The position numbers and the translations under genes were made by a program. DNA of 61,553 nt, the filler included. It is 6 parts of 6 records of this genome, joined end to end, with 100 filler letters (N's around TTAATTAATTAA, not from the genome) between each part and the next. Parts side by side here need not be neighbours in the genome. Positions count along the whole stretch, not along the records: positions 1 to 19,978 come from SRR2962707_2388; 5 more parts are not named here. One strand, written 5' to 3'. Below the pieces are notes generated by a model that was given only the letters and a program-made list of their open reading frames with translations, ran no database searches and was not told the DNA's origin. The stretch's first letter is position 1, and each line of letters begins with the position of its first letter. Shown here piece by piece: positions 1 to 61,553 of this stretch.

Positions 1-134
1 GTACAAATAAACAGGGCTTTCTATTGACCCGATGAAAAAATATTAACACAGTAAGTAATTACATAGCAAGTTATATTTAAAGCTTTAGAGGGCAAAGCAC
101 TCAGTCGTAATATATTAAAGAGAAAATAGAACTA

Positions 135-506
135 TTAAGCTTCGTACATAACGTGCAATTTATTACCATCTAAATCTCGGCAGTAGGCACCGTAATAATC
201 TGGACGATAACGATACCCTGGTGCGCCTTCATCCACGCCGCCAAGCGCTAACGCCATTTGGTGAAAAGCCTCAACCTGATCATTACTCGACGCTTGAAAG
301 GTAACTTGCACGCCATTGCCGTACGACGCAGCTTGTTGATTAAACGGCGTTAATACCCAAAAGCAACTTAAGCCACCTATCACGCCGTAACCTATCTCCC
401 CCTCTACCGCCATCGTCTGAACCATATTAATGGTGCCTAATACAGCGTCATAAAAAGCACCCGCTTTTGCGAGATCATTCGTTCCGAGCGTAACACCTAA
501 CAGCAT
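135..506 (-). CDS. VOC/glyoxalase family protein
   Basis: 123 aa; TLGTNDL..A.AFYD N-terminus and YYGAYCRDLDGNKL C-terminal VOC motif. Confidence 0.85.
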   Translation of the reverse strand: MLLGVTLGTNDLAKAGAFYDAVLGTINMVQTMAVEGEIGYGVIGGLSCFWVLTPFNQQAASYGNGVQVTFQASSNDQVEAFHQMALALGGVDEGAPGYRYRPDYYGAYCRDLDGNKLHVMYEA

Positions 507-534
507 TGCGTAGTCCTCTATGAGTTGCGCTATG

Positions 535-565
535 AAAAAAGAAAGCCCCTTATAAAGGGGCTTTC
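535..565 (-). terminator. Intrinsic terminator of ssb
   Basis: GAAAGCCCCT/AGGGGCTTTC stem followed by a T-run on the minus strand, just past the ssb stop. Confidence 0.8.
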
Positions 566-596
566 AAGTTAACTCTACACGTTATGAATTCAGATA

Positions 597-1310
597 TCAG
601 AACGGGATATCATCATCGAAGTCATCAAAGTTTGGCGCTTGCTGAGGTTTTGGCTCAGGCGCTGGTGCACGCTGAGGAGCCGGCTGCTGTGGCGCACGTT
701 GCTGTGGCGCTGCTTGAGCAGGCGCTTGCTGTGGCGCATTACCCCAGCTACCAAAAGATTGAGGCTGAGCTTGCGGAGCCGCTTGTTGTGGTGCTTGCTG
801 AGCGGGCGCTTGGTTGTAGCCACCTTGTGGTTGATTAAAACCTTGCTGTGGCGCTTGTTGTGCCGGTGCTTGGTTATAACCACCTTGTTGTGGTGCGTTG
901 TTGCCGTAGCCACCTTGAGCAGATGAATCATAGCCGCCTTGCTGGCCGCCATTATTGTTATCGCCACGACCGTCAAGTAACTGCATTTCGTTCGCAACAA
1001 TCTCAGTGGTGTAACGCTTAATGCCGTCTTTTTCCCACTCACGTGTACGCAAAGAACCTTCTACGTAGACTTTTGAGCCTTTCTTGATGAAGTCACCTGC
1101 AATTTGACCCAAACGGAAATTACCGCGGTCCATAAAAGCCACTCGGTGCCACTCGGTACGTTCTTGCATTTGTCCGGTTTGCTTATCACGCCAGCTTTCT
1201 GATGTTGCTAGGTTAACGTTTGCAACCGCTGCACCCGATGGCATAAAACGCACTTCGGCATCATTGCCTGCGTTACCGATTAGGATAACTTTGTTAATTC
1301 CACGTGCCAT
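597..1310 (-). CDS. ssb: Single-stranded DNA-binding protein
   Basis: [15 protein letters not shown]-fold start with GGAG SD; acidic tip DFDDDIPF; start moved from 1322 to the ATG at 1310. Confidence 0.97.
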
Positions 1311-1343
1311 GACGCTCTCCAACTAAATAATTCATTGTCATCT

Positions 1344-2702
1344 TTAAAGATTCACTTGCGGCGCAAGGCGCTGCAATGTCTCTTTATCGAGTATTTTTTT
1401 GTCTACTTTAAGATAAGCGGTACGCTCATCTATAAAAATCTGCATGTCTTCCACCCCTTCCACATGGGAGAGCTGGTTTGCGAACGCAGTTATCGCTGCG
1501 TCATCGCCTTCTGGCAGGCTAAACGCCACGCTGCTCAGTTGTCGTATTGTAGGCTGGAATAAGCAGACTATCGACCACAAAAGCAATGCCAAACCAACGA
1601 CGAGGAATAAACTGTTGCTGGAGAAGTGCTGTAATAGCCAGCCACCACCAATACCACCAATGAAGGAACCTAAAAATTGATGAGTAGAGAAAACCCCCAT
1701 GGCCGTGCCGCGATAGCCAACAGGTGCTAACTTACTAATCAGAGAAGGTAAGGTTGCTTCTAAGGTATTGAAGCCAACAAAATAAGCCCATAGCAATAGC
1801 CCAAAAGCCCATAAGTATGGTGCCCATTGTAGCAACAAAGCACTGAAACCTAGTAATGCAACGACGCCAAAAACGACTTCTTTCATTTTGCCTTTGGCTT
1901 CTGCAATAATCACCAATGGTACCATACCCACAAAAGCAAAACCCATAATCGCTAGATACAACCAGCTATGGTGCGCCAATGGCAAACCGAATCGAGTGAT
2001 TAATAAATGCGGCACAGTCACAAACAAGGCTGTCAGGCTGGCGTGTAGCAAGAGCACGCTAATATTCAAAAAGCGTAACTTGCTGTCTTTGATAACTTTT
2101 CCTAGAGCGACCGCGCTTGGTGTCGTATCTCGTCGGAAGGTATGCTGTACCACATTTGGCACCATAAAGAGCACCAAAGCGATGCCTAAAAAAGAAAAGC
2201 CAAACGATAAATAGAAAAGCCCAGACAAGCCAATCAGGTCAAATATCCAAGGACCTAATACCAGTGACAGCATAAAGGAAGCGCCAATACTAATGCCGAC
2301 GGTCGCCATTGCTTTGGTTCGATTTTGCTCTCGCGTCACATCACTCAGAAGCGCCATTAAGGTACTAGCAATCGCCCCAGCGCCCTGTACGGCTCGACCA
2401 ATAATCAATACGCTAATATCGGTGGCGTTGGCACAAATCAAACTGCCTAAAGCAAACAGTAATAGACCAATGACAATCACACGTTTACGACCAATACGAT
2501 CGGACCACATGCCCATCGGAATCTGTAGACACGCTTGAGTAAAACCGTAAATGCCAATCGCAGTACCGATTAAGGCTGCATCGGATCCGGTTAAGCCATC
2601 CGCGGCAACACTAATCACTGGCATAATAAGAAAAAGGCCTAGCATTCTAAACAAGTAGACTGATGCTAAGGCGAGAACAGAACGACGTTCGAGTACATCC
2701 AT
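1344..2702 (-). CDS. MFS transporter (YajR-like)
   Basis: About 12 hydrophobic segments, motif A GMWSDRIGRKRV, C-terminal soluble domain; typical uvrA-MFS-ssb synteny; start 2702 or 2723. Confidence 0.85.
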   Translation of the reverse strand: MDVLERRSVLALASVYLFRMLGLFLIMPVISVAADGLTGSDAALIGTAIGIYGFTQACLQIPMGMWSDRIGRKRVIVIGLLLFALGSLICANATDISVLIIGRAVQGAGAIASTLMALLSDVTREQNRTKAMATVGISIGASFMLSLVLGPWIFDLIGLSGLFYLSFGFSFLGIALVLFMVPNVVQHTFRRDTTPSAVALGKVIKDSKLRFLNISVLLLHASLTALFVTVPHLLITRFGLPLAHHSWLYLAIMGFAFVGMVPLVIIAEAKGKMKEVVFGVVALLGFSALLLQWAPYLWAFGLLLWAYFVGFNTLEATLPSLISKLAPVGYRGTAMGVFSTHQFLGSFIGGIGGGWLLQHFSSNSLFLVVGLALLLWSIVCLFQPTIRQLSSVAFSLPEGDDAAITAFANQLSHVEGVEDMQIFIDERTAYLKVDKKILDKETLQRLAPQVNL

Positions 2703-2788
2703 AAGGAGATTACAACCACTCAACTTAGGGTTTAAAAAAGAAAGATGCCTATTTTACTTAAAATACCGTTGAAGCTCTATTTCAAGTA

Positions 2789-2804
2789 CTGTAAAAATAG
2801 ACAG
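2789..2804. promoter_or_regulatory. LexA (SOS) box upstream of uvrA
   Basis: CTGTAAAAATAGACAG matches CTG-N10-CAG (CTGT-N8-ACAG), 56 nt before the uvrA ATG. Confidence 0.85.
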
Positions 2805-2860
2805 TTATTCTACCGACAACGATGTAAAACTTCTGTTGCTAAAACACTATTTGGAGACAC

Positions 2861-5683
2861 ATGGATACCATCACCATACGCGGAGCTCGCACCCACAATT
2901 TAAAAAATGTGGACTTAGACATCCCCAGAGACAAACTCGTGGTGATCACAGGTTTATCAGGTTCGGGAAAGTCATCACTTGCTTTCGACACCTTATATGC
3001 AGAGGGTCAACGACGTTATGTAGAATCCCTCTCTACGTACGCTCGTCAATTCTTATCCATGATGGAAAAGCCAGATATAGACCATATTGAAGGGCTTTCT
3101 CCCGCGATCTCCATAGAACAGAAATCCACGTCACATAACCCACGCTCAACGGTGGGTACGATCACAGAAATCTATGACTACCTACGTCTACTGTTTGCGC
3201 GAGCTGGCCAACCACGCTGTCCTGATCATGGCGAGCCTCTTGAGGCGCAGACCATATCACAAATGGTGGATAAGATAATCTCCCTCCCTGAGGAAACTAA
3301 AATGATGTTGCTTGCACCGATCGTGAAAGATCGTAAAGGCGAGCACCTTCATATTCTTAGTGACTTGTTATCTAAGGGATTTATTCGCGCACGTATTGAC
3401 GGAATTGTGGTCGATTTAGACGATGCACCCACTTTAGAAAAAAATAAGAAACACACTATTGAGGTGGTTATTGACCGTTTTAAGGTTCGTAACGACCTAC
3501 AACTTCGCTTGGCAGAGTCCTTTGAAACCTGTCTTGCGCTCTCTGACGGCATTGCCAAAGTCATCAATATGGACGACGACAAAGACGTTCATATTTTCTC
3601 CAGTAAATTTGCTTGCCCTGTTTGTGGATACAGTTTAACGGAATTGGAACCTCGTCTATTTTCTTTTAACAACCCAAATGGCGCCTGCCAGACTTGTGAT
3701 GGTTTAGGCACGCACCAACTGTTCGATCCTGACCGAATCATCCAAGACGATACATTGACGCTGGCTGAAGGCGCTATTCGAGGTTGGGGACGACGTAGTA
3801 TTTTCTACTATCAACAACTGACCGCTCTCGCGAAACATTATGGGTTTGATGTCGAGGCGAAATTTAAAGACATCCCGGTCGAGTTCCAAAACAAGATTCT
3901 AAAAGGGTCAGGAAAAGACAAGATAGACTTTGTCTACATCAATGAACGCGGCGACAAGATGATACGCTCACATGCGTTTGAGGGGGTTTTGCCTAACCTT
4001 CAACGCCGCTACCACGAAACAGAGTCTGATAGCGTCAGAGAAGATCTTTCCCAATACATCAGCACTCAATCCTGTCCAGAGTGTCATGGTTCGCGACTTA
4101 ACCGCTCAGCAAGAAATGTCTTTATTAATGAGCAAACCTTGCCAGAGGTAGTGACCTACCCGATTGCAGAATGTCTTAGCTACTTTGAAGCGCTTGACCT
4201 ACCCGGTGCCCGTGGCGAAATCGCTTCCAAAATTTTGAAAGAGATTCGTGACCGACTTACCTTCTTAGTCAATGTTGGCTTAGATTATTTAACCCTAGAC
4301 CGCAAAGCAGATTCACTCTCTGGTGGAGAGGCTCAGCGTATCCGTCTCGCTAGCCAGATTGGCGCAGGCCTAGTTGGCGTTATGTATATTCTTGATGAAC
4401 CCTCTATAGGACTTCACCAACGAGATAATGAGCGTTTGATTGAAACTTTAACGCGCTTACGGGACCTCGGTAATACCGTCATTGTTGTGGAGCACGATGA
4501 AGATGCCATTCGAGTCGCTGACTTTGTGGTTGATATCGGCCCTGGCGCAGGTATTCACGGCGGCGAAGTCATTGTCAGCGGCACTCCGCAAGACGTAATG
4601 GATTGTAAGGAATCTATTACTGGGCAATTTTTGACGGGCAAACGCAAGATTGAGATTCCTGAAATAAGAAACAAAGCAAAAGATGGCCACTCGCTGAACC
4701 TGATTGGCGCAACAGGAAACAACTTGAACAGCGTAGACCTCAAGATTCCTGTTGGCATCATGACTTGCGTTACCGGCGTCTCTGGCTCAGGAAAATCGAC
4801 CTTAATTAATGGCACTCTGTATCCGTTGGCCTCAACGGCCTTAAATGGAGCCACCACACTCAAAGCAGCACCTCATGAGCGCATTGAAGGATTAGATCTA
4901 TTCGATAAGTGCGTAGACATAAACCAAAGCCCAATTGGCAGAACGCCACGCTCTAACCCAGCAACCTATACGGGTATATTTACCCCAATGCGTGAGCTGT
5001 TCGCCGCCACTCAGGAAGCGCGTTCTCGTGGTTATAAGCCAGGCCGGTTTAGTTTTAATGTTAAAGGCGGACGCTGTGAAGCTTGCCAAGGTGACGGGGT
5101 TATTAAGGTCGAAATGCACTTTTTACCGGATGTCTATGTGCCTTGTGATGTTTGTAAAGGTAAGCGCTATAACCGCGAAACATTAGAAATACACTATAAA
5201 GGCAAAAATATTCATCAGTGTTTAGACATGACCATTGAAGACGCCAGAGACTTCTTTGATGCCGTGCCATCCATTGCCCGTAAGCTGCAAACCTTGATCG
5301 ATGTAGGCTTGGGTTATATCAAACTGGGTCAAGCGGCAACGACGCTGTCTGGCGGTGAAGCACAACGGGTGAAGCTAGCCAAAGAGTTGTCTAAGCGCGA
5401 TACCGGGCAGACACTGTATATTCTTGATGAGCCGACGACTGGCTTACATTTTGCAGATATTGAGCAACTTCTAAAGGTACTGCATCGCTTACGAGACCAC
5501 GGCAATACCGTTGTCGTCATTGAACATAACCTAGACGTGATAAAAACCGCTGATTGGGTTGTTGACCTTGGTCCAGAAGGTGGCAGTGGTGGAGGCTATA
5601 TTATCGCTGAAGGGACGCCGGAAGAGGTGGCTGAATCCAGCAACTCGCATACCGGTCGCTTCTTAAAAGGGATGTTGGCTTAA
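2861..5683 (+). CDS. uvrA: Excinuclease ABC subunit A
   Basis: 940 aa; two ABC modules ([26 protein letters not shown] x2) and CxxC zinc fingers. Confidence 0.99.
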
Positions 5684-5725
5684 TACTAAATGGCATGGGG
5701 TGCGCTAACTGGCGCCCTATTTCAT

Positions 5726-5751
5726 AAAAAGCGGCTAAGCCGCTTTTTTTT
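5726..5751 (+). terminator. Intrinsic terminator after uvrA (bidirectional type)
   Basis: AAAAAGCGGC-TAA-GCCGCTTTTTTTT. Confidence 0.8.
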
Positions 5752-5769
5752 GAGACAAATTTTAGGCAC

Positions 5770-5802
5770 AAAAAAAGCCGAGCTTATTAGCTCGGCTTTT
5801 TT
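5770..5802 (-). terminator. Intrinsic terminator after rplQ (end of alpha operon)
   Basis: A7-GCCGAGCT-TATT-AGCTCGGC-T6 hairpin. Confidence 0.85.
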
Positions 5803-5816
5803 GTTACAAACTGATG

Positions 5817-6194
5817 TTACTCAGCTGCTTCCGCAACTGGTCTGTCGACCAATTCAACGTAAGCCATAGGTGCGTTATCACCTGCACGGAAGCCACATTT
5901 TAAAATGCGAACATAACCGCCAGGACGAGCTTGGTAACGAGGACCAAGTTCTGAGAACAATTTACCTACTGCATCTTTGCTACGAGTACGAGCAAAGGCA
6001 AGGCGACGATTCGCAACGGAATCTTCTTTCGCCAATGTGATCAAAGGCTCTGCAACACGGCGAAGTTCTTTGGCTTTCGGCAACGTAGTTTTAATAACTT
6101 CGTGTTCGAACAAAGAAGCAGCCATATTCTTGAACATCGCTTTGCGATGAGAGCTAGTACGGTTTAAGTGACGTCCACTCTTACGATGACGCAT
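5817..6194 (-). CDS. rplQ: 50S ribosomal protein L17
   Basis: [20 protein letters not shown]. Confidence 0.99.
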
Positions 6195-6236
6195 TTTACA
6201 TTCCTTACCAAACTACGGTGGTCAGGGAACAATGAC

Positions 6237-7241
6237 CTAGCGAGCTAGAACTTTGCTATCGTCTTTCAAACTAGCTGGTGGCCAGTTTTCTAGACGCATT
6301 CCCAAAGACAAACCACGCTGTGCTAAAACATCTTTGATTTCAGTTAACGACTTTTTACCTAGGTTAGGCGTCTTAAGAAGCTCAACCTCAGTACGTTGAA
6401 TCAAATCACCGATGTAATAAATGTTCTCTGCTTTCAAACAGTTAGCACTGCGAACGGTCAACTCAAGATCATCAACCGGGCGTAGCAAAATTGGATCAAT
6501 CTCATCCTCTTCTTCAACTACAGGCGCTTCACTCTCACTTTCAAGAGCAACAAAGACTGCGATCTGTTGTTGTAGAATAGTCGCTGCGCGACGGATAGCT
6601 TCTTCAGGGTCGATAGTACCGTTTGACTCGATATCTAAAACTAGCTTATCAAGGTCAGTACGTTGCTCTACACGAGCATTATCAACACTGTAGGCTACAC
6701 GGCGAACAGGGCTGAATGAGGCATCCAGTTGCAAGCGACCGATAGGACGAGTCTCATCATCGCTAGCAACACGAGCGTCAGCAGGCTCATAACCACGACC
6801 ACGAGCCACTTTGATCTGCATAGAAAGTTCAGCAGTATCGTCCAAGTGTGCAATTACATGGTCAGGGTTAGCGATCTCTGCATCAGCAACTAACTGGATA
6901 TCACCAGCCGTTACGATACCAGGACCTTTTTTACTTAGAGTAAGAGTTGCTTCATCTTGCCCGTGTAGAGCGATCGCAACTCCTTTCAGGTTAAGAAGAA
7001 TTTCAATGACATCTTCTTTAACCCCTTCAATTGCGCTGTATTCATGCAATACACCGTCGATTTCAACTTCAACAATTGCACAACCAGGCATTGAAGACAG
7101 TAGAATTCGGCGCAACGCATTACCTAAAGTGTGACCAAAACCACGTTCTAGTGGTTGAAGCGTCACTTTAGCTCGCGTTTTACCCAATTCCTGAACTTCA
7201 ATGTTGCGTGGGGTTAACAATTCGCTCACTGAACGCTGCAT
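6237..7241 (-). CDS. rpoA: RNA polymerase alpha subunit
   Basis: [15 protein letters not shown]; alpha-[13 protein letters not shown]. Confidence 0.99.
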
Positions 7242-7274
7242 AGATCCACCTATTTCTTAATCCTAATCACCGAC

Positions 7275-7895
7275 TTACTTAGAGTAAAGTTCGACAATTA
7301 GGTTCTCATTAATTTCAGCTGATAAATCGGCACGTTCTGGAGCAGCTTTATAAGTTGCTTCCAGTTTAGTTGTATCAACTTCGATCCAATGGATCGACGT
7401 ACGATTTTTAGATAGCTCTAGTGCGCTTTGAATACGCAATTGCTTCTTAGCTTTTTCACGGATAGACACAACATCACCAGCTTTAACTTGGTAAGATGGA
7501 ATGTTAACCGTTGCGCCGTTTACTAGAATGCCTTTATGGCCTACTAGTTGGCGAGCTTCCGCACGTGTAGAACCAAAACCTGCGCGGTATACAACGTTAT
7601 CTAAACGAGATTCTAAAAGTTGCAGAAGGTTTTCACCAGTAGCACCCTTTAGACGAGCAGCAGATTTGTAGTAGTTACGGAATTGTTTTTCAAGAACACC
7701 GTACATACGACGTACTTTTTGTTTCTCACGTAATTGTAAGCCGTAATCAGAAAGACGTCCGCGACGTGCGCCATGCACACCAGGAACAGTTTCTGCTTTA
7801 CATTTCGACTCAAGAGCGCGTGAACCGCTCTTCAATTGCAAGTCGGTACCTTCACGACGAGACAACTTACAAGTTGGACCTATATAACGAGCCAT
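7275..7895 (-). CDS. rpsD: 30S ribosomal protein S4
   Basis: MARYIGP...[11 protein letters not shown]...VELYSK. Confidence 0.99.
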
Positions 7896-7911
7896 GTATC
7901 TGTCTCCTCAG

Positions 7912-8304
7912 TTAAACGCGACGTTTCTTAGGTGGACGGCAACCGTTGTGCGGGATTGGCGTCACATCTGTGATGTTATTAATACGCAAGCCCAATGCAT
8001 TCAATGCACGAACTGCGGACTCACGACCAGGACCAGGGCCCTTGATCATTACGTCGACGTTTTTAAGGCCAAATTCTTGTGCGACAGTACCGGCACGTTC
8101 CGCTGCTACTTGAGCTGCGAATGGTGTACTTTTACGAGATCCGCGAAAACCAGAACCACCTGCCGTAGCCCAAGACAAAGCATTGCCCTGGCGGTCGGTG
8201 ATAGTCACGATCGTATTGTTGAATGAAGCGTGTACATGAGCAACACCATCAACAACCGTCTTTTTGACTTTTTTCTTGGTATTGCGCGTAGCTGGCTTAG
8301 CCAT
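7912..8304 (-). CDS. rpsK: 30S ribosomal protein S11
   Basis: HASFNNTIV...[13 protein letters not shown]. Confidence 0.99.
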
Positions 8305-8369
8305 ATTGCACTTTCCTATTTAATGCTCAGCTCTAGTGGACTTAGCAACTAGAGCGAAACGCGTTTATA

Positions 8370-8726
8370 TTACTTACGAATAGGCTTACGAGGGCCTTTA
8401 CGTGTACGAGCGTTCGTTTTGGTACGTTGACCACGAACAGGTAGACTGCGGCGATGGCGAATACCACGATTACAGCCAAGATCCATCAAGCGTTTGATAG
8501 ACATGCTGACTTCACGGCGTAGATCACCTTCTACAGTATACTTAGCAACTTCGCCACGAAGTTCATCAAGGATATCATCACTCAAAGAACCAATTTTCGT
8601 AGTTTCTGCAACACCTGACGCGGCGCAAATTGCGCGCGAACGTGTGCGACCAATTCCGAAGATGTAAGTCAGAGAAATGACCGCATGTTTATTGTCAGGA
8701 ATATTGACACCGGCTATACGAGCCAT
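8370..8726 (-). CDS. rpsM: 30S ribosomal protein S13
   Basis: [10 protein letters not shown]...[14 protein letters not shown]. Confidence 0.99.
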
Positions 8727-8789
8727 TCAATTCACTCCGTTGTTATGGACGATATCTAAATCATCACTTTACTTTCATGAGGGCGGCTG

Positions 8790-8818
8790 ATTATGCCTAT
8801 CTTTAGGCGAAAAATCAA
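8790..8818 (-). promoter_or_regulatory. Sigma70-like alpha-operon promoter
   Basis: Minus strand TTGATT-17 nt-CATAAT followed by GC-rich CAGCCGCC, upstream of rpsM. Confidence 0.7.
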
Positions 8819-8850
8819 CCACCCTACCCTATCATCGAACGAACTTGCAA

Positions 8851-8964
8851 TTAACCTTGACGCTGTTTGTGTCGAGGCTCAGTGCAAATCACTCGAACTG
8901 CACCGTTACGACGAACGATTTTACAGTTACGACAGATTTTCTTTACAGATGCACGTACTTTCAT
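8851..8964 (-). CDS. rpmJ: 50S ribosomal protein L36 (zinc-binding type); below the ORF-track size cutoff
   Basis: Manual translation [43 protein letters not shown]; lies between secY and rpsM. Confidence 0.97.
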
Positions 8965-8982
8965 GTTCAACTCCAACCTATG

Positions 8983-10314
8983 CTAACGCATTAGGCCATT
9001 TGGACCATAACCAGTCAGATTAGATTTCTTCATTAACGACTCGTATTGATGACTCATTAAGTGACTTTGCACTTGCGACATAAAGTCCATGACAACCACC
9101 ACTACGATCAACATAGAGGTACCGCCAAAGTAGAATGGAACATTCCACGCAACAACAAAGAACTGAGGCATCAGCGACACTAAAGTGATGTATAAAGCAC
9201 CAAATAGAGTCAAACGAGTCATTACACCATCAATATATCGAGCTGTATGATCGCCTGGACGAATACCCGGCAAAAAAGCACCGGATTTTTTTAAGTTATC
9301 TGCCACATCTTTAGGGTTGAACACCAGCGCTGTATAGAAGAAGCAAAAGAAAACAATTGCGATTGCAAACAACAGCACATATAGAGGTTGTCCAGGAGCT
9401 AGAGCCAAAGAGATATTTTGCAACCATTCCATACCTTGCCCTTGACCAAACCATTGGCCAATAGACGCTGGAAACAGAAGGATACTAGAAGCGAAGATTG
9501 GTGGGATAACACCCGCCATATTCACTTTAAGAGGCAAATGACTCTTTTGTGCGGCAAACACCTTATTACCTTGCTGACGCTTCGCGTAATTGACTGTAAT
9601 TCTACGTTGACCACGTTCGATGAAAACAACGAGCGCGATTGTCGCAACAGCTAATACACCAATAACCAACAGAGCAAGAATATTTATATCGCCTTGACGA
9701 GCCGATTCAAATGAACGACCTAGAGCAGATGGCAAACCAGCAACGATACCGGAGAAGATGATAATGGAAATACCATTACCAATTCCTTTTTCAGTCACTT
9801 GCTCACCTAGCCACATCAAGAACACCGTACCAGCAACGAGAGTCACAACGGCGACGCCGTAGAACTCAATACCATTACTGAACGAAATGCCCTGACTCGC
9901 TAAGCCGACTGCCATAGAGGCAGACTGAACAAGCGCTAACAGTACAGTGCCGTAGCGAGTGTATTGAGTAATCTTACGACGACCCGCCTCACCCTCTTTC
10001 TTCAACTGTTCTAGCTGCGGACTCACAACCGTTAATAACTGCATAATAATAGAGGCAGAAATATAGGGCAGAATCCCAAGCGCAAAAATACTCATACGCT
10101 CGAGTGCGCCCCCTGAGAATACGTTAAATAAACTCAGAATTGTGCCTTCATTTTGATTAAACAGGGCAGACAATCTATCTGGGTTAATACCCGGAACAGG
10201 GATGTGTGCACCAATTCGGTATACAATAATTGCTAAGAATACAAAGCGGATACGCGACCAAAGTTCGCCTAATCCATTTTGTACACCAGCTGGTAGTGAG
10301 CCACGCTTTGCCAT
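8983..10314 (-). CDS. secY: Preprotein translocase subunit SecY
   Basis: [30 protein letters not shown]. Confidence 0.99.
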
Positions 10315-10749
10315 TTATTCCTCGACTTTTCCGCCGGCAGCTTCAATAGCAGCACGAGCACCTTTAGTCACTTTAAGACCACGAACGGTAACGGCTTTGT
10401 CGATAGAACCAGACAAAATTACACGTGCTGTCTTAATTTGATGACCAAGAATGTCGGCGCTTTTAAGAGCAGCCAAATCTACAACTTCAGCATTTACAGC
10501 AGCAAGTTCGTTTAAACGAACTTCAGCAACATACTTTGCCTGACGTGAAGTAAAACCAAATTTTGGCAGACGACGCTGCAATGGCATTTGACCGCCTTCA
10601 AAACCAGGTTTTACTGAGCCACCAGAGCGAGACTTAAGACCTTTATGGCCACGTCCGCCTGTTTTGCCCAAGCCGCTACCAATACCGCGACCGACACGTT
10701 TCGGAGCATGTTTGCTACCTTCGCCAGGACGAAGCGTATTTAAGAACAT
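10315..10749 (-). CDS. rplO: 50S ribosomal protein L15
   Basis: RVGRGIGSG...FEGGQMPL. Confidence 0.99.
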
Positions 10750-10750
10750 G

Positions 10751-10936
10751 TTATTCTCCTACTACTTTAACCATGTAATAAACTTTATTAACCATACCAC
10801 GTACTGCTGGAGTATCTTCCAGCTCACGTGTTTGGCCAACTTTACGCAAACCCAAGCCTTTAACTGTTTCACGGTGCTTTGGAAGACGACCGATCGGGCT
10901 ACGGGTTAGTTGAACTGTGATGGTATTATTCGCCAT
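10751..10936 (-). CDS. rpmD: 50S ribosomal protein L30
   Basis: RSPIGR...GLGLRK...DTPAVRGM. Confidence 0.98.
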
Positions 10937-10942
10937 AACACA

Positions 10943-11443
10943 TTACCCCAAAATTTGATCGACTGACTTACCGCGTTTAGCCGCGATTTGCTCAGGTGCT
11001 TTCATATCTTGCAAACCTTTGATCGTAGCGCGAACTACGTTTACTGGGTTTGTAGATCCGTAACATTTTGCCAATACGTTGTGTACGCCTGCAATTTCAA
11101 GAACTGCACGCATAGCACCACCGGCAATGATACCAGTACCTTGAGAAGCTGGTTGCATGTAAACTTTAGAAGCTCCATGAACTGCTTTAACTGGATACTG
11201 TAAAGTATCACCGTCAAGTTTAACTGAAACCATGTTGCGACGAGCTTGTTCCATCGCTTTTTGGATAGCTTGAGGGACTTCACGCGCTTTACCGCGACCG
11301 AAGCCAACCTTACCATTTCCATCACCAACGACTGTCAAAGCAGTGAAAGAGAAGATACGACCACCCTTCACAACTTTAGCAACGCGGTTTACTTGAACTA
11401 GCTTCTCTTGGAGGTCGCTAGTTTGTTGATCATTAACTGCCAT
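10943..11443 (-). CDS. rpsE: 30S ribosomal protein S5
   Basis: [16 protein letters not shown]. Confidence 0.99.
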
Positions 11444-11454
11444 TTGCTACCCCT

Positions 11455-11805
11455 TTAGAACTCTAGACCGGCTTCACGTGCTGCGTCAGCAAGAGCTTGA
11501 ACGCGGCCATGGTATTTGAAGCCAGAACGGTCAAAAGCGACCGAAGTGACACCTGCTTCTTTAGCGCGTGTAGCAATCAAAGTACCGACTTGTTGAGCCG
11601 CTGCCTTGTTGCCAGTCGCTGTAGCACGTAGAGTTTCTTCCAGAGTAGAAGCACTAGCTAGTACTTTGCTACCGCAAGGAGAAATCACTTGAGCATACAT
11701 ATGACGTGGCGTGCGATGTACAGTAAGACGATTCGCACCTAGCTCACGAATATGTAGGCGCGCACGGCGTGCACGACGAATTCGAGATTGTTTCTTAGTG
11801 TTCAT
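11455..11805 (-). CDS. rplR: 50S ribosomal protein L18
   Basis: [26 protein letters not shown]. Confidence 0.99.
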
Positions 11806-11815
11806 GAATGCTTAC

Positions 11816-12349
11816 CTACTTCTTCTTAGCTTCTTTACGACGAACATTTTCGTCAGCATAGCGAACACCTTTGCCTTTATATGGCTCTGGTGGACGGAAA
11901 CCGCGAACTTCTGCAGCGACTTGACCAACGGCTTGCTTATCAATGCCTCTGATCACGACTTCTGTCTGTGAAGCACATTCAGCTGTAATGCCTTCAGGTA
12001 GTTCATAATCTACTGGGTGTGAAAAACCCAAAGATAGGTTAAGTACTTTGCCTTTAAGCGCAGCACGGTAACCAACACCTTGAAGAAGCAATCTTTTCTC
12101 AAAACCTTGGCTAACACCAACAACCATGTTGTTAACCAAAGCGCGAGTAGTACCAGCTAAGGCACGGCTTTGTTTTGCACTATCGCGGGCAGCGAAAGTG
12201 ATAACATTTTCTTCTTTAGACACAATAACGCTTGTGTGAACAGTAAACTCTAATGAACCTTTGCCGCCTTTTACAACAACATTTTGGCCATTTAGGGTTA
12301 AATCTACACCACTAGGAAGCGTCACGGGACTATTAGCAACTCGAGACAT
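11816..12349 (-). CDS. rplF: 50S ribosomal protein L6
   Basis: [13 protein letters not shown]. Confidence 0.99.
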
Positions 12350-12357
12350 ACTAACTC

Positions 12358-12750
12358 CTAGAATACAGTGCAGATTACTTCGCCACCAATACCAGCAGCG
12401 CGAGCTGCTCGGTCTGTCATCACACCTTTAGAGGTAGAGATGATCGCAACACCAAGGCCAGCTTCTACTTTAGGTAAAGCAGATGTGCCTTTGTATTGAC
12501 GCAAGCTTGGGCGAGATGCGCGTTTAATTTGTTCAATAACCGGCTTACCTTCGTAGTATTTCAACTCGATAGTAAGGGTCGGTTTAATCGCTTCGTCTAC
12601 AGAAAAGTCACCTACGTAACCTTCTTCGCGTAGAACTGCAGCGACAGATGCCTTCATTTTTGATGAAGGCATGCTCACAGAGGTCTTTGCAGCCATCTGT
12701 GCATTACGAATACGTGTGAACATATCCGCAAGGGTATCTTGCATACTCAT
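12358..12750 (-). CDS. rpsH: 30S ribosomal protein S8
   Basis: [23 protein letters not shown] places the start at 12750 rather than 12807. Confidence 0.98.
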
Positions 12751-12798
12751 TAAAGAGCTCCTAATTAAAAACCATTGTGCAGCAAATAGAGCTCGCGC

Positions 12799-12827
12799 AT
12801 AGTACACAGCAGCGGGGAGAATGTCCA
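12799..12827 (-). promoter_or_regulatory. Candidate internal sigma70 promoter upstream of rpsH
   Basis: Minus strand TGGACA-17 nt-TACTAT, then GC-rich discriminator GCGCG. Confidence 0.65.
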
Positions 12828-12878
12828 GTATTTAGACACCCCACCCACTGCCATGTATTATGATAGCGCTCTACTTGC

Positions 12879-13184
12879 TTACCAACTAGCTTTCTTCAAG
12901 CCTGGTACATCACCGCGCATAGCTGCTTCACGCAATTTGATTCGAGACAAACCAAATTTACGATAAACACCATGTGGGCGACCCGTTATTTGACAACGGT
13001 TACGCTGGCGAGAAGAAGATGAATCGCGTGGAAGCGCTTGTAATTTAAGCGTTGCTTCCCACTTTTCATCGTCCGATGCATTAACGTCGCTAATGATCGC
13101 TTTTAGAGCAGCACGCTTTTCAGCGAACTTAGCTACTAATTTAGTACGTTTTGCTTCGCGCTGAATCATTGAGATCTTTGCCAT
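12879..13184 (-). CDS. rpsN: 30S ribosomal protein S14 (101-aa non-zinc type)
   Basis: [12 protein letters not shown]...PGLKKASW. Confidence 0.99.
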
Positions 13185-13196
13185 GATTCCTACCTC

Positions 13197-13736
13197 TTAT
13201 TTCTTGAAAGGGAAACTAAAGGCGGCTAGCAAAGCACGACCTTCTTCGTCGGTACGAGCAGTCGTTGTAATGGTGATGTCCATACCACGTACACGATCCA
13301 CTTTATCGTAATCGATTTCAGGGAAGATGATCTGCTCTTTAACACCCATGCTATAGTTACCACGACCGTCGAAAGACTTAGGATTAAGTCCACGGAAGTC
13401 ACGGATACGTGGAATAGCAACATCAACCAAACGGTCAAAGAAATCCCACATACGCTCACCACGTAGCGTTACTTTACAACCGATCGGGTAACCGTCACGG
13501 ATTTTAAAGCCTGCTACTGATTTACGCGCCTTAGTCACTACAACTTTCTGGCCGCTAAGTGCTTCTAGATCGTTTACCGCATGCTCAAGAAGTTTCTTGT
13601 CTGCGATAGCTTCACCAACACCCATGTTCAATGTGATTTTAGTGATTTTCGGCACTTCCATCACATTCTTGTATTCAAACTCTTCAGTAAGAGCTGATAC
13701 AACATTATCTTTATAAACTTGCTTAAGTCTCGCCAT
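13197..13736 (-). CDS. rplE: 50S ribosomal protein L5
   Basis: KITLNMGVG...PRIRDFRG...FPEIDYDK. Confidence 0.99.
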
Positions 13737-13753
13737 GGCTATAATTCTCGCTC

Positions 13754-14071
13754 TTAGGCGTCGATCGCTTCACTGTTTGATTTAAAGATACGTACTTTAG
13801 TACCGTCTTCATTCAATTTAAAGCCGACGCGATCCGCTTTGTCAGTAGCCTTGTTGTAGATGGCTACATTAGAAACCTGGATAGGTGCTTCTTTTTCAAC
13901 GATGCCGCCAGTTGAACCCTTCATAGGGTTTGGTTTTTCGTGTTTCTTGATCATATTGATACCAGAAACAAGAACTCGGCTTTCGTCTACTACCTTAACA
14001 ACAGTACCGCGTTTGCCTTTATCTTTACCAGCAATCACGATTACTTCGTCGTCACGTTTGATTTTACGCAT
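13754..14071 (-). CDS. rplX: 50S ribosomal protein L24
   Basis: KOW motif [15 protein letters not shown]. Confidence 0.99.
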
Positions 14072-14088
14072 AATGTCCCCTCTCCCTC

Positions 14089-14457
14089 TTACAGCACTTC
14101 AGGTGCAAGAGAAACAATTTTCATGAATTGCTCAGTTCGCAACTCACGTGTTACAGGGCCAAAGATACGAGTACCAATAGGCTGTCCTGAAGCATTCAAT
14201 AGAACCGCTGAGTTTACATCAAAACGGATTACAGAACCATCAGGACGACGAACACCTTTCTTAGTTCTAACGACAACTGCGTTAAGAACCTGCCCTTTTT
14301 TAACACGACCACGAGGGATCGCTTCTTTCACTGTGACCTTAATAATGTCACCGATAGCAGCATAACGACGGTGTGAGCCACCCAGTACTTTAATACACTG
14401 AACACGCTTTGCGCCGCTGTTATCTGCAACATCAAGCATCGATTCTGTTTGAATCAT
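14089..14457 (-). CDS. rplN: 50S ribosomal protein L14
   Basis: [10 protein letters not shown]...SLAPEVL. Confidence 0.99.
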
Positions 14458-14508
14458 TTCTGCTCTCCAATCAAGTTAGATAACAAGTCTCACGAGGGAA
14501 AAAGCAGC

Positions 14509-14769
14509 TTATAGAGCTGCAGTTTTCTCAATAACTTGAACCAGGTTCCAAGTCTTAGACTTAGAGTAAGGACGTGTTTCTACGACCTTAACCGTATCAC
14601 CAATCTGGCACTCATTGTTTTCATCGTGAGCGTGTAGTTTAGTTGAACGACGTACGTACTTACCGTACAACGGGTGTTTCTCCGTACGTTCAACTAGTAC
14701 TGTAATGGTTTTATCCATTTTGTCGCTGACTACTTTACCAGTAGCTGTACGCGCTTTTGTTTCTGCCAT
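14509..14769 (-). CDS. rpsQ: 30S ribosomal protein S17
   Basis: [11 protein letters not shown]...ETRPYSKSK; start at MAETK (14769). Confidence 0.98.
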
Positions 14770-14770
14770 C

Positions 14771-14962
14771 TTAGTTACCTGCCTTATCATTTAGCACGGT
14801 TTTAACACGTGCGATATTGCGGCGAACTTGCGGAAGCAAATGAGTTTGCGTCAGCTGACCAGTTGCTTTCTGCATGCGCAATGTAAATTGCTCACGTAGA
14901 AGCTCAACCAAGGTCGCTTGTAGCTCTGCTACAGACTTTTCTTGCAGTTCTTTTGCTATCAT
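14771..14962 (-). CDS. rpmC: 50S ribosomal protein L29
   Basis: [15 protein letters not shown]...[10 protein letters not shown]. Confidence 0.98.
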
Positions 14963-15376
14963 CTACATCACCGTACGCGTTACGAAAGTTGTGGACAAAG
15001 GAAGTTTAGCAGCAGCTAAAGCAAACGCTTCGCGAGCTAGCTGTTCTGAAACGCCCTCAACTTCATAAAGCATCTTACCAGGTTGAATCTGTGCAACCCA
15101 GTATTCTACATTACCCTTACCTTTACCCTGACGAACCTCTAGAGGTTTCTGAGTAATCGGCTTATCAGGGAACACACGAATCCAAATCTTACCACCACGT
15201 TTGATGTGACGAGTCATTGCACGACGCGCCGCCTCAATTTGACGAGCAGTAATACGACCACGTTCAGTGGACTTTAATCCGAATTCACCAAAGCTAACTT
15301 GGTTACCGCGAAGGGCAAGACCGCGGTTACGGCCTTTCATCATCTTGCGGAACTTAGTACGTTTCGGTTGTAACAT
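14963..15376 (-). CDS. rplP: 50S ribosomal protein L16
   Basis: [11 protein letters not shown]...IWIRVFPD. Confidence 0.99.
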
Positions 15377-15386
15377 GACTTACCCC

Positions 15387-16067
15387 CTACTTAGACTTCT
15401 TCTTTTGTGCGCCTTTGTCAGCTCGCACTTGCTCAATACCGCCCAAGATTTCGCCTTTGAAGATCCACACTTTAACACCAATGATGCCGTAAGTTGTGTT
15501 TGCTTCATAAGTAGCGTAGTCAATGTCAGCGCGTAGAGTGTGTAGAGGCACGCGGCCTTCACGGTACCACTCAGCACGTGCAATTTCAGCACCGCCTAGA
15601 CGACCACTTACCTGAACCTTGATACCTTTCGCGCCTGCACGCATAGCGTTCTGTACTGCACGCTTCATCGCACGACGGAACATAACACGACGCTCTAATT
15701 GGCTAGCAATATTTTGCGCAACCAATTTCGCATCCATTTCAGGCTTACGAATTTCTTCGATGTTGATGTGAACAGGAACGCCCATCATCTCAGAAACTGC
15801 ATTACGTAGTTTCTCAACATCTTCGCCTTTCTTACCAATTACAATACCTGGACGGGCAGTGTAAATAGTAATGCGAGCTGTTTGAGCAGGACGCTGAATC
15901 TCGATACGAGAAACAGAAGCCTGAACCAATTTTTTCTCCAAGAACTTACGAACCTGAAGATCGTTTAATAACAGCTTAGAATAGTTCTGATTGTTCGCAT
16001 ACCAAGTAGAAGTATGATCTTTAACAATCCCTAAGCGTATTCCAGTTGGATGAACCTTCTGACCCAT
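15387..16067 (-). CDS. rpsC: 30S ribosomal protein S3
   Basis: [13 protein letters not shown]...[13 protein letters not shown]. Confidence 0.99.
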
Positions 16068-16081
16068 TGGGTTTCTCCTAA

Positions 16082-16414
16082 TTAGTCAGCGACTTTAACT
16101 GTAATATGGCAACCGCGTTTAAGAATACGGTCAGCACGGCCTTTAGCACGTGGCTTAATACGTTTCAGAGTCATAGCCTCATCAACATACGCCGTAGATA
16201 CACGCAAGTCATCAACATCAGCACCTTCGTTATGCTCAGCATTTGCTACAGCAGACTCTAGTACTTTTTTGACAATTACTGCCGCCTTCTTAGGACTGAA
16301 CGCTAAGATGTTCAGTGCTTCGCTAACAGATTTGCCGCGGATTTGATCTACAACCAAACGGGCCTTCTGCGCTGAGAGGCGAGCACCTTTTAATGAAGCG
16401 CTTACTTCACTCAT
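16082..16414 (-). CDS. rplV: 50S ribosomal protein L22
   Basis: SAQKARLV...PRAKGRA. Confidence 0.99.
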
Positions 16415-16428
16415 ATTAATACTCCTAA

Positions 16429-16704
16429 TTACCGTTTGGCTTTCTTGTCCGCAGCGTGACCACGATATGTACGGGTCGGAGCGAACTCACCCAATTTATG
16501 ACCGACCATGTCTTCAGTTACAAGAACTGGAACATGTTGGCGACCATTATGGACAGCGATAGTCAACCCTACAAAATCAGGGAAGATAGTAGAACGGCGT
16601 GACCAAGTCTTAATTGGACGGCGTTCATTTTTCTCTACCGCAGCCTCTACCTTTTTCAACAAATGAAGGTCGATAAAAGGACCTTTTTTTAGTGAACGTG
16701 GCAC
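16429..16704 (-). CDS. rpsS: 30S ribosomal protein S19
   Basis: RSLKKGPF...[12 protein letters not shown] start. Confidence 0.99.
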
Positions 16705-16719
16705 AGTCGTTTCCTCTTA

Positions 16720-17544
16720 TTACTTAGTACGGCGACGTACAATAAGTTTATCAGTACGCTTGTTGCTGCGCGTTTTGTAACCTTTAGTAGGCACACCCCA
16801 TGGTGTAACTGGGTGACGACCACCTTTGCTACGACCTTCACCACCACCATGTGGGTGATCAACTGGGTTCATCGCTGCACCGCGGACGGTAGGACGAACA
16901 CCACGCCAACGCGTAGCACCAGCTTTACCAAGAACTCGCAAGCTATGCTCAGAGTTTGATACTTCACCTAAAGTAGCGCGACATTCCGTCAAGACTTTAC
17001 GCATTTCACCAGAACGTAGGCGAAGAGTAACGTAACGACCTTCACGAGCAACTAGCTGAGCAGAAGCACCGGCTGAACGTGCAACTTGTGCACCTTTACC
17101 TGGCTTAAGCTCGATACAGTGAACGGTACTACCAACTGGGATATTTTGCAGAGGCAAAGTATTACCCGCTTTGATAGGCGCATCTGCACCACTAAAAACA
17201 ACATTGCCAGCTACCATACCTTTAGAAGCGATAATGTAACGACGCTCACCATCAGCATATCTAACCAATGCAATATTTGCAGAACGGTTTGGATCATATT
17301 CCAAACGCTCAACTACCGCAGAAATTCCGTCTTTGTTACGACGAAAATCAACCATACGGTAATGCTGCTTATGACCACCACCTACGTGACGCGTAGTGAT
17401 GCGTCCGTTATTGTTACGTCCACCTGATTTGCTCTTTTTAGAAAGCAAAGGTGCATATGGCGCGCCTTTGTGCAAATCGTTGTTGGTAACTTTAACAACG
17501 TGACGACGGCCTGCAGACGTTGGCTTACTTTTTACAACAGCCAT
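16720..17544 (-). CDS. rplB: 50S ribosomal protein L2
   Basis: EYDPNRSA...[13 protein letters not shown]. Confidence 0.99.
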
Positions 17545-17558
17545 TGACCTATCTCCCC

Positions 17559-17855
17559 TTATTCAGCGACCATGAAGTCAATTTCTTGGCCTTCAGCCAA
17601 ACGTACGTACGCTTTTTTCACGTCACTACGCTTGCCTAGACCACGAACTGTACGCTTAGTTTTACCTTTTTGGTTCAACGTGCGAACAGACTCAACTTTG
17701 ACTTCAAAAAGCGCTTCGATAGCTTTTTTGATTTCAGGTTTCGTTGCATCACCAGTAACACGAAAAACGTACTGACCGTTTCCTTCAGAAACGATAGTTG
17801 CTTTTTCGGAAATGTGTGGACCCAACAGAACTTTATAAATGCGTTCGCCGATCAT
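17559..17855 (-). CDS. rplW: 50S ribosomal protein L23
   Basis: PHISEK...ATKPEIK...KKAYV. Confidence 0.99.
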
Positions 17856-18457
17856 GCTAGTGTCTCCTCAACTTGTTTCAGAGCACCAACTGTCACCAAC
17901 ACTTTGTCGTAAGCAATCAAGCTAACAGGGTCGATAGACGCTGCATCACGCACATCTACGTTTGGAATGTTGCGAGCTGCTAAAAACAGGTTATCGTCCA
18001 ATTCATGGGAGATAATCAAAGCATTCTCAACATTCAATTCTGTCATTTTGGCTTTGAAGAGCTTAGTTTTTGGAGCTTCCAATTTAAGTTCTTCAACAAC
18101 AACAAGGCGGTCTTGACGTACTAATTCAGACCAGATGGTGCGCATTGCTGCACGATACATCTTCTTGTTTACTTTCTGAGAGTGATCTTGTGGTTTCGCA
18201 GCGAAGGTAACACCACCAGAGCGCCATAGAGGGCTACGGATAGTACCTGCACGTGCACGACCAGAACCTTTTTGTTTCCAAGGTTTGCGTCCGCCACCGG
18301 CCACTTCAGAGCGTGTTTTCTGTGCGCGTGATCCTTGACGAGCGCCAGCCAAGTAAGCCGTAACTACTTGGTGTACTAGTGCTTCGTTGTATTCACGAGC
18401 AAAGGCTACTTCAGAAACTTCGATAGTTCCTTCTGCGCCTGTAAGATTCAAGTTCAT
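17852..18457 (-). CDS. rplD: 50S ribosomal protein L4
   Basis: [14 protein letters not shown]. Confidence 0.99.
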
Positions 18458-18469
18458 TGTCTACCCCTC

Positions 18470-19108
18470 TTAGCGAGCTTTAACAGCTGATTGAAGAATA
18501 ACATCACCGTTTACAGCGCCAGGTACCGCACCTTTCACAAGGATAAGGTTACGTTCTGTATCAACACGAACTACTTCTAAAGACTGAGTAGTTACTTGTG
18601 CTGCGCCCATGTGTCCTGCCATCTTCTTGCCTTTCCAAACACGACCAGGTGTTTGACATTGGCCGATAGAACCAGGTGCACGGTGAGACAATGAGTTACC
18701 ATGTGTAGCGTCTTGCATACTGAAATTATGACGCTTGATGGCACCTTGAAAACCTTTACCTTTAGATTGACCAGTTACATCAACCATAGAGATAGATTCG
18801 AAATCAGCTACAGTCAGCTCATCACCAACATTGATTTCTTTTTCATCACCTGCCAGGCGGAACTCCCACAAACCACGACCTGCTTCAACTGTCGCTTTTG
18901 CAAAGTGACCTGCAGCAGCTTTAGTGACGCGGCTCGAACGGCGAGTACCAACAGTAACTTGAACAGCTTGGTAGCCGTCAGTTTCTGTCGTTTTCACCTG
19001 AGTAACGCGGTTCGGTTCAACCTCGATGACGGTTACTGGCACGGATACACCATCTTCATTGAAGATACGTGTCATACCGGCTTTGCGTCCGACTAATTGA
19101 ATAGTCAT
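18470..19108 (-). CDS. rplC: 50S ribosomal protein L3
   Basis: KAGMTR...SKGKGFQG...GKKMAGHMG. Confidence 0.99.
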
Positions 19109-19127
19109 TTTTTACCTCATTTGCCAG

Positions 19128-19181
19128 TTGTGTACGGGGCTATCACCCGCTACGGCTGGTCATTCCAGACCATTCCACTAA
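19128..19181 (-). promoter_or_regulatory. 23S rRNA H18-H20-like structured mRNA element upstream of rplC (candidate L4/L24-binding operator)
   Basis: mRNA reads UUAGUGGAAUGGUCUGGAAUGACCAGCCGUAGCGGGUGAUAGCCCCGUACACAA, colinear with 23S rRNA domain I (~nt 293-346); ends about 10 nt before the rplC SD. Confidence 0.75.
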
Positions 19182-19236
19182 TGTGCATAAGCCGACTGAT
19201 AACCAGTCGGTTCTCGCACCCCAAAACTTTGAGTTA

Positions 19237-19548
19237 TTAACCCAAAGAGATTTGTACTTCCACGCCTGCCGCAAGATCTAGTTTCATTAGAGCATCAACT
19301 GTTTTTTCAGTTGGTTCAACAATGTCTAGAACACGTTTGTGTGTACGGATTTCATACTGATCACGCGCATCTTTGTTTACGTGTGGAGAAATCAATACTG
19401 TGTAACGCTCTTTGCGAGTAGGAAGTGGAATCGGTCCACGTACTTGCGCACCTGTGCGTTTCGCTGTGTCCACAATTTCTTGTGTTGAAGCATCGATCAG
19501 ACGATGATCAAACGCTTTCAAACGAATACGGATTTTTTGGCTTTGCAT
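19237..19548 (-). CDS. rpsJ: 30S ribosomal protein S10
   Basis: [14 protein letters not shown]...GPIPLPT; GGAG SD places the start at 19548. Confidence 0.99.
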
Positions 19549-19624
19549 TTCCAACTCCAAATACAATGTTTTGATAACTTAACTGTACATTTGTTAAGCT
19601 AACATCCTTTTTTAAGGACGGCGA

Positions 19625-19653
19625 ATATTAGCTATTCGAAAACTGGTTGTCAA
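19625..19653 (-). promoter_or_regulatory. Sigma70 S10-operon promoter
   Basis: Minus strand TTGACA-17 nt-TAATAT followed by TCGCCG. Confidence 0.8.
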
Positions 19654-19690
19654 GTAACCAATTCTGAAAGAATAAAATTTGCCAACAAAT

Positions 19691-19723
19691 AAAAAAGGCC
19701 ACTCGAAAATCGAGCGGCCTTTT
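19691..19723 (-). terminator. Intrinsic terminator of tuf
   Basis: Minus strand AAAAGGCCGCTCGA-TTT-TCGAGTGGCCTTTTTT. Confidence 0.85.
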
Positions 19724-19755
19724 CCTAGCTCTTAACAATTAATTCGAAGAATCAA

Positions 19756-19978
<223 letters not shown>

Positions 19979-20078
19979 NNNNNNNNNNNNNNNNNNNNNN
20001 NNNNNNNNNNNNNNNNNNNNNNTTAATTAATTAANNNNNNNNNNNNNNNNNNNNNNNNNNNNNNNNNNNNNNNNNNNN
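19979..20078. other. Artificial contig linker 1
   Basis: N44-TTAATTAATTAA-N44 (stops in all six frames); GC content and taxon change across it. Confidence 0.98.
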
Positions 20079-20079
20079 C

Positions 20080-20268
20080 AAGTGGTTCAACGTCAAGAAA
20101 GGCTTCGGGTTTATCGTTCGCGATAGCGGCGATGAAGTCTTTGTACACTTCCGCGCCATTCGTGGCCGTGGCCGCCGGGTATTGCGCCAGGGCCAACTGG
20201 TCCGGTTCAGCGTTGTCGAAGCGGACAAGGGCCTTCAGGCGGACAACGTGTCCATCCTGAGCGACTGA
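20080..20268 (+). CDS. Cold-shock domain protein, C-terminal fragment (contig edge)
   Basis: Manual translation KWFNVKKGFGFIVRDSGDEVFVHFRAIRG...GLQADNVSILSD* with RNP1/RNP2 motifs. Confidence 0.93.
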   Translation, partial: KWFNVKKGFGFIVRDSGDEVFVHFRAIRGRGRRVLRQGQLVRFSVVEADKGLQADNVSILSD

Positions 20269-20288
20269 TCCACGAGAACGTGCATCAC

Positions 20289-20324
20289 AAAAAAGGGGGC
20301 AGCCAACCGGCTGCCCCCTTTTTT
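20289..20324. terminator. Bidirectional intrinsic terminator
   Basis: A6-GGGGGCAGCC-AACC-GGCTGCCCCC-T6 between convergent genes. Confidence 0.85.
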
Positions 20325-20339
20325 ATTGCTGTGAATAAC

Positions 20340-20717
20340 TCAGTTCCAGACCGCCAGTTGCTCTCCGCGCTGATCCAGCCGCCACCATTTCTCATCCTCC
20401 ACGGGCTCCCCTTCTTTCCAGTCACCGGGGCTGCAGCGAATCTCGGTATCCATGGCGCGCCAGGCACTCCGGGCGCAATCAAGGTCGGACACCCAGGGCA
20501 GATCCTCACCCTCCAGGATCACAGAGGTGTATCGCTTGCCACCTGCACCGGGGTACAGATTAATGCGGACTCTATGCGCCCGATAATGAGCTGATCCTTT
20601 CACCGCCCTGTCACCCAGCGCGTCATCCCTGAGCTCAATGTCGTCCAGATGACTGGCAAGCCAGCTCGATACCGCTGACGACTCCAGGTCACGAATGTAG
20701 ATTTCGAGATCCCGCAC
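20340..20717 (-). CDS. Hypothetical protein (~125 aa)
   Basis: Likely GTG start (MRDLEIYIRD) after GGAG; protein-like composition; overlaps the end of the upstream Clp-like gene. Confidence 0.7.
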   Translation of the reverse strand: MRDLEIYIRDLESSAVSSWLASHLDDIELRDDALGDRAVKGSAHYRAHRVRINLYPGAGGKRYTSVILEGEDLPWVSDLDCARSAWRAMDTEIRCSPGDWKEGEPVEDEKWWRLDQRGEQLAVWN

Positions 20718-22095
20718 CTTCTGTTTCTCCTGCCGGTTGATCACAATGGACCACATAGTGAACCGGCCCGGGGCGAGCTGCAACCCAGCGTTCGAGTTCA
20801 TGGCGAAGGTCATCCGTTTTCAGGGTCCTGAGCGTGCCCTCTGCTTTTCGCTCGTGCCACGCCACCTCCGCCGCCGCACGCTCAACGGCCAGGCTTTCAA
20901 GGGATCGCTCCAGTGCCTCTGTCGGTTGTTGCCTGGCCATTGCCACCAGTGACTGTCGCCGCAGCGTATCGGTTCTACCAGCGAGCGCCATACCCTCAAT
21001 AGGGCCTCGCTCGGCAAACAGGTTCAACCGGGCGGCTGCGCGCTCCACCCACTGGATCATACCGCCAGGAGACCCGACCAGCCGACTCCGGCTTGAAGCG
21101 GCATAACGGATCAGCGTTTGGGATAATTCTATGTTCCAGCGCTTTTCAATCGCTGGCTGATGAGCCGTCAGGATGGCAACCTTCTGGCCGGTACTCGTGC
21201 CGGGCATGTCAAAGATATCGAAGTCCCGCCCCAGGCAACGCTCCAATTGCCCAACGGCAGCCTCTGCTTCCGGTGAGTCTGGCCCCAGCATGACCACGGG
21301 GCCCGGATATCCGGTAACCAGACTGCGGGCCACGCTGAGCTCGGGCGCCATCATTGCAGCCAGGTCCGCCGGAGAAACGTTATCCAGAACCAGCGCGGGA
21401 TAATCCTTGCAGTCGATGCCTTTGGACGGGATGGCGGGATTCTCACTGGCCATGATTTCCGCCTCATTGCGAAGGTCCAACCTTATAAAACCACAATACA
21501 GGAACGGCAATAGTGCCTGTAGCCAACTGGTTTTACCGGTACCCCTCGCCCCTCTCACCCACACCAGTGCTCTTGGAACCGAGACCAGGGTAATCGATAC
21601 ATCTTCCGCCAGCTCCAGCCATTCCAGGTCTGTAATCACAACGGGCGTATCGCCTTTGTCGGAGGTTTCGGCGACTTGCTGCTGTTCGTCCGCAGCGGGC
21701 CACCGGTCAACCAGTTCCAACACCGCAACGTAGGCTTTCTCCTGCAGGCGTTCGGCGTTACGAGTCAGCACCGACAACAGGATGGGCCAGTCCAGCCAGG
21801 GGGCATTGCTCAGTTCGCGGGCGGAAGAAAACCAGTACATGAGCTGTGAGGACAACTGGCCCTCTCCGCCCACTTCGGTCACGATGGGTTGCTCACATTG
21901 GATGGTGCGGGTCAGTTCGTCAAGATCAACACCGCGGCTGCGCAGGAATCCGCAGATGGCAGGTTCACCATCCAGCAGCGCCAACAGGAAATCCTCAACG
22001 GTGATGGCATAACCGCCTCGCTGGGCAACGCTGTCACGCGCCCGTTGCAGTGCGGTTTGACAGAGGGGGCTCAGGCATCCTTGCCAGTCTTCCAT
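20689..22095 (-). CDS. Clp-N domain protein with one degenerate AAA module (truncated ClpA/B/V-like)
   Basis: Clp-N-like start (ALQRA...ITVEDFLLALL), Walker A GARGTGKT, Walker B reduced to LVLDN, lid and coiled coil, no second AAA domain. Confidence 0.7.
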   Translation of the reverse strand: MEDWQGCLSPLCQTALQRARDSVAQRGGYAITVEDFLLALLDGEPAICGFLRSRGVDLDELTRTIQCEQPIVTEVGGEGQLSSQLMYWFSSARELSNAPWLDWPILLSVLTRNAERLQEKAYVAVLELVDRWPAADEQQQVAETSDKGDTPVVITDLEWLELAEDVSITLVSVPRALVWVRGARGTGKTSWLQALLPFLYCGFIRLDLRNEAEIMASENPAIPSKGIDCKDYPALVLDNVSPADLAAMMAPELSVARSLVTGYPGPVVMLGPDSPEAEAAVGQLERCLGRDFDIFDMPGTSTGQKVAILTAHQPAIEKRWNIELSQTLIRYAASSRSRLVGSPGGMIQWVERAAARLNLFAERGPIEGMALAGRTDTLRRQSLVAMARQQPTEALERSLESLAVERAAAEVAWHERKAEGTLRTLKTDDLRHELERWVAARPGPVHYVVHCDQPAGETEGAGSRNLHS

Positions 22096-22148
22096 TCACT
22101 TCTCCTTGTGTGTCGGGCATCATCCTGATGCCGTTTCATGTAGATCGA

Positions 22149-23555
22149 TCAGACCCGGTTGTAGGTGTCCTCGAAACGCACAATGTCGTCTTCACCCAGG
22201 TAGCTACCCGTCTGCACTTCAATCAGTTCCAGGGGAATAACGCCAGGGTTGGTCAGCCGATGGGTCACACCCAACGGAATGTAGGTGGACTGGTCCTCGG
22301 TCAGCAACAACACATCGTCGCCGCGGTTGACCGTGGCCGTTCCCTTCACCACCACCCAGTGCTCGGCACGATGATGATGTTTCTGCAGTGACAGCGACGC
22401 GCCCGGCTTAACCGTAATGCGCTTGACCTGGAAACGTTCCCCCATGGCGATACCTTCATAGGTACCCCAGGGGCGGTGGACCTTCTTATGGAAGCGGTGT
22501 TCATGGCGGCCCTGAGCCTTGACCTGGGCAACCAGCTTCTTCACATCCTGAACCCGACCACGATCGGCCACCAATACCACATCATCCGTTTCAACGATGA
22601 CGTGATCCGTAATACCCAGCGCCGCAATCAGACGGCCCTCTGAGTGAATGTAGGAGCCGGAAACGTCTTCGGTAATCACATCTCCCCGGCACACGTTGTT
22701 GTTCTCATCGTGGGGCTGGATATCCCAAAGCGCGGACCAGGAGCCCACATCCGACCACCCGGCATCCAGGGGCACCACCACCGCATCGTGAGTCTTTTCC
22801 ATCACCGCATAGTCGATGGAATCGTCCGGGCAAGCCCTGAAGTTCTCGGCACCCACGCGAGTGAAATCCATGTCAGCGTTGCGCTCCTTCCAGGCAGCTC
22901 GGCAGGCTTTCATCATCTCGGGCTGCTGGCTTTCCAGTTCTTCAAGGTAGCGATCAGCGCGAAACAGGAACATGCCGCTGTTCCAGAAATAATCACCCTC
23001 TTTCAGATACTGGCGGGCGGTGTCTTCGTCCGGTTTTTCCACAAAGGCCGCTACATCGTTGTACCCTTCATGGGCCGCGCCGGCCTTGATGTAGCCGTAA
23101 CCTGTGTGAGGCGCGCTGGGCACAATACCGAAGGTAACCAGTTTGCCGGAACGGGCGGCTTCAGCGCCCTGACTCACCGCCTGGCGGAAAACATCCTGAT
23201 TCTTCAATACGTGGTCCGAAGGCATCACCAGAAGCAGCTCTTCCGGGTTTTCTTCAGCAGCCGCGAGGGCCGCGAGGGCAATGGCCGGGGCTGTATTGCG
23301 ACCGACCGGCTCGAGGATGATCCCGGCGGTACGCTCCGGTGCCTGAGCCTGCAAATGGGCCGCGACCACAAACCGGTGCTCTTCATTGGTGATGGCCAAC
23401 ACCCGGGCTTTGTCATCCAGTGCCAGGCCACGATCGATCGTTTCCGCCAGTAGGGAATCGTCAGACACCACCGGCAGAAACTGCTTGGGATAGGCTTCAC
23501 GGGACAACGGCCAGAGACGGGTGCCGGAACCACCAGAAAGAATCACTGCGAGCAT
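22149..23555 (-). CDS. manC: Mannose-1-phosphate guanylyltransferase/mannose-6-phosphate isomerase
   Basis: GGSGTRLWPLSR..PKQF, EPVGRNTAPA, C-terminal cupin RPWG...HHHRAEHW. Confidence 0.97.
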   Translation of the reverse strand: MLAVILSGGSGTRLWPLSREAYPKQFLPVVSDDSLLAETIDRGLALDDKARVLAITNEEHRFVVAAHLQAQAPERTAGIILEPVGRNTAPAIALAALAAAEENPEELLLVMPSDHVLKNQDVFRQAVSQGAEAARSGKLVTFGIVPSAPHTGYGYIKAGAAHEGYNDVAAFVEKPDEDTARQYLKEGDYFWNSGMFLFRADRYLEELESQQPEMMKACRAAWKERNADMDFTRVGAENFRACPDDSIDYAVMEKTHDAVVVPLDAGWSDVGSWSALWDIQPHDENNNVCRGDVITEDVSGSYIHSEGRLIAALGITDHVIVETDDVVLVADRGRVQDVKKLVAQVKAQGRHEHRFHKKVHRPWGTYEGIAMGERFQVKRITVKPGASLSLQKHHHRAEHWVVVKGTATVNRGDDVLLLTEDQSTYIPLGVTHRLTNPGVIPLELIEVQTGSYLGEDDIVRFEDTYNRV

Positions 23556-23675
23556 GGGTCGTCCTTGTCTTGAATTTTCGCGAATTTTACCCCAAAAACC
23601 GCCAACCTGTCCTGCCAGTGACGATTAAACCGGCTCTAACGTGCAAACCTTCACACCTTCTTACCAGGCGCCGGC

Positions 23676-24116
23676 TTACCAGGTGCCGGTGTTTTCCATA
23701 CTGGCCCAGGGTTCCTTCGCTGGTAGCGACTCCCCCTTCTGGAGCAGTTCAATGGAAATGCCGTCCGGCGACCGGATAAACGCCATACGCCCGTCACGCG
23801 GGGGACGATTGATGGTAACGCCGTTGGCCTGAAGGTGACTACACAATGCATAGATGTCGTCCACCCGATACGCCAGATGCCCGAAATTGCGACCACCAGT
23901 ATATTCTTCCGGGTCCCAGTTATAGGTGAGTTCTATCATTGGAGCCCGCTCTTCCCTCGTCCGCGCCTCATCCTCGGCAGCCGCAAGGAAAACCAACGTA
24001 AAGCGCCCCTTTTCACTGCTCTTGCGACTGATTTCCACCATGCCCAGTAGCTCGCAGAAAAAGTGCAGGGTTTTTTCCAGGTTGCTGACCCGGATCATTG
24101 TGTGAAGGTACTGCAT
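23676..24116 (-). CDS. gloA: Lactoylglutathione lyase (glyoxalase I)
   Basis: YLHTMIRV...ELTYNWD...FGHLAY...SPDGISIEL. Confidence 0.9.
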
Positions 24117-24148
24117 ATCGCCTCTCCTGATGCGTTGCCCCGAGGCCT

Positions 24149-25138
24149 ATGACGGGGACTGATCAAATCAATGGTTTAGGGTATCCTGCCAGAATGAACC
24201 GACGCCCTGAAACCACAGCCCATCTCCAATACCGAGTTCCAGCCGTGCGCCACTTGGCGTGGATGTGTCATGCTCCCCAGCTTATCAGTTCTCCCATGGG
24301 TTTTGCCCCGGAAACTTACCTGCCGGATGATGCTGAAGAGCGCCTGAAGGTATGGAACAGTGCGCCCGAACTTGGCCCGGAGGTACTCACGGAACCACCG
24401 GCGCGACGGCTTGGGCACTATTTCGAGCGCCTGTACGAATGCCTGATGCAGGACCTCCTGGGCTGGGAGGTTATGCTCAAGAACCAGCCGGTCCGCAGCA
24501 ACGGCATTACACTGGGCGAACTCGATTTCCTGGTCCGCAACCCTGCCGATAACGTGGTCGAACACCACGAAATTGCCGTGAAGTTTTACCTCGGCCATCA
24601 AGATGACGGTCAGGCGAGGCCACTCTGGTACGGGCCTAATACTCGGGACCGTCTGGATCTCAAAACCCAACGTCTGACCGACCACCAGAGCCAACTCACA
24701 GCAAGACCCGAGACCCGCAACCTTCTGGCGTCTCTGGACATCCAAACACCCGTTCGTCCACGAATTTTCATGCCGGGGTATCTGTTCTATCCCCTGGATA
24801 CGCCCCTATCGCCACCGGAGTGCATCCCGGTGGGACACCTGCGTGGTGACTGGCTCTATATCAGCGATCTGGACGAAATGAATGCGACGGGAAACCTAAC
24901 GGCCGCCGACGGGAAACGATGGATTCCGCTGGTTAAACCTCACTGGCTCGGCCCCTGGCGCCAACAAGAGACCCCCGATCCACAGAGCACCGAAGACGCA
25001 TTGGCCGTCGTTCGATCGGCCGGTGTCCCCCGCCTGTTTGCAGTGCTGGAGCGGTCGCCAGAGGACGGTTACTGGAGTGAGACCTCCCGGGTGTTTGTGG
25101 TTCCGAGTACCTGGCCTGGAGTGCCTGATCAGCGCTGA
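24149..25138 (+). CDS. DUF1853-family protein (PD-(D/E)XK-like)
   Basis: RLGHYFERL, TLGELDFL, HHEIAVKFYL, WYGPNTRDRL; start uncertain (24149 or 24194). Confidence 0.8.
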   Translation: MTGTDQINGLGYPARMNRRPETTAHLQYRVPAVRHLAWMCHAPQLISSPMGFAPETYLPDDAEERLKVWNSAPELGPEVLTEPPARRLGHYFERLYECLMQDLLGWEVMLKNQPVRSNGITLGELDFLVRNPADNVVEHHEIAVKFYLGHQDDGQARPLWYGPNTRDRLDLKTQRLTDHQSQLTARPETRNLLASLDIQTPVRPRIFMPGYLFYPLDTPLSPPECIPVGHLRGDWLYISDLDEMNATGNLTAADGKRWIPLVKPHWLGPWRQQETPDPQSTEDALAVVRSAGVPRLFAVLERSPEDGYWSETSRVFVVPSTWPGVPDQR

Positions 25139-25149
25139 ACTGCCGTTGG

Positions 25150-26211
25150 CTATATCGTCTCCAGTTCCACACGATTCCTGCCGCCCTCCTTGCTGCGATA
25201 GAGTGCTCGATCCGCACGACTGATGGCGGAATTCAGGTTGTCGCCCGGGCGCAACTCACTGACGCCTGCACTGATGGTCAGATCGATGGGTTCGCCGGTC
25301 GTCGCCAGCCAGTCATGGGCCAGAAGCGCCTTGCGCATACGCTCCGCACTGGCCTGAGCACTATCAAGGCCAGTATCGGGAAGCACCGCGAGAAATTCCT
25401 CACCACCCCAGCGGGAGATCAAGTCCTGAGTACGCAACTGGGCCTTGATAAGGTTGGCGACTTCAATCAATACCCGATCACCAACCTCGTGTCCGTGCCG
25501 GTCATTGATGGCCTTGAAGTGATCAATATCAAGCACCAGGAACGCAACCGGGCGCCCTGTCCTCTGGAAGCGCGCCAGTTCCTTTTCCGCAAGCTCGGTC
25601 ATTTGGCGCCGGTTGAATAGGGCGGTCAATGAATCGGTTGTCGCCATCCGCCGCAGTTTTCGGTTTGCCGTGGTCACCATGGTGAGGTAGAAAAACGACA
25701 GGTAACTGAACATGGCGAACACCACACTCAGGTTAAACAGATAAACCGCGAGCAAGGCGCCAGGGGCAATGGGCTGCAGCGGCTCGATAACCCACATCAC
25801 CAGATACAGAGTGATGTAATAGCTCCACAGCGCCACCAGAAAGATCACCGCCGTTCGCAACGCCATGCTAACGAACAGCGCCGGAATGAACATCAGCAGG
25901 AAATAGTGAAAGCCGCTCTCCCAGCCGATAAGCAAAACGCCCAACCCAGCGTGGATAATCACTTCCGCCCAGATCAAGCTCATGGCCAAGCCATTCTGCT
26001 TCCTGGCCAATGCCCGGTAGGCCACCACGTACATGGTGACGCTTACCACGTTCACCCACGCCAATATCGGTGAACCGAGAAGATGGAAAAGAAAGAAGAA
26101 CGCCACATCAACCGTGGCGGCAATCTGGCAACAGCGCTTGGCCACCTGCCAGAATTGCGGACGACGCTCCCTGATGGGTTCCCTGGCAGACATGGATTTG
26201 GGCCGACTCAT
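25150..26211 (-). CDS. Membrane-bound diguanylate cyclase
   Basis: Several N-terminal TM segments; GGEEF A-site with RTQD I-site. Confidence 0.92.
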   Translation of the reverse strand: MSRPKSMSAREPIRERRPQFWQVAKRCCQIAATVDVAFFFLFHLLGSPILAWVNVVSVTMYVVAYRALARKQNGLAMSLIWAEVIIHAGLGVLLIGWESGFHYFLLMFIPALFVSMALRTAVIFLVALWSYYITLYLVMWVIEPLQPIAPGALLAVYLFNLSVVFAMFSYLSFFYLTMVTTANRKLRRMATTDSLTALFNRRQMTELAEKELARFQRTGRPVAFLVLDIDHFKAINDRHGHEVGDRVLIEVANLIKAQLRTQDLISRWGGEEFLAVLPDTGLDSAQASAERMRKALLAHDWLATTGEPIDLTISAGVSELRPGDNLNSAISRADRALYRSKEGGRNRVELETI

Positions 26212-26404
26212 AAACAGTGATTTCCAAAACGGTTATCTTCAGGTTACCCCGAAAATTACCAGCCTGCTCACCACAAACGTTAAATACTGAAAATCTTTGA
26301 AACACCCGTACGAAGCGTGAAGCTCCCTGCAACCAGAACCCTGTTTCAGTAACCGGTTTGTGGCAGAATATTCCCCATCAACAACGAAATGATGGATCAC
26401 TATC

Positions 26405-28282
26405 ATGGACGACCACAGCCAGTTCCGGCTGCTTTCAGAGCGACGCTTTCTGCCGTTCTTCCTGACCCAGTTCTCAGGCGCCTTTAACGACAACCTGTTC
26501 CGCAACATTCTGCTGTTGCTGATTACTTACACGGCTGGTGGGCTGCTGGGGCTGCCCATTGATGTGGTGGTCAACATCGCGGCGTTGCTGTTTATCCTGC
26601 CCTTTTTCCTGTTTTCAGGTATCGCTGGCCAACTGGCGGACAAGTATGAAAAGTCCCGTGTGATTCGCTGGGTAAAACTCGCGGAGATCGCCATTATGGC
26701 GCTGGCCGCCGCCGGGCTCTGGGTCGGCTGGTACGAATCGCTGCTGCTGTTGTTGTTCCTGATGGGCGTGCAATCTACCTTCTTCGGCCCGGTGAAGTAC
26801 GCCATCCTGCCCCAAGTGCTTCGGGACGATGAGCTGGTGGGCGGAAACGCGCTGGTGGAAATGGGCACCTTCGTGGCGATTCTTGTGGGCACACTTGCCG
26901 CTGGCCTGCTTATGGGCAGCGACCAACCGGAGAAACTCGCAGCAATCGGGATCCTCGCCCTGGCCGTCATCGGCTACCTGGCAGCGCGGCAAGTGCCGGT
27001 GAGCGGCACCACCAATCCCGACATGACCATACGCCTGAACCCACTGCGGGAAACCTGGCATCTGATGCGCCTGGCCGCGGAAAATCACTCGGTGTTGCTG
27101 TGCATTATGGCGATTTCCTGGTTCTGGTTCCTCGGCGCCGCCTACCTCACCCAGTTCCCCAGCTTTGCCCAGACCGACCTTATGGGTGATGAAACCGTGG
27201 TCACCCTGCTGCTGGCCATCTTCACCATCGGCATTGCGTTAGGCTCTGTCGCCTGCGAACGGCTTTCCGGCCATCGGATAGAACTGGGTATTGTGCCCAT
27301 TGGCTCCCTGGGCATCAGCCTGTTCGGGCTCGACCTCTACTTCAACATGCCCGCCAACCCGGTACCAACCGACTGGTGGATGATGATCAGCGACAGCCAG
27401 CACCGGCAAGTGGCCATCGATCTGCTGGGGATCGGCTTTTTTGGTGGCCTGTTTATCGTGCCCCTTTACGCATTTGTGCAACGGGAAACCCCGGAGGAAC
27501 GGCGCGCCCGTGTTATTGCGGCACTGAACGTGTTCAACGCCCTGTTCATGGTGGTCAGCGCCATCATGGGCGTAATGATGCTGGGCGTGATCGGCCTCAG
27601 CATCCCCGAGTTCTTCCTGGTACTGGCCATCATGAACCTGATTGTGGCGGGCTTTGTGTACCAGCAGGTGCCCGAATTCGCCCTTCGGTTTATTGTCTGG
27701 GTGCTTTCCCACACTATTTACCGGGTACACCACGAAGGCCTGAATCGCATTCCCGAGGAAGGACCGGCACTGCTGGTCTGCAACCACGTCACCTACATGG
27801 ACGCCCTCGTGATTGCCGGCGCGATCAGGCGGCCTGTCCGATTCGTGATGGACTACCAGATCTTTAAAACGCCGGTACTCGGCGCGATTTTCAAGCTTGC
27901 CAAAACCATTCCCATTGGCTCCCGCAATCGGGTACCGGAGATCTACGACGCCGCCTTCGAGCGCATTGACGAAGAACTGGACGCCGGCCATGTCGTCTGC
28001 ATCTTTCCCGAGGGCCGCCTGACCTCCGACGGTGAGGTAGCCACCTTCCGCGGCGGCGTGGATATTATCCTGGAGCGACGCCCGGTACCAGTCGTTCCCA
28101 TGGCCCTGCGAGGCCTGTGGGGCAGCTTCTTCAGCCACTGCGGCGGGCCTGCGTTGAAACATCTTCCCAAGCGCTTCTGGTCGCGGATTGAACTCATTGC
28201 CGGTGAGCCGGTAACCGCGCAGGAGGCCAATGCGGAAATGCTGGAAGAAAAGGTCAAAGCCCTGAGGGGCAATCACCGCTAG
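26405..28282 (+). CDS. MFS (LplT-like)-acyltransferase fusion
   Basis: AFNDN and FFGPVKYAILP in the MFS part; PlsC motifs NHVTYMD and IFPEG. Confidence 0.92.
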   Translation: MDDHSQFRLLSERRFLPFFLTQFSGAFNDNLFRNILLLLITYTAGGLLGLPIDVVVNIAALLFILPFFLFSGIAGQLADKYEKSRVIRWVKLAEIAIMALAAAGLWVGWYESLLLLLFLMGVQSTFFGPVKYAILPQVLRDDELVGGNALVEMGTFVAILVGTLAAGLLMGSDQPEKLAAIGILALAVIGYLAARQVPVSGTTNPDMTIRLNPLRETWHLMRLAAENHSVLLCIMAISWFWFLGAAYLTQFPSFAQTDLMGDETVVTLLLAIFTIGIALGSVACERLSGHRIELGIVPIGSLGISLFGLDLYFNMPANPVPTDWWMMISDSQHRQVAIDLLGIGFFGGLFIVPLYAFVQRETPEERRARVIAALNVFNALFMVVSAIMGVMMLGVIGLSIPEFFLVLAIMNLIVAGFVYQQVPEFALRFIVWVLSHTIYRVHHEGLNRIPEEGPALLVCNHVTYMDALVIAGAIRRPVRFVMDYQIFKTPVLGAIFKLAKTIPIGSRNRVPEIYDAAFERIDEELDAGHVVCIFPEGRLTSDGEVATFRGGVDIILERRPVPVVPMALRGLWGSFFSHCGGPALKHLPKRFWSRIELIAGEPVTAQEANAEMLEEKVKALRGNHR

Positions 28283-28408
28283 GCATCCCCAAAACCGACT
28301 GGTTGTAATGATCTGAGCGACTGCTACTCTTTGACTATCATCAACTTTTAGTGCGGCCGATCGATGACGGTGTTGTGAACCACCCCCGCCATCCGGCCAG
28401 CACCTGCT

Positions 28409-29290
28409 TTGGTGGATGGACAGATGTTTAAGCAGGGATCGCCCAAGCACGATCGACGACTCATTCGGTTGATCAGGCAGCTATTGAGTCACCTCTACAC
28501 TACCCTTACCAGTGCGCTGATGGCCTGCGCCCTCGCCTTGCCGCTTCAAGCCGACGAAGCGGCTCCGACCATCGGGCTCACCAATGGGCACTGGCCTCCC
28601 TACATGGAAAACACACCACCTCATTACGGGGTCATTTCCCAGATCGTCACCCTGGCCTTCGCCAAGAAAGACATTCCCGTATCCTATGGCTTTTTCCCTT
28701 GGTCCCGCGCTCGCCTTCTGGCGGAAAAAGGCCGGTGGGAAGGTTCAGTTGCCTGGACCTGTCGAAAGAAATTACTAAAGCATTTCCACTTCAGCGACCC
28801 AATCGTCGCCCATAACTACGCCCTGTTTCATCGCACCAGCATGGATTTCGACTGGGAAGACGTAAAAGACCTGGAGAGCTATCGCATAGGGCTGACCCAG
28901 GACTACAACTACGGCGAGGAATTCGAGGAAGCCGTCGCCGCCGGCACCATCAGTGCCGATGTCACCACCTCCGACGAATCCAACTTCCGCAAACTTGCGG
29001 CCGGCCGAATCGACCTGTTTCCAATGGAGCCCGCCGTGGGCATGGGCATGCTGAAAGAGCTCGGCCTCAGCGGCAAGATCACCTTCCACACCACGCCGCT
29101 GCAATCGGATTACTTGTACCTGATCCTGTCCAAACTGGTGCCAGAAAGTGAACGGTATCTGGAGAAATTCAACGAAGGGCTCAGTGAGTTGCGGGCGTCT
29201 GGCAGGCTGGAGGAGTTGATTACAACCTCACTGCCGGATTTGCCGGCTCGGTATCTGGTGGTGGAGGATGAGGTGCAGTGTGTTGAGTGA
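28409..29290 (+). CDS. Periplasmic substrate-binding protein (amino-acid ABC family 3-like)
   Basis: WPPY, FFPWSRA, LAAGRIDL, FNEGL..LRASG motifs; start uncertain. Confidence 0.85.
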   Translation: MVDGQMFKQGSPKHDRRLIRLIRQLLSHLYTTLTSALMACALALPLQADEAAPTIGLTNGHWPPYMENTPPHYGVISQIVTLAFAKKDIPVSYGFFPWSRARLLAEKGRWEGSVAWTCRKKLLKHFHFSDPIVAHNYALFHRTSMDFDWEDVKDLESYRIGLTQDYNYGEEFEEAVAAGTISADVTTSDESNFRKLAAGRIDLFPMEPAVGMGMLKELGLSGKITFHTTPLQSDYLYLILSKLVPESERYLEKFNEGLSELRASGRLEELITTSLPDLPARYLVVEDEVQCVE

Positions 29291-29346
29291 GGTGGTTTAT
29301 ACACTGCTCCAAACTGGCCTATTGGACACTACCTTATCGCAGGAAT

Positions 29347-29718
29347 CTAGTGCGCAGGACAATGCTTGATAAGGGATGATTTGGAGTAGTCGATACCGAA
29401 AAGCCAGTCATTCCAACCTTGAATCGGCTCATCTGTCACACATACTACTGCTCCGCCGATTTCAGGGTGATTAGACAAATAATAGAACTTGAAACCGTCC
29501 GGAGGGGACAGCTCACGTAACATCCGGCCTTCATCATCTAGAATCATCAGACTGTTTGGAGGCTCACCTGAGCCAGTATGAACAAGTATGTTCCATTTTT
29601 TAGGCTCAATAGTAGCTTGGTCTAGCCCGGGTATAGTTATATTCTTAGTCTGGCCAAAACGAAACCAACTAATAGATTCATTCTTCTTATCTACTACTAA
29701 CTTCTCAATGGTTTCCAT
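29347..29718 (-). CDS. Hypothetical protein, candidate orphan immunity protein
   Basis: 123 aa, low GC, downstream of and codirectional with the Rhs toxin/immunity pair. Confidence 0.6.
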   Translation of the reverse strand: METIEKLVVDKKNESISWFRFGQTKNITIPGLDQATIEPKKWNILVHTGSGEPPNSLMILDDEGRMLRELSPPDGFKFYYLSNHPEIGGAVVCVTDEPIQGWNDWLFGIDYSKSSLIKHCPAH

Positions 29719-29866
29719 AAAGTTGAAACGTTTGTTATAACTCGACGCGGGCAGATGTATTTCTAGAAGTTCATTTAGGATACTACCCTCTGAGACTTGG
29801 TTCTGCTTTTCAGTTTCCTAGTTAGAGATCTGACATCTTCACTAATCCCCCTTTAAAAACTATAAC

Positions 29867-30193
29867 CTAATGATCTTCAATTAAATATTCAGATGGACTC
29901 GTCCATGCAATAGTTTTATACGAGCCTTTCACTAATCCAATTTCATGATAGTACTCTATAAGTTCAGAAGGGCTCCAATCACGTCCCTTTGAAAAAAGGG
30001 CTCCCTTCTCAGTGAGATCTTCAATTAATTTTACTCTATCCTTATCGTCAGATATGGGTCTACGAAAACAATAGCCGTCCTTTTTAAAACCGAGTCTCAC
30101 CAACCCTTTCCCGATAGACTCATCTTCAATATGGAGAACCGCTGTATTTCCCGCAATATCCTTAACAATAATTTTGTCACTTGGAACGAGCAT
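29867..30193 (-). CDS. Candidate cognate immunity protein of the Rhs toxin
   Basis: 108 aa, low GC; ATG abuts the Rhs stop (TAA|ATG). Confidence 0.7.
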   Translation of the reverse strand: MLVPSDKIIVKDIAGNTAVLHIEDESIGKGLVRLGFKKDGYCFRRPISDDKDRVKLIEDLTEKGALFSKGRDWSPSELIEYYHEIGLVKGSYKTIAWTSPSEYLIEDH

Positions 30194-31171
30194 TTAATCT
30201 CCTGCACTGACGGTTAGAACGGTTGAAACTTGGTCGCTATCAGTAGTCGGCACGGACCTAATTACCATTTCCGGCGCACCTCCTGGCAGATGCTGACCTG
30301 GCCCCCGAAAATAGCTATTGCCCTCAAGCGGACTAGACGGGCTCAAGTTTCGAATATCCGATATTTCGCGAACCTTAAACCCATCACTCAAAGACCCAGG
30401 TTCCAGCCCCATATCTCTCTCAATTATAGAGATCACAGACCTAGGCACCGTGATTTCAGACTGCCCCTCATACCCAGCAAAGTAATCCGTTGCCCCTTGG
30501 CGATCAGTTACAAATGTGCCGCTTCGACCAATTGTTGGATATTTATCCCATGTGACGGGACTAATATTATATCCGACATTGTCATCCAACATTCTAGCTT
30601 GTCGGCGTCTCGCATTTTCAACCTGATCCCGATCAAGAGATTTGTCGGGTTCGTCTTTAGCTAACGACACCAACCCCAACGGATCCACCCACCCCGTGGG
30701 ATTCGGAACATACTGGTAGTTATTCAACCCACCCGCAAGCCCAATCGGGTCCGGGGTCAAGAAGCGCCCGGTGTTGGGATTGTAGTACCGGTGGCGGTTG
30801 TAATGCAGGCCGGTTTCCGGGTCGTGGTATTGGCCCTGGAAGCGGATCGGGTTGTCGATTTCGTTGACCAGGGCGCGAACAACGTTGCCGTAGGCCCGGT
30901 AAGTCACCGACCAGACGAGGTCACCCTCGGCGTTGGTGAGTTCCTGGGGTGTGCCCAGGTGGTCCAGGTGGTAATAGTAAATGCTGGCCTGTTCGGGGCC
31001 GCAGCCGTCTACCAGCGCCAGGGGTTTAAAGGTATCTGGCTCGTAGACGTAAGTGCGGTACTGGTCGCCGGTTTCCTCGGCGATCAGGCGGTCGCCCTGC
31101 CAGAGGAATTCGGTCCGGGTCAGGCCGTTGGTTTTGGCGATGCGGCGGCCGAAGGCGTCGTATTCGTAGTG
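30194..31171 (-). CDS. Rhs/YD-repeat polymorphic toxin, 3' part (contig edge)
   Basis: Frame open back to the contig end: YEYDAFGRR, YYHLDHLGTP, RFQGQYHDPETGLHYNRHRYY, PTGWVDPLGL cleavage motif, then a 158-aa variable tip. Confidence 0.95.
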   Translation of the reverse strand, partial: HYEYDAFGRRIAKTNGLTRTEFLWQGDRLIAEETGDQYRTYVYEPDTFKPLALVDGCGPEQASIYYYHLDHLGTPQELTNAEGDLVWSVTYRAYGNVVRALVNEIDNPIRFQGQYHDPETGLHYNRHRYYNPNTGRFLTPDPIGLAGGLNNYQYVPNPTGWVDPLGLVSLAKDEPDKSLDRDQVENARRRQARMLDDNVGYNISPVTWDKYPTIGRSGTFVTDRQGATDYFAGYEGQSEITVPRSVISIIERDMGLEPGSLSDGFKVREISDIRNLSPSSPLEGNSYFRGPGQHLPGGAPEMVIRSVPTTDSDQVSTVLTVSAGD

Positions 31172-31172
31172 C

Positions 31173-31272
31173 NNNNNNNNNNNNNNNNNNNNNNNNNNNN
31201 NNNNNNNNNNNNNNNNTTAATTAATTAANNNNNNNNNNNNNNNNNNNNNNNNNNNNNNNNNNNNNNNNNNNN
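31173..31272. other. Artificial contig linker 2
   Basis: N44-TTAATTAATTAA-N44. Confidence 0.98.
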
Positions 31273-31788
31273 ATCGGCGGCATCATCAAGCACGCCAAGG
31301 CGATCAACGCGTTCTCCAACCCGTCGACCAACTCCTACAAGCGTCTGGTCCCTGGTTATGAAGCTCCTGTGTTGCTGGCCTACTCGGCTCGCAACCGGTC
31401 GGCCTCCTGCCGTATCCCGTTCGGCTCTTCGCCGAAGTCCAAGCGCGTTGAAGTCCGTTTCGGCGACCCGACCGCCAACCCGTATCTGTGCTTTGCAGCC
31501 ATGCTGATGGCCGGCATCGACGGCATCAAGAACAAGATCCATCCTGGCAAGGCCATGGACAAGGACCTTTACGACCTGCCTGCAAAGGAACTCAAGAAGA
31601 TCCCGACCGTTTCCGGCTCGCTGCGTGAAGCGCTCGAAAACCTCGACAAGGATCGCAAGTTCCTGACAGCCGGCGGCGTCTTCGACGACGACCAGATCGA
31701 CAGCTTCATCGAACTGAAGATGGCTGAAGTGATGCGGTTTGAAATGACCCCGCATCCGGTCGAGTTCGACATGTACTACTCGGTCTGA
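31273..31788 (+). CDS. glnA: Glutamine synthetase type I, C-terminal fragment
   Basis: [22 protein letters not shown], adenylylation loop [18 protein letters not shown]. Confidence 0.97.
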
Positions 31789-31823
31789 TTGACCGATACC
31801 GGGCCGCTCAGGCGGTCCGGTAC

Positions 31824-31864
31824 AAAAAAGCCGGCGGAACCAAATCGGTTTCGCCGGCTTTTTA
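31824..31864. terminator. Bidirectional intrinsic terminator after glnA
   Basis: A6-GCCGGCGGAACC...GGTTTCGCCGGC-T6. Confidence 0.85.
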
Positions 31865-31887
31865 TTAGGTATCTCTTATAATTTGGA

Positions 31888-32970
31888 TTAGTTCTTCAGG
31901 CGCTGCTTGAGAAGATTGAGATACTCCTCATTGCTGTCCGCCGGCACCGGTTCTTGAGCCTTGGTGCATGCAGGCGCATAATCCAACGCCATGCCGGCCT
32001 TGACGCAGGCCCCTACCTGCCAGCCCGGAGGCAACGCACTCAGATCGACCGATTGCCATTTCGGGTGCCCGGTCTCGCGCAGCTTATCCATTCTGTTGAG
32101 AACCAGGCTGGAGAAATCCGAAACCGTCGTGCAGCTCTGCCGGTGGTAGGCGTTCTTGCTGGGATCATAGTCATAGGTCATCAGCACCGCCTTGACGGCG
32201 ACCACATCAACCGGCTCGGTCTGAAAGCCATAGGTCCCGGCAGGAATGCTGGCCTTGATATAGGTCGCAAGCAACGGCGCCTCGGTAATCGGCAACAGAT
32301 GGAATTGTGCCGGATCAATTTCGGCATTTGTAAACAGGGAGGCCGGGGCGCCGGCAACGTAGAAGAAGGCATCGATTTCGCCAGCCTGCAATTTCGGGAG
32401 CGCCTGATCCGGATTGAACGGCAGTCGTTCCGCCGCTTTCACCTGAAGAATGTCGAGGATCAGTGAGGCGGTCAGAAAGGTCCCGCTGTCCTTGACGCCG
32501 ATGGCTATCTTTTTGCCTTCAAGATCCTTGAGACTGGCAATGCCCGTGCGCGCGAGAACATGAACTTCCTCGTTGTAGAGCGGGAACATGATGCGCACGC
32601 CGCGCACGGCGTCCTGAACTTCCGCATCATTGGCCTCGAAGGTTTTCAGATATTCCAGCAAATCGCTCTGGACGATGCCGAACTGGGTGTTGCGCCGGTT
32701 CCGCACCCCAACAAAATTCTCCAGAGACCCGGCACTCTCAATCACATTGAGCGTTAATCCGCATTCGCCGCCAAGCGCTGCGATGTCCTTGCCGATACGG
32801 ATATAGGTGCCTGTCGGACCCCCGGTCATGACATTGCGCTCGAACTCGGCCGAATGGCTGGCGCCCGCCACGAGCATCACAGCCGCAACGGCCAGAATCA
32901 GGCCCCGGAACTGGTCTCGAAGCAGGATTGCAAAGGTTCTCAACGGCATTCTCCTTTTGTCAGCAGTCAC
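31888..32970 (-). CDS. TAXI-family TRAP solute-binding protein
   Basis: Signal peptide; TGGPTGTY, SAGSLEN, GIVQSD, PLYNEEVH, SGT motifs. Confidence 0.88.
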   Translation of the reverse strand: MTADKRRMPLRTFAILLRDQFRGLILAVAAVMLVAGASHSAEFERNVMTGGPTGTYIRIGKDIAALGGECGLTLNVIESAGSLENFVGVRNRRNTQFGIVQSDLLEYLKTFEANDAEVQDAVRGVRIMFPLYNEEVHVLARTGIASLKDLEGKKIAIGVKDSGTFLTASLILDILQVKAAERLPFNPDQALPKLQAGEIDAFFYVAGAPASLFTNAEIDPAQFHLLPITEAPLLATYIKASIPAGTYGFQTEPVDVVAVKAVLMTYDYDPSKNAYHRQSCTTVSDFSSLVLNRMDKLRETGHPKWQSVDLSALPPGWQVGACVKAGMALDYAPACTKAQEPVPADSNEEYLNLLKQRLKN

Positions 32971-33997
32971 TGTTCAGATCCCGGATCAGATTGCGCAGCG
33001 TCAGGATGGGAACACGCTCGAACACGGATTTCAGCGCGGTTGTCACGCATTCCCCGGCAACCAGCTTCTCTGTCAGTCCTTGCCGGTCGGCTGCAGACAG
33101 TGTTTCAAGACCCGGCGCGGTGCGCAAGGCTTGCGCCACGGCATCCGGCTTGCGGGCTACAAGTGTTGAATTCTCGACTGAACCCGGTTGTTTCGCTGCA
33201 CCAACCTCAACGCCACCTGCCTCGGTTTCCGGCGCTTTGTCCGCGCGTTTTTCAAGCTTCAGTGCATCCAGCACCTCTTGCGAGGCCGCCAGTTCCTGCT
33301 CGGCATCGGCAAGCCGGGCTTGAAGCTCTGCAATCCGCGTTTCGTCATAGGCACGCCTGTCGGCGGCGACCTTGGCGCGCGCCTTGAGTGCGCCCTGATC
33401 AGCCAACATCATCAAGGTCTTGCGCTTCAACTGGTCGCGCTCCGCTGTCAATTCCGGCAAAACCTCTTTCTGCAGCTGCGCCAGCTCAGCCGCCATTCGC
33501 TCCTCGGCGACGCTCGCAGTCTGCCTGTCGGTTTCACGCTCGGCTTCGAGCGCTGCCAGATCTGCCTTGAGGGTTTGGTTCTCCTCCACCAAGGCATCGC
33601 GTTCTCGGGTCAGGGTTTCAAGAGCTGCGGAACCGGCCTCTGAAATACGGGCCTCGCTGGAACTCGCGGCAAGCTTTTCCACCATCGCATCAAGATCGGC
33701 TGCCTGCCGAGAGAGTTGCGCCTGAAGGTCTTCCACCTGCTTCGAGCTTTCGGCCTGCTTGGCGCGAGCTTCGCTGGCATCCTGCTGGGCTTTCGCCAGC
33801 GCCTCATTCAGCGTCGCGACTTCACTGCTTGCGTCCTCGGTTGCGGCGCCGCTGTCAGGCTGGATGAAGTGCATTGCGGCGTAGCCACCAGCCGCACCAA
33901 TCATCAGGCACAACATCATGGCGATGGCTATCAGCCCGCCACGACCCTTCCTGTCGCCTGATTGAAAACCGCTGTCCCTGCCCCATTGATTGGTCAA
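32960..33997 (-). CDS. Membrane-anchored coiled-coil protein
   Basis: One N-terminal TM (LIAIAMMLCLMIGAAGG) then long heptad repeats; likely TTG start at 33997 after AAGGTGA. Confidence 0.7.
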   Translation of the reverse strand: MTNQWGRDSGFQSGDRKGRGGLIAIAMMLCLMIGAAGGYAAMHFIQPDSGAATEDASSEVATLNEALAKAQQDASEARAKQAESSKQVEDLQAQLSRQAADLDAMVEKLAASSSEARISEAGSAALETLTRERDALVEENQTLKADLAALEAERETDRQTASVAEERMAAELAQLQKEVLPELTAERDQLKRKTLMMLADQGALKARAKVAADRRAYDETRIAELQARLADAEQELAASQEVLDALKLEKRADKAPETEAGGVEVGAAKQPGSVENSTLVARKPDAVAQALRTAPGLETLSAADRQGLTEKLVAGECVTTALKSVFERVPILTLRNLIRDLNSDC

Positions 33998-34279
33998 TTC
34001 ATCACCTTCCGGACGTGTGCTTGCCGAGACGGTTCGCCGGCAAATGTCGTTTGAAGCTGACCCGGATCCGCACAAGACCCACGTCTCTCAAGCCTCCAAA
34101 CTGCTGCCGGTGGACCCGAACGGGGGTAACGCGAAAACCACCGTCAAGCAAGCAAACCGGAGACCTGGGCCCTACCCCATATGCTCATCGCCCGGACAAA
34201 TTGCCAGATGCAGACGTTCCGCCGCAATGCGGCTCGGTAGTTGCGCGTGAAACTTCAACTCCGCGAATCTGCTGTACAA

Positions 34280-34318
34280 ACAGACACGGGGTGGACCATG
34301 GATCCACCCCGTATCTGT
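34280..34318 (-). terminator. Long hairpin, likely terminator of the aminotransferase operon
   Basis: Minus strand ACAGATACGGGGTGGA...TCCACCCCGTGTCTGT, about 30 nt after the stop. Confidence 0.6.
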
Positions 34319-34349
34319 CTTGTCGAAACATCAGCTGGAGGTCTGACGT

Positions 34350-35834
34350 CTATTTCTTGGTCTGGCTGCCGATGAAATCGCGCACGATGCGGACAATGCC
34401 GCGGCCCAGGACGGTGTCGAGTGCCGCGATGAACTGGTCGACATGCTCGCGACCGCAGATCAATGGCGGCTCCAGCCGGATGACGTTGCGATTGTACTCG
34501 GTGAAGGCCACCAGCACATCGTGATCACGGAGCAGTTCGGCGCCGACAAAGCCTGACAGCGAGCCCTTGAGCTTGTCATCGAGCAGCGCCACCATCGGCC
34601 TGAGCAGCGCCGGCAGGGTCTGGCTGAAGTCCTGGAACTCCAGGCCCACCATGAAGCCGCTGCCGCGCACATCCTTGATGATCTGCGGATACTTGGCCTT
34701 GAGCTCGTGGAGACGCTCGATCAGGTAGGACCCGACCCGGTCGGCATTGCCGATCAGATCCTCGTCATACATGACATTGAGGCCTTCAATTGCTGTGACG
34801 CAGGCCTCGCCGATGCCGCCAAAGGTTGCCTGCGCGTGGATCATCGCAGTCTTGGGCGTGCCATAGGCCTTCATGTAGACCTTGCGCGACGCGATCATCG
34901 CGGCCATTGCCGTCTTGCCACCGCCGAGCGATTTCGCAAGCGCCGTCACATCCGGCACGACGCCGGCTTTCTCGAAGGCGAAGAAGTAGCCCGAACGGCC
35001 CATGCCGCATTGCACTTCGTCGGCAATCCACAACACGCCATGCTTGTCGCACAACGTCCGCAGCTGCTGCCAGAACTCGACCGGCGCCTCGATGATGCCG
35101 CCGCCGCCCTGGATCGTCTCCAGCACGATGACGCCAATTTCCGGATCAGCCTCGAAGGCATTGCGGATCGCATCGATATCGCCGAACGGAACCTTGACCG
35201 TGTTGCCGGTCAGCGCAAATTCGCCGCGGTAGAGCTCCGAATCCGTCAGCGACAGCACGCCCTTGGTCTTGCCGTGAAACGAATTGGCCGCGTAGACGAT
35301 TTTCGGCCGCTTTGGCCCCGCAGCGCGTTCGGCCACCTTGATCGCAGCTTCCATGGCTTCCGACCCGGATGAGCCGAGGAACACCATGTCGAGATCACCC
35401 GGCGCGATTGCCGCGAGGTTCTTGGCCAGCGCCGAAGCGTACTGGCTCATGAAGGCGATCGCGATCTCGTGACGGTCTTCGTCCTGAAAGGCTTTGCGCG
35501 CCTCGATGATGCGCGGGTGGTTGTGTCCCAGCGCCAGTGATCCGAAACCGCCAAAGAAATCGAGGATCTTCCGACCGTTCTGATCGGTGTAATACATCCC
35601 CGACGCGGTTTCGATCTTGATCTTGTGGAAGCCCAGAAGCTTCATGAAATGCAACTGGCCGGGATTGATGTGATCCTTGAACAGCTCAGTCATTTGAGCA
35701 ACCGACATGGCCTTTGCATCGGCGACAGTCAGCAATTCGGGGCGTTGGCCACGGCCGTTCACTGGCTCAGCCCCAGTGTGCGTGTCGGACAGCGGCGGAG
35801 CGTCAACTGTGACGCGGGTCGGAGTATCAAGCAT
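34350..35834 (-). CDS. Class III PLP aminotransferase
   Basis: LGHNHP, SGSEAMEAAIK, SFHGKT, WIADEVQCGMGR, PLP lysine in ALAKSLGGG; start MLDTP after GAGGGAG. Confidence 0.92.
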   Translation of the reverse strand: MLDTPTRVTVDAPPLSDTHTGAEPVNGRGQRPELLTVADAKAMSVAQMTELFKDHINPGQLHFMKLLGFHKIKIETASGMYYTDQNGRKILDFFGGFGSLALGHNHPRIIEARKAFQDEDRHEIAIAFMSQYASALAKNLAAIAPGDLDMVFLGSSGSEAMEAAIKVAERAAGPKRPKIVYAANSFHGKTKGVLSLTDSELYRGEFALTGNTVKVPFGDIDAIRNAFEADPEIGVIVLETIQGGGGIIEAPVEFWQQLRTLCDKHGVLWIADEVQCGMGRSGYFFAFEKAGVVPDVTALAKSLGGGKTAMAAMIASRKVYMKAYGTPKTAMIHAQATFGGIGEACVTAIEGLNVMYDEDLIGNADRVGSYLIERLHELKAKYPQIIKDVRGSGFMVGLEFQDFSQTLPALLRPMVALLDDKLKGSLSGFVGAELLRDHDVLVAFTEYNRNVIRLEPPLICGREHVDQFIAALDTVLGRGIVRIVRDFIGSQTKK

Positions 35835-35856
35835 TGGTGGGCTCCCTCGGAACGAT

Positions 35857-36870
35857 TCATTCGGCCGGTGCAACCTGTGCCGCAGCAGACGATCCGCTGC
35901 GCGCCTTGGCTGCGCGATATTCATCATAGGCGGCGATCAACATGTCTTCATCGCGGTACTGCGGCACCCAGTTGAGCTGGCGCTCACCCTTGGACACATC
36001 GAGCACGCAATTTTCGTCAGCGATCAGATACTGCTCCGGATCCATGATCGGCATGTTGATCAGGTCGAACAGATCAAGCGTTCGCTTGACCGCCCAGCCC
36101 GGTGTCGGGATCAGCAACGATTTCGACCCGGCATGCTTGACCAGATCGCCGAGCAACTTGCGCACTGGTGGCGGGTTGATCGAGCCGAGATTGTAGGCTT
36201 CGTTCGGCACACCGGCCTTCCAGGCCAGACGCGCGGCTTCGGCACAATCAAACACCGAGATGAACTGGTACGGGTTCTTGCCCGACCCGATCATCGGCAC
36301 CGGAAGACTGGCGTCGATCAGCTTGAACAGTTTTTCCAGGATTCCGAGACGGCCCGGTCCGATAATCAGGCGCGGCCGGAACAGTGAGATCGACATGCCC
36401 TTTGTCCGCCACTCAGCAGCAAGAACCTCGGTGTCGAGCTTCGACTGGCCATATTCGCCCAGAGGCGCGACAGGATGCTCTTCGGTCATCGGGAAGGTCA
36501 GCGTGTGGCCGTAGATCATGTCAGTGGTAAAGTGGACCAGCTGATCAGCACCCGCCTTGTCCATCGCCTCGATGATGTTCTTGGTCCCGTGGTAATTGAC
36601 CGGATAGAAGAAATCGTGACGCTTGGCACGAACCTGCAGCGGTGAAAGCATCTTCGCTGACAGATTGTAGACCATGTCACCTGCCGCGATCGGCACCCGG
36701 GCAACCAGGTCGGGCCGTGTCACGTCGCAATGGACAATCGTCGCATCCCTGTAAAATGCCTTGTTGTCATTGACGATGTCCGCAACCACAACCTCCTCGC
36801 CATCTGCGAGAAGTTTTTGGGCAAGATGGCGACCGACAAAGCCGTCGCCTCCGAAAAGAATGTGTTTCAT
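35857..36870 (-). CDS. NAD-dependent epimerase/dehydratase (extended SDR)
   Basis: GGDGFVG Rossmann motif; YGQSK catalytic motif. Confidence 0.92.
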   Translation of the reverse strand: MKHILFGGDGFVGRHLAQKLLADGEEVVVADIVNDNKAFYRDATIVHCDVTRPDLVARVPIAAGDMVYNLSAKMLSPLQVRAKRHDFFYPVNYHGTKNIIEAMDKAGADQLVHFTTDMIYGHTLTFPMTEEHPVAPLGEYGQSKLDTEVLAAEWRTKGMSISLFRPRLIIGPGRLGILEKLFKLIDASLPVPMIGSGKNPYQFISVFDCAEAARLAWKAGVPNEAYNLGSINPPPVRKLLGDLVKHAGSKSLLIPTPGWAVKRTLDLFDLINMPIMDPEQYLIADENCVLDVSKGERQLNWVPQYRDEDMLIAAYDEYRAAKARSGSSAAAQVAPAE

Positions 36871-37313
36871 CGGGAAATCTCGTTCGTTGCTATGTCGATT
36901 TTCGTGAGTTGCGCAGTTTCCTGCCCGACAGTTGCGTCACTGTCGCGGCCGGATTGGGCAATGAGAACCGTGCCCACGCAAATGAAGGCGATGCCGGCAA
37001 TCCGCCAACTGTTGAGGTCTTCCTTGAACAGCACGTAGGCAAATATCGCCACCGCCACATAAGCAAGGCTCAGGAACGGATAGGCAAACGACAATTCAAC
37101 CTTCGACAGCACATACAAATGCGATGCCATTGAAATGACAAATGTTGCCAGACCGGCAAAAACCCAAGGGTTGAAAAGAATCTGGAAGATCCGTGCGATC
37201 ATGGTATCGGCGGTGAAAGACACCGGTCCCAGCGATATCATGCCCTGCTTGAGCATCAGCTGCGCTGCTGCATTGGTCAGCACAGTGAAAAGAATAAAGA
37301 CTATATATTTCAT
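36867..37313 (-). CDS. Small DMT/EamA transporter (ArnE/ArnF-like)
   Basis: 4 TM; AQLMLKQG, LSKVELSFAYPFLSL; ATGA overlap with the SDR gene. Confidence 0.8.
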   Translation of the reverse strand: MKYIVFILFTVLTNAAAQLMLKQGMISLGPVSFTADTMIARIFQILFNPWVFAGLATFVISMASHLYVLSKVELSFAYPFLSLAYVAVAIFAYVLFKEDLNSWRIAGIAFICVGTVLIAQSGRDSDATVGQETAQLTKIDIATNEISR

Positions 37314-37463
37314 GTCCCGCTCCCAATTAGGATCGAGACAGCTCTAGTCTTATTTCCCAAACATCGGGTTCATGGGCGCGGTCAATTTTTACTTAAATTG
37401 TATCTTTTCCCGAAATGAAGCGTTTCATACCAAGTCTCGGGTGATAGGAACCGAGATTTGGTT

Positions 37464-38408
37464 TTACCGGCTCAGGACGAACTCCAGCGTCTGCTTCCAG
37501 TCGGTCATGCGCATGGGCGTACCGTGGGAGCCCGTGTCAAACAGCACGAACTGCGCCGGATAGTCTTTTGCGCTTTGCTGAATCCGGTCAAACACCGATT
37601 TCTGATCCTGCCAATCATAAACCTCGTCATAGCTTCCGTGGGTGAAGACCATTGGTGTCTTGGCCTTTACCGCAGCACTCTTGGCGATCCCCATATCAGG
37701 AGCCCCGCCGAGCAGGACCAGTCCCGCAAGCCGCGGCACGACCGCCGGATCATTGGCGAGCTTCGAGCAGATGATCGACCCCATGGAAGCACAGGCCAGC
37801 ACCACCGGCGCTCGTCCGGCCAGTATCAGCGCCTTTACATCATTCGCCCCGGCAGCATCAAAACTCTCAATCGACGGCGACAGATAGGCTCCACCGTTGA
37901 GCACCATCAGGTTTTTCAGCCGGTTGAAGTTTCCACCGAACGTGTAATCGTTCATGCCCAGCCGCTGGTCGCCGCCCCGGCCATGCACGAAGATCACCGC
38001 AAACCGGGCTTTGGGATAATCCCCCGCAACGCCGGTTTCGATTGCTCTGCCGTTGGCCTTGTGCAGGGCAAGCCTGCTTTGCTTTTTCACACCCAGTGAC
38101 AGATATTTCTGTTGCACTCGTCGTTCCGGCTCGATGTCACGACGGTGAATATCCCGCATCTTGTCATAGTCGACGATGATGAAGGTGCCCCCCTCGGAAA
38201 CCGACAAAATGCCAGGATAGGCAAAGAGACGATCCTTTTGTCCCTTGAGTTCCAAAGCGGACGCAGGAGAAAAGGAGTTGATGTTGATCATCAGGACAAG
38301 GAATATCGCCCAATGAACGGCAAGAACGCCGCGCAAAGCTGAAAACCAAATGCTACATAGTCGATTGAAAGAACGGATTCTGGCACACTCCGGCTGATTC
38401 GTTTTCAC
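37464..38408 (-). CDS. Exported alpha/beta-hydrolase (phospholipase/carboxylesterase-like)
   Basis: FVHGRGG, nucleophile CASMG, HGSYD, GSHG; true start probably downstream of 38408. Confidence 0.7.
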   Translation of the reverse strand: MKTNQPECARIRSFNRLCSIWFSALRGVLAVHWAIFLVLMININSFSPASALELKGQKDRLFAYPGILSVSEGGTFIIVDYDKMRDIHRRDIEPERRVQQKYLSLGVKKQSRLALHKANGRAIETGVAGDYPKARFAVIFVHGRGGDQRLGMNDYTFGGNFNRLKNLMVLNGGAYLSPSIESFDAAGANDVKALILAGRAPVVLACASMGSIICSKLANDPAVVPRLAGLVLLGGAPDMGIAKSAAVKAKTPMVFTHGSYDEVYDWQDQKSVFDRIQQSAKDYPAQFVLFDTGSHGTPMRMTDWKQTLEFVLSR

Positions 38409-38433
38409 AATCTACATCAGGCATCACGGCAAT

Positions 38434-40105
38434 ATGGACGATTCCAACGATCTTTTTTCTGCAAATGGCGCGCCTGTGGCAACACCCGCGCCAAAACCGG
38501 AAAACACCACACACAAACAACCGGCCCCTGCCGCTGCAAAACCGGCGCGCCCTACCGCGTCGAAAGCCGGGGCCCCTGCCAGTGGTGACGATTATGATGC
38601 TTCGACGATCGAGGTTCTTGAAGGCCTCGAGCCGGTCCGCCGCCGACCGGGCATGTATATTGGCGGAACCGACGAACGTGCCCTGCACCATCTGTTTGCC
38701 GAAGTCATCGATAACTCGATGGACGAAGCCGTAGCCGGACATGCCAATTTCATCGAGGTAGAGCTCGACACCGAAGGCTACCTCTCCGTCACCGACAACG
38801 GTCGCGGCATCCCGGTCGAAAACCATCCCAAGTTTCCCGGAAAATCCACGCTCGAAGTGATCATGACGGTGCTGCATGCCGGTGGTAAATTTGACAGCAA
38901 GGTCTATGAAACCTCGGGTGGTCTGCACGGGGTTGGCGTGTCCGTGGTCAACGCCTTGTCTGACGACCTTGTGGTCGAGATCGCGCGCAACAAGAAGCTC
39001 TACCGGCAAACCTTTTCCCGCGGCATCCCGCAAGGTGGCCTTGAAGAACTGGGCGACATTCACAACCGGCGCGGCACCAAGGTCCGCTTTCATCCCGATC
39101 CGGAGATCTTCGGAGCCGGGGCGCGGTTCGATCCCGGTAGACTGTACCGTATGGCCCGTTCCAAGGCCTACCTGTTTGGTGGCGTCGAGATCCGCTGGGT
39201 CTGCGCTCCGTCGCTGGTCGAGGGAACTGAAACACCGGAAAAGGCCGTGCTGCATTACCCCGGCGGCCTCAAGGACTATCTCGAGGCATCGCTTGGCAAG
39301 GACCATCGCGTCAACCGCGACATCTTTGCCGGCAAGACCGAACGAACCGGCGGCCACGGCGCGCTGGAATGGGCGATAACCTGGTATGGCGGCGACTCGT
39401 CGATCAGCTCCTACTGCAACACCATCCCAACGCCTGATGGCGGCACCCATGAAGCCGGTCTCAGGATCGCGCTCACCAAGGGCCTGAAAGCCTATGCCGA
39501 ACTCACCGGCAATAAACGTGCTGCCGCGATCACCACTGACGATGTGATGATCTCGTCCATCGGCATGCTGTCGGTGTTCATCCGCGAGCCGGAATTCGTC
39601 GGCCAGACCAAGGACAAGCTGGCAACCGTCGAAGCCCAGCGAATTGTCGAGAACGCGCTGCGCGATCCATTCGACCACTTCCTCGCAGACTCTCCGGCTG
39701 AAGCCGACAAGCTGCTCGAATGGGTGATCGACCGCGCCGACGAGCGGGTCCGCCGCCGCAAGGAAAAGGAAGTCAACCGCAAGACCGCGGTGCGCAAACT
39801 GCGGCTTCCGGGAAAACTGTCCGATTGCAGCCAGACCACCGCTGCCGGGGCTGAACTGTTCATCGTCGAGGGCGATTCCGCTGGCGGCTCGGCCAAACAG
39901 GCACGCAACCGCTCCAATCAGGCGATATTGCCGCTGCGCGGCAAGATCCTCAACGTCGCAAGCGCCGGCCGCGAAAAACTCGGCGCCAACCAGCAGATCG
40001 CCGATCTGGTGCAGGCACTGGGCTGTGGCACAAGGTCAAAATACCGCGACGAGGACCTTCGCTACGAACGCATCATCATCATGACCGATGCCGACGTCGA
40101 TGGCG
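38434..40105 (+). CDS. parE: DNA topoisomerase IV subunit B, 3'-truncated
   Basis: LEPVRRRPGMYIG, EVIDNSMDEA, SGGLHGVG, EGDSAGGSAKQAR, PLRGKILN, IMTDADVDG; the EPVR/SMDE/QAR variants favour ParE over GyrB. Confidence 0.92.
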
Positions 40106-40205
40106 NNNNNNNNNNNNNNNNNNNNNNNNNNNNNNNNNNNNNNNNNNNNTTAATTAATTAANNNNNNNNNNNNNNNNNNNNNNNNNNNNNNNNNNNNNNN
40201 NNNNN
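40106..40205. other. Artificial contig linker 3
   Basis: N44-TTAATTAATTAA-N44. Confidence 0.98.
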
Positions 40206-40518
40206 TTTTTTCATTTTTTTATTTCTTTTTTTTTTCTTTGTCTTCGTCGCTTTTCTTGTGGGGCAAAGTGATCCCTCTCCCGCACTCGTGCGGACGCCAC
40301 CACTGGCTGGCCTCTCGGGTCGAAATGTTGCTGCAGAAGCAGGCCACGGCCCTAGTGGATCGCTTCGACCCTTTTTCTTCTGGAAACAACAGTTGGGCAG
40401 AATCGGAATCGGTGGCAACGGCAATGGGGTGCGTGTGAATCCGCACTTCATTGCCGAAAGCGAGGGTCGGCAGCAACACGTCCAAAAACAACAAAAACAA
40501 AAAACAAAAAAAACGATA

Positions 40519-43500
40519 ATGGCGCATGTTGTTGCGGGCGAGCCAATGCAAGGCACTTACGCGACGCTGCACTCGTTCGTCAGCGGACTCAACTTGGGCA
40601 AGACCGAGGCTGTGATGGAGCAGTTTGAGGAGCACGGCATCGATTGTCTCGAGGATCTAGAGGCGGCCGCGCAGAACCACGGTTCCTCGCTCGATCAAAC
40701 ACCCGGCGGAAGCAAGGCAATTGGGGCAGAGCCTGTCTCGGCAGCTGCCTTTGCGGCGAAGCTGGGCGTCACTCGAACGCACGCGCGAAAGATTCTGCGG
40801 GCGCTGGACAAGCGCCGTCAGCTGCGTGACGCTGTGGAGACGACGGGCTTGCCGGAGCCGGGGAGCTTGCTGATTTCGCTGAGTGGTGCGCAGATCCATA
40901 CGCTGGATGCCGTGGCGAATCAGACCGTCAACGATGTTGCCAAGGCAAGTGGCCTGACGAAGACGCAGTGCCGCAAGATTCGAAAAGCATGCGTTGCCTT
41001 GCTTGAAGACGAAATGACGCATGGAAATACACAGAATGGGACGAGTGCAATGAGTGGTGGTGTTGACAGTGCGGTGCCGTCTCCGTTGCTGGGCACAGCC
41101 GCCCATGCGAAAGTACCAATAACCGCCGATGATACGCCTTTGTTACACTTGGCTTTAGACAACAGCGAAGGTGCCAGCCCTTCCGGAATTCTGCTATCGC
41201 CGGGCGAACCGGCTGGTACCCCAACAGCGAGCGTTTCCGCTGCTGGGACGCCATCCATTCTGCGCCGGCTCTCTGAAGTGATGCCTCCCAATGCGGGCTT
41301 GGCGCTCGAGACTGCAATTGCATCCCCCTCCATTACTGGACTGCCCAAGAGTTTTGCCAACGATAGTTTACCCATTGCTTCAGATGCTAACCCAACCCTG
41401 CTGACGGGTGCAGCCAAAACGGACGCAGCAGGCATCCGCATTGGTGCAATACATCAAGAGAGTGGAAGTGACGACGATGGTGGTCGCGATACGCCGAGCG
41501 AGGGGAAGGTTCACGAGGTAGGGGGGCGTGTGGACGACGCCTCCTCCGTGAGAAGGGAAACGTTTACCCCACAGGACCCTTCCCCGGGTCCAGTGTCCAA
41601 ACCAAACCCTTTTCTTTTGCAGATGCGTGTTGGCCCACAGAAGAAAAAGCGCAAAAAAAAAAAGACTCCAAAGCGAGCAACCAAAGACGCGGTGGTAAAA
41701 GTTGTGGCCCTCAACGCTTTTGCAGAAGGGGCCCGTCCTGCAGATCCGCCAGTGACAACACTCGAATTACAGCGCAATGTGCCAGAGGCATTGGGTAATG
41801 ATGCTGCTGAAAGTGCAGTGTTGAACAATGAATCACTTGAGCAGGCACCTGAAACTGAGAATCGCTCCATTGATAGCGGTATTGGTGCTAATCGGGTGGA
41901 AGTTGCCAACGCAGACGCGCTGGACAGTGACCGTGTGGCATCTCGAGCCGGCGAGAATTTGCTTGAAGTTTCGGGTGCCGCGCCCACACGTATAGAGCGA
42001 ATTGCTCCTCTGCTCACAACGCCTGCAAAAGAAGCTGAAGCTGTAGCGAAGGCAGAATCGGCTTTCGCCAAAGCAAGGCGTATTCGCAACCGCAAAGCGC
42101 GGCAAGTCGCTGCTGCGCGGAAAAAGCGCGCCCAATCCGGAGCGGGGCCGCACCAGGCTGCTGCATCATCGTCTGGAACCATCGACGTGACGAGCCGTTC
42201 TTTCTCGTTAGCAACTGATACTGGATCAGTGACAAGGCCCGGGGAGCTGGACCTGCCCAAGCAGTCGGTTGATTCGACTGTTTCCGGAATTCCTGTGCAC
42301 GCCGGTGACAGTGCCAGTGGCGCCCCTGGATTACACACTGGTCAAGGTTCGTCGACAAATACCACGCCAATGTCGAAGCACGAGCAATCGGACAGTCCGA
42401 GAGGCACATTTTCATCGCTGCCCTCTCTGGCATTGGGTATGGAAATGCCCTCGGAGGCGTCCTCGGAAAGGGAATCGTCACCCCTCTCGCCACAATCCAA
42501 AGCCATGAAGCGTGATCTCGCAATTTCAGAGGCCAGGCGCATGAGTCAGCTTCGAAACAATGCAGTACACTCCAAGCGAGAGTCAGAGAGCGGGTCTGGG
42601 GTTTTCACACTTGGCCCGGAAGATCAAACAGCGCACCCCACCCGCCGAATCCCAGAGCCCACCAAGGTGCACATTGCTTGCGTCGGCTTCGTGTGTTGTT
42701 ACAAGCGTAGTTTTGTCGCTCATTACAGGCTTCGAGTTGTGCGTGTGTTTAACAACACAAATGTGTGGTTGTTGGTTATTCGCCCCAGGCTGCACTGGCG
42801 ATGCTGACGTCGGGATCTGACACTGACACGGACCTAGAAGGTGCGACAGTGCCTAAAAGTCCGGTCGACGATTATCTCAACGACGCTCTGGGCCAATCTC
42901 CTGGACACTGTAACAGTTCTGGCCATGACCCTGTGCACCGCGGCTTCAAGTTTTCGGGGCCACTCGACGATTCAGCCCCGAGCGAAGAGGAGAAAGATAT
43001 AGCATCTGGCGACGATAGCGAAAGCGCTCGCTTGAGCGAACCCAGCTCTATGTCGCGGCGATCACCGGGAAGGGGCCCAAGGCCATCTGTGCTAGCACGG
43101 TGTGTTTGGAATGCAGCTGGGTTTGGAGCATGCGATGCCCACGGCCGTGGTGCCGCTGAATGTTGTCCAGGTTGCATTTTACTCATCGACTAACCGCTTG
43201 ATTCGGTGCACAGATACGACCCAGCTGCAGCAGCCGATGATGGTTCCTTGGTTCGTCGCGGCCATCGTTCATCATTCCCAGAAGTAGGTGTCGTTGCAGC
43301 TGCACTCAAGAAATTCATGGCGAACAAGAAGGCCAACAAGCATTTGCTGGTGCCCAAGAAGCGCACTTCGGTAAAAAAGCGAAGTGGACACGCATCTCCT
43401 CGAAATTACAAGGGGCAATCGCCCGTAGTGGCTGCAACTGAGGCCGCCGTGGCTGCCGAGCAGGGCACAAGTTCCAGTATGCCGAGGGATGAGGACGAGC

Positions 43501-45699
43501 AGCAGCAAGGGCAAGGGCAGGAGGGGGAAGCTGAAGAAGATCAAACCCAGGGGGCGGAAGGTGCACACCTTGCTGATATTGCGGAAACCCCCGATTCAGC
43601 CGCCGAAGGAAATTTTGACCAGAAGGACGACGTGTCTGCAACAGACTCCACTGACGAGGTCTGTTTTGTTTTTTGCCGCATCCAGAACCTGTGCTTCTTA
43701 CTGTCCCATTTTCCCGCGAGCCATGAATGACTTCCTCATCAACTTGGCCTCGTGTCACATGCAGGCTAACCTGTCAGTTGCTCTATCGCCAAAAGCATCG
43801 TGGCCAGCCCTGCATCGTTCTCCAAGTTCGCATGGTCTGCAAGTCGACTCTCTTGAAGACGAAGGGATTGTCGACGGGGCCGATGAGAGTGCTGAGCCTG
43901 CCCATATTTGTAAAGACACCACTGCAGAAATCCTAGACGCCCCGCGCCCATCCCTCAGCCCTGCTCCGATGGCCGAGGCAGCGTTACAACGTAATGACGA
44001 CATTCACAGTCTCGATCCAAAAGATCTGCAGATACTCGAGCTCCAAAAGCAACTGAGAGAAGCGCATGCTGTTGCTGCCAAAGCTGCTGAGGTAGCTGCG
44101 CGTGCTGCAGCAGAAGCTGCTGAAGCTGCCAAAGCTGCACAAGAAGCGCAAAGCGCCGCTTTAGCAGCAGAAGAAGCCGCGGATCAGGAGCGAGCCAAGG
44201 CGAAGGCTCGAGCCATGACTAGTCAAGTCGTGGCTCGTAGCCTTGGCACAACCGCGTCAGCTCCAACACTGGCAGTGCGTCGCAAACCTAGCAACGTTCC
44301 GCTTCCCAAAGTTCTTCAACCTCTTGAACTTGAGGACGAGAGTGAAATTGGGCCACCAGAGATGCCAGACACAGCAAACTCTTTGCTTTCGCCCACACAC
44401 CAAAACGTCCTCGAGTCCGAAGCTTCACGACAGGCTGACCCTGCGCCTCCGGAACGCTCACATCAGCCTGCATTTGGTCACCGCTCCCCTTCGCCATCCC
44501 CGAAAGCAGTCACCGTTGTGCGCACTCGTGTTCAATTTGGGCGTGCTGCTGGCTCTCCTGCATCCCAATCATCGTGGCTGTCGCGTGAAGACGACACCAT
44601 CGACTTGACTGACGACGATGAAGACGAAGATGAAGTTGGCATTGAGCATGGCACAGTTGTCAGGCCAACGCGCAATGCACCTCCACCGCGCACCGATGCC
44701 CAGCAACAGCAACATCAACAGCACATCCCTTTGCCAGCCAAATTTGTTCCACCGAGCGTGCGACGGTCGTTAATATCGTCGGAATTTTCGTTTGCGCCAC
44801 CGAGGCCCCTGAACAATGGGTTCGATGATGTGTTGGTCAACGATGCTGCACTTGAGGTGCGCATTATTGAAATATTCAATGTAATCTGTAGCTGCCTGCC
44901 TCATCGTGTAGTTGCACGCAATAGTTTCCCCTATTGGTCATGCGCACGTGTTAACATGCAAATCTGTGCCTAGGCGGTAAAGAATGCCCTCGCTGCGTCG
45001 GGGGACCGAGCACGGCAACAGCGGACGCGTGTCGTCGGCTGGAAAGGTTGGTGTGTTGTTCGTCACTGCAGGCGACGCAGATTGTGACTGCTGCCGAGGT
45101 TACAATTGGTTGTGTCGACAGTCTGACTGTTTGCCTCGTTGTGGATGATTGTGATTTCAAAACCGCCATGCGAAAACACAACAGGGCGTTCAAATGCTGG
45201 TAGTTTCGGACCACTTAATGACTTGTACCTGCTGCCTCAGTCGTCAACGTCAGCTCCTGTTGCCGAACCAGGGTTTCCGGCTTTGCACAATCTGTCTACC
45301 TCAAAGAAACTACTCCCTTCGCCCCGTAGCCCAGTCTACACAGAATCCGTGAACTTAGCCGAATCTCGATTTGGTGCGTTTAAAGGCTCTGGGACCGAAA
45401 AACCGTCGAACGAGCGCGACGCTATGGGCACAAGCACCGGCGACACGCACCGCGCCCAGGCACCAAGCTTGCTGACGGAGCAGAGCAAACAGCCCGAAAA
45501 CGCTTTTTTTCCTGAAGGCCCTACGACTTTTCTTGGACTGGATGCGTTGGACGCAGCTTTAGATGGTCTGGGTGGGTCACCCTCGCCCCCACCGCAACGC
45601 CCAGTCACTTTTTCGGATTTGTCTGGCGTTGTGGCATCCAGAGCCACACCAGAAACAGTACGATGTCAATGCAACGGCAATCGATCGTCATCCTCGTGA
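40519..45699 (+). CDS. Spliced eukaryotic gene: N-terminal SAM-like domain(s) plus long disordered/coiled-coil region
   Basis: Frame-preserving GT-AG introns 42667-42788, 43100-43213 (CTAAC branch point) and 43659-43764 join the separate ORFs; further likely intron 44857-44973; 3' exons unresolved. Confidence 0.65.
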
Positions 45700-46314
45700 A
45701 AAAAAAAAACACTGGAAACATGTCTCAAATTCATTTCATGTGTGTCTGCCTTGAACAATTCCTCCGGCAGTTGAACCCACCTCCGCCGGGATTAGCACGG
45801 GTCGAAACGGAATGGAGGTACACATCGTTTGTTTGATTGTAGATGTGGCCCTTCTTTTCCGTATTATTCAGACGGTTCATCCTGTCTGTGTATGCCTTGT
45901 GTCTGCAATTTGCGTGCAGTAATGGTCGAACACAATGGCAGCAAGGTCTTGAACAGAGTTTGGACCGATTCTTGAAGACGCAAGAACGTGGCATGACGGA
46001 GGTAGGACGCTGCCATTTTAAGTTCCGAAACCTCTCTGTCAACCAAAATTGTTGACGCAAGCTTGCGCGGCGTATTGTTTGTGACCTTGTGCCGCCAGGT
46101 ATTGGCTTTGATGGAATCTCCTGACCGAAACAGAGGCAACACTGGTCGCTGAGGCGTAGAAAAAAAAGCGTGGCAGCTTATGTTTCGAATAGTTTTAGAG
46201 GCTTCTTATTTGAGCGTATTTTTTCGAGTGAATAAATGCATTTGATAGATTTTCGTGCACCTGGTTGGGATGCCACCCACACACACGAGCTAGAGCAGGC
46301 TAGTTGGCCAAAGG

Positions 46315-49300
46315 TTACCACAAGCCGGCAAGCCACCCGCTTCCTTGAGTTTTTTTCTTTTCTCCGTCTGCTGCGACGGCAGGCCGCTCTGGCAGCGGGC
46401 CAACTGGCCGTGCGATTCGGAGCGAACGAGCAGACCCAACGAGAACCAACCCATCTTCGGTTTCCTCGTCGTCGCAGGAGTCTGGTCTGACACCGGTTTC
46501 GCTTCCTTCTTCGCCCAGCTCAGGCTCCCTCCTTCCCACACGCACGGCATCGACAAGAACGGCCTCGAAGGAACTGTCTTCGCAGTCGTCAATGTCTGCA
46601 CTGCTCGTTTGATGTGCAGCAGGACGTTCGTTCACGGCTTCTTCCACACGGCCAGCTTTGCCGAGAACTTGGGCTTCGTCGCCAGTTGCGCCTGCGCTTG
46701 CCACGCGGGAGTGCGACTTCGAACCTGCCTCTCCGTGCCGTGACTTCGAGTCTTCTTCAGCAATTTCGTCCTCGCTATTGTCAGCCTCGCTATTGTCAGC
46801 CTCGCTATTGTCAACATGGCCATCCCGCCATTCAGTGTTGAGCCAGCTTGTTAGGCTGGAAATCGAAGATGTGACAGACCGCGCAGCTTTGCTGACACCT
46901 TCACGCACCTAAATTGAACAAAATGTGATGCCATTGCAACGGTGGATGGACAAAGCACACAGGTCCAGCACATGGAAAAATAATGGTCATGGAGTGGCGC
47001 ACGAACCCCACTGGCGCCTTTCGTGATTCTTTGTTCAAGTGCATACGCCGCTTTGCCAACGGCTGAAAATACATTATGCAATCCACACACGATCATGTGT
47101 TTCATAAACAATACGGCGAATGTCCAGGACCCGGATCATAAAACAGGAGGGGAATGGGATGGCGTCCCGCCGAATGCTACAAACGCACCCGCTGATGCTG
47201 CTTCAGCAGCCGAATCAATGGCTGTCTCAACGCGTACCATTGTAGCACTCAGTGCTCCCTTTGAGTCAAACAAATCCTCTGTGCACAAGGGGGGCTCTGC
47301 GGGAACAGGAACAGACTCCATCGCCTCGGCGGACGCACACAACTTCTGCAAATCCGGGTTCCGGTTTACTGCATCACATAATTGCTGAAAACCTCCTTCT
47401 ATCACACAGACGTTCTTAACCTGAACGCATTTATTGCACAGCCGCGTGCCAGCGCGGGAAAGCTCAAAAAGTGATAACCCCAAGAAAGCATCAATGCCCA
47501 CAGCGTGAATGGATGTAAAACGCACCCCATGCATCGTTAGGAAGGCAACAGCTTGATGAAGTCGCAATCTGTCCGGCACAGTGCGTCCCCCTCCATTTGA
47601 TAGGCCACCTGCCGCACCTACTTCACTGGCAGGAAGCACTCCCGCATCAACTCTGGAGGTACCGTTTCTCAAAGCAAAGCTCCCTTCTCCCACAACTAGC
47701 ACTGGCCGCGTGGGACCATCTTTGAGCTCAAGGAATAAATTTTGGAGAATCTTTTGAGCGTAGGGAATGCGGCCAACTGTATTGAGATCGTTGGCTGCCT
47801 TTGGGTCGATGCATCCTTCCCGCTTTTGCTGGAGCGAATCATGCGCTTCTTGCCACCTTATCAAAAAGCGAGGATGTAGATACGTACAGCCACCCAAGTG
47901 CTTCTTTGCCCATGCAGCCTCGGGTCTGTTGTTCATGGGGTTGGAAAACCATAAGCACCAATTGTCAGAAAGGCTTCGGGAGCTGGACATGCAGAACGTG
48001 AACAGTGACGAAAATGGATGAGAGGCTGGAAGACAGACCTTGTATCAACCACAACGGCGGTGTTAAGCCGCTCGACCAACTGCTCGCGAGCCTGTAAACA
48101 ATCCGCGCACGGCCACGATTGGAAGAGCGGATGAGGACCGTGGATGCGGAAAGCACAGGGAGCCGGCAAGCGAGCAACACAAAACGCAACGCACGCGGCG
48201 CCGAGCGTCAGCAACAGTGTATTCGGAGACGTCGCCAAGAGTGGACGAAGAAGTCTCCCTGTTTGAGATGGCCGGGGCTTGTTGCAGTGAGTGGCTGGGC
48301 TGGATTTGTCCGGATGATTCACTTTTCTCCTTCGAAATTCTCGTGGGCAAGAGCACATGCTGGACGAGCTGTTGCACCGCGTTGGAAGCAGCAATTGTCA
48401 GTGCTGGAAGCTGCTCCACCCAGAGCACGTCCGCCTGTTTTGGGGCTGGGTGTCCTAAACGAGTCCAAACGTCATTAGCAGAGCAAGAAGTAGAGCAAAC
48501 AACAATTCCTCCGAGCAGACGTGTGGCTGGCTGACCCAACACGCAAACCTGCCAAAGAAGATTGACAAACTCACCATTGGCTCCGAATCCTACTCGAGAA
48601 ATATACGCCCGAAAAGAGGCCGGGGTTGTCGCCTTTTGAAGGCGCAAGGGGGCCGCAACAAGGCCGCAACAAGTAGAGTGAGCACCTCGGAGTTCATCGG
48701 AAGCAAATCGTACATCATCAACAACCACCTATCGCACCTGCAGACTTCGCCCGCTGCGCAACACCGCCTGGATTTGTGCCTCGTCCGATAGGCGCAGTGT
48801 GTCGCGCATCGATGTCTGTGATGGTGTTGGCCAAGACAAAAGGCGGAGTCAAGGCTCGAGTTGCATCGCATATGAAAGCAGCAGACATTCGGAACTCTCT
48901 CTCGCAGATGCAGTAACAGCGGGAATGGTACAGAGTGTTCACCAAAACGAAATGCATCGTTGCGCCACAGCAACCAGCTTCTTACCACCATGTCATGTAC
49001 GGAGTCGTGGGGGGCGGACAGAAGCTGGTGTCGGAAGTGCATCACCCACGCCAAGCACACAAACAGATGCAAAAGCGGAGATTCCTCCAGAATGTATGTG
49101 TCCCAAAGGACCAAAAGGGTGTCCATCGGGAGGTCATGCGAGAAGACAGTGAGCACCCAAGATGTAGCGTAAAGCACTGGCTGCCCAACGTCATGGTTCT
49201 GCAAGAAACAGGCCAACTCAGGGTCGTGGTACTGCAAAAGCAGCCCAAGGCAGCGGAGCAGGAATTGCAGGCTGTGGAAACCGTCCTGGAACATGTGCGG

Positions 49301-49942
49301 CAGGTGGCGGCTCATAAAAGCGTAAAACATGTTGAACGTCCCGCCTTCGTCTGCCAAGTTCAATTGGCGCCCCACACTTCGGGAGCCATGCTTTTCACCT
49401 TCGCTCGCTGCCCCGCTCTCGCGCGCAGCAGCACCACCTTCTTCTCCTCTACGCGACGAACCCGGGTGGTTCTCGCCACGCCGCTCATCGTTCACTGCAA
49501 TCAGCAAGAATGGCGCCAAGATTTCGTTTAGTCCCTGGCGGTAAATGCAGGCTTTTCGCTTGCAGTAGTACGTGAGAATCTTGAGCGCGCTGTGCTTGAC
49601 CCTCTCCGTCCGAAACTCCGGGATCGTCTGCCGCGTGCGCTCCACGTCCGCCGTCACCACGCGCTGGTTGGACAAGTCTTCCGCAGTGGTCGACAGCGCA
49701 GTGTCCAACAGCCCGTCGTGCACATGCAGCAGCCCCTCCACTCCCAGGAGCACTGCCCAGGCGCGCCTTCTGCAAGGTGCCGGAATGCAATTCCCATTTT
49801 CACGGCAGAGCTGCTGCAGCTTGTAGCGGTCGCACCGGCCAGAGGACAGCAGCGCGTCCATTTCTTCCTGCAGGCGGTCCTTCGTTTCTTGTGCTGCAAC
49901 GCGTGTCTGCTTGCCCTCTGCATGCGCAGGAGACCTCTCCAT
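46315..49942 (-). CDS. Spliced eukaryotic TBC (Rab-GAP) plus rhodanese-like protein, TBC1D23-like
   Basis: TBC motifs RRRAWAVLLG, DVERT, YRQGLNEILAPF, LLLQYHDPEL, LWD; GTAAGA donor at 48985; later exons TPASFR, VVVDTR, HLGGC, VCVIEGGF; exact exon borders partly unresolved. Confidence 0.75.
46770..46813. repeat. 15-bp tandem repeat x3 (coding DNSEA)
   Basis: CCTCGCTATTGTCAG repeated about three times. Confidence 0.9.
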
Positions 49943-49979
49943 GGCAACGCAGTGGTAATTGCCACGGAACGAAAGAGGC

Positions 49980-50003
49980 AGAGAGAGAGAGAGAGACAGA
50001 GAG
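49980..50003. repeat. (GA)n microsatellite at contig end
   Basis: AGAGAGAGAGAGAGAGACAGAGAG. Confidence 0.85.
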
Positions 50004-50103
50004 NNNNNNNNNNNNNNNNNNNNNNNNNNNNNNNNNNNNNNNNNNNNTTAATTAATTAANNNNNNNNNNNNNNNNNNNNNNNNNNNNNNNNNNNNNNNNN
50101 NNN
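50004..50103. other. Artificial contig linker 4
   Basis: N44-TTAATTAATTAA-N44. Confidence 0.98.
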
Positions 50104-50104
50104 G

Positions 50105-50224
50105 ATGGGCATGATGATGCTGCCGCCGATCATCATCTCGCTGCCGTTCAAGCTGATCTTCTTCGTGCTGGTGGATGGCTGGTCGCTGATCGCGGGAAGT
50201 CTCGTCCAGAGCTTCGGCACCTGA
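50105..50224 (+). CDS. fliP: Flagellar export protein FliP, C-terminal fragment
   Basis: Manual translation [39 protein letters not shown]. Confidence 0.95.
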
Positions 50225-50242
50225 CGGCGGAACGTCCCGCCG

Positions 50243-53200
50243 TTAGTTGACCGCGACGAGTTCCTCGGTTTTCAACGAGGCGAGGAAGCGGTCCAGCGTA
50301 TCGACCGAGGCAATCCGGCTCGCCATCTCGCGGAACGCGACACCCTGCTCCACAATCGGTTCGGAGACGACGGCAAAGGCGCTGGCGTCGGCGCTGTCGG
50401 TCATGCCCTGACCGTATTTCGCACGAAGGCTCGCGAGGCCCGCTTCGCTTCCCGCCAGTGAATAGGCAATCGCGCAGCGCATCGCCAGAAGCCGAACCTC
50501 CGCGGAGAACGGTTCGTCGCTCTTCCACGTATCGCCGAGCAGCGCCTCGATGGCGGGCCCGGCGTCCGGCCAGCGCCCGGCATCCCACAGCACATCGGTG
50601 CGGAGCCGTTCGACGAGCTTTCCCATCTTGCCTTCCATCAGGTCGAGCGCGTTGTCATATTGCTTCATGTCGGCAAGCGCACGCGCTTCCAGCAGCATCC
50701 GCCTTTCGGCCAGCGCCTCCGGCAGCAGGTTCTGCTTGGTCGCCCTGAGCGCGGCAAGCGCGCGGTCGGGCTGCTGGTCGGACAGGAAAATCGAGGCGAG
50801 CCGCGCCGCGACCTGCGCCTTGGCAATGCCGCCATGCAGCCGATTCGCGACCTGATAGTCGAGAAGGTGAGCGGCTTGCGCGAGCAGATCGACCTCAACG
50901 AGACGTTCGGCAAGGTGGCGGATCAACTCGTCGCCGCGCTGGCCGATGGGGGTCAGATCCTTGAACCTCTCGAAGAAGGCAAGCGCCTGCACGGGCGGCA
51001 TCTCGTGCGCCGCATCGCTGAGGAAATAATCGGCGAAGACGTCGGACATGCGCGTGTTCATCCGGTGCGCTTCATCGCTGTCAGGGTAATTGTCGGTTGC
51101 CGTGCGCATCAGCTTCAGCGCCTCGCCCGTATCGCCCTGCTTCAGCCGGAGCGCGGCAAGCCGTGTCAGTACGTGAAGTTCCAGCGTGTCGCCGCGCCAG
51201 GCATAGCGCAGGCTTTCGAGCTCCTTCGCCAATGCCTCGTCGTCGCTCTCGCCCGCCTCGTGCTGCATCAGCGCCTTGCCGAGCCGCGCCCGCGCCGCAA
51301 CCGGCGGATAGCCGTTTTCGATGGCCATGTCGTAGCGGTCCGTCGCCGCCGCGGCGTTGCCGCGCACATCCGCGATCATCGCATTCACGAGCAGGACTTC
51401 GGCTTTCGCCTTCTGGCTCTTGGGCTCGGCCGGAAAGCCCGACGCATAATGCTCAGCGGCAGCGATGTCGTCGCCTTTCAGCGCCGCAATCGCGGCCATC
51501 GTCCGAAAATCCGTCCTGAGGTCGTCGCCGAACGCATCGACGATGGCGCCCGCAAGGCTGAACTGCGCCCGCGCCGCTTCCCAATGTCCGAGTTTGGCGC
51601 GCGCAAGCCCCCGCCATGCTGCCGCGTGAGGCGCATTGTCGAGGCCGGACCCGGAGAGATCGTTGATCGCTTCCACATAGCGCCCGCTCAGCACCGAGGC
51701 AACGCCCCGCGCCGCGAGATAGGCAGGCTCGGACGCGTATTTTCCGCGCGCCTCCTTCGCCGCATCGAAAGCCGCATGGGCCTCCGGCGCAAGGCCATAG
51801 GCAAGCAGGAAAAGCCCGTACTCGAAACGCCGCTCGCCAAGCTCATGCGTTTGCGCCGTCGCAAGCCGCGTCAGGTGGTATTGCCGCCGCTCGGTGAAGG
51901 TCTCGCCCGGCGCCTTGCGCCACTCGGCGAAATGCATTTCCGCCGGCGCAGGCATGGCCGCGACCGACACACCGGACACTTCCTTCTTGTCGTCATGATC
52001 GTCCGCCGAAAGCGTCAGCCCGTCGCGTCGCGAAACCAGAACATTGTCCGGCGCGGCGGCAACATTGAGGTCGTCAGCGACCGGCACGATGGCAAGACCA
52101 TGCGCCGTTTGCAGCGCCTGGAATTCGACAAAGCTGCGCGGCGTCTGCAACGATTGCCCCGGCCCGCGCGCGGTCGCGACGATGATCTCGTCGCCGACCA
52201 GCGGATCGCGCACGCGCAGCACCATGCTCGGCGCCCGGAAGTCGAAGACCACGCTGCCGCGTCCGTCCTCGCGCCAGTTGCGCGAAATATTGATTGGCCG
52301 GCCCGTCGTCGGGAGCGTTTCGCCCGCCGAAATCCGCCACGACGCACCTTCTTCAATGGCGCCCAGCAGCACCTTCTCGCGAAGCGGCACCACCAGCGCC
52401 GTGCCGCCCTCGAAGCTCACCGTCTCCGGCGTGCCGAAGGGCCCGAGCGCCTGCGCCGTCACCTCGGAAATATCGAGAGGCAGAGAACGGTCGAACACCG
52501 CCCAGAGCCTGTCCGCCCGTTCGAACACAGCCGCGCCGACGGGCTCGGGCCAGTCGACGACGATATCCGTGCCGCTCCGTCCGGGAACGAAGCGCACAAC
52601 CGCCTTGCCCTCGGGCCGCTTGCCCTGCGGCATCGGATTGGCGGCAATCGTCGCGCCCGGCTCCTGTGTGGCTTCGGGCTCCGCTTCCGGTGCGGCGCTC
52701 GCATGTTCTTCGTCGCCTTCGCCGTTATGCGCGGCATCGGGCAGAAGGTTCTTGGGCGCTCCCGCCGCTTCCGTTTCATCGCTGACGGTGAGGTCCGGCG
52801 CATCCGTGGCCGCCATTTCCTCCGGCGCGGGCATTTCGGCTCCCGAAGCAGGCTTCAGGTCGAGCACCACGCTCAGATCTTCGCGGAAGTCGCTGATGCT
52901 GACGCCCGGCTTCAGCGTCAGCACGACGGCGAGCCGTCCTTCATGTTCGATCGCGGTCGCGCTGGAAAGATAGGCGGGCGGATTGACGCGCAGCATCGAG
53001 AGATCGGCGGCGGCCGTCCGGTCGAAGGTAATGGTCGCAAGTCCCTGCCGCTGCACCAGCGAATAAAGCACCGGCTGGTTCCAGTCGAAAACGAGCCGTG
53101 TCATGCCGGCCCGCGCAGCGACCCGCACCGAGAGGCCCGGCTGCGGCGCCTCCGGCTCCACGATGCCTTGCGCCTTGGCCGCAAGTTTCGCGTCCTCCGC

Positions 53201-53653
53201 CTTCTGTTTCGCTTCCCGGGCGGCATCGATGCGCGCCTGCACGACCGGCGGCAACGGCGGCGGATTGCCCGTCCAGTCCGGCGGCAGCAGGTCGACATAG
53301 AGCGAGTTTTCGGCGGTCTTGGTGTCGAGCGTGAAATCCGTCGTCAGCGCAAGCCGGAGCGAACGCCGGTCTTCGCTCTGCCGCACAAGGGCGACATATC
53401 GCGGCAGCTGGCGCAAAAAGGCATCGGGCTCGACGTCGAACGCCTTGTCGAAGTCGAGAACGAGAATGCCCGAATTGATGGAGGCCCGATAACCCGGCAC
53501 GCTTCCGGGAAAAGTGAAGACGGCACGGCCATAGCCGTTCTCTTCCGCGAGGTCGATGCGAACGCCCGCCGCCTGCGCGGAAACGGGCAGCGCCAACAGC
53601 ATGAGCGCAAGCACGGCAAGGCCCCGGACGCGGCGAAATAGTCCGCCTTCCAT
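50243..53653 (-). CDS. Large exported flagella-associated TPR protein (MotC/MotK-like)
   Basis: Signal peptide, repeated beta-rich modules (GRAVFTF, TRLVFDW, TDIVVDW), C-terminal TPR helices; flagellar context; start probably MEGG (53653). Confidence 0.75.
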   Translation of the reverse strand: MEGGLFRRVRGLAVLALMLLALPVSAQAAGVRIDLAEENGYGRAVFTFPGSVPGYRASINSGILVLDFDKAFDVEPDAFLRQLPRYVALVRQSEDRRSLRLALTTDFTLDTKTAENSLYVDLLPPDWTGNPPPLPPVVQARIDAAREAKQKAEDAKLAAKAQGIVEPEAPQPGLSVRVAARAGMTRLVFDWNQPVLYSLVQRQGLATITFDRTAAADLSMLRVNPPAYLSSATAIEHEGRLAVVLTLKPGVSISDFREDLSVVLDLKPASGAEMPAPEEMAATDAPDLTVSDETEAAGAPKNLLPDAAHNGEGDEEHASAAPEAEPEATQEPGATIAANPMPQGKRPEGKAVVRFVPGRSGTDIVVDWPEPVGAAVFERADRLWAVFDRSLPLDISEVTAQALGPFGTPETVSFEGGTALVVPLREKVLLGAIEEGASWRISAGETLPTTGRPINISRNWREDGRGSVVFDFRAPSMVLRVRDPLVGDEIIVATARGPGQSLQTPRSFVEFQALQTAHGLAIVPVADDLNVAAAPDNVLVSRRDGLTLSADDHDDKKEVSGVSVAAMPAPAEMHFAEWRKAPGETFTERRQYHLTRLATAQTHELGERRFEYGLFLLAYGLAPEAHAAFDAAKEARGKYASEPAYLAARGVASVLSGRYVEAINDLSGSGLDNAPHAAAWRGLARAKLGHWEAARAQFSLAGAIVDAFGDDLRTDFRTMAAIAALKGDDIAAAEHYASGFPAEPKSQKAKAEVLLVNAMIADVRGNAAAATDRYDMAIENGYPPVAARARLGKALMQHEAGESDDEALAKELESLRYAWRGDTLELHVLTRLAALRLKQGDTGEALKLMRTATDNYPDSDEAHRMNTRMSDVFADYFLSDAAHEMPPVQALAFFERFKDLTPIGQRGDELIRHLAERLVEVDLLAQAAHLLDYQVANRLHGGIAKAQVAARLASIFLSDQQPDRALAALRATKQNLLPEALAERRMLLEARALADMKQYDNALDLMEGKMGKLVERLRTDVLWDAGRWPDAGPAIEALLGDTWKSDEPFSAEVRLLAMRCAIAYSLAGSEAGLASLRAKYGQGMTDSADASAFAVVSEPIVEQGVAFREMASRIASVDTLDRFLASLKTEELVAVN

Positions 53654-53762
53654 GTCCCGGCCGGTATGTCGGAAAAATCCGTTCACGCCCATGCGCCCCT
53701 GTAGCTTCTGCCAGCAGACCGCGGCTTCCTGCCACGGCAAGCGGTCAGTTTAGGTGGCGTCG

Positions 53763-53778
53763 GTTAAGTGGGGCTTAA
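53763..53778 (-). promoter_or_regulatory. CtrA binding site
   Basis: Minus strand TTAA-GCCCCAC-TTAAC, the full TTAA-N7-TTAAC consensus, about 110 nt upstream of the TPR gene in high-GC DNA. Confidence 0.8.
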
Positions 53779-53799
53779 GGAACGGCGCTTTTGCGCGGT

Positions 53800-54534
53800 T
53801 TAACTGGCCTTTTCGGCAGGGCGAAGTGTCGCGGCAGGTGCCGTTTCGGTCGCTTCCGGCTCGGAGGGGGCGTTCGCCTCTAAATTCTCGCCAAGCGCCA
53901 GCTCGACGGTGAGGTCTTGCGCGGTCACCGGGTCCATCGCCGCCATCACGGCAGCCATCTTGCGCGGCTGCATCCGCTTCACGACATCGAGAAGCACGCC
54001 CATGTCGAGCCGCTCGAAAATCCGCGCGGCATCCTTCGGCTTCATCGTTTCGTACATCGACACGAGACCGGCCAGGCGGGCTTCGTTCTCCGCATCCTGC
54101 TCGCCGAGCCGCGTATTGATCCGCGCCTCGATTTCCTTCAGTTCCGCGATCCGGTCCTCGACCCGCTTTTCGGCGGCGCTGAGAAGCCGCTCGCGCATGT
54201 CGAGTGCCTCCGCGCGCGTCGCAAGCTCTTCCCGGCGCTCCGACAGGCTTTTGAGCACGGTCATCTCCGACTCGCTGAGCCGCGCGGCAGGGTCTTCTGC
54301 AGGCTCGGCCATTTCGGGCGCGGCGGCAGCCGTCGCGTCTTCCGCTTGTGCCTCGCCTTCAGCTTTCGCTTCGTGCGTCTCTTCTTCCTCGGCGGCAGGT
54401 TCTGCGGCTTTCGGCGCACTCGCCTGCGCCACCGAGATAGCCGCGCCGCCCGCCGCAATATCGGCGATCTTCAGCGTCAGCAGCAATGCTGCGCAGAGCA
54501 TGACGGTCGGAAGAAGACGAAGGCGGTTGAACAT
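53800..54534 (-). CDS. MotE-family (FlbB/MgtE_N-like) flagellar protein
   Basis: N-terminal TM, coiled coil, LVSMYETMKPKDAARIF...MQPRKMAAVMAAM. Confidence 0.8.
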   Translation of the reverse strand: MFNRLRLLPTVMLCAALLLTLKIADIAAGGAAISVAQASAPKAAEPAAEEEETHEAKAEGEAQAEDATAAAAPEMAEPAEDPAARLSESEMTVLKSLSERREELATRAEALDMRERLLSAAEKRVEDRIAELKEIEARINTRLGEQDAENEARLAGLVSMYETMKPKDAARIFERLDMGVLLDVVKRMQPRKMAAVMAAMDPVTAQDLTVELALGENLEANAPSEPEATETAPAATLRPAEKAS

Positions 54535-54556
54535 GTGTCTCTGCCTGTTGCGGAAA

Positions 54557-55009
54557 TCAGCGAACGTTCTTTTTCAGCGCGTCGAGAAGCTGGTTGGCGG
54601 CGCGTGCGGCTACAGCGGCGTCACGCGCGGAAGGCACCTGCGGCGTGGAGCGCGGACCGGCCGCCTGCGCGGGCGCGCGCGACGGCGCCGCACGATCCGT
54701 CCGGCCGAGCTTCTCCGCAATGCGGTTGCCCGAATCCAGCATCAGCGAAAGTTCGTCGGCGAGCGTCCGCGCGGTTCTCACCCGTTCGCCCAGTTCCTCG
54801 TTCGTCGCCTCGCTTGCCTGCTTCAGCCCGTCGATGGCCGACACGGCGCGCTGCGTCGCATTGTTGAGTTCGCCCACAAGCTCGCGCAATCCGTCCTGGC
54901 CCGAGCGCATCGCCCGCAGCCGCCGGTCCAGCATTGCGCAATAGGCGATGGTCGCCGCGAGAAACACGCAGACGATGATTTCGAGAAATACGTCGAAGGG
55001 CAGCATCAT
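54557..55009 (-). CDS. Bitopic coiled-coil protein (DUF6468/PflI-like)
   Basis: TM FLEIIVCVFLAATIAYC then LDRRLRAMR coiled coil; ATGA overlap with the fliM stop. Confidence 0.75.
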   Translation of the reverse strand: MMLPFDVFLEIIVCVFLAATIAYCAMLDRRLRAMRSGQDGLRELVGELNNATQRAVSAIDGLKQASEATNEELGERVRTARTLADELSLMLDSGNRIAEKLGRTDRAAPSRAPAQAAGPRSTPQVPSARDAAVAARAANQLLDALKKNVR

Positions 55010-55350
55010 TTGCCCGCTCCTGAAGGTTTGATGTCCGGGACGATCTGTTGGGCAATTGCCGCGCGCTTCGCTTGACGAATGCCCTGCTCCACGCGCACCG
55101 CGACATGATTGCCGACGCGGCCCATGCGGCCCTTGCCGAGCGGTACGCCACCGCAGCGCAGGTCGATCGTGCCGTCCGGGCCGTTGTTCAGCATCAGCGT
55201 CTGCCCTGCCTCGAACTGCATCACGTCGCGCAGCGTCAGTTGCTGTTCGTCGAGCACCGCTTCCAGCGGCACCTTGGTCGCCCAGAGTTCGGTTGCCAGA
55301 TGGCTTTCCCAAATCGAGTCGCGGCCGAATTTTTCGCCCATGAACATCTG
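55006..55350 (-). CDS. fliM: Flagellar motor switch FliM, C-terminal (SpoA) fragment
   Basis: QMFMGEKFGRDSIWESHL...GKGRMGRVGNHVAVRV. Confidence 0.9.
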   Translation of the reverse strand, partial: QMFMGEKFGRDSIWESHLATELWATKVPLEAVLDEQQLTLRDVMQFEAGQTLMLNNGPDGTIDLRCGGVPLGKGRMGRVGNHVAVRVEQGIRQAKRAAIAQQIVPDIKPSGAGK

Positions 55351-55351
55351 C

Positions 55352-55451
55352 NNNNNNNNNNNNNNNNNNNNNNNNNNNNNNNNNNNNNNNNNNNNTTAAT
55401 TAATTAANNNNNNNNNNNNNNNNNNNNNNNNNNNNNNNNNNNNNNNNNNNN
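55352..55451. other. Artificial contig linker 5
   Basis: N44-TTAATTAATTAA-N44. Confidence 0.98.
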
Positions 55452-55474
55452 GCTGCTGCTGCTGCTGCTGCTGC
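55452..55474. repeat. (GCT)n microsatellite at contig start
   Basis: About 8 GCT units. Confidence 0.85.
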
Positions 55475-55626
55475 TTTTGTTTTTTTTGTCCTTCGTTCAC
55501 TTCAGCCCCGCAGGCTTTTGCACGCGAGGGTATATAAAAGAGACTGAAAGCAAGAGGGAAACGCAGTGAGGCGGTGAGAGGGCGCACGGTCGTTGCTCTT
55601 TACGAGGCGAGCTGGAAGATTCCATC

Positions 55627-56601
55627 ATGTCGCACTCCCACAATCCGACCACACTGAACATGAACTTGGGTAACATTCTCGGTGACAGGGCGAGTGTTGC
55701 CCAGTCGACTCGCTTCCGCGAGCAAATGCGTGGGAGCGCTGTTGCGGCAGCCATGGTGAGCCCGACGTCCCAAAACAAGCGGCGGCAGCAGCAGCAGCAG
55801 CAAGCTGCAGCCCGTGCTCCACCTGCTCCAGCCAATGAACCTATCATTTTGACACACCGCGGAGGACAACAACATGGGGGAACTGTCTGGCAGAACGAGG
55901 AATACTGGCAGAAACGCAACGCACAGAAGAGGCAGCAACGCCGACAACGTCAAGCGTACCAACAGGCGCAGTATGGTGCAGGTTACGCACCGCGACCAGG
56001 AACGTACCCGGCTGACAATGTCAGCGTTGGCAGCGTCAATTCCGCTCGCAGCTACGTACCTCCTCTTGCGCTCAACACCGACGCCAGTTCAAATGCGCGA
56101 AGTGGAGCTGGGTTGCGGGCACCGCCGTTGAAACGTCGTGGTCAGCCGTCTCCAGTTCACCGAGGCGGAACAGGCGCGGCTGGGAGAGACATGTTCGCTG
56201 CAGCAGATGACTCTGACGCGTTACAGCAAGCAATAGCTCAAATGAACCAATCCAACTACAACAATTCGACTGCAGCTACGAACTCTACGCAAAAGTACGT
56301 GCACCACCAGCGTCACCCATATCCGCAAAAGCACTCCTATTCGGGTGGCAACTACAGCGGGCCTGGGCGACCAACCGACTCAACAAGTCCAAAGATGCGC
56401 ACAGCATCGTCTCTACGTGTTGGAGCAAACGCTCGGCTTGCTGGTGGTCAGAGGAATGTTGGAAGCTACAACAACGCGGGGTACTCAAATCAAAGTTATT
56501 CTTCAGCGTCGAAGCCAGCTTATCGCAAAGGCAGAGTGGGTGTTGGCTCGAGAGTTCGGAATAATGCAGCTGGTGGCCAGAAAACGAGTCGAGTGTTCTG
56601 A
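55627..56601 (+). CDS. Low-complexity Q/G/S/R/Y-rich eukaryotic protein
   Basis: 324-aa single-exon ORF with ATCATG start; TATATAAA at about 55531; AATAAA motifs at about 56705-56717. Confidence 0.6.
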   Translation: MSHSHNPTTLNMNLGNILGDRASVAQSTRFREQMRGSAVAAAMVSPTSQNKRRQQQQQQAAARAPPAPANEPIILTHRGGQQHGGTVWQNEEYWQKRNAQKRQQRRQRQAYQQAQYGAGYAPRPGTYPADNVSVGSVNSARSYVPPLALNTDASSNARSGAGLRAPPLKRRGQPSPVHRGGTGAAGRDMFAAADDSDALQQAIAQMNQSNYNNSTAATNSTQKYVHHQRHPYPQKHSYSGGNYSGPGRPTDSTSPKMRTASSLRVGANARLAGGQRNVGSYNNAGYSNQSYSSASKPAYRKGRVGVGSRVRNNAAGGQKTSRVF

Positions 56602-56818
56602 AAGAACCTTCTTTGCCGGTGAATGTTGCGCCGATGTTATTTATCAGTCGCTGATTCCACAAGAGTTCAGCAGCTTCGCAAGTGAGAAAAAATCTTATTA
56701 TGAAAATAAAAAATAAAAAAGCTTTTCGAAATAGAACTCCCCAACCGTTTGTGGTTGTTTGCTCTTTTTGTTTTCGATCTTGCAGCGAAGCGGGCTGTGT
56801 TGACTTTCGAAGGGGCGA

Positions 56819-59800
56819 CTACCGGCGAACGTTCCGTTGGTACACTGCCATCGTTCCGGCATGACGCTTTTTGTAGCCTGATATTTTCTTTTTGGAAGAC
56901 GAACGCGCCTTTTTGTTCCGCGCATGCTTTTCACGATACTCACGAGCCGCCTGTGACTCATACCGGTTTGATCCATCCACTCCCATGGCCAGTGACGGCA
57001 ACGTCCGAGGGGCTGCAACCTTGGCACGCAAAACAGCTTCACTTTGTTGCTGTCTTAGTCGCTGCTGTCTCTTAAATCTGTCTGTTGACCGCTGGATTTT
57101 TTCTTGAAACGAAATCTTTTGACGCGCGTACGATCCACGTCGCTTGCTTGTTCCACCATTTTTTTTACTTCGCCGCTCGGATCCGTTGCTGTCGTGCTGG
57201 ACGTGATGAGCACCTTGTCTGGTGTGGTGGACCGGGGATCCTCGTCGAGGACTGACTGACTGATGCTCCCGATGTCGGTGATGCTGTTGCTCTGGGTAAA
57301 TGCCGTGGTCAGATGCGTGTTTTCGGTGTCTTGAAATGTCGTCTCGAACACGGTGACTGGAAGGTTGAAGAAGATGCGGGCTGACACCACTGCTAACGAT
57401 GCGCATAGGGATTGGCGACGATCCCGCCCCGCTGGCACCGTCATGAAAATCTCGTGCCGCATCCCACTGACGACCACGTTCGGAACTCTGCGCAACAAAA
57501 CGGTCATGGTTGCGCATTCGGTTGCCAACAGGGCTACGGGCGATCGGACTTTTGCTTCCACTACGCCTTTCGCTGAATCTATTCATGCCCGCGCCTTCAT
57601 GGGGAGAACCGCGTGGTGAGCGCAGTCGTGACGGCAGATTTACATTGAGTGGCGACAGACGAACGACGTTGAAGTTGCTCGGCATCTTTGGAACAGGCGA
57701 TCCTCGACCCGTGCTTGGACTGTGCGTTGCCTTGGTTTGAATCGCGCGTGGAGGAGAATTGGTTGAGCGGACCACTGTTTGGTCAAGTCCGCCACTCAAG
57801 TCCGCTTGGACGTGGAGGCCAGGAAACTCATCACTTCGTACAAATCCATACAACCCACCGCCACCCGAGCCTTGAGCTGCTTCTGCGCGAGTCAATTTGC
57901 TATCCTCACCACGGGCAACACCACTACGTTGGCGCGAAGGTGGACCATGGGCTCCATGGTTTTGGCGATCACTGTGATGGTGGTGGCGGCCATGCTTGTC
58001 GACACTGGGGTCGCGATGGTGCGCATCGTTTTCTCGCAAATGCCCAGTTGTTGCAGAGGTTGTGTGACCTGCCTGCCGACCAGGCGAAGAAATTTGCTTC
58101 AGGTGCCGTTTTCCTCCGCCGTGTATGCTATCGTCGTGATGCGGATTGCGGTCGGCATGCCGGTGACCACGGTGGTTCTCGTAGCGGCCTACTTGCACTT
58201 GCTGAAGAGGATGCGGTCGCTCTAATTGATGTTTCGAGTGCAAGTGCGCCGGAGCCGGCAAAACTGAAGATTTGGATCGTTTTGTGGCTGTTGGCAGACG
58301 TTCGAGCGTCTGATAAGCAGTTTGGCAGCGGTCAGATGCTCCAAGTGCTTCCAAAGCTGCTCGCTGTTGACGAATCACACTGTCACGTGCCTGCATCAGA
58401 AAACAGAACTGAGAACTTGGGAATTCTTCGACGATTGACAAAACAGCGTCACTGGCAGCAACGAGGCAGTAATTTCAGCGCGACAAGTTTACAGCAAGTA
58501 CGCAAATACACACTTCGAGCTGCAAACGTAATCGTTGGATGAGGGTATCCTTCTCTTCGATGATACTCTGATGCTTCATCCGCGAATGTTCTAATTCCAT
58601 GTTCTGGACTTCGAGCGTTCCGTGCCTGATTTCTAGCTCCAGTAGCTCCACACGATCGGATGAGTGGAGGCGCCCCATCACCTCACGCTTTAGAGCGCGG
58701 TTGTTGTCCTGAATTTGCGCAATCTTCTCAGCTACTCTTCGGTGCTGCTCCTGTGTGTCAGCATATTGAGATTCGAGCCGTGCAAGTTGTTCGCGAGCAC
58801 GCTCCACTGCTTTAGGGGAAGCAACATTTGCATAACTATCGCGGCCACTAGCATGAGACCCTTCATGCGCCTGCCTGTATCCAGCCTCTTGGACAGCGTT
58901 GTCGAAGTCATCATCATCCGAGTACAAGTCCGAGTCGCTAGCACGATCAGCAGCATCGGTATCAGCAACATCGGTCCCCCCTTCGATTCGTCTTTTGCTC
59001 TTGACTGAACGATGCGTAGATTGATGAGCAGCACGCGCAAGGACATTCTGATCCGTGCCGCGGACAACAACAAGCTGTAGTTTTCGCATCTCTATTTTCT
59101 GTTGTACAGCTTGTGAGTCGATTTCAACAAGCGCTTTTTGGAGTTGCATGCTTTCGTTGAAACCCTTGACGATTTCTGCACGAACTTCCTTCAGCTCCTT
59201 GCTCTCTCTATTGTTGATGCTTGCTGATAAAACATCGTCGTTATTTCCATCACCATGTGTTGGAGAAGCGGCAGTCCGTGCCTCGTCAAGCTCAGACTTT
59301 AAGCCTTTGATTTCCTTTTTTAGGCCTGCAATGAGTGAAAGGTACTGCGTGACGTGGTATGAGACGTTCAGAACGTTGCGCGTGGCTTGTGTTTTGATTT
59401 TTTTTGCCCGATTAGCATATCTAGTCAAAAGTTGTACAGAGCACAGCCCCCAAAATAGCGGGCGACAACACAGGGCCAACTTGTGGTAAGCATAGGCGCA
59501 CATCCATCTCCAAAAACTTGAAGAACTGAACAACATTGTGTTGACATAAAATGCTGTTCTTTGTTCTTTGTACGACGTACTTCAGAGTATTGAGCGTTTC
59601 TTCAAAGCTGGAGGCAGCCGGTGTGATATTCGCAATCATAATGGTCCGACAGTTGCCTCCGAGCGAATCTTTCAGAAGTCGAGTCAGTTTGCTATCACGG
59701 TACGGAATGAAACCGTTGGTTTTACTCATGACCAGGGCGTTAATGCAGTTTCCAAGCGCGAGAAGGCTACGATTAATATTTGCTCCTTCGATCAAGCGCT

Positions 59801-60968
59801 GGCCTCGATTGTTTGTACTCGAGGCCCGCTCGCTCCCTGCAAGATCAATCATGCTTAGTTTTCCAATCTTGACTGCCGACTGAGGCCCAGGATTGCGGTC
59901 TCTCTGTTCTACAACAACCTACGGTTGAGACAGCAGATACATCCATGTAAGACAGCAACCCAATCAACACGACAATGCGAATGCAAGCTCTGCCATTTCT
60001 TAGCTTGCACTGACTTGTAATACAGCATGGGAGCGTGATGATGTCGCATTGGCTTCCGTTGCCTCTTGAGTTCGATTCTTGTTTCCATCTTGCAGCAATC
60101 CCATCACTTCTTCGGCACTTTTGGCTTCAATTTCAGCCATACCAGCAACGGTAGGACCTTTGATCGGATCCTCACGGAGGTCGAGGTTGTCCGACGATGG
60201 TTCAAGCAGATCCTTGATCAGCTCGTTGTAAATTTCGATCATTGATATTTTGACGGTGTAAACGACACTTTGCTTTCGAACCATTTCGTCGATTTCATCG
60301 AATAAGAACTGCAGTGTGTTAAACATGCACCCCGGATTAGTTGGCGTGCCAAGCATCGTAAATGTCTTGCCCGCACCGGTTGCACCGTAAGCAAATACTG
60401 TCGCATTATACCCCTCAATCACACCAGGCACAAGCAATCGAGTCGTTCTGTTAAAGACTAAGCGCTGGGGCGCACTTGGATTGAAAACGTGGTCGAAAGC
60501 GTATCGCTTTTCGCGTGTTCTGGCGGCGCGCAGAGGGTCTAAAAAGGAGCGAGTGGTGTCCTGTGTTTTAGGGTCCATGATGACAACAACTTTGTCATCC
60601 AAAACTCGCACCACCTCGTTCGAAGACCTTCTTTCCGTTCGATTCATAGGTCGAACGCGCACACAAACCATAATATTGTTCTTTCCGGACCACGCCCAAC
60701 CAGCTTCTGCCTCAACCCCAGCCGCTGCGGTCGTGCTGATGCTACTGCCGCTACTACTGCGAGCCCTTGGCGTGGGTTTGCCAGTTGGTTTTGAAGGTGA
60801 CACTTCGGCACCAGGACCAGCTTCCGCCGAACCGTCGTCCACTGCCTCGTCTACGCTGCCTGCGCTACTTTTTGGTGAGTCGTCGTGGTCACTCGGGCCT
60901 GTGACGGCTTCCTCTGTCTCCGAACGGAGGAGAATGACCTCTTGCGCGGCCGCCATCATCCGTGACAT
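56819..60968 (-). CDS. Kinesin-8 (KIF18/KIF19-like) motor, 4 exons, ~1256 aa
   Basis: Exons 60968-60015, 59918-59581, 59420-58514, 58390-56819 splice in frame via GT-AG introns; P-loop [56 protein letters not shown]. Confidence 0.9.
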
Positions 60969-61524
60969 TGTAGAGTATCGGTCAAGGTGTGGCTTGCGCG
61001 ACCTTGACTTTCACATTGATTGACTTGAACTGTTGCAAGCAGTACGAGAGTTCGTCACGCTACTTCGTTGATCGGATACTCCTTCGTTGTGACTGCCAGC
61101 AGTGAATCCAACAGGTGCGTTGACGGCCACGGACGAAAGAAGGAAAAAAGTATAAAAGAAAAAAAGAGCAATCCGCTCGCTGCCTCACAGACTTTCTTCC
61201 AGCTTTCCGCGTGGCCACCCGCCCACTAGGAACCTGCTTCCAATTGGCGAGTCGAAACAAGACCTTCAGTTCTTTGCACGAGCTGTCAAGGTGAGTCCAC
61301 TGGGAAGAGTGAGGGGGTCCAGAGACGCCGAGTTCGAGAGTTGGAGAAACAGCAGAGAGGTGGAGAGAGACAGACGGGCAGAGTCCGCCAGAGGCACACA
61401 GAGGAACAGACACACAGTCACAGACACAGAGTAGAGAGAGTTTTCCAGACGCTGCTACGCGACAACGCTGCTGAGTGAGCGTGCGATGCGCCGGGAAGGA
61501 GGACGAGGACCACGACGAGGAGTA

Positions 61525-61553
61525 GGAGAAGAAGAAGAAGAAGAAGAAGAAGA
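61525..61553. repeat. (AGA)n microsatellite at window end
   Basis: About 9 AGA/GAA units. Confidence 0.85.

Follow-up and report, generated by a model that had tools for sequence, protein, structure and literature searches.

A near copy of the 23S rRNA H18-H19-H20 junction ahead of rplC as a putative uL4-responsive operator of the S10 operon in the order that includes Pseudomonas

Ribosomal protein L4 (uL4) is the established autoregulator of the S10 operon in E. coli. The E. coli-type leader of this operon is described as conserved in enterics, Vibrio and Haemophilus and as not conserved in Pseudomonas (PMC3616713, PMC10931766), and the latter source, a 2024 review, restates that Pseudomonas is without the leader. 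The control of the S10 operon outside the enteric, Vibrio and Pasteurella lineages is the question raised by the locus analysed here, in which the spacer between rpsJ and rplC carries a structured element that resembles 23S rRNA. The element offers a concrete and testable answer to this question, and the answer would cover an extensive order, with Pseudomonas, Halomonas and numerous marine genera among its members. The locus lies in a stretch of DNA of 61,553 nt (61.5 kb), analysed over its whole length and hereafter referred to as the window. The genes and sites that frame the spacer are as follows.

19625-19653, minus strand: promoter-like site TTGACA-17-TAATAT, located 5' of rpsJ (consensus scan)
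19237-19548, minus strand: rpsJ (S10), the 5' neighbour of the spacer (ORF list; Pfam Ribosomal_S10, E 4.3e-36)
19109-19236, minus strand: the rpsJ-rplC spacer, 128 nt (ORF coordinates and sequence)
18470-19108, minus strand: rplC (uL3), with which the proposed control would begin (ORF list and Pfam Ribosomal_L3)
17852-18457, minus strand: rplD (uL4), encoding the proposed ligand, the second gene after the element (Pfam Ribosomal_L4, E 9.3e-69)
13754-14071, minus strand: rplX (uL24), encoding the alternative or second candidate ligand, in the spc gene block (Pfam ribosomal_L24 and KOW)

The ORF order and the Pfam matches place rplD two genes downstream of the element, as a sequence-only reading of the window had proposed, and rplX about 5 kb downstream of it on the same strand. 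The intergenic gaps in the series rplC-rplD-rplW-rplB are 12, -4 and 14 nt by the ORF coordinates, rplD and rplW overlapping by 4 nt, and such tight spacing allows translational coupling among these genes. The spacers of the Enterobacterales are 29 nt long, in agreement with the length of about 30 nt that had been quoted for E. coli. The promoter-like site listed above is the only match of its kind on the sense strand between the tuf terminator (19691-19725) and rplC, and consensus and simple scans of the spacer (19109-19236) returned no promoter-like and no terminator-like sites. As there is no promoter-like site inside the spacer, rpsJ and rplC are probably co-transcribed; rpsJ would thus probably share the rplC transcript and yet sit 5' of the proposed operator. 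In four RNA libraries, each of a different study (public runs, Logan contigs), contigs bridge rpsJ, the spacer and rplC. The bridging lends weak support to co-transcription, since such contigs prove no single transcript; nor do they reveal transcript ends, strand or level, and they accordingly allow no processing site to be claimed.

Four features of the spacer are of direct concern here.

19183-19219, minus strand: accessory hairpin P0, 4 nt 5' of the junction, its sequence not conserved (MFE folds)
19128-19181, minus strand: core element, mimic of the 23S H18-H19-H20 three-way junction (Rfam LSU alignment, covariance model R1 and covariation)
19121-19129, minus strand: linker AACUGGCAA between stem P1 of the element and the Shine-Dalgarno sequence (sequence comparison)
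19115-19118, minus strand: Shine-Dalgarno GAGG of rplC (sequence)

The presence of a 23S-like copy ahead of rplC is confirmed. Read on the mRNA strand from 19181 to 19128, the window carries exactly the string that the sequence-only reading had given, and a gapless comparison with E. coli 23S rRNA yields the stated 43 identities in 54 positions. The E. coli sequence had been quoted with correct letters and with a position off by one, the segment being nt 292-345 of rrlH (NC_000913.3). Of the 11 differences, seven are confined to four base pairs in which pairing is preserved, five of the seven being in the H19-like stem, which bears out the remark that differences in H19 keep the pairing. All other 54-mers of the window, 121,470 on both strands, have a mean identity of 13.6 (sd 3.2) and a best value of 29/54. 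The Rfam search that had been proposed for the spacer region does match H18-H20: LSU_rRNA_bacteria aligns 19130-19178 (minus strand) to model positions 332-380 with 33.4 bits and an E-value of 2.8e-8 (901 nt searched), with every helix of H18-H20 in these positions formed and the posterior probabilities maximal. The score lies below the gathering cut-off of 50 bits for the bacterial LSU family (RF02541) and the match spans 49 of 2925 model positions; for this reason, and in view of its location in an mRNA spacer, the element was rejected as an rRNA gene. The whole window compared with Rfam held no family at gathering score. The element shares with 23S H18-H19-H20 the three-way junction, the junction strands and the H20 hairpin, with an identity of 78-80% over 54 nt, whereas its P1 is a closed 5-bp stem in place of the long H18 and, unlike the ribosomal counterpart, it is part of an mRNA, where a Shine-Dalgarno sequence adjoins it.

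A stretch so similar to rRNA could be a non-functional fragment arising from misassembly, from a chimeric contig or from a decaying insertion, the more so as the window itself is made of concatenated contigs. This we consider extremely improbable. The spacer is 100% identical in the nearest genome compared (G001), which is independent of the window and lacks an assembled 23S, the spacer being its sole LSU match. A complete genome of the same genus (G075) carries the element once, together with eight true 23S copies, and the element of the window is 42/54 identical to this 23S. Nine of the 12 differences are located in five pairs, all of which are still paired: from G075 to the element, a G-C pair becomes A-U in P1, and in the H19-like stem three pairs are exchanged and one becomes a wobble. 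These differences from the genus's own 23S are compensatory, a pattern not to be expected of a degenerating or chimeric fragment. Furthermore, 52 named loci and 106 sampled genomes, some of them complete, have the element at this very position, its core is invariant while its stems covary (see below), and the contigs of the four public RNA runs span it without a single difference within 19128-19181. A misassembled rRNA fragment had been named by the sequence-only reading as one of the findings that would speak against it, and is contradicted by the identical spacer of G001, by the RNA-library contigs and by the family-wide presence.

With regard to the make-up of the window, two N-runs flank a TTAATTAATTAA linker at about 19982-20077, and the element is well inside the first, Marinomonas-like contig. 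The GC content is about 45% in positions 1-20000 and 52-66% beyond the TTAATTAATTAA join, with a jump from 45% to 57% at the join itself. The nearest genome (G001) shares just 25% of the words of the window, in keeping with a Marinomonas-like origin of its first third alone, and the remainder may come from another organism or bin.

The structure of the element, as modelled on rRNA, comprises the following pairings.

19174-19178 with 19130-19134, minus strand: P1
19168-19172 with 19157-19161, minus strand: P2 (H19-like)
C19154-G19150, minus strand: single pair
19146-19148 with 19136-19138, minus strand: P3 (H20-like)

A covariance model (R1) of 54 positions and 14 pairs was built on 31 distinct sequences, its structure being that of the rRNA alignment. 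Stem covariation in orthologous spacers, which had been set as a test of the element, is found: in a MAFFT alignment that was not fitted to the structure, seven of the 14 pairs (all five H19-like pairs and two of P1) have changes on both sides, 96.5% of the cells are paired and none of 500 shuffles reached any of the five measures used. When the partners are slid by 1-3 columns, pairing drops to 19-59%. The model-fitted alignment (36 distinct sequences), which leans toward the structure, has double-sided changes in eight of the 14 pairs. Invariant or nearly invariant positions are the AA after P1, the G-CC-A/G-UAG between P2 and P3, the G before the 3' strand of P1, and GGGU...AGCCCC, including the GGG/CCC of the H20-like stem. 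The H19 loop (UGGAA), conserved in rRNA, is by contrast variable in the mimic and accepts insertions of up to about 30 nt. Most members carry a U-A pair in P1 where rRNA and the window have G.A; the U-A pair would stabilise the stem where the long H18 of the ribosome is missing. The mimic also differs from the rRNA of its own host: two genomes (G047, loci L135 and L136; G021, loci L137 and L138) have G-AUA-C in their 23S at the small junction pair, as E. coli does, and C-AUA-G in the mRNA mimic. The mimic therefore does not follow its own rRNA at this pair, which counts against the operator reading given below; it evolves independently and is not homogenised with the rRNA.

In one locus (L140, G010:C1:2991274-2991436), a hairpin-forming insertion of about 30 nt lies in the H20-like loop while GGGU...AUAGCCCCGUACA is kept, and this natural marker indicates that the 5' half of the loop is dispensable. 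The structure is not decided by thermodynamic (MFE) folding. Folded alone, the 54-mer of the window does not recover P1, and the genuine 23S segment likewise misses it; a Pseudomonas-type 54-mer (L019) does fold into the junction thermodynamically. The folding Z-scores are modest (-1.3 to -2.1), and in the MFE fold of the whole spacer some of the element is paired with codons of rplC.

The distribution of the element was examined in 80 named gammaproteobacterial loci obtained from an RpsJ search, from each of which the rpsJ-rplC spacer was cut out. R1 has a single match in the window and in each of 52 loci out of the 80, invariably on the sense strand of the rpsJ-rplC spacer, and no further match in the 308 kb searched. 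In the window, its single match is the element itself (70.4 bits), with none near rplX. The carriers comprise Marinomonas, Pseudomonas, Stutzerimonas, Halomonadaceae (Salinicola, Vreelandella), Cellvibrionaceae, Spongiibacteraceae, Oleiphilaceae, Porticoccus, Saccharospirillum, Marinobacterium, Amphritea, one Endozoicomonas, HIMB30 and Ca. Pseudomonas adelgestsugas. The motif GCGGGTGAAAGCCCCGTACAC, which the sequence-only reading had given for Pseudomonas, occurs verbatim in the Pseudomonas loci. The other 28 loci are without the element. These include the named members of the Enterobacterales, Vibrionaceae, Pasteurellaceae, Shewanella, Colwellia and Succinatimonas, as well as Endozoicomonas sp. 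G2_1 and an Azotimanducaceae MAG, all with spacers of 11-54 nt; the named Enterobacterales, Vibrio and Pasteurellaceae loci belong to taxa reported to have the E. coli-type leader. Two MAG loci (L053 and L055) lack the element though their spacers are long (178 and 206 nt).

Since R1 also matches genuine 23S copies, its core was extended through the Shine-Dalgarno sequence and 45 nt of rplC to give a second model (R2). Among 151 evenly sampled genomes of the order, 106 have one R2 match each (67-125 bits), and below them come multi-copy 23S segments, at 58 bits or less. Thus, the lineage-wide occurrence, Pseudomonas included, that had been suggested from a single motif holds in both the named loci and the sampled genomes. 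Presence and absence follow families, with about 41 of the 58 sampled families having the element and about 17 being without it; in ten mimic-less genomes of the order that were inspected, the spacers lack the motif and measure 19-79 nt, apart from a single spacer of 246 nt whose content is different. Beyond the order, R2 found the element in none of 149 genomes of a class-wide sample and in none of 137 of a phylum-wide sample, the latter yielding it in 11 of its 14 genomes of the same order. A strict pattern of the core followed by rplC Gly-Met-Thr codons had no true match in 397 genomes of the class outside the order and finds three of the four same-order genomes in its sample. These figures on range come from samples, and divergent or relocated versions could escape the models and the pattern. 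Three class-wide R2 matches near 58.8 bits were rejected, their flanks showing real 23S, as were eight class-wide pattern matches outside the order, which are chance-like and without the rRNA-like core.

Some loci deserve separate mention. The long spacers of L053, L055 and L151 (the last in G053), 178-246 nt in length, share another motif, a GGCUCCGAUAGGGAGCC-like hairpin followed by GGCGA.AGGCG, which may be another leader or a much-diverged version of the element; R1 has no match in L053 and L055. A contig labelled as an uncultured Verrucomicrobiaceae MAG (L068) has a Pseudomonadales-like RpsJ (88% identical) and a mimic of the Spongiibacteraceae type, and is probably mis-binned. The linker AACUGGCAA (19121-19129 in the window) is common to Marinomonas, Marinobacterium, Amphritea and Ca. 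Njordibacter loci (L015, L020 and L050 besides the window) and is missing from the Pseudomonas-type members and from 23S.

The ribosomal site that is copied here has known partners. A minimal fragment of 53 nt is said to be bound by L4 and L24 simultaneously and independently, a finding attributed to Stelzl et al. 2000. According to PMC6426284, nt 281-359 of 23S rRNA form the H18/H19/H20 three-way junction, fold unaided into a Y shape and have uL4 and uL24 as their only specific partners, uL24 having its primary site and uL4 its primary target there; each protein clamps the junction, and binding is cooperative. A 23S fragment with the ribosomal site of uL4 outcompetes the E. coli S10 leader for uL4, according to PMC10931766. 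Conservation speaks for either protein alike, since the rRNA site binds both and the mimic conserves each of the three junction strands. uL4 is favoured over uL24 because rplD is the second gene after the element, because uL4 regulates this very operon in E. coli, where the 23S fragment outcompetes the leader, because the distribution of the mimic among the named loci complements that of the E. coli-type leader, and because no second mimic lies near rplX.

The reading that we consider probable is that the element is a putative rRNA-mimicking translational operator by which free uL4 represses its own operon; we infer the ligand, its binding and the repression from the likeness to the ribosomal site, the conservation and the position. 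uL4 in excess of nascent 23S rRNA would bind and clamp the mRNA junction, and the clamped junction would block the access of the 30S subunit to the Shine-Dalgarno sequence of rplC. Repression of rplC would then spread by translational coupling to rplD-rplW-rplB and the genes beyond, while rpsJ (S10/NusE), located 5' of the element, would escape control. In functional terms the element would take the place of the E. coli-type S10 leader in the order that includes Pseudomonas.

The position of the element agrees with a role in initiation. It abuts the ribosome-binding site of rplC, as had been claimed: the distance from the end of P1 to the rplC ATG has a median of 15 nt (range 12-32, n=52), and an SD-like motif, found in 51 of the 52 loci, starts at a median of 3 nt after P1. 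In the window itself, the core ends 9 nt before GAGG (19118-19115), against the earlier estimate of about 10 nt, and the gap between P1 and GAGG is 11 nt, greater than the family median, so that steric occlusion is less obvious there than in other members. The alignments hold no conserved CCUC-like anti-SD partner inside the element; anti-SD pairing within the element was consequently dropped, and direct occlusion is preferred to a structural switch.

An operator of the same design might have uL24 as its effective ligand, alone or as an obligatory partner of uL4, which, if true, would couple translation from rplC onward to the protein with which 50S assembly starts. We regard this putative variant as unlikely: rplX, though on the same strand, lies about 12 genes away from the element in the spc block, L4 already holds the role of regulator in E. 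coli, and rplX has no mimic of its own nearby. The spc block is regulated by S8 in E. coli, and we know of no r-leader with L24 as its ligand. The case for uL24 comes from the ribosome, where its close contacts with the fragment outnumber those of uL4, it touches both H18-side strands and it binds cooperatively with uL4 (PMC6426284), and from the conservation of all three junction strands in the mimic.

The element could also be a conserved structured RNA whose role is other than feedback, such as stabilising the mRNA, directing RNase processing, or recruiting uL4, uL24 or an assembly factor co-translationally with no repression. Hairpins are a frequent companion of the element: among 46 distinct upstream segments from related loci, 27 fold into one (dG <= -3) whose end lies no more than 6 nt from P1, comparable to P0 in the window, and this is consistent with such a role. 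So is the arrangement in three MAG loci (L048, L064 and L073), in which a terminator-like hairpin with a U-run lies directly 3' of rpsJ and is followed by a second hairpin and then by a mimic with a short H19; in these loci the rplC transcript may be separate or attenuated, and their terminator-like hairpins suggest the spacer as a possible transcript boundary. Processing or stability alone, on the other hand, needs no exact rRNA junction nucleotides across an order, and the tight spacing to the Shine-Dalgarno sequence points to translation initiation. We therefore find a role of this kind quite unlikely and retain repression by free uL4 as the preferred reading.

Operators that mimic rRNA are known for L1 at rplK-rplA, for S8 at the spc operon and for L20 at rpmI-rplT. 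The element shares with these a binding site of an r-protein copied into an mRNA of its own beside the ribosome-binding site, the feedback role being putative here, and differs from them in that the likeness is unusually literal and long, extending over a whole junction that two proteins can co-occupy. It lies in an r-protein mRNA by the ribosome-binding site, resembles an rRNA site, has the gene of the candidate ligand in the same gene string and shows covariation, which are features of the rRNA-mimicking r-leader class. The E. coli-type S10 leader belongs to this operon as well, is likewise presumed to bind uL4 and shares the logic of free L4 competing between domain I of 23S and its own mRNA. 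That leader, however, lies upstream of rpsJ, whereas the element is downstream, flanked by the stop of rpsJ (19237) and the start of rplC (19108). The leader consists of five to six hairpins (HA-HE and HG), including a terminator or intrinsic attenuator, by the account in PMC3616713, whereas the element is a 54-nt three-way junction of 14 pairs with no terminator-like feature. The former acts on both transcription and translation, while the latter would leave S10 unregulated. Membership in the E. coli-type leader was therefore rejected, the location being different and the multi-hairpin architecture and attenuator absent. The sequence-only reading had held the E. coli leader to be unlike rRNA; there is indeed no obvious likeness in sequence, while a structural similarity is implied by the success of the 23S fragment in outcompeting the leader for uL4 (PMC10931766). 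Simple terminator and promoter scans, aimed at an E. coli-like attenuator 5' of rpsJ in the mimic-less genomes, do not discriminate, since the attenuator of the Enterobacter control (L070) escaped them as well.

No Rfam 15 family for the element was found: a cmscan of the site against this release at E <= 10 gave LSU as the only match. Ten related loci had no Rfam match at E <= 0.01, a result that shows only the lack of a strong family match, since the filters are stricter with more sequence. Searches of the open full-text literature found no description of an rpsJ-rplC element for the order, and the element is absent from the accessible text of the motif and leader surveys of 2010, 2013 and 2020, of that of 2024 and of the 2024 review (PMC10931766), although the supplementary tables of the surveys could list it. 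The sole other L4 leader candidate ahead of rplC found in the literature is that of the Archaeoglobi, in Eckert and Weinberg 2020 (PMC7247131). Compared by its description there, it likewise immediately precedes rplC, with rplD following and L4 as the proposed ligand, but it is archaeal and was rated '?' by its authors, and no kinship between the two was detected in sequence or by model. We infer that the element represents a new r-leader class, functionally a putative rRNA-mimicking r-protein operator. If uL4 is indeed the ligand, one protein can gain unrelated operators at different places of one operon.

A further-reaching and more tentative reading, possible but in our estimate not the likely one, is that a piece of a 23S gene was captured in an ancestor of the order and now serves as a sensor of two proteins, uL4 and uL24 acting cooperatively, the likeness to rRNA being due to descent and not to convergence and the sensor replacing the E. 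coli S10 leader. Such a sensor would tie rplC-onward translation to the occupancy of the first 50S assembly site and leave S10/NusE free for its transcription role. The element is also a compact natural model, a 54-nt junction expected to bind the two earliest proteins of 50S assembly, and its natural variants (the free H19 loop, the insertion in the H20 loop and the U-A for G.A in P1) mark which nucleotides matter. Among the members of the family, the 1.8-Mb endosymbiont Ca. Pseudomonas adelgestsugas (L044) retains the element (R1 64 bits) despite its genome reduction, with few substitutions, such as CCAUAAC.
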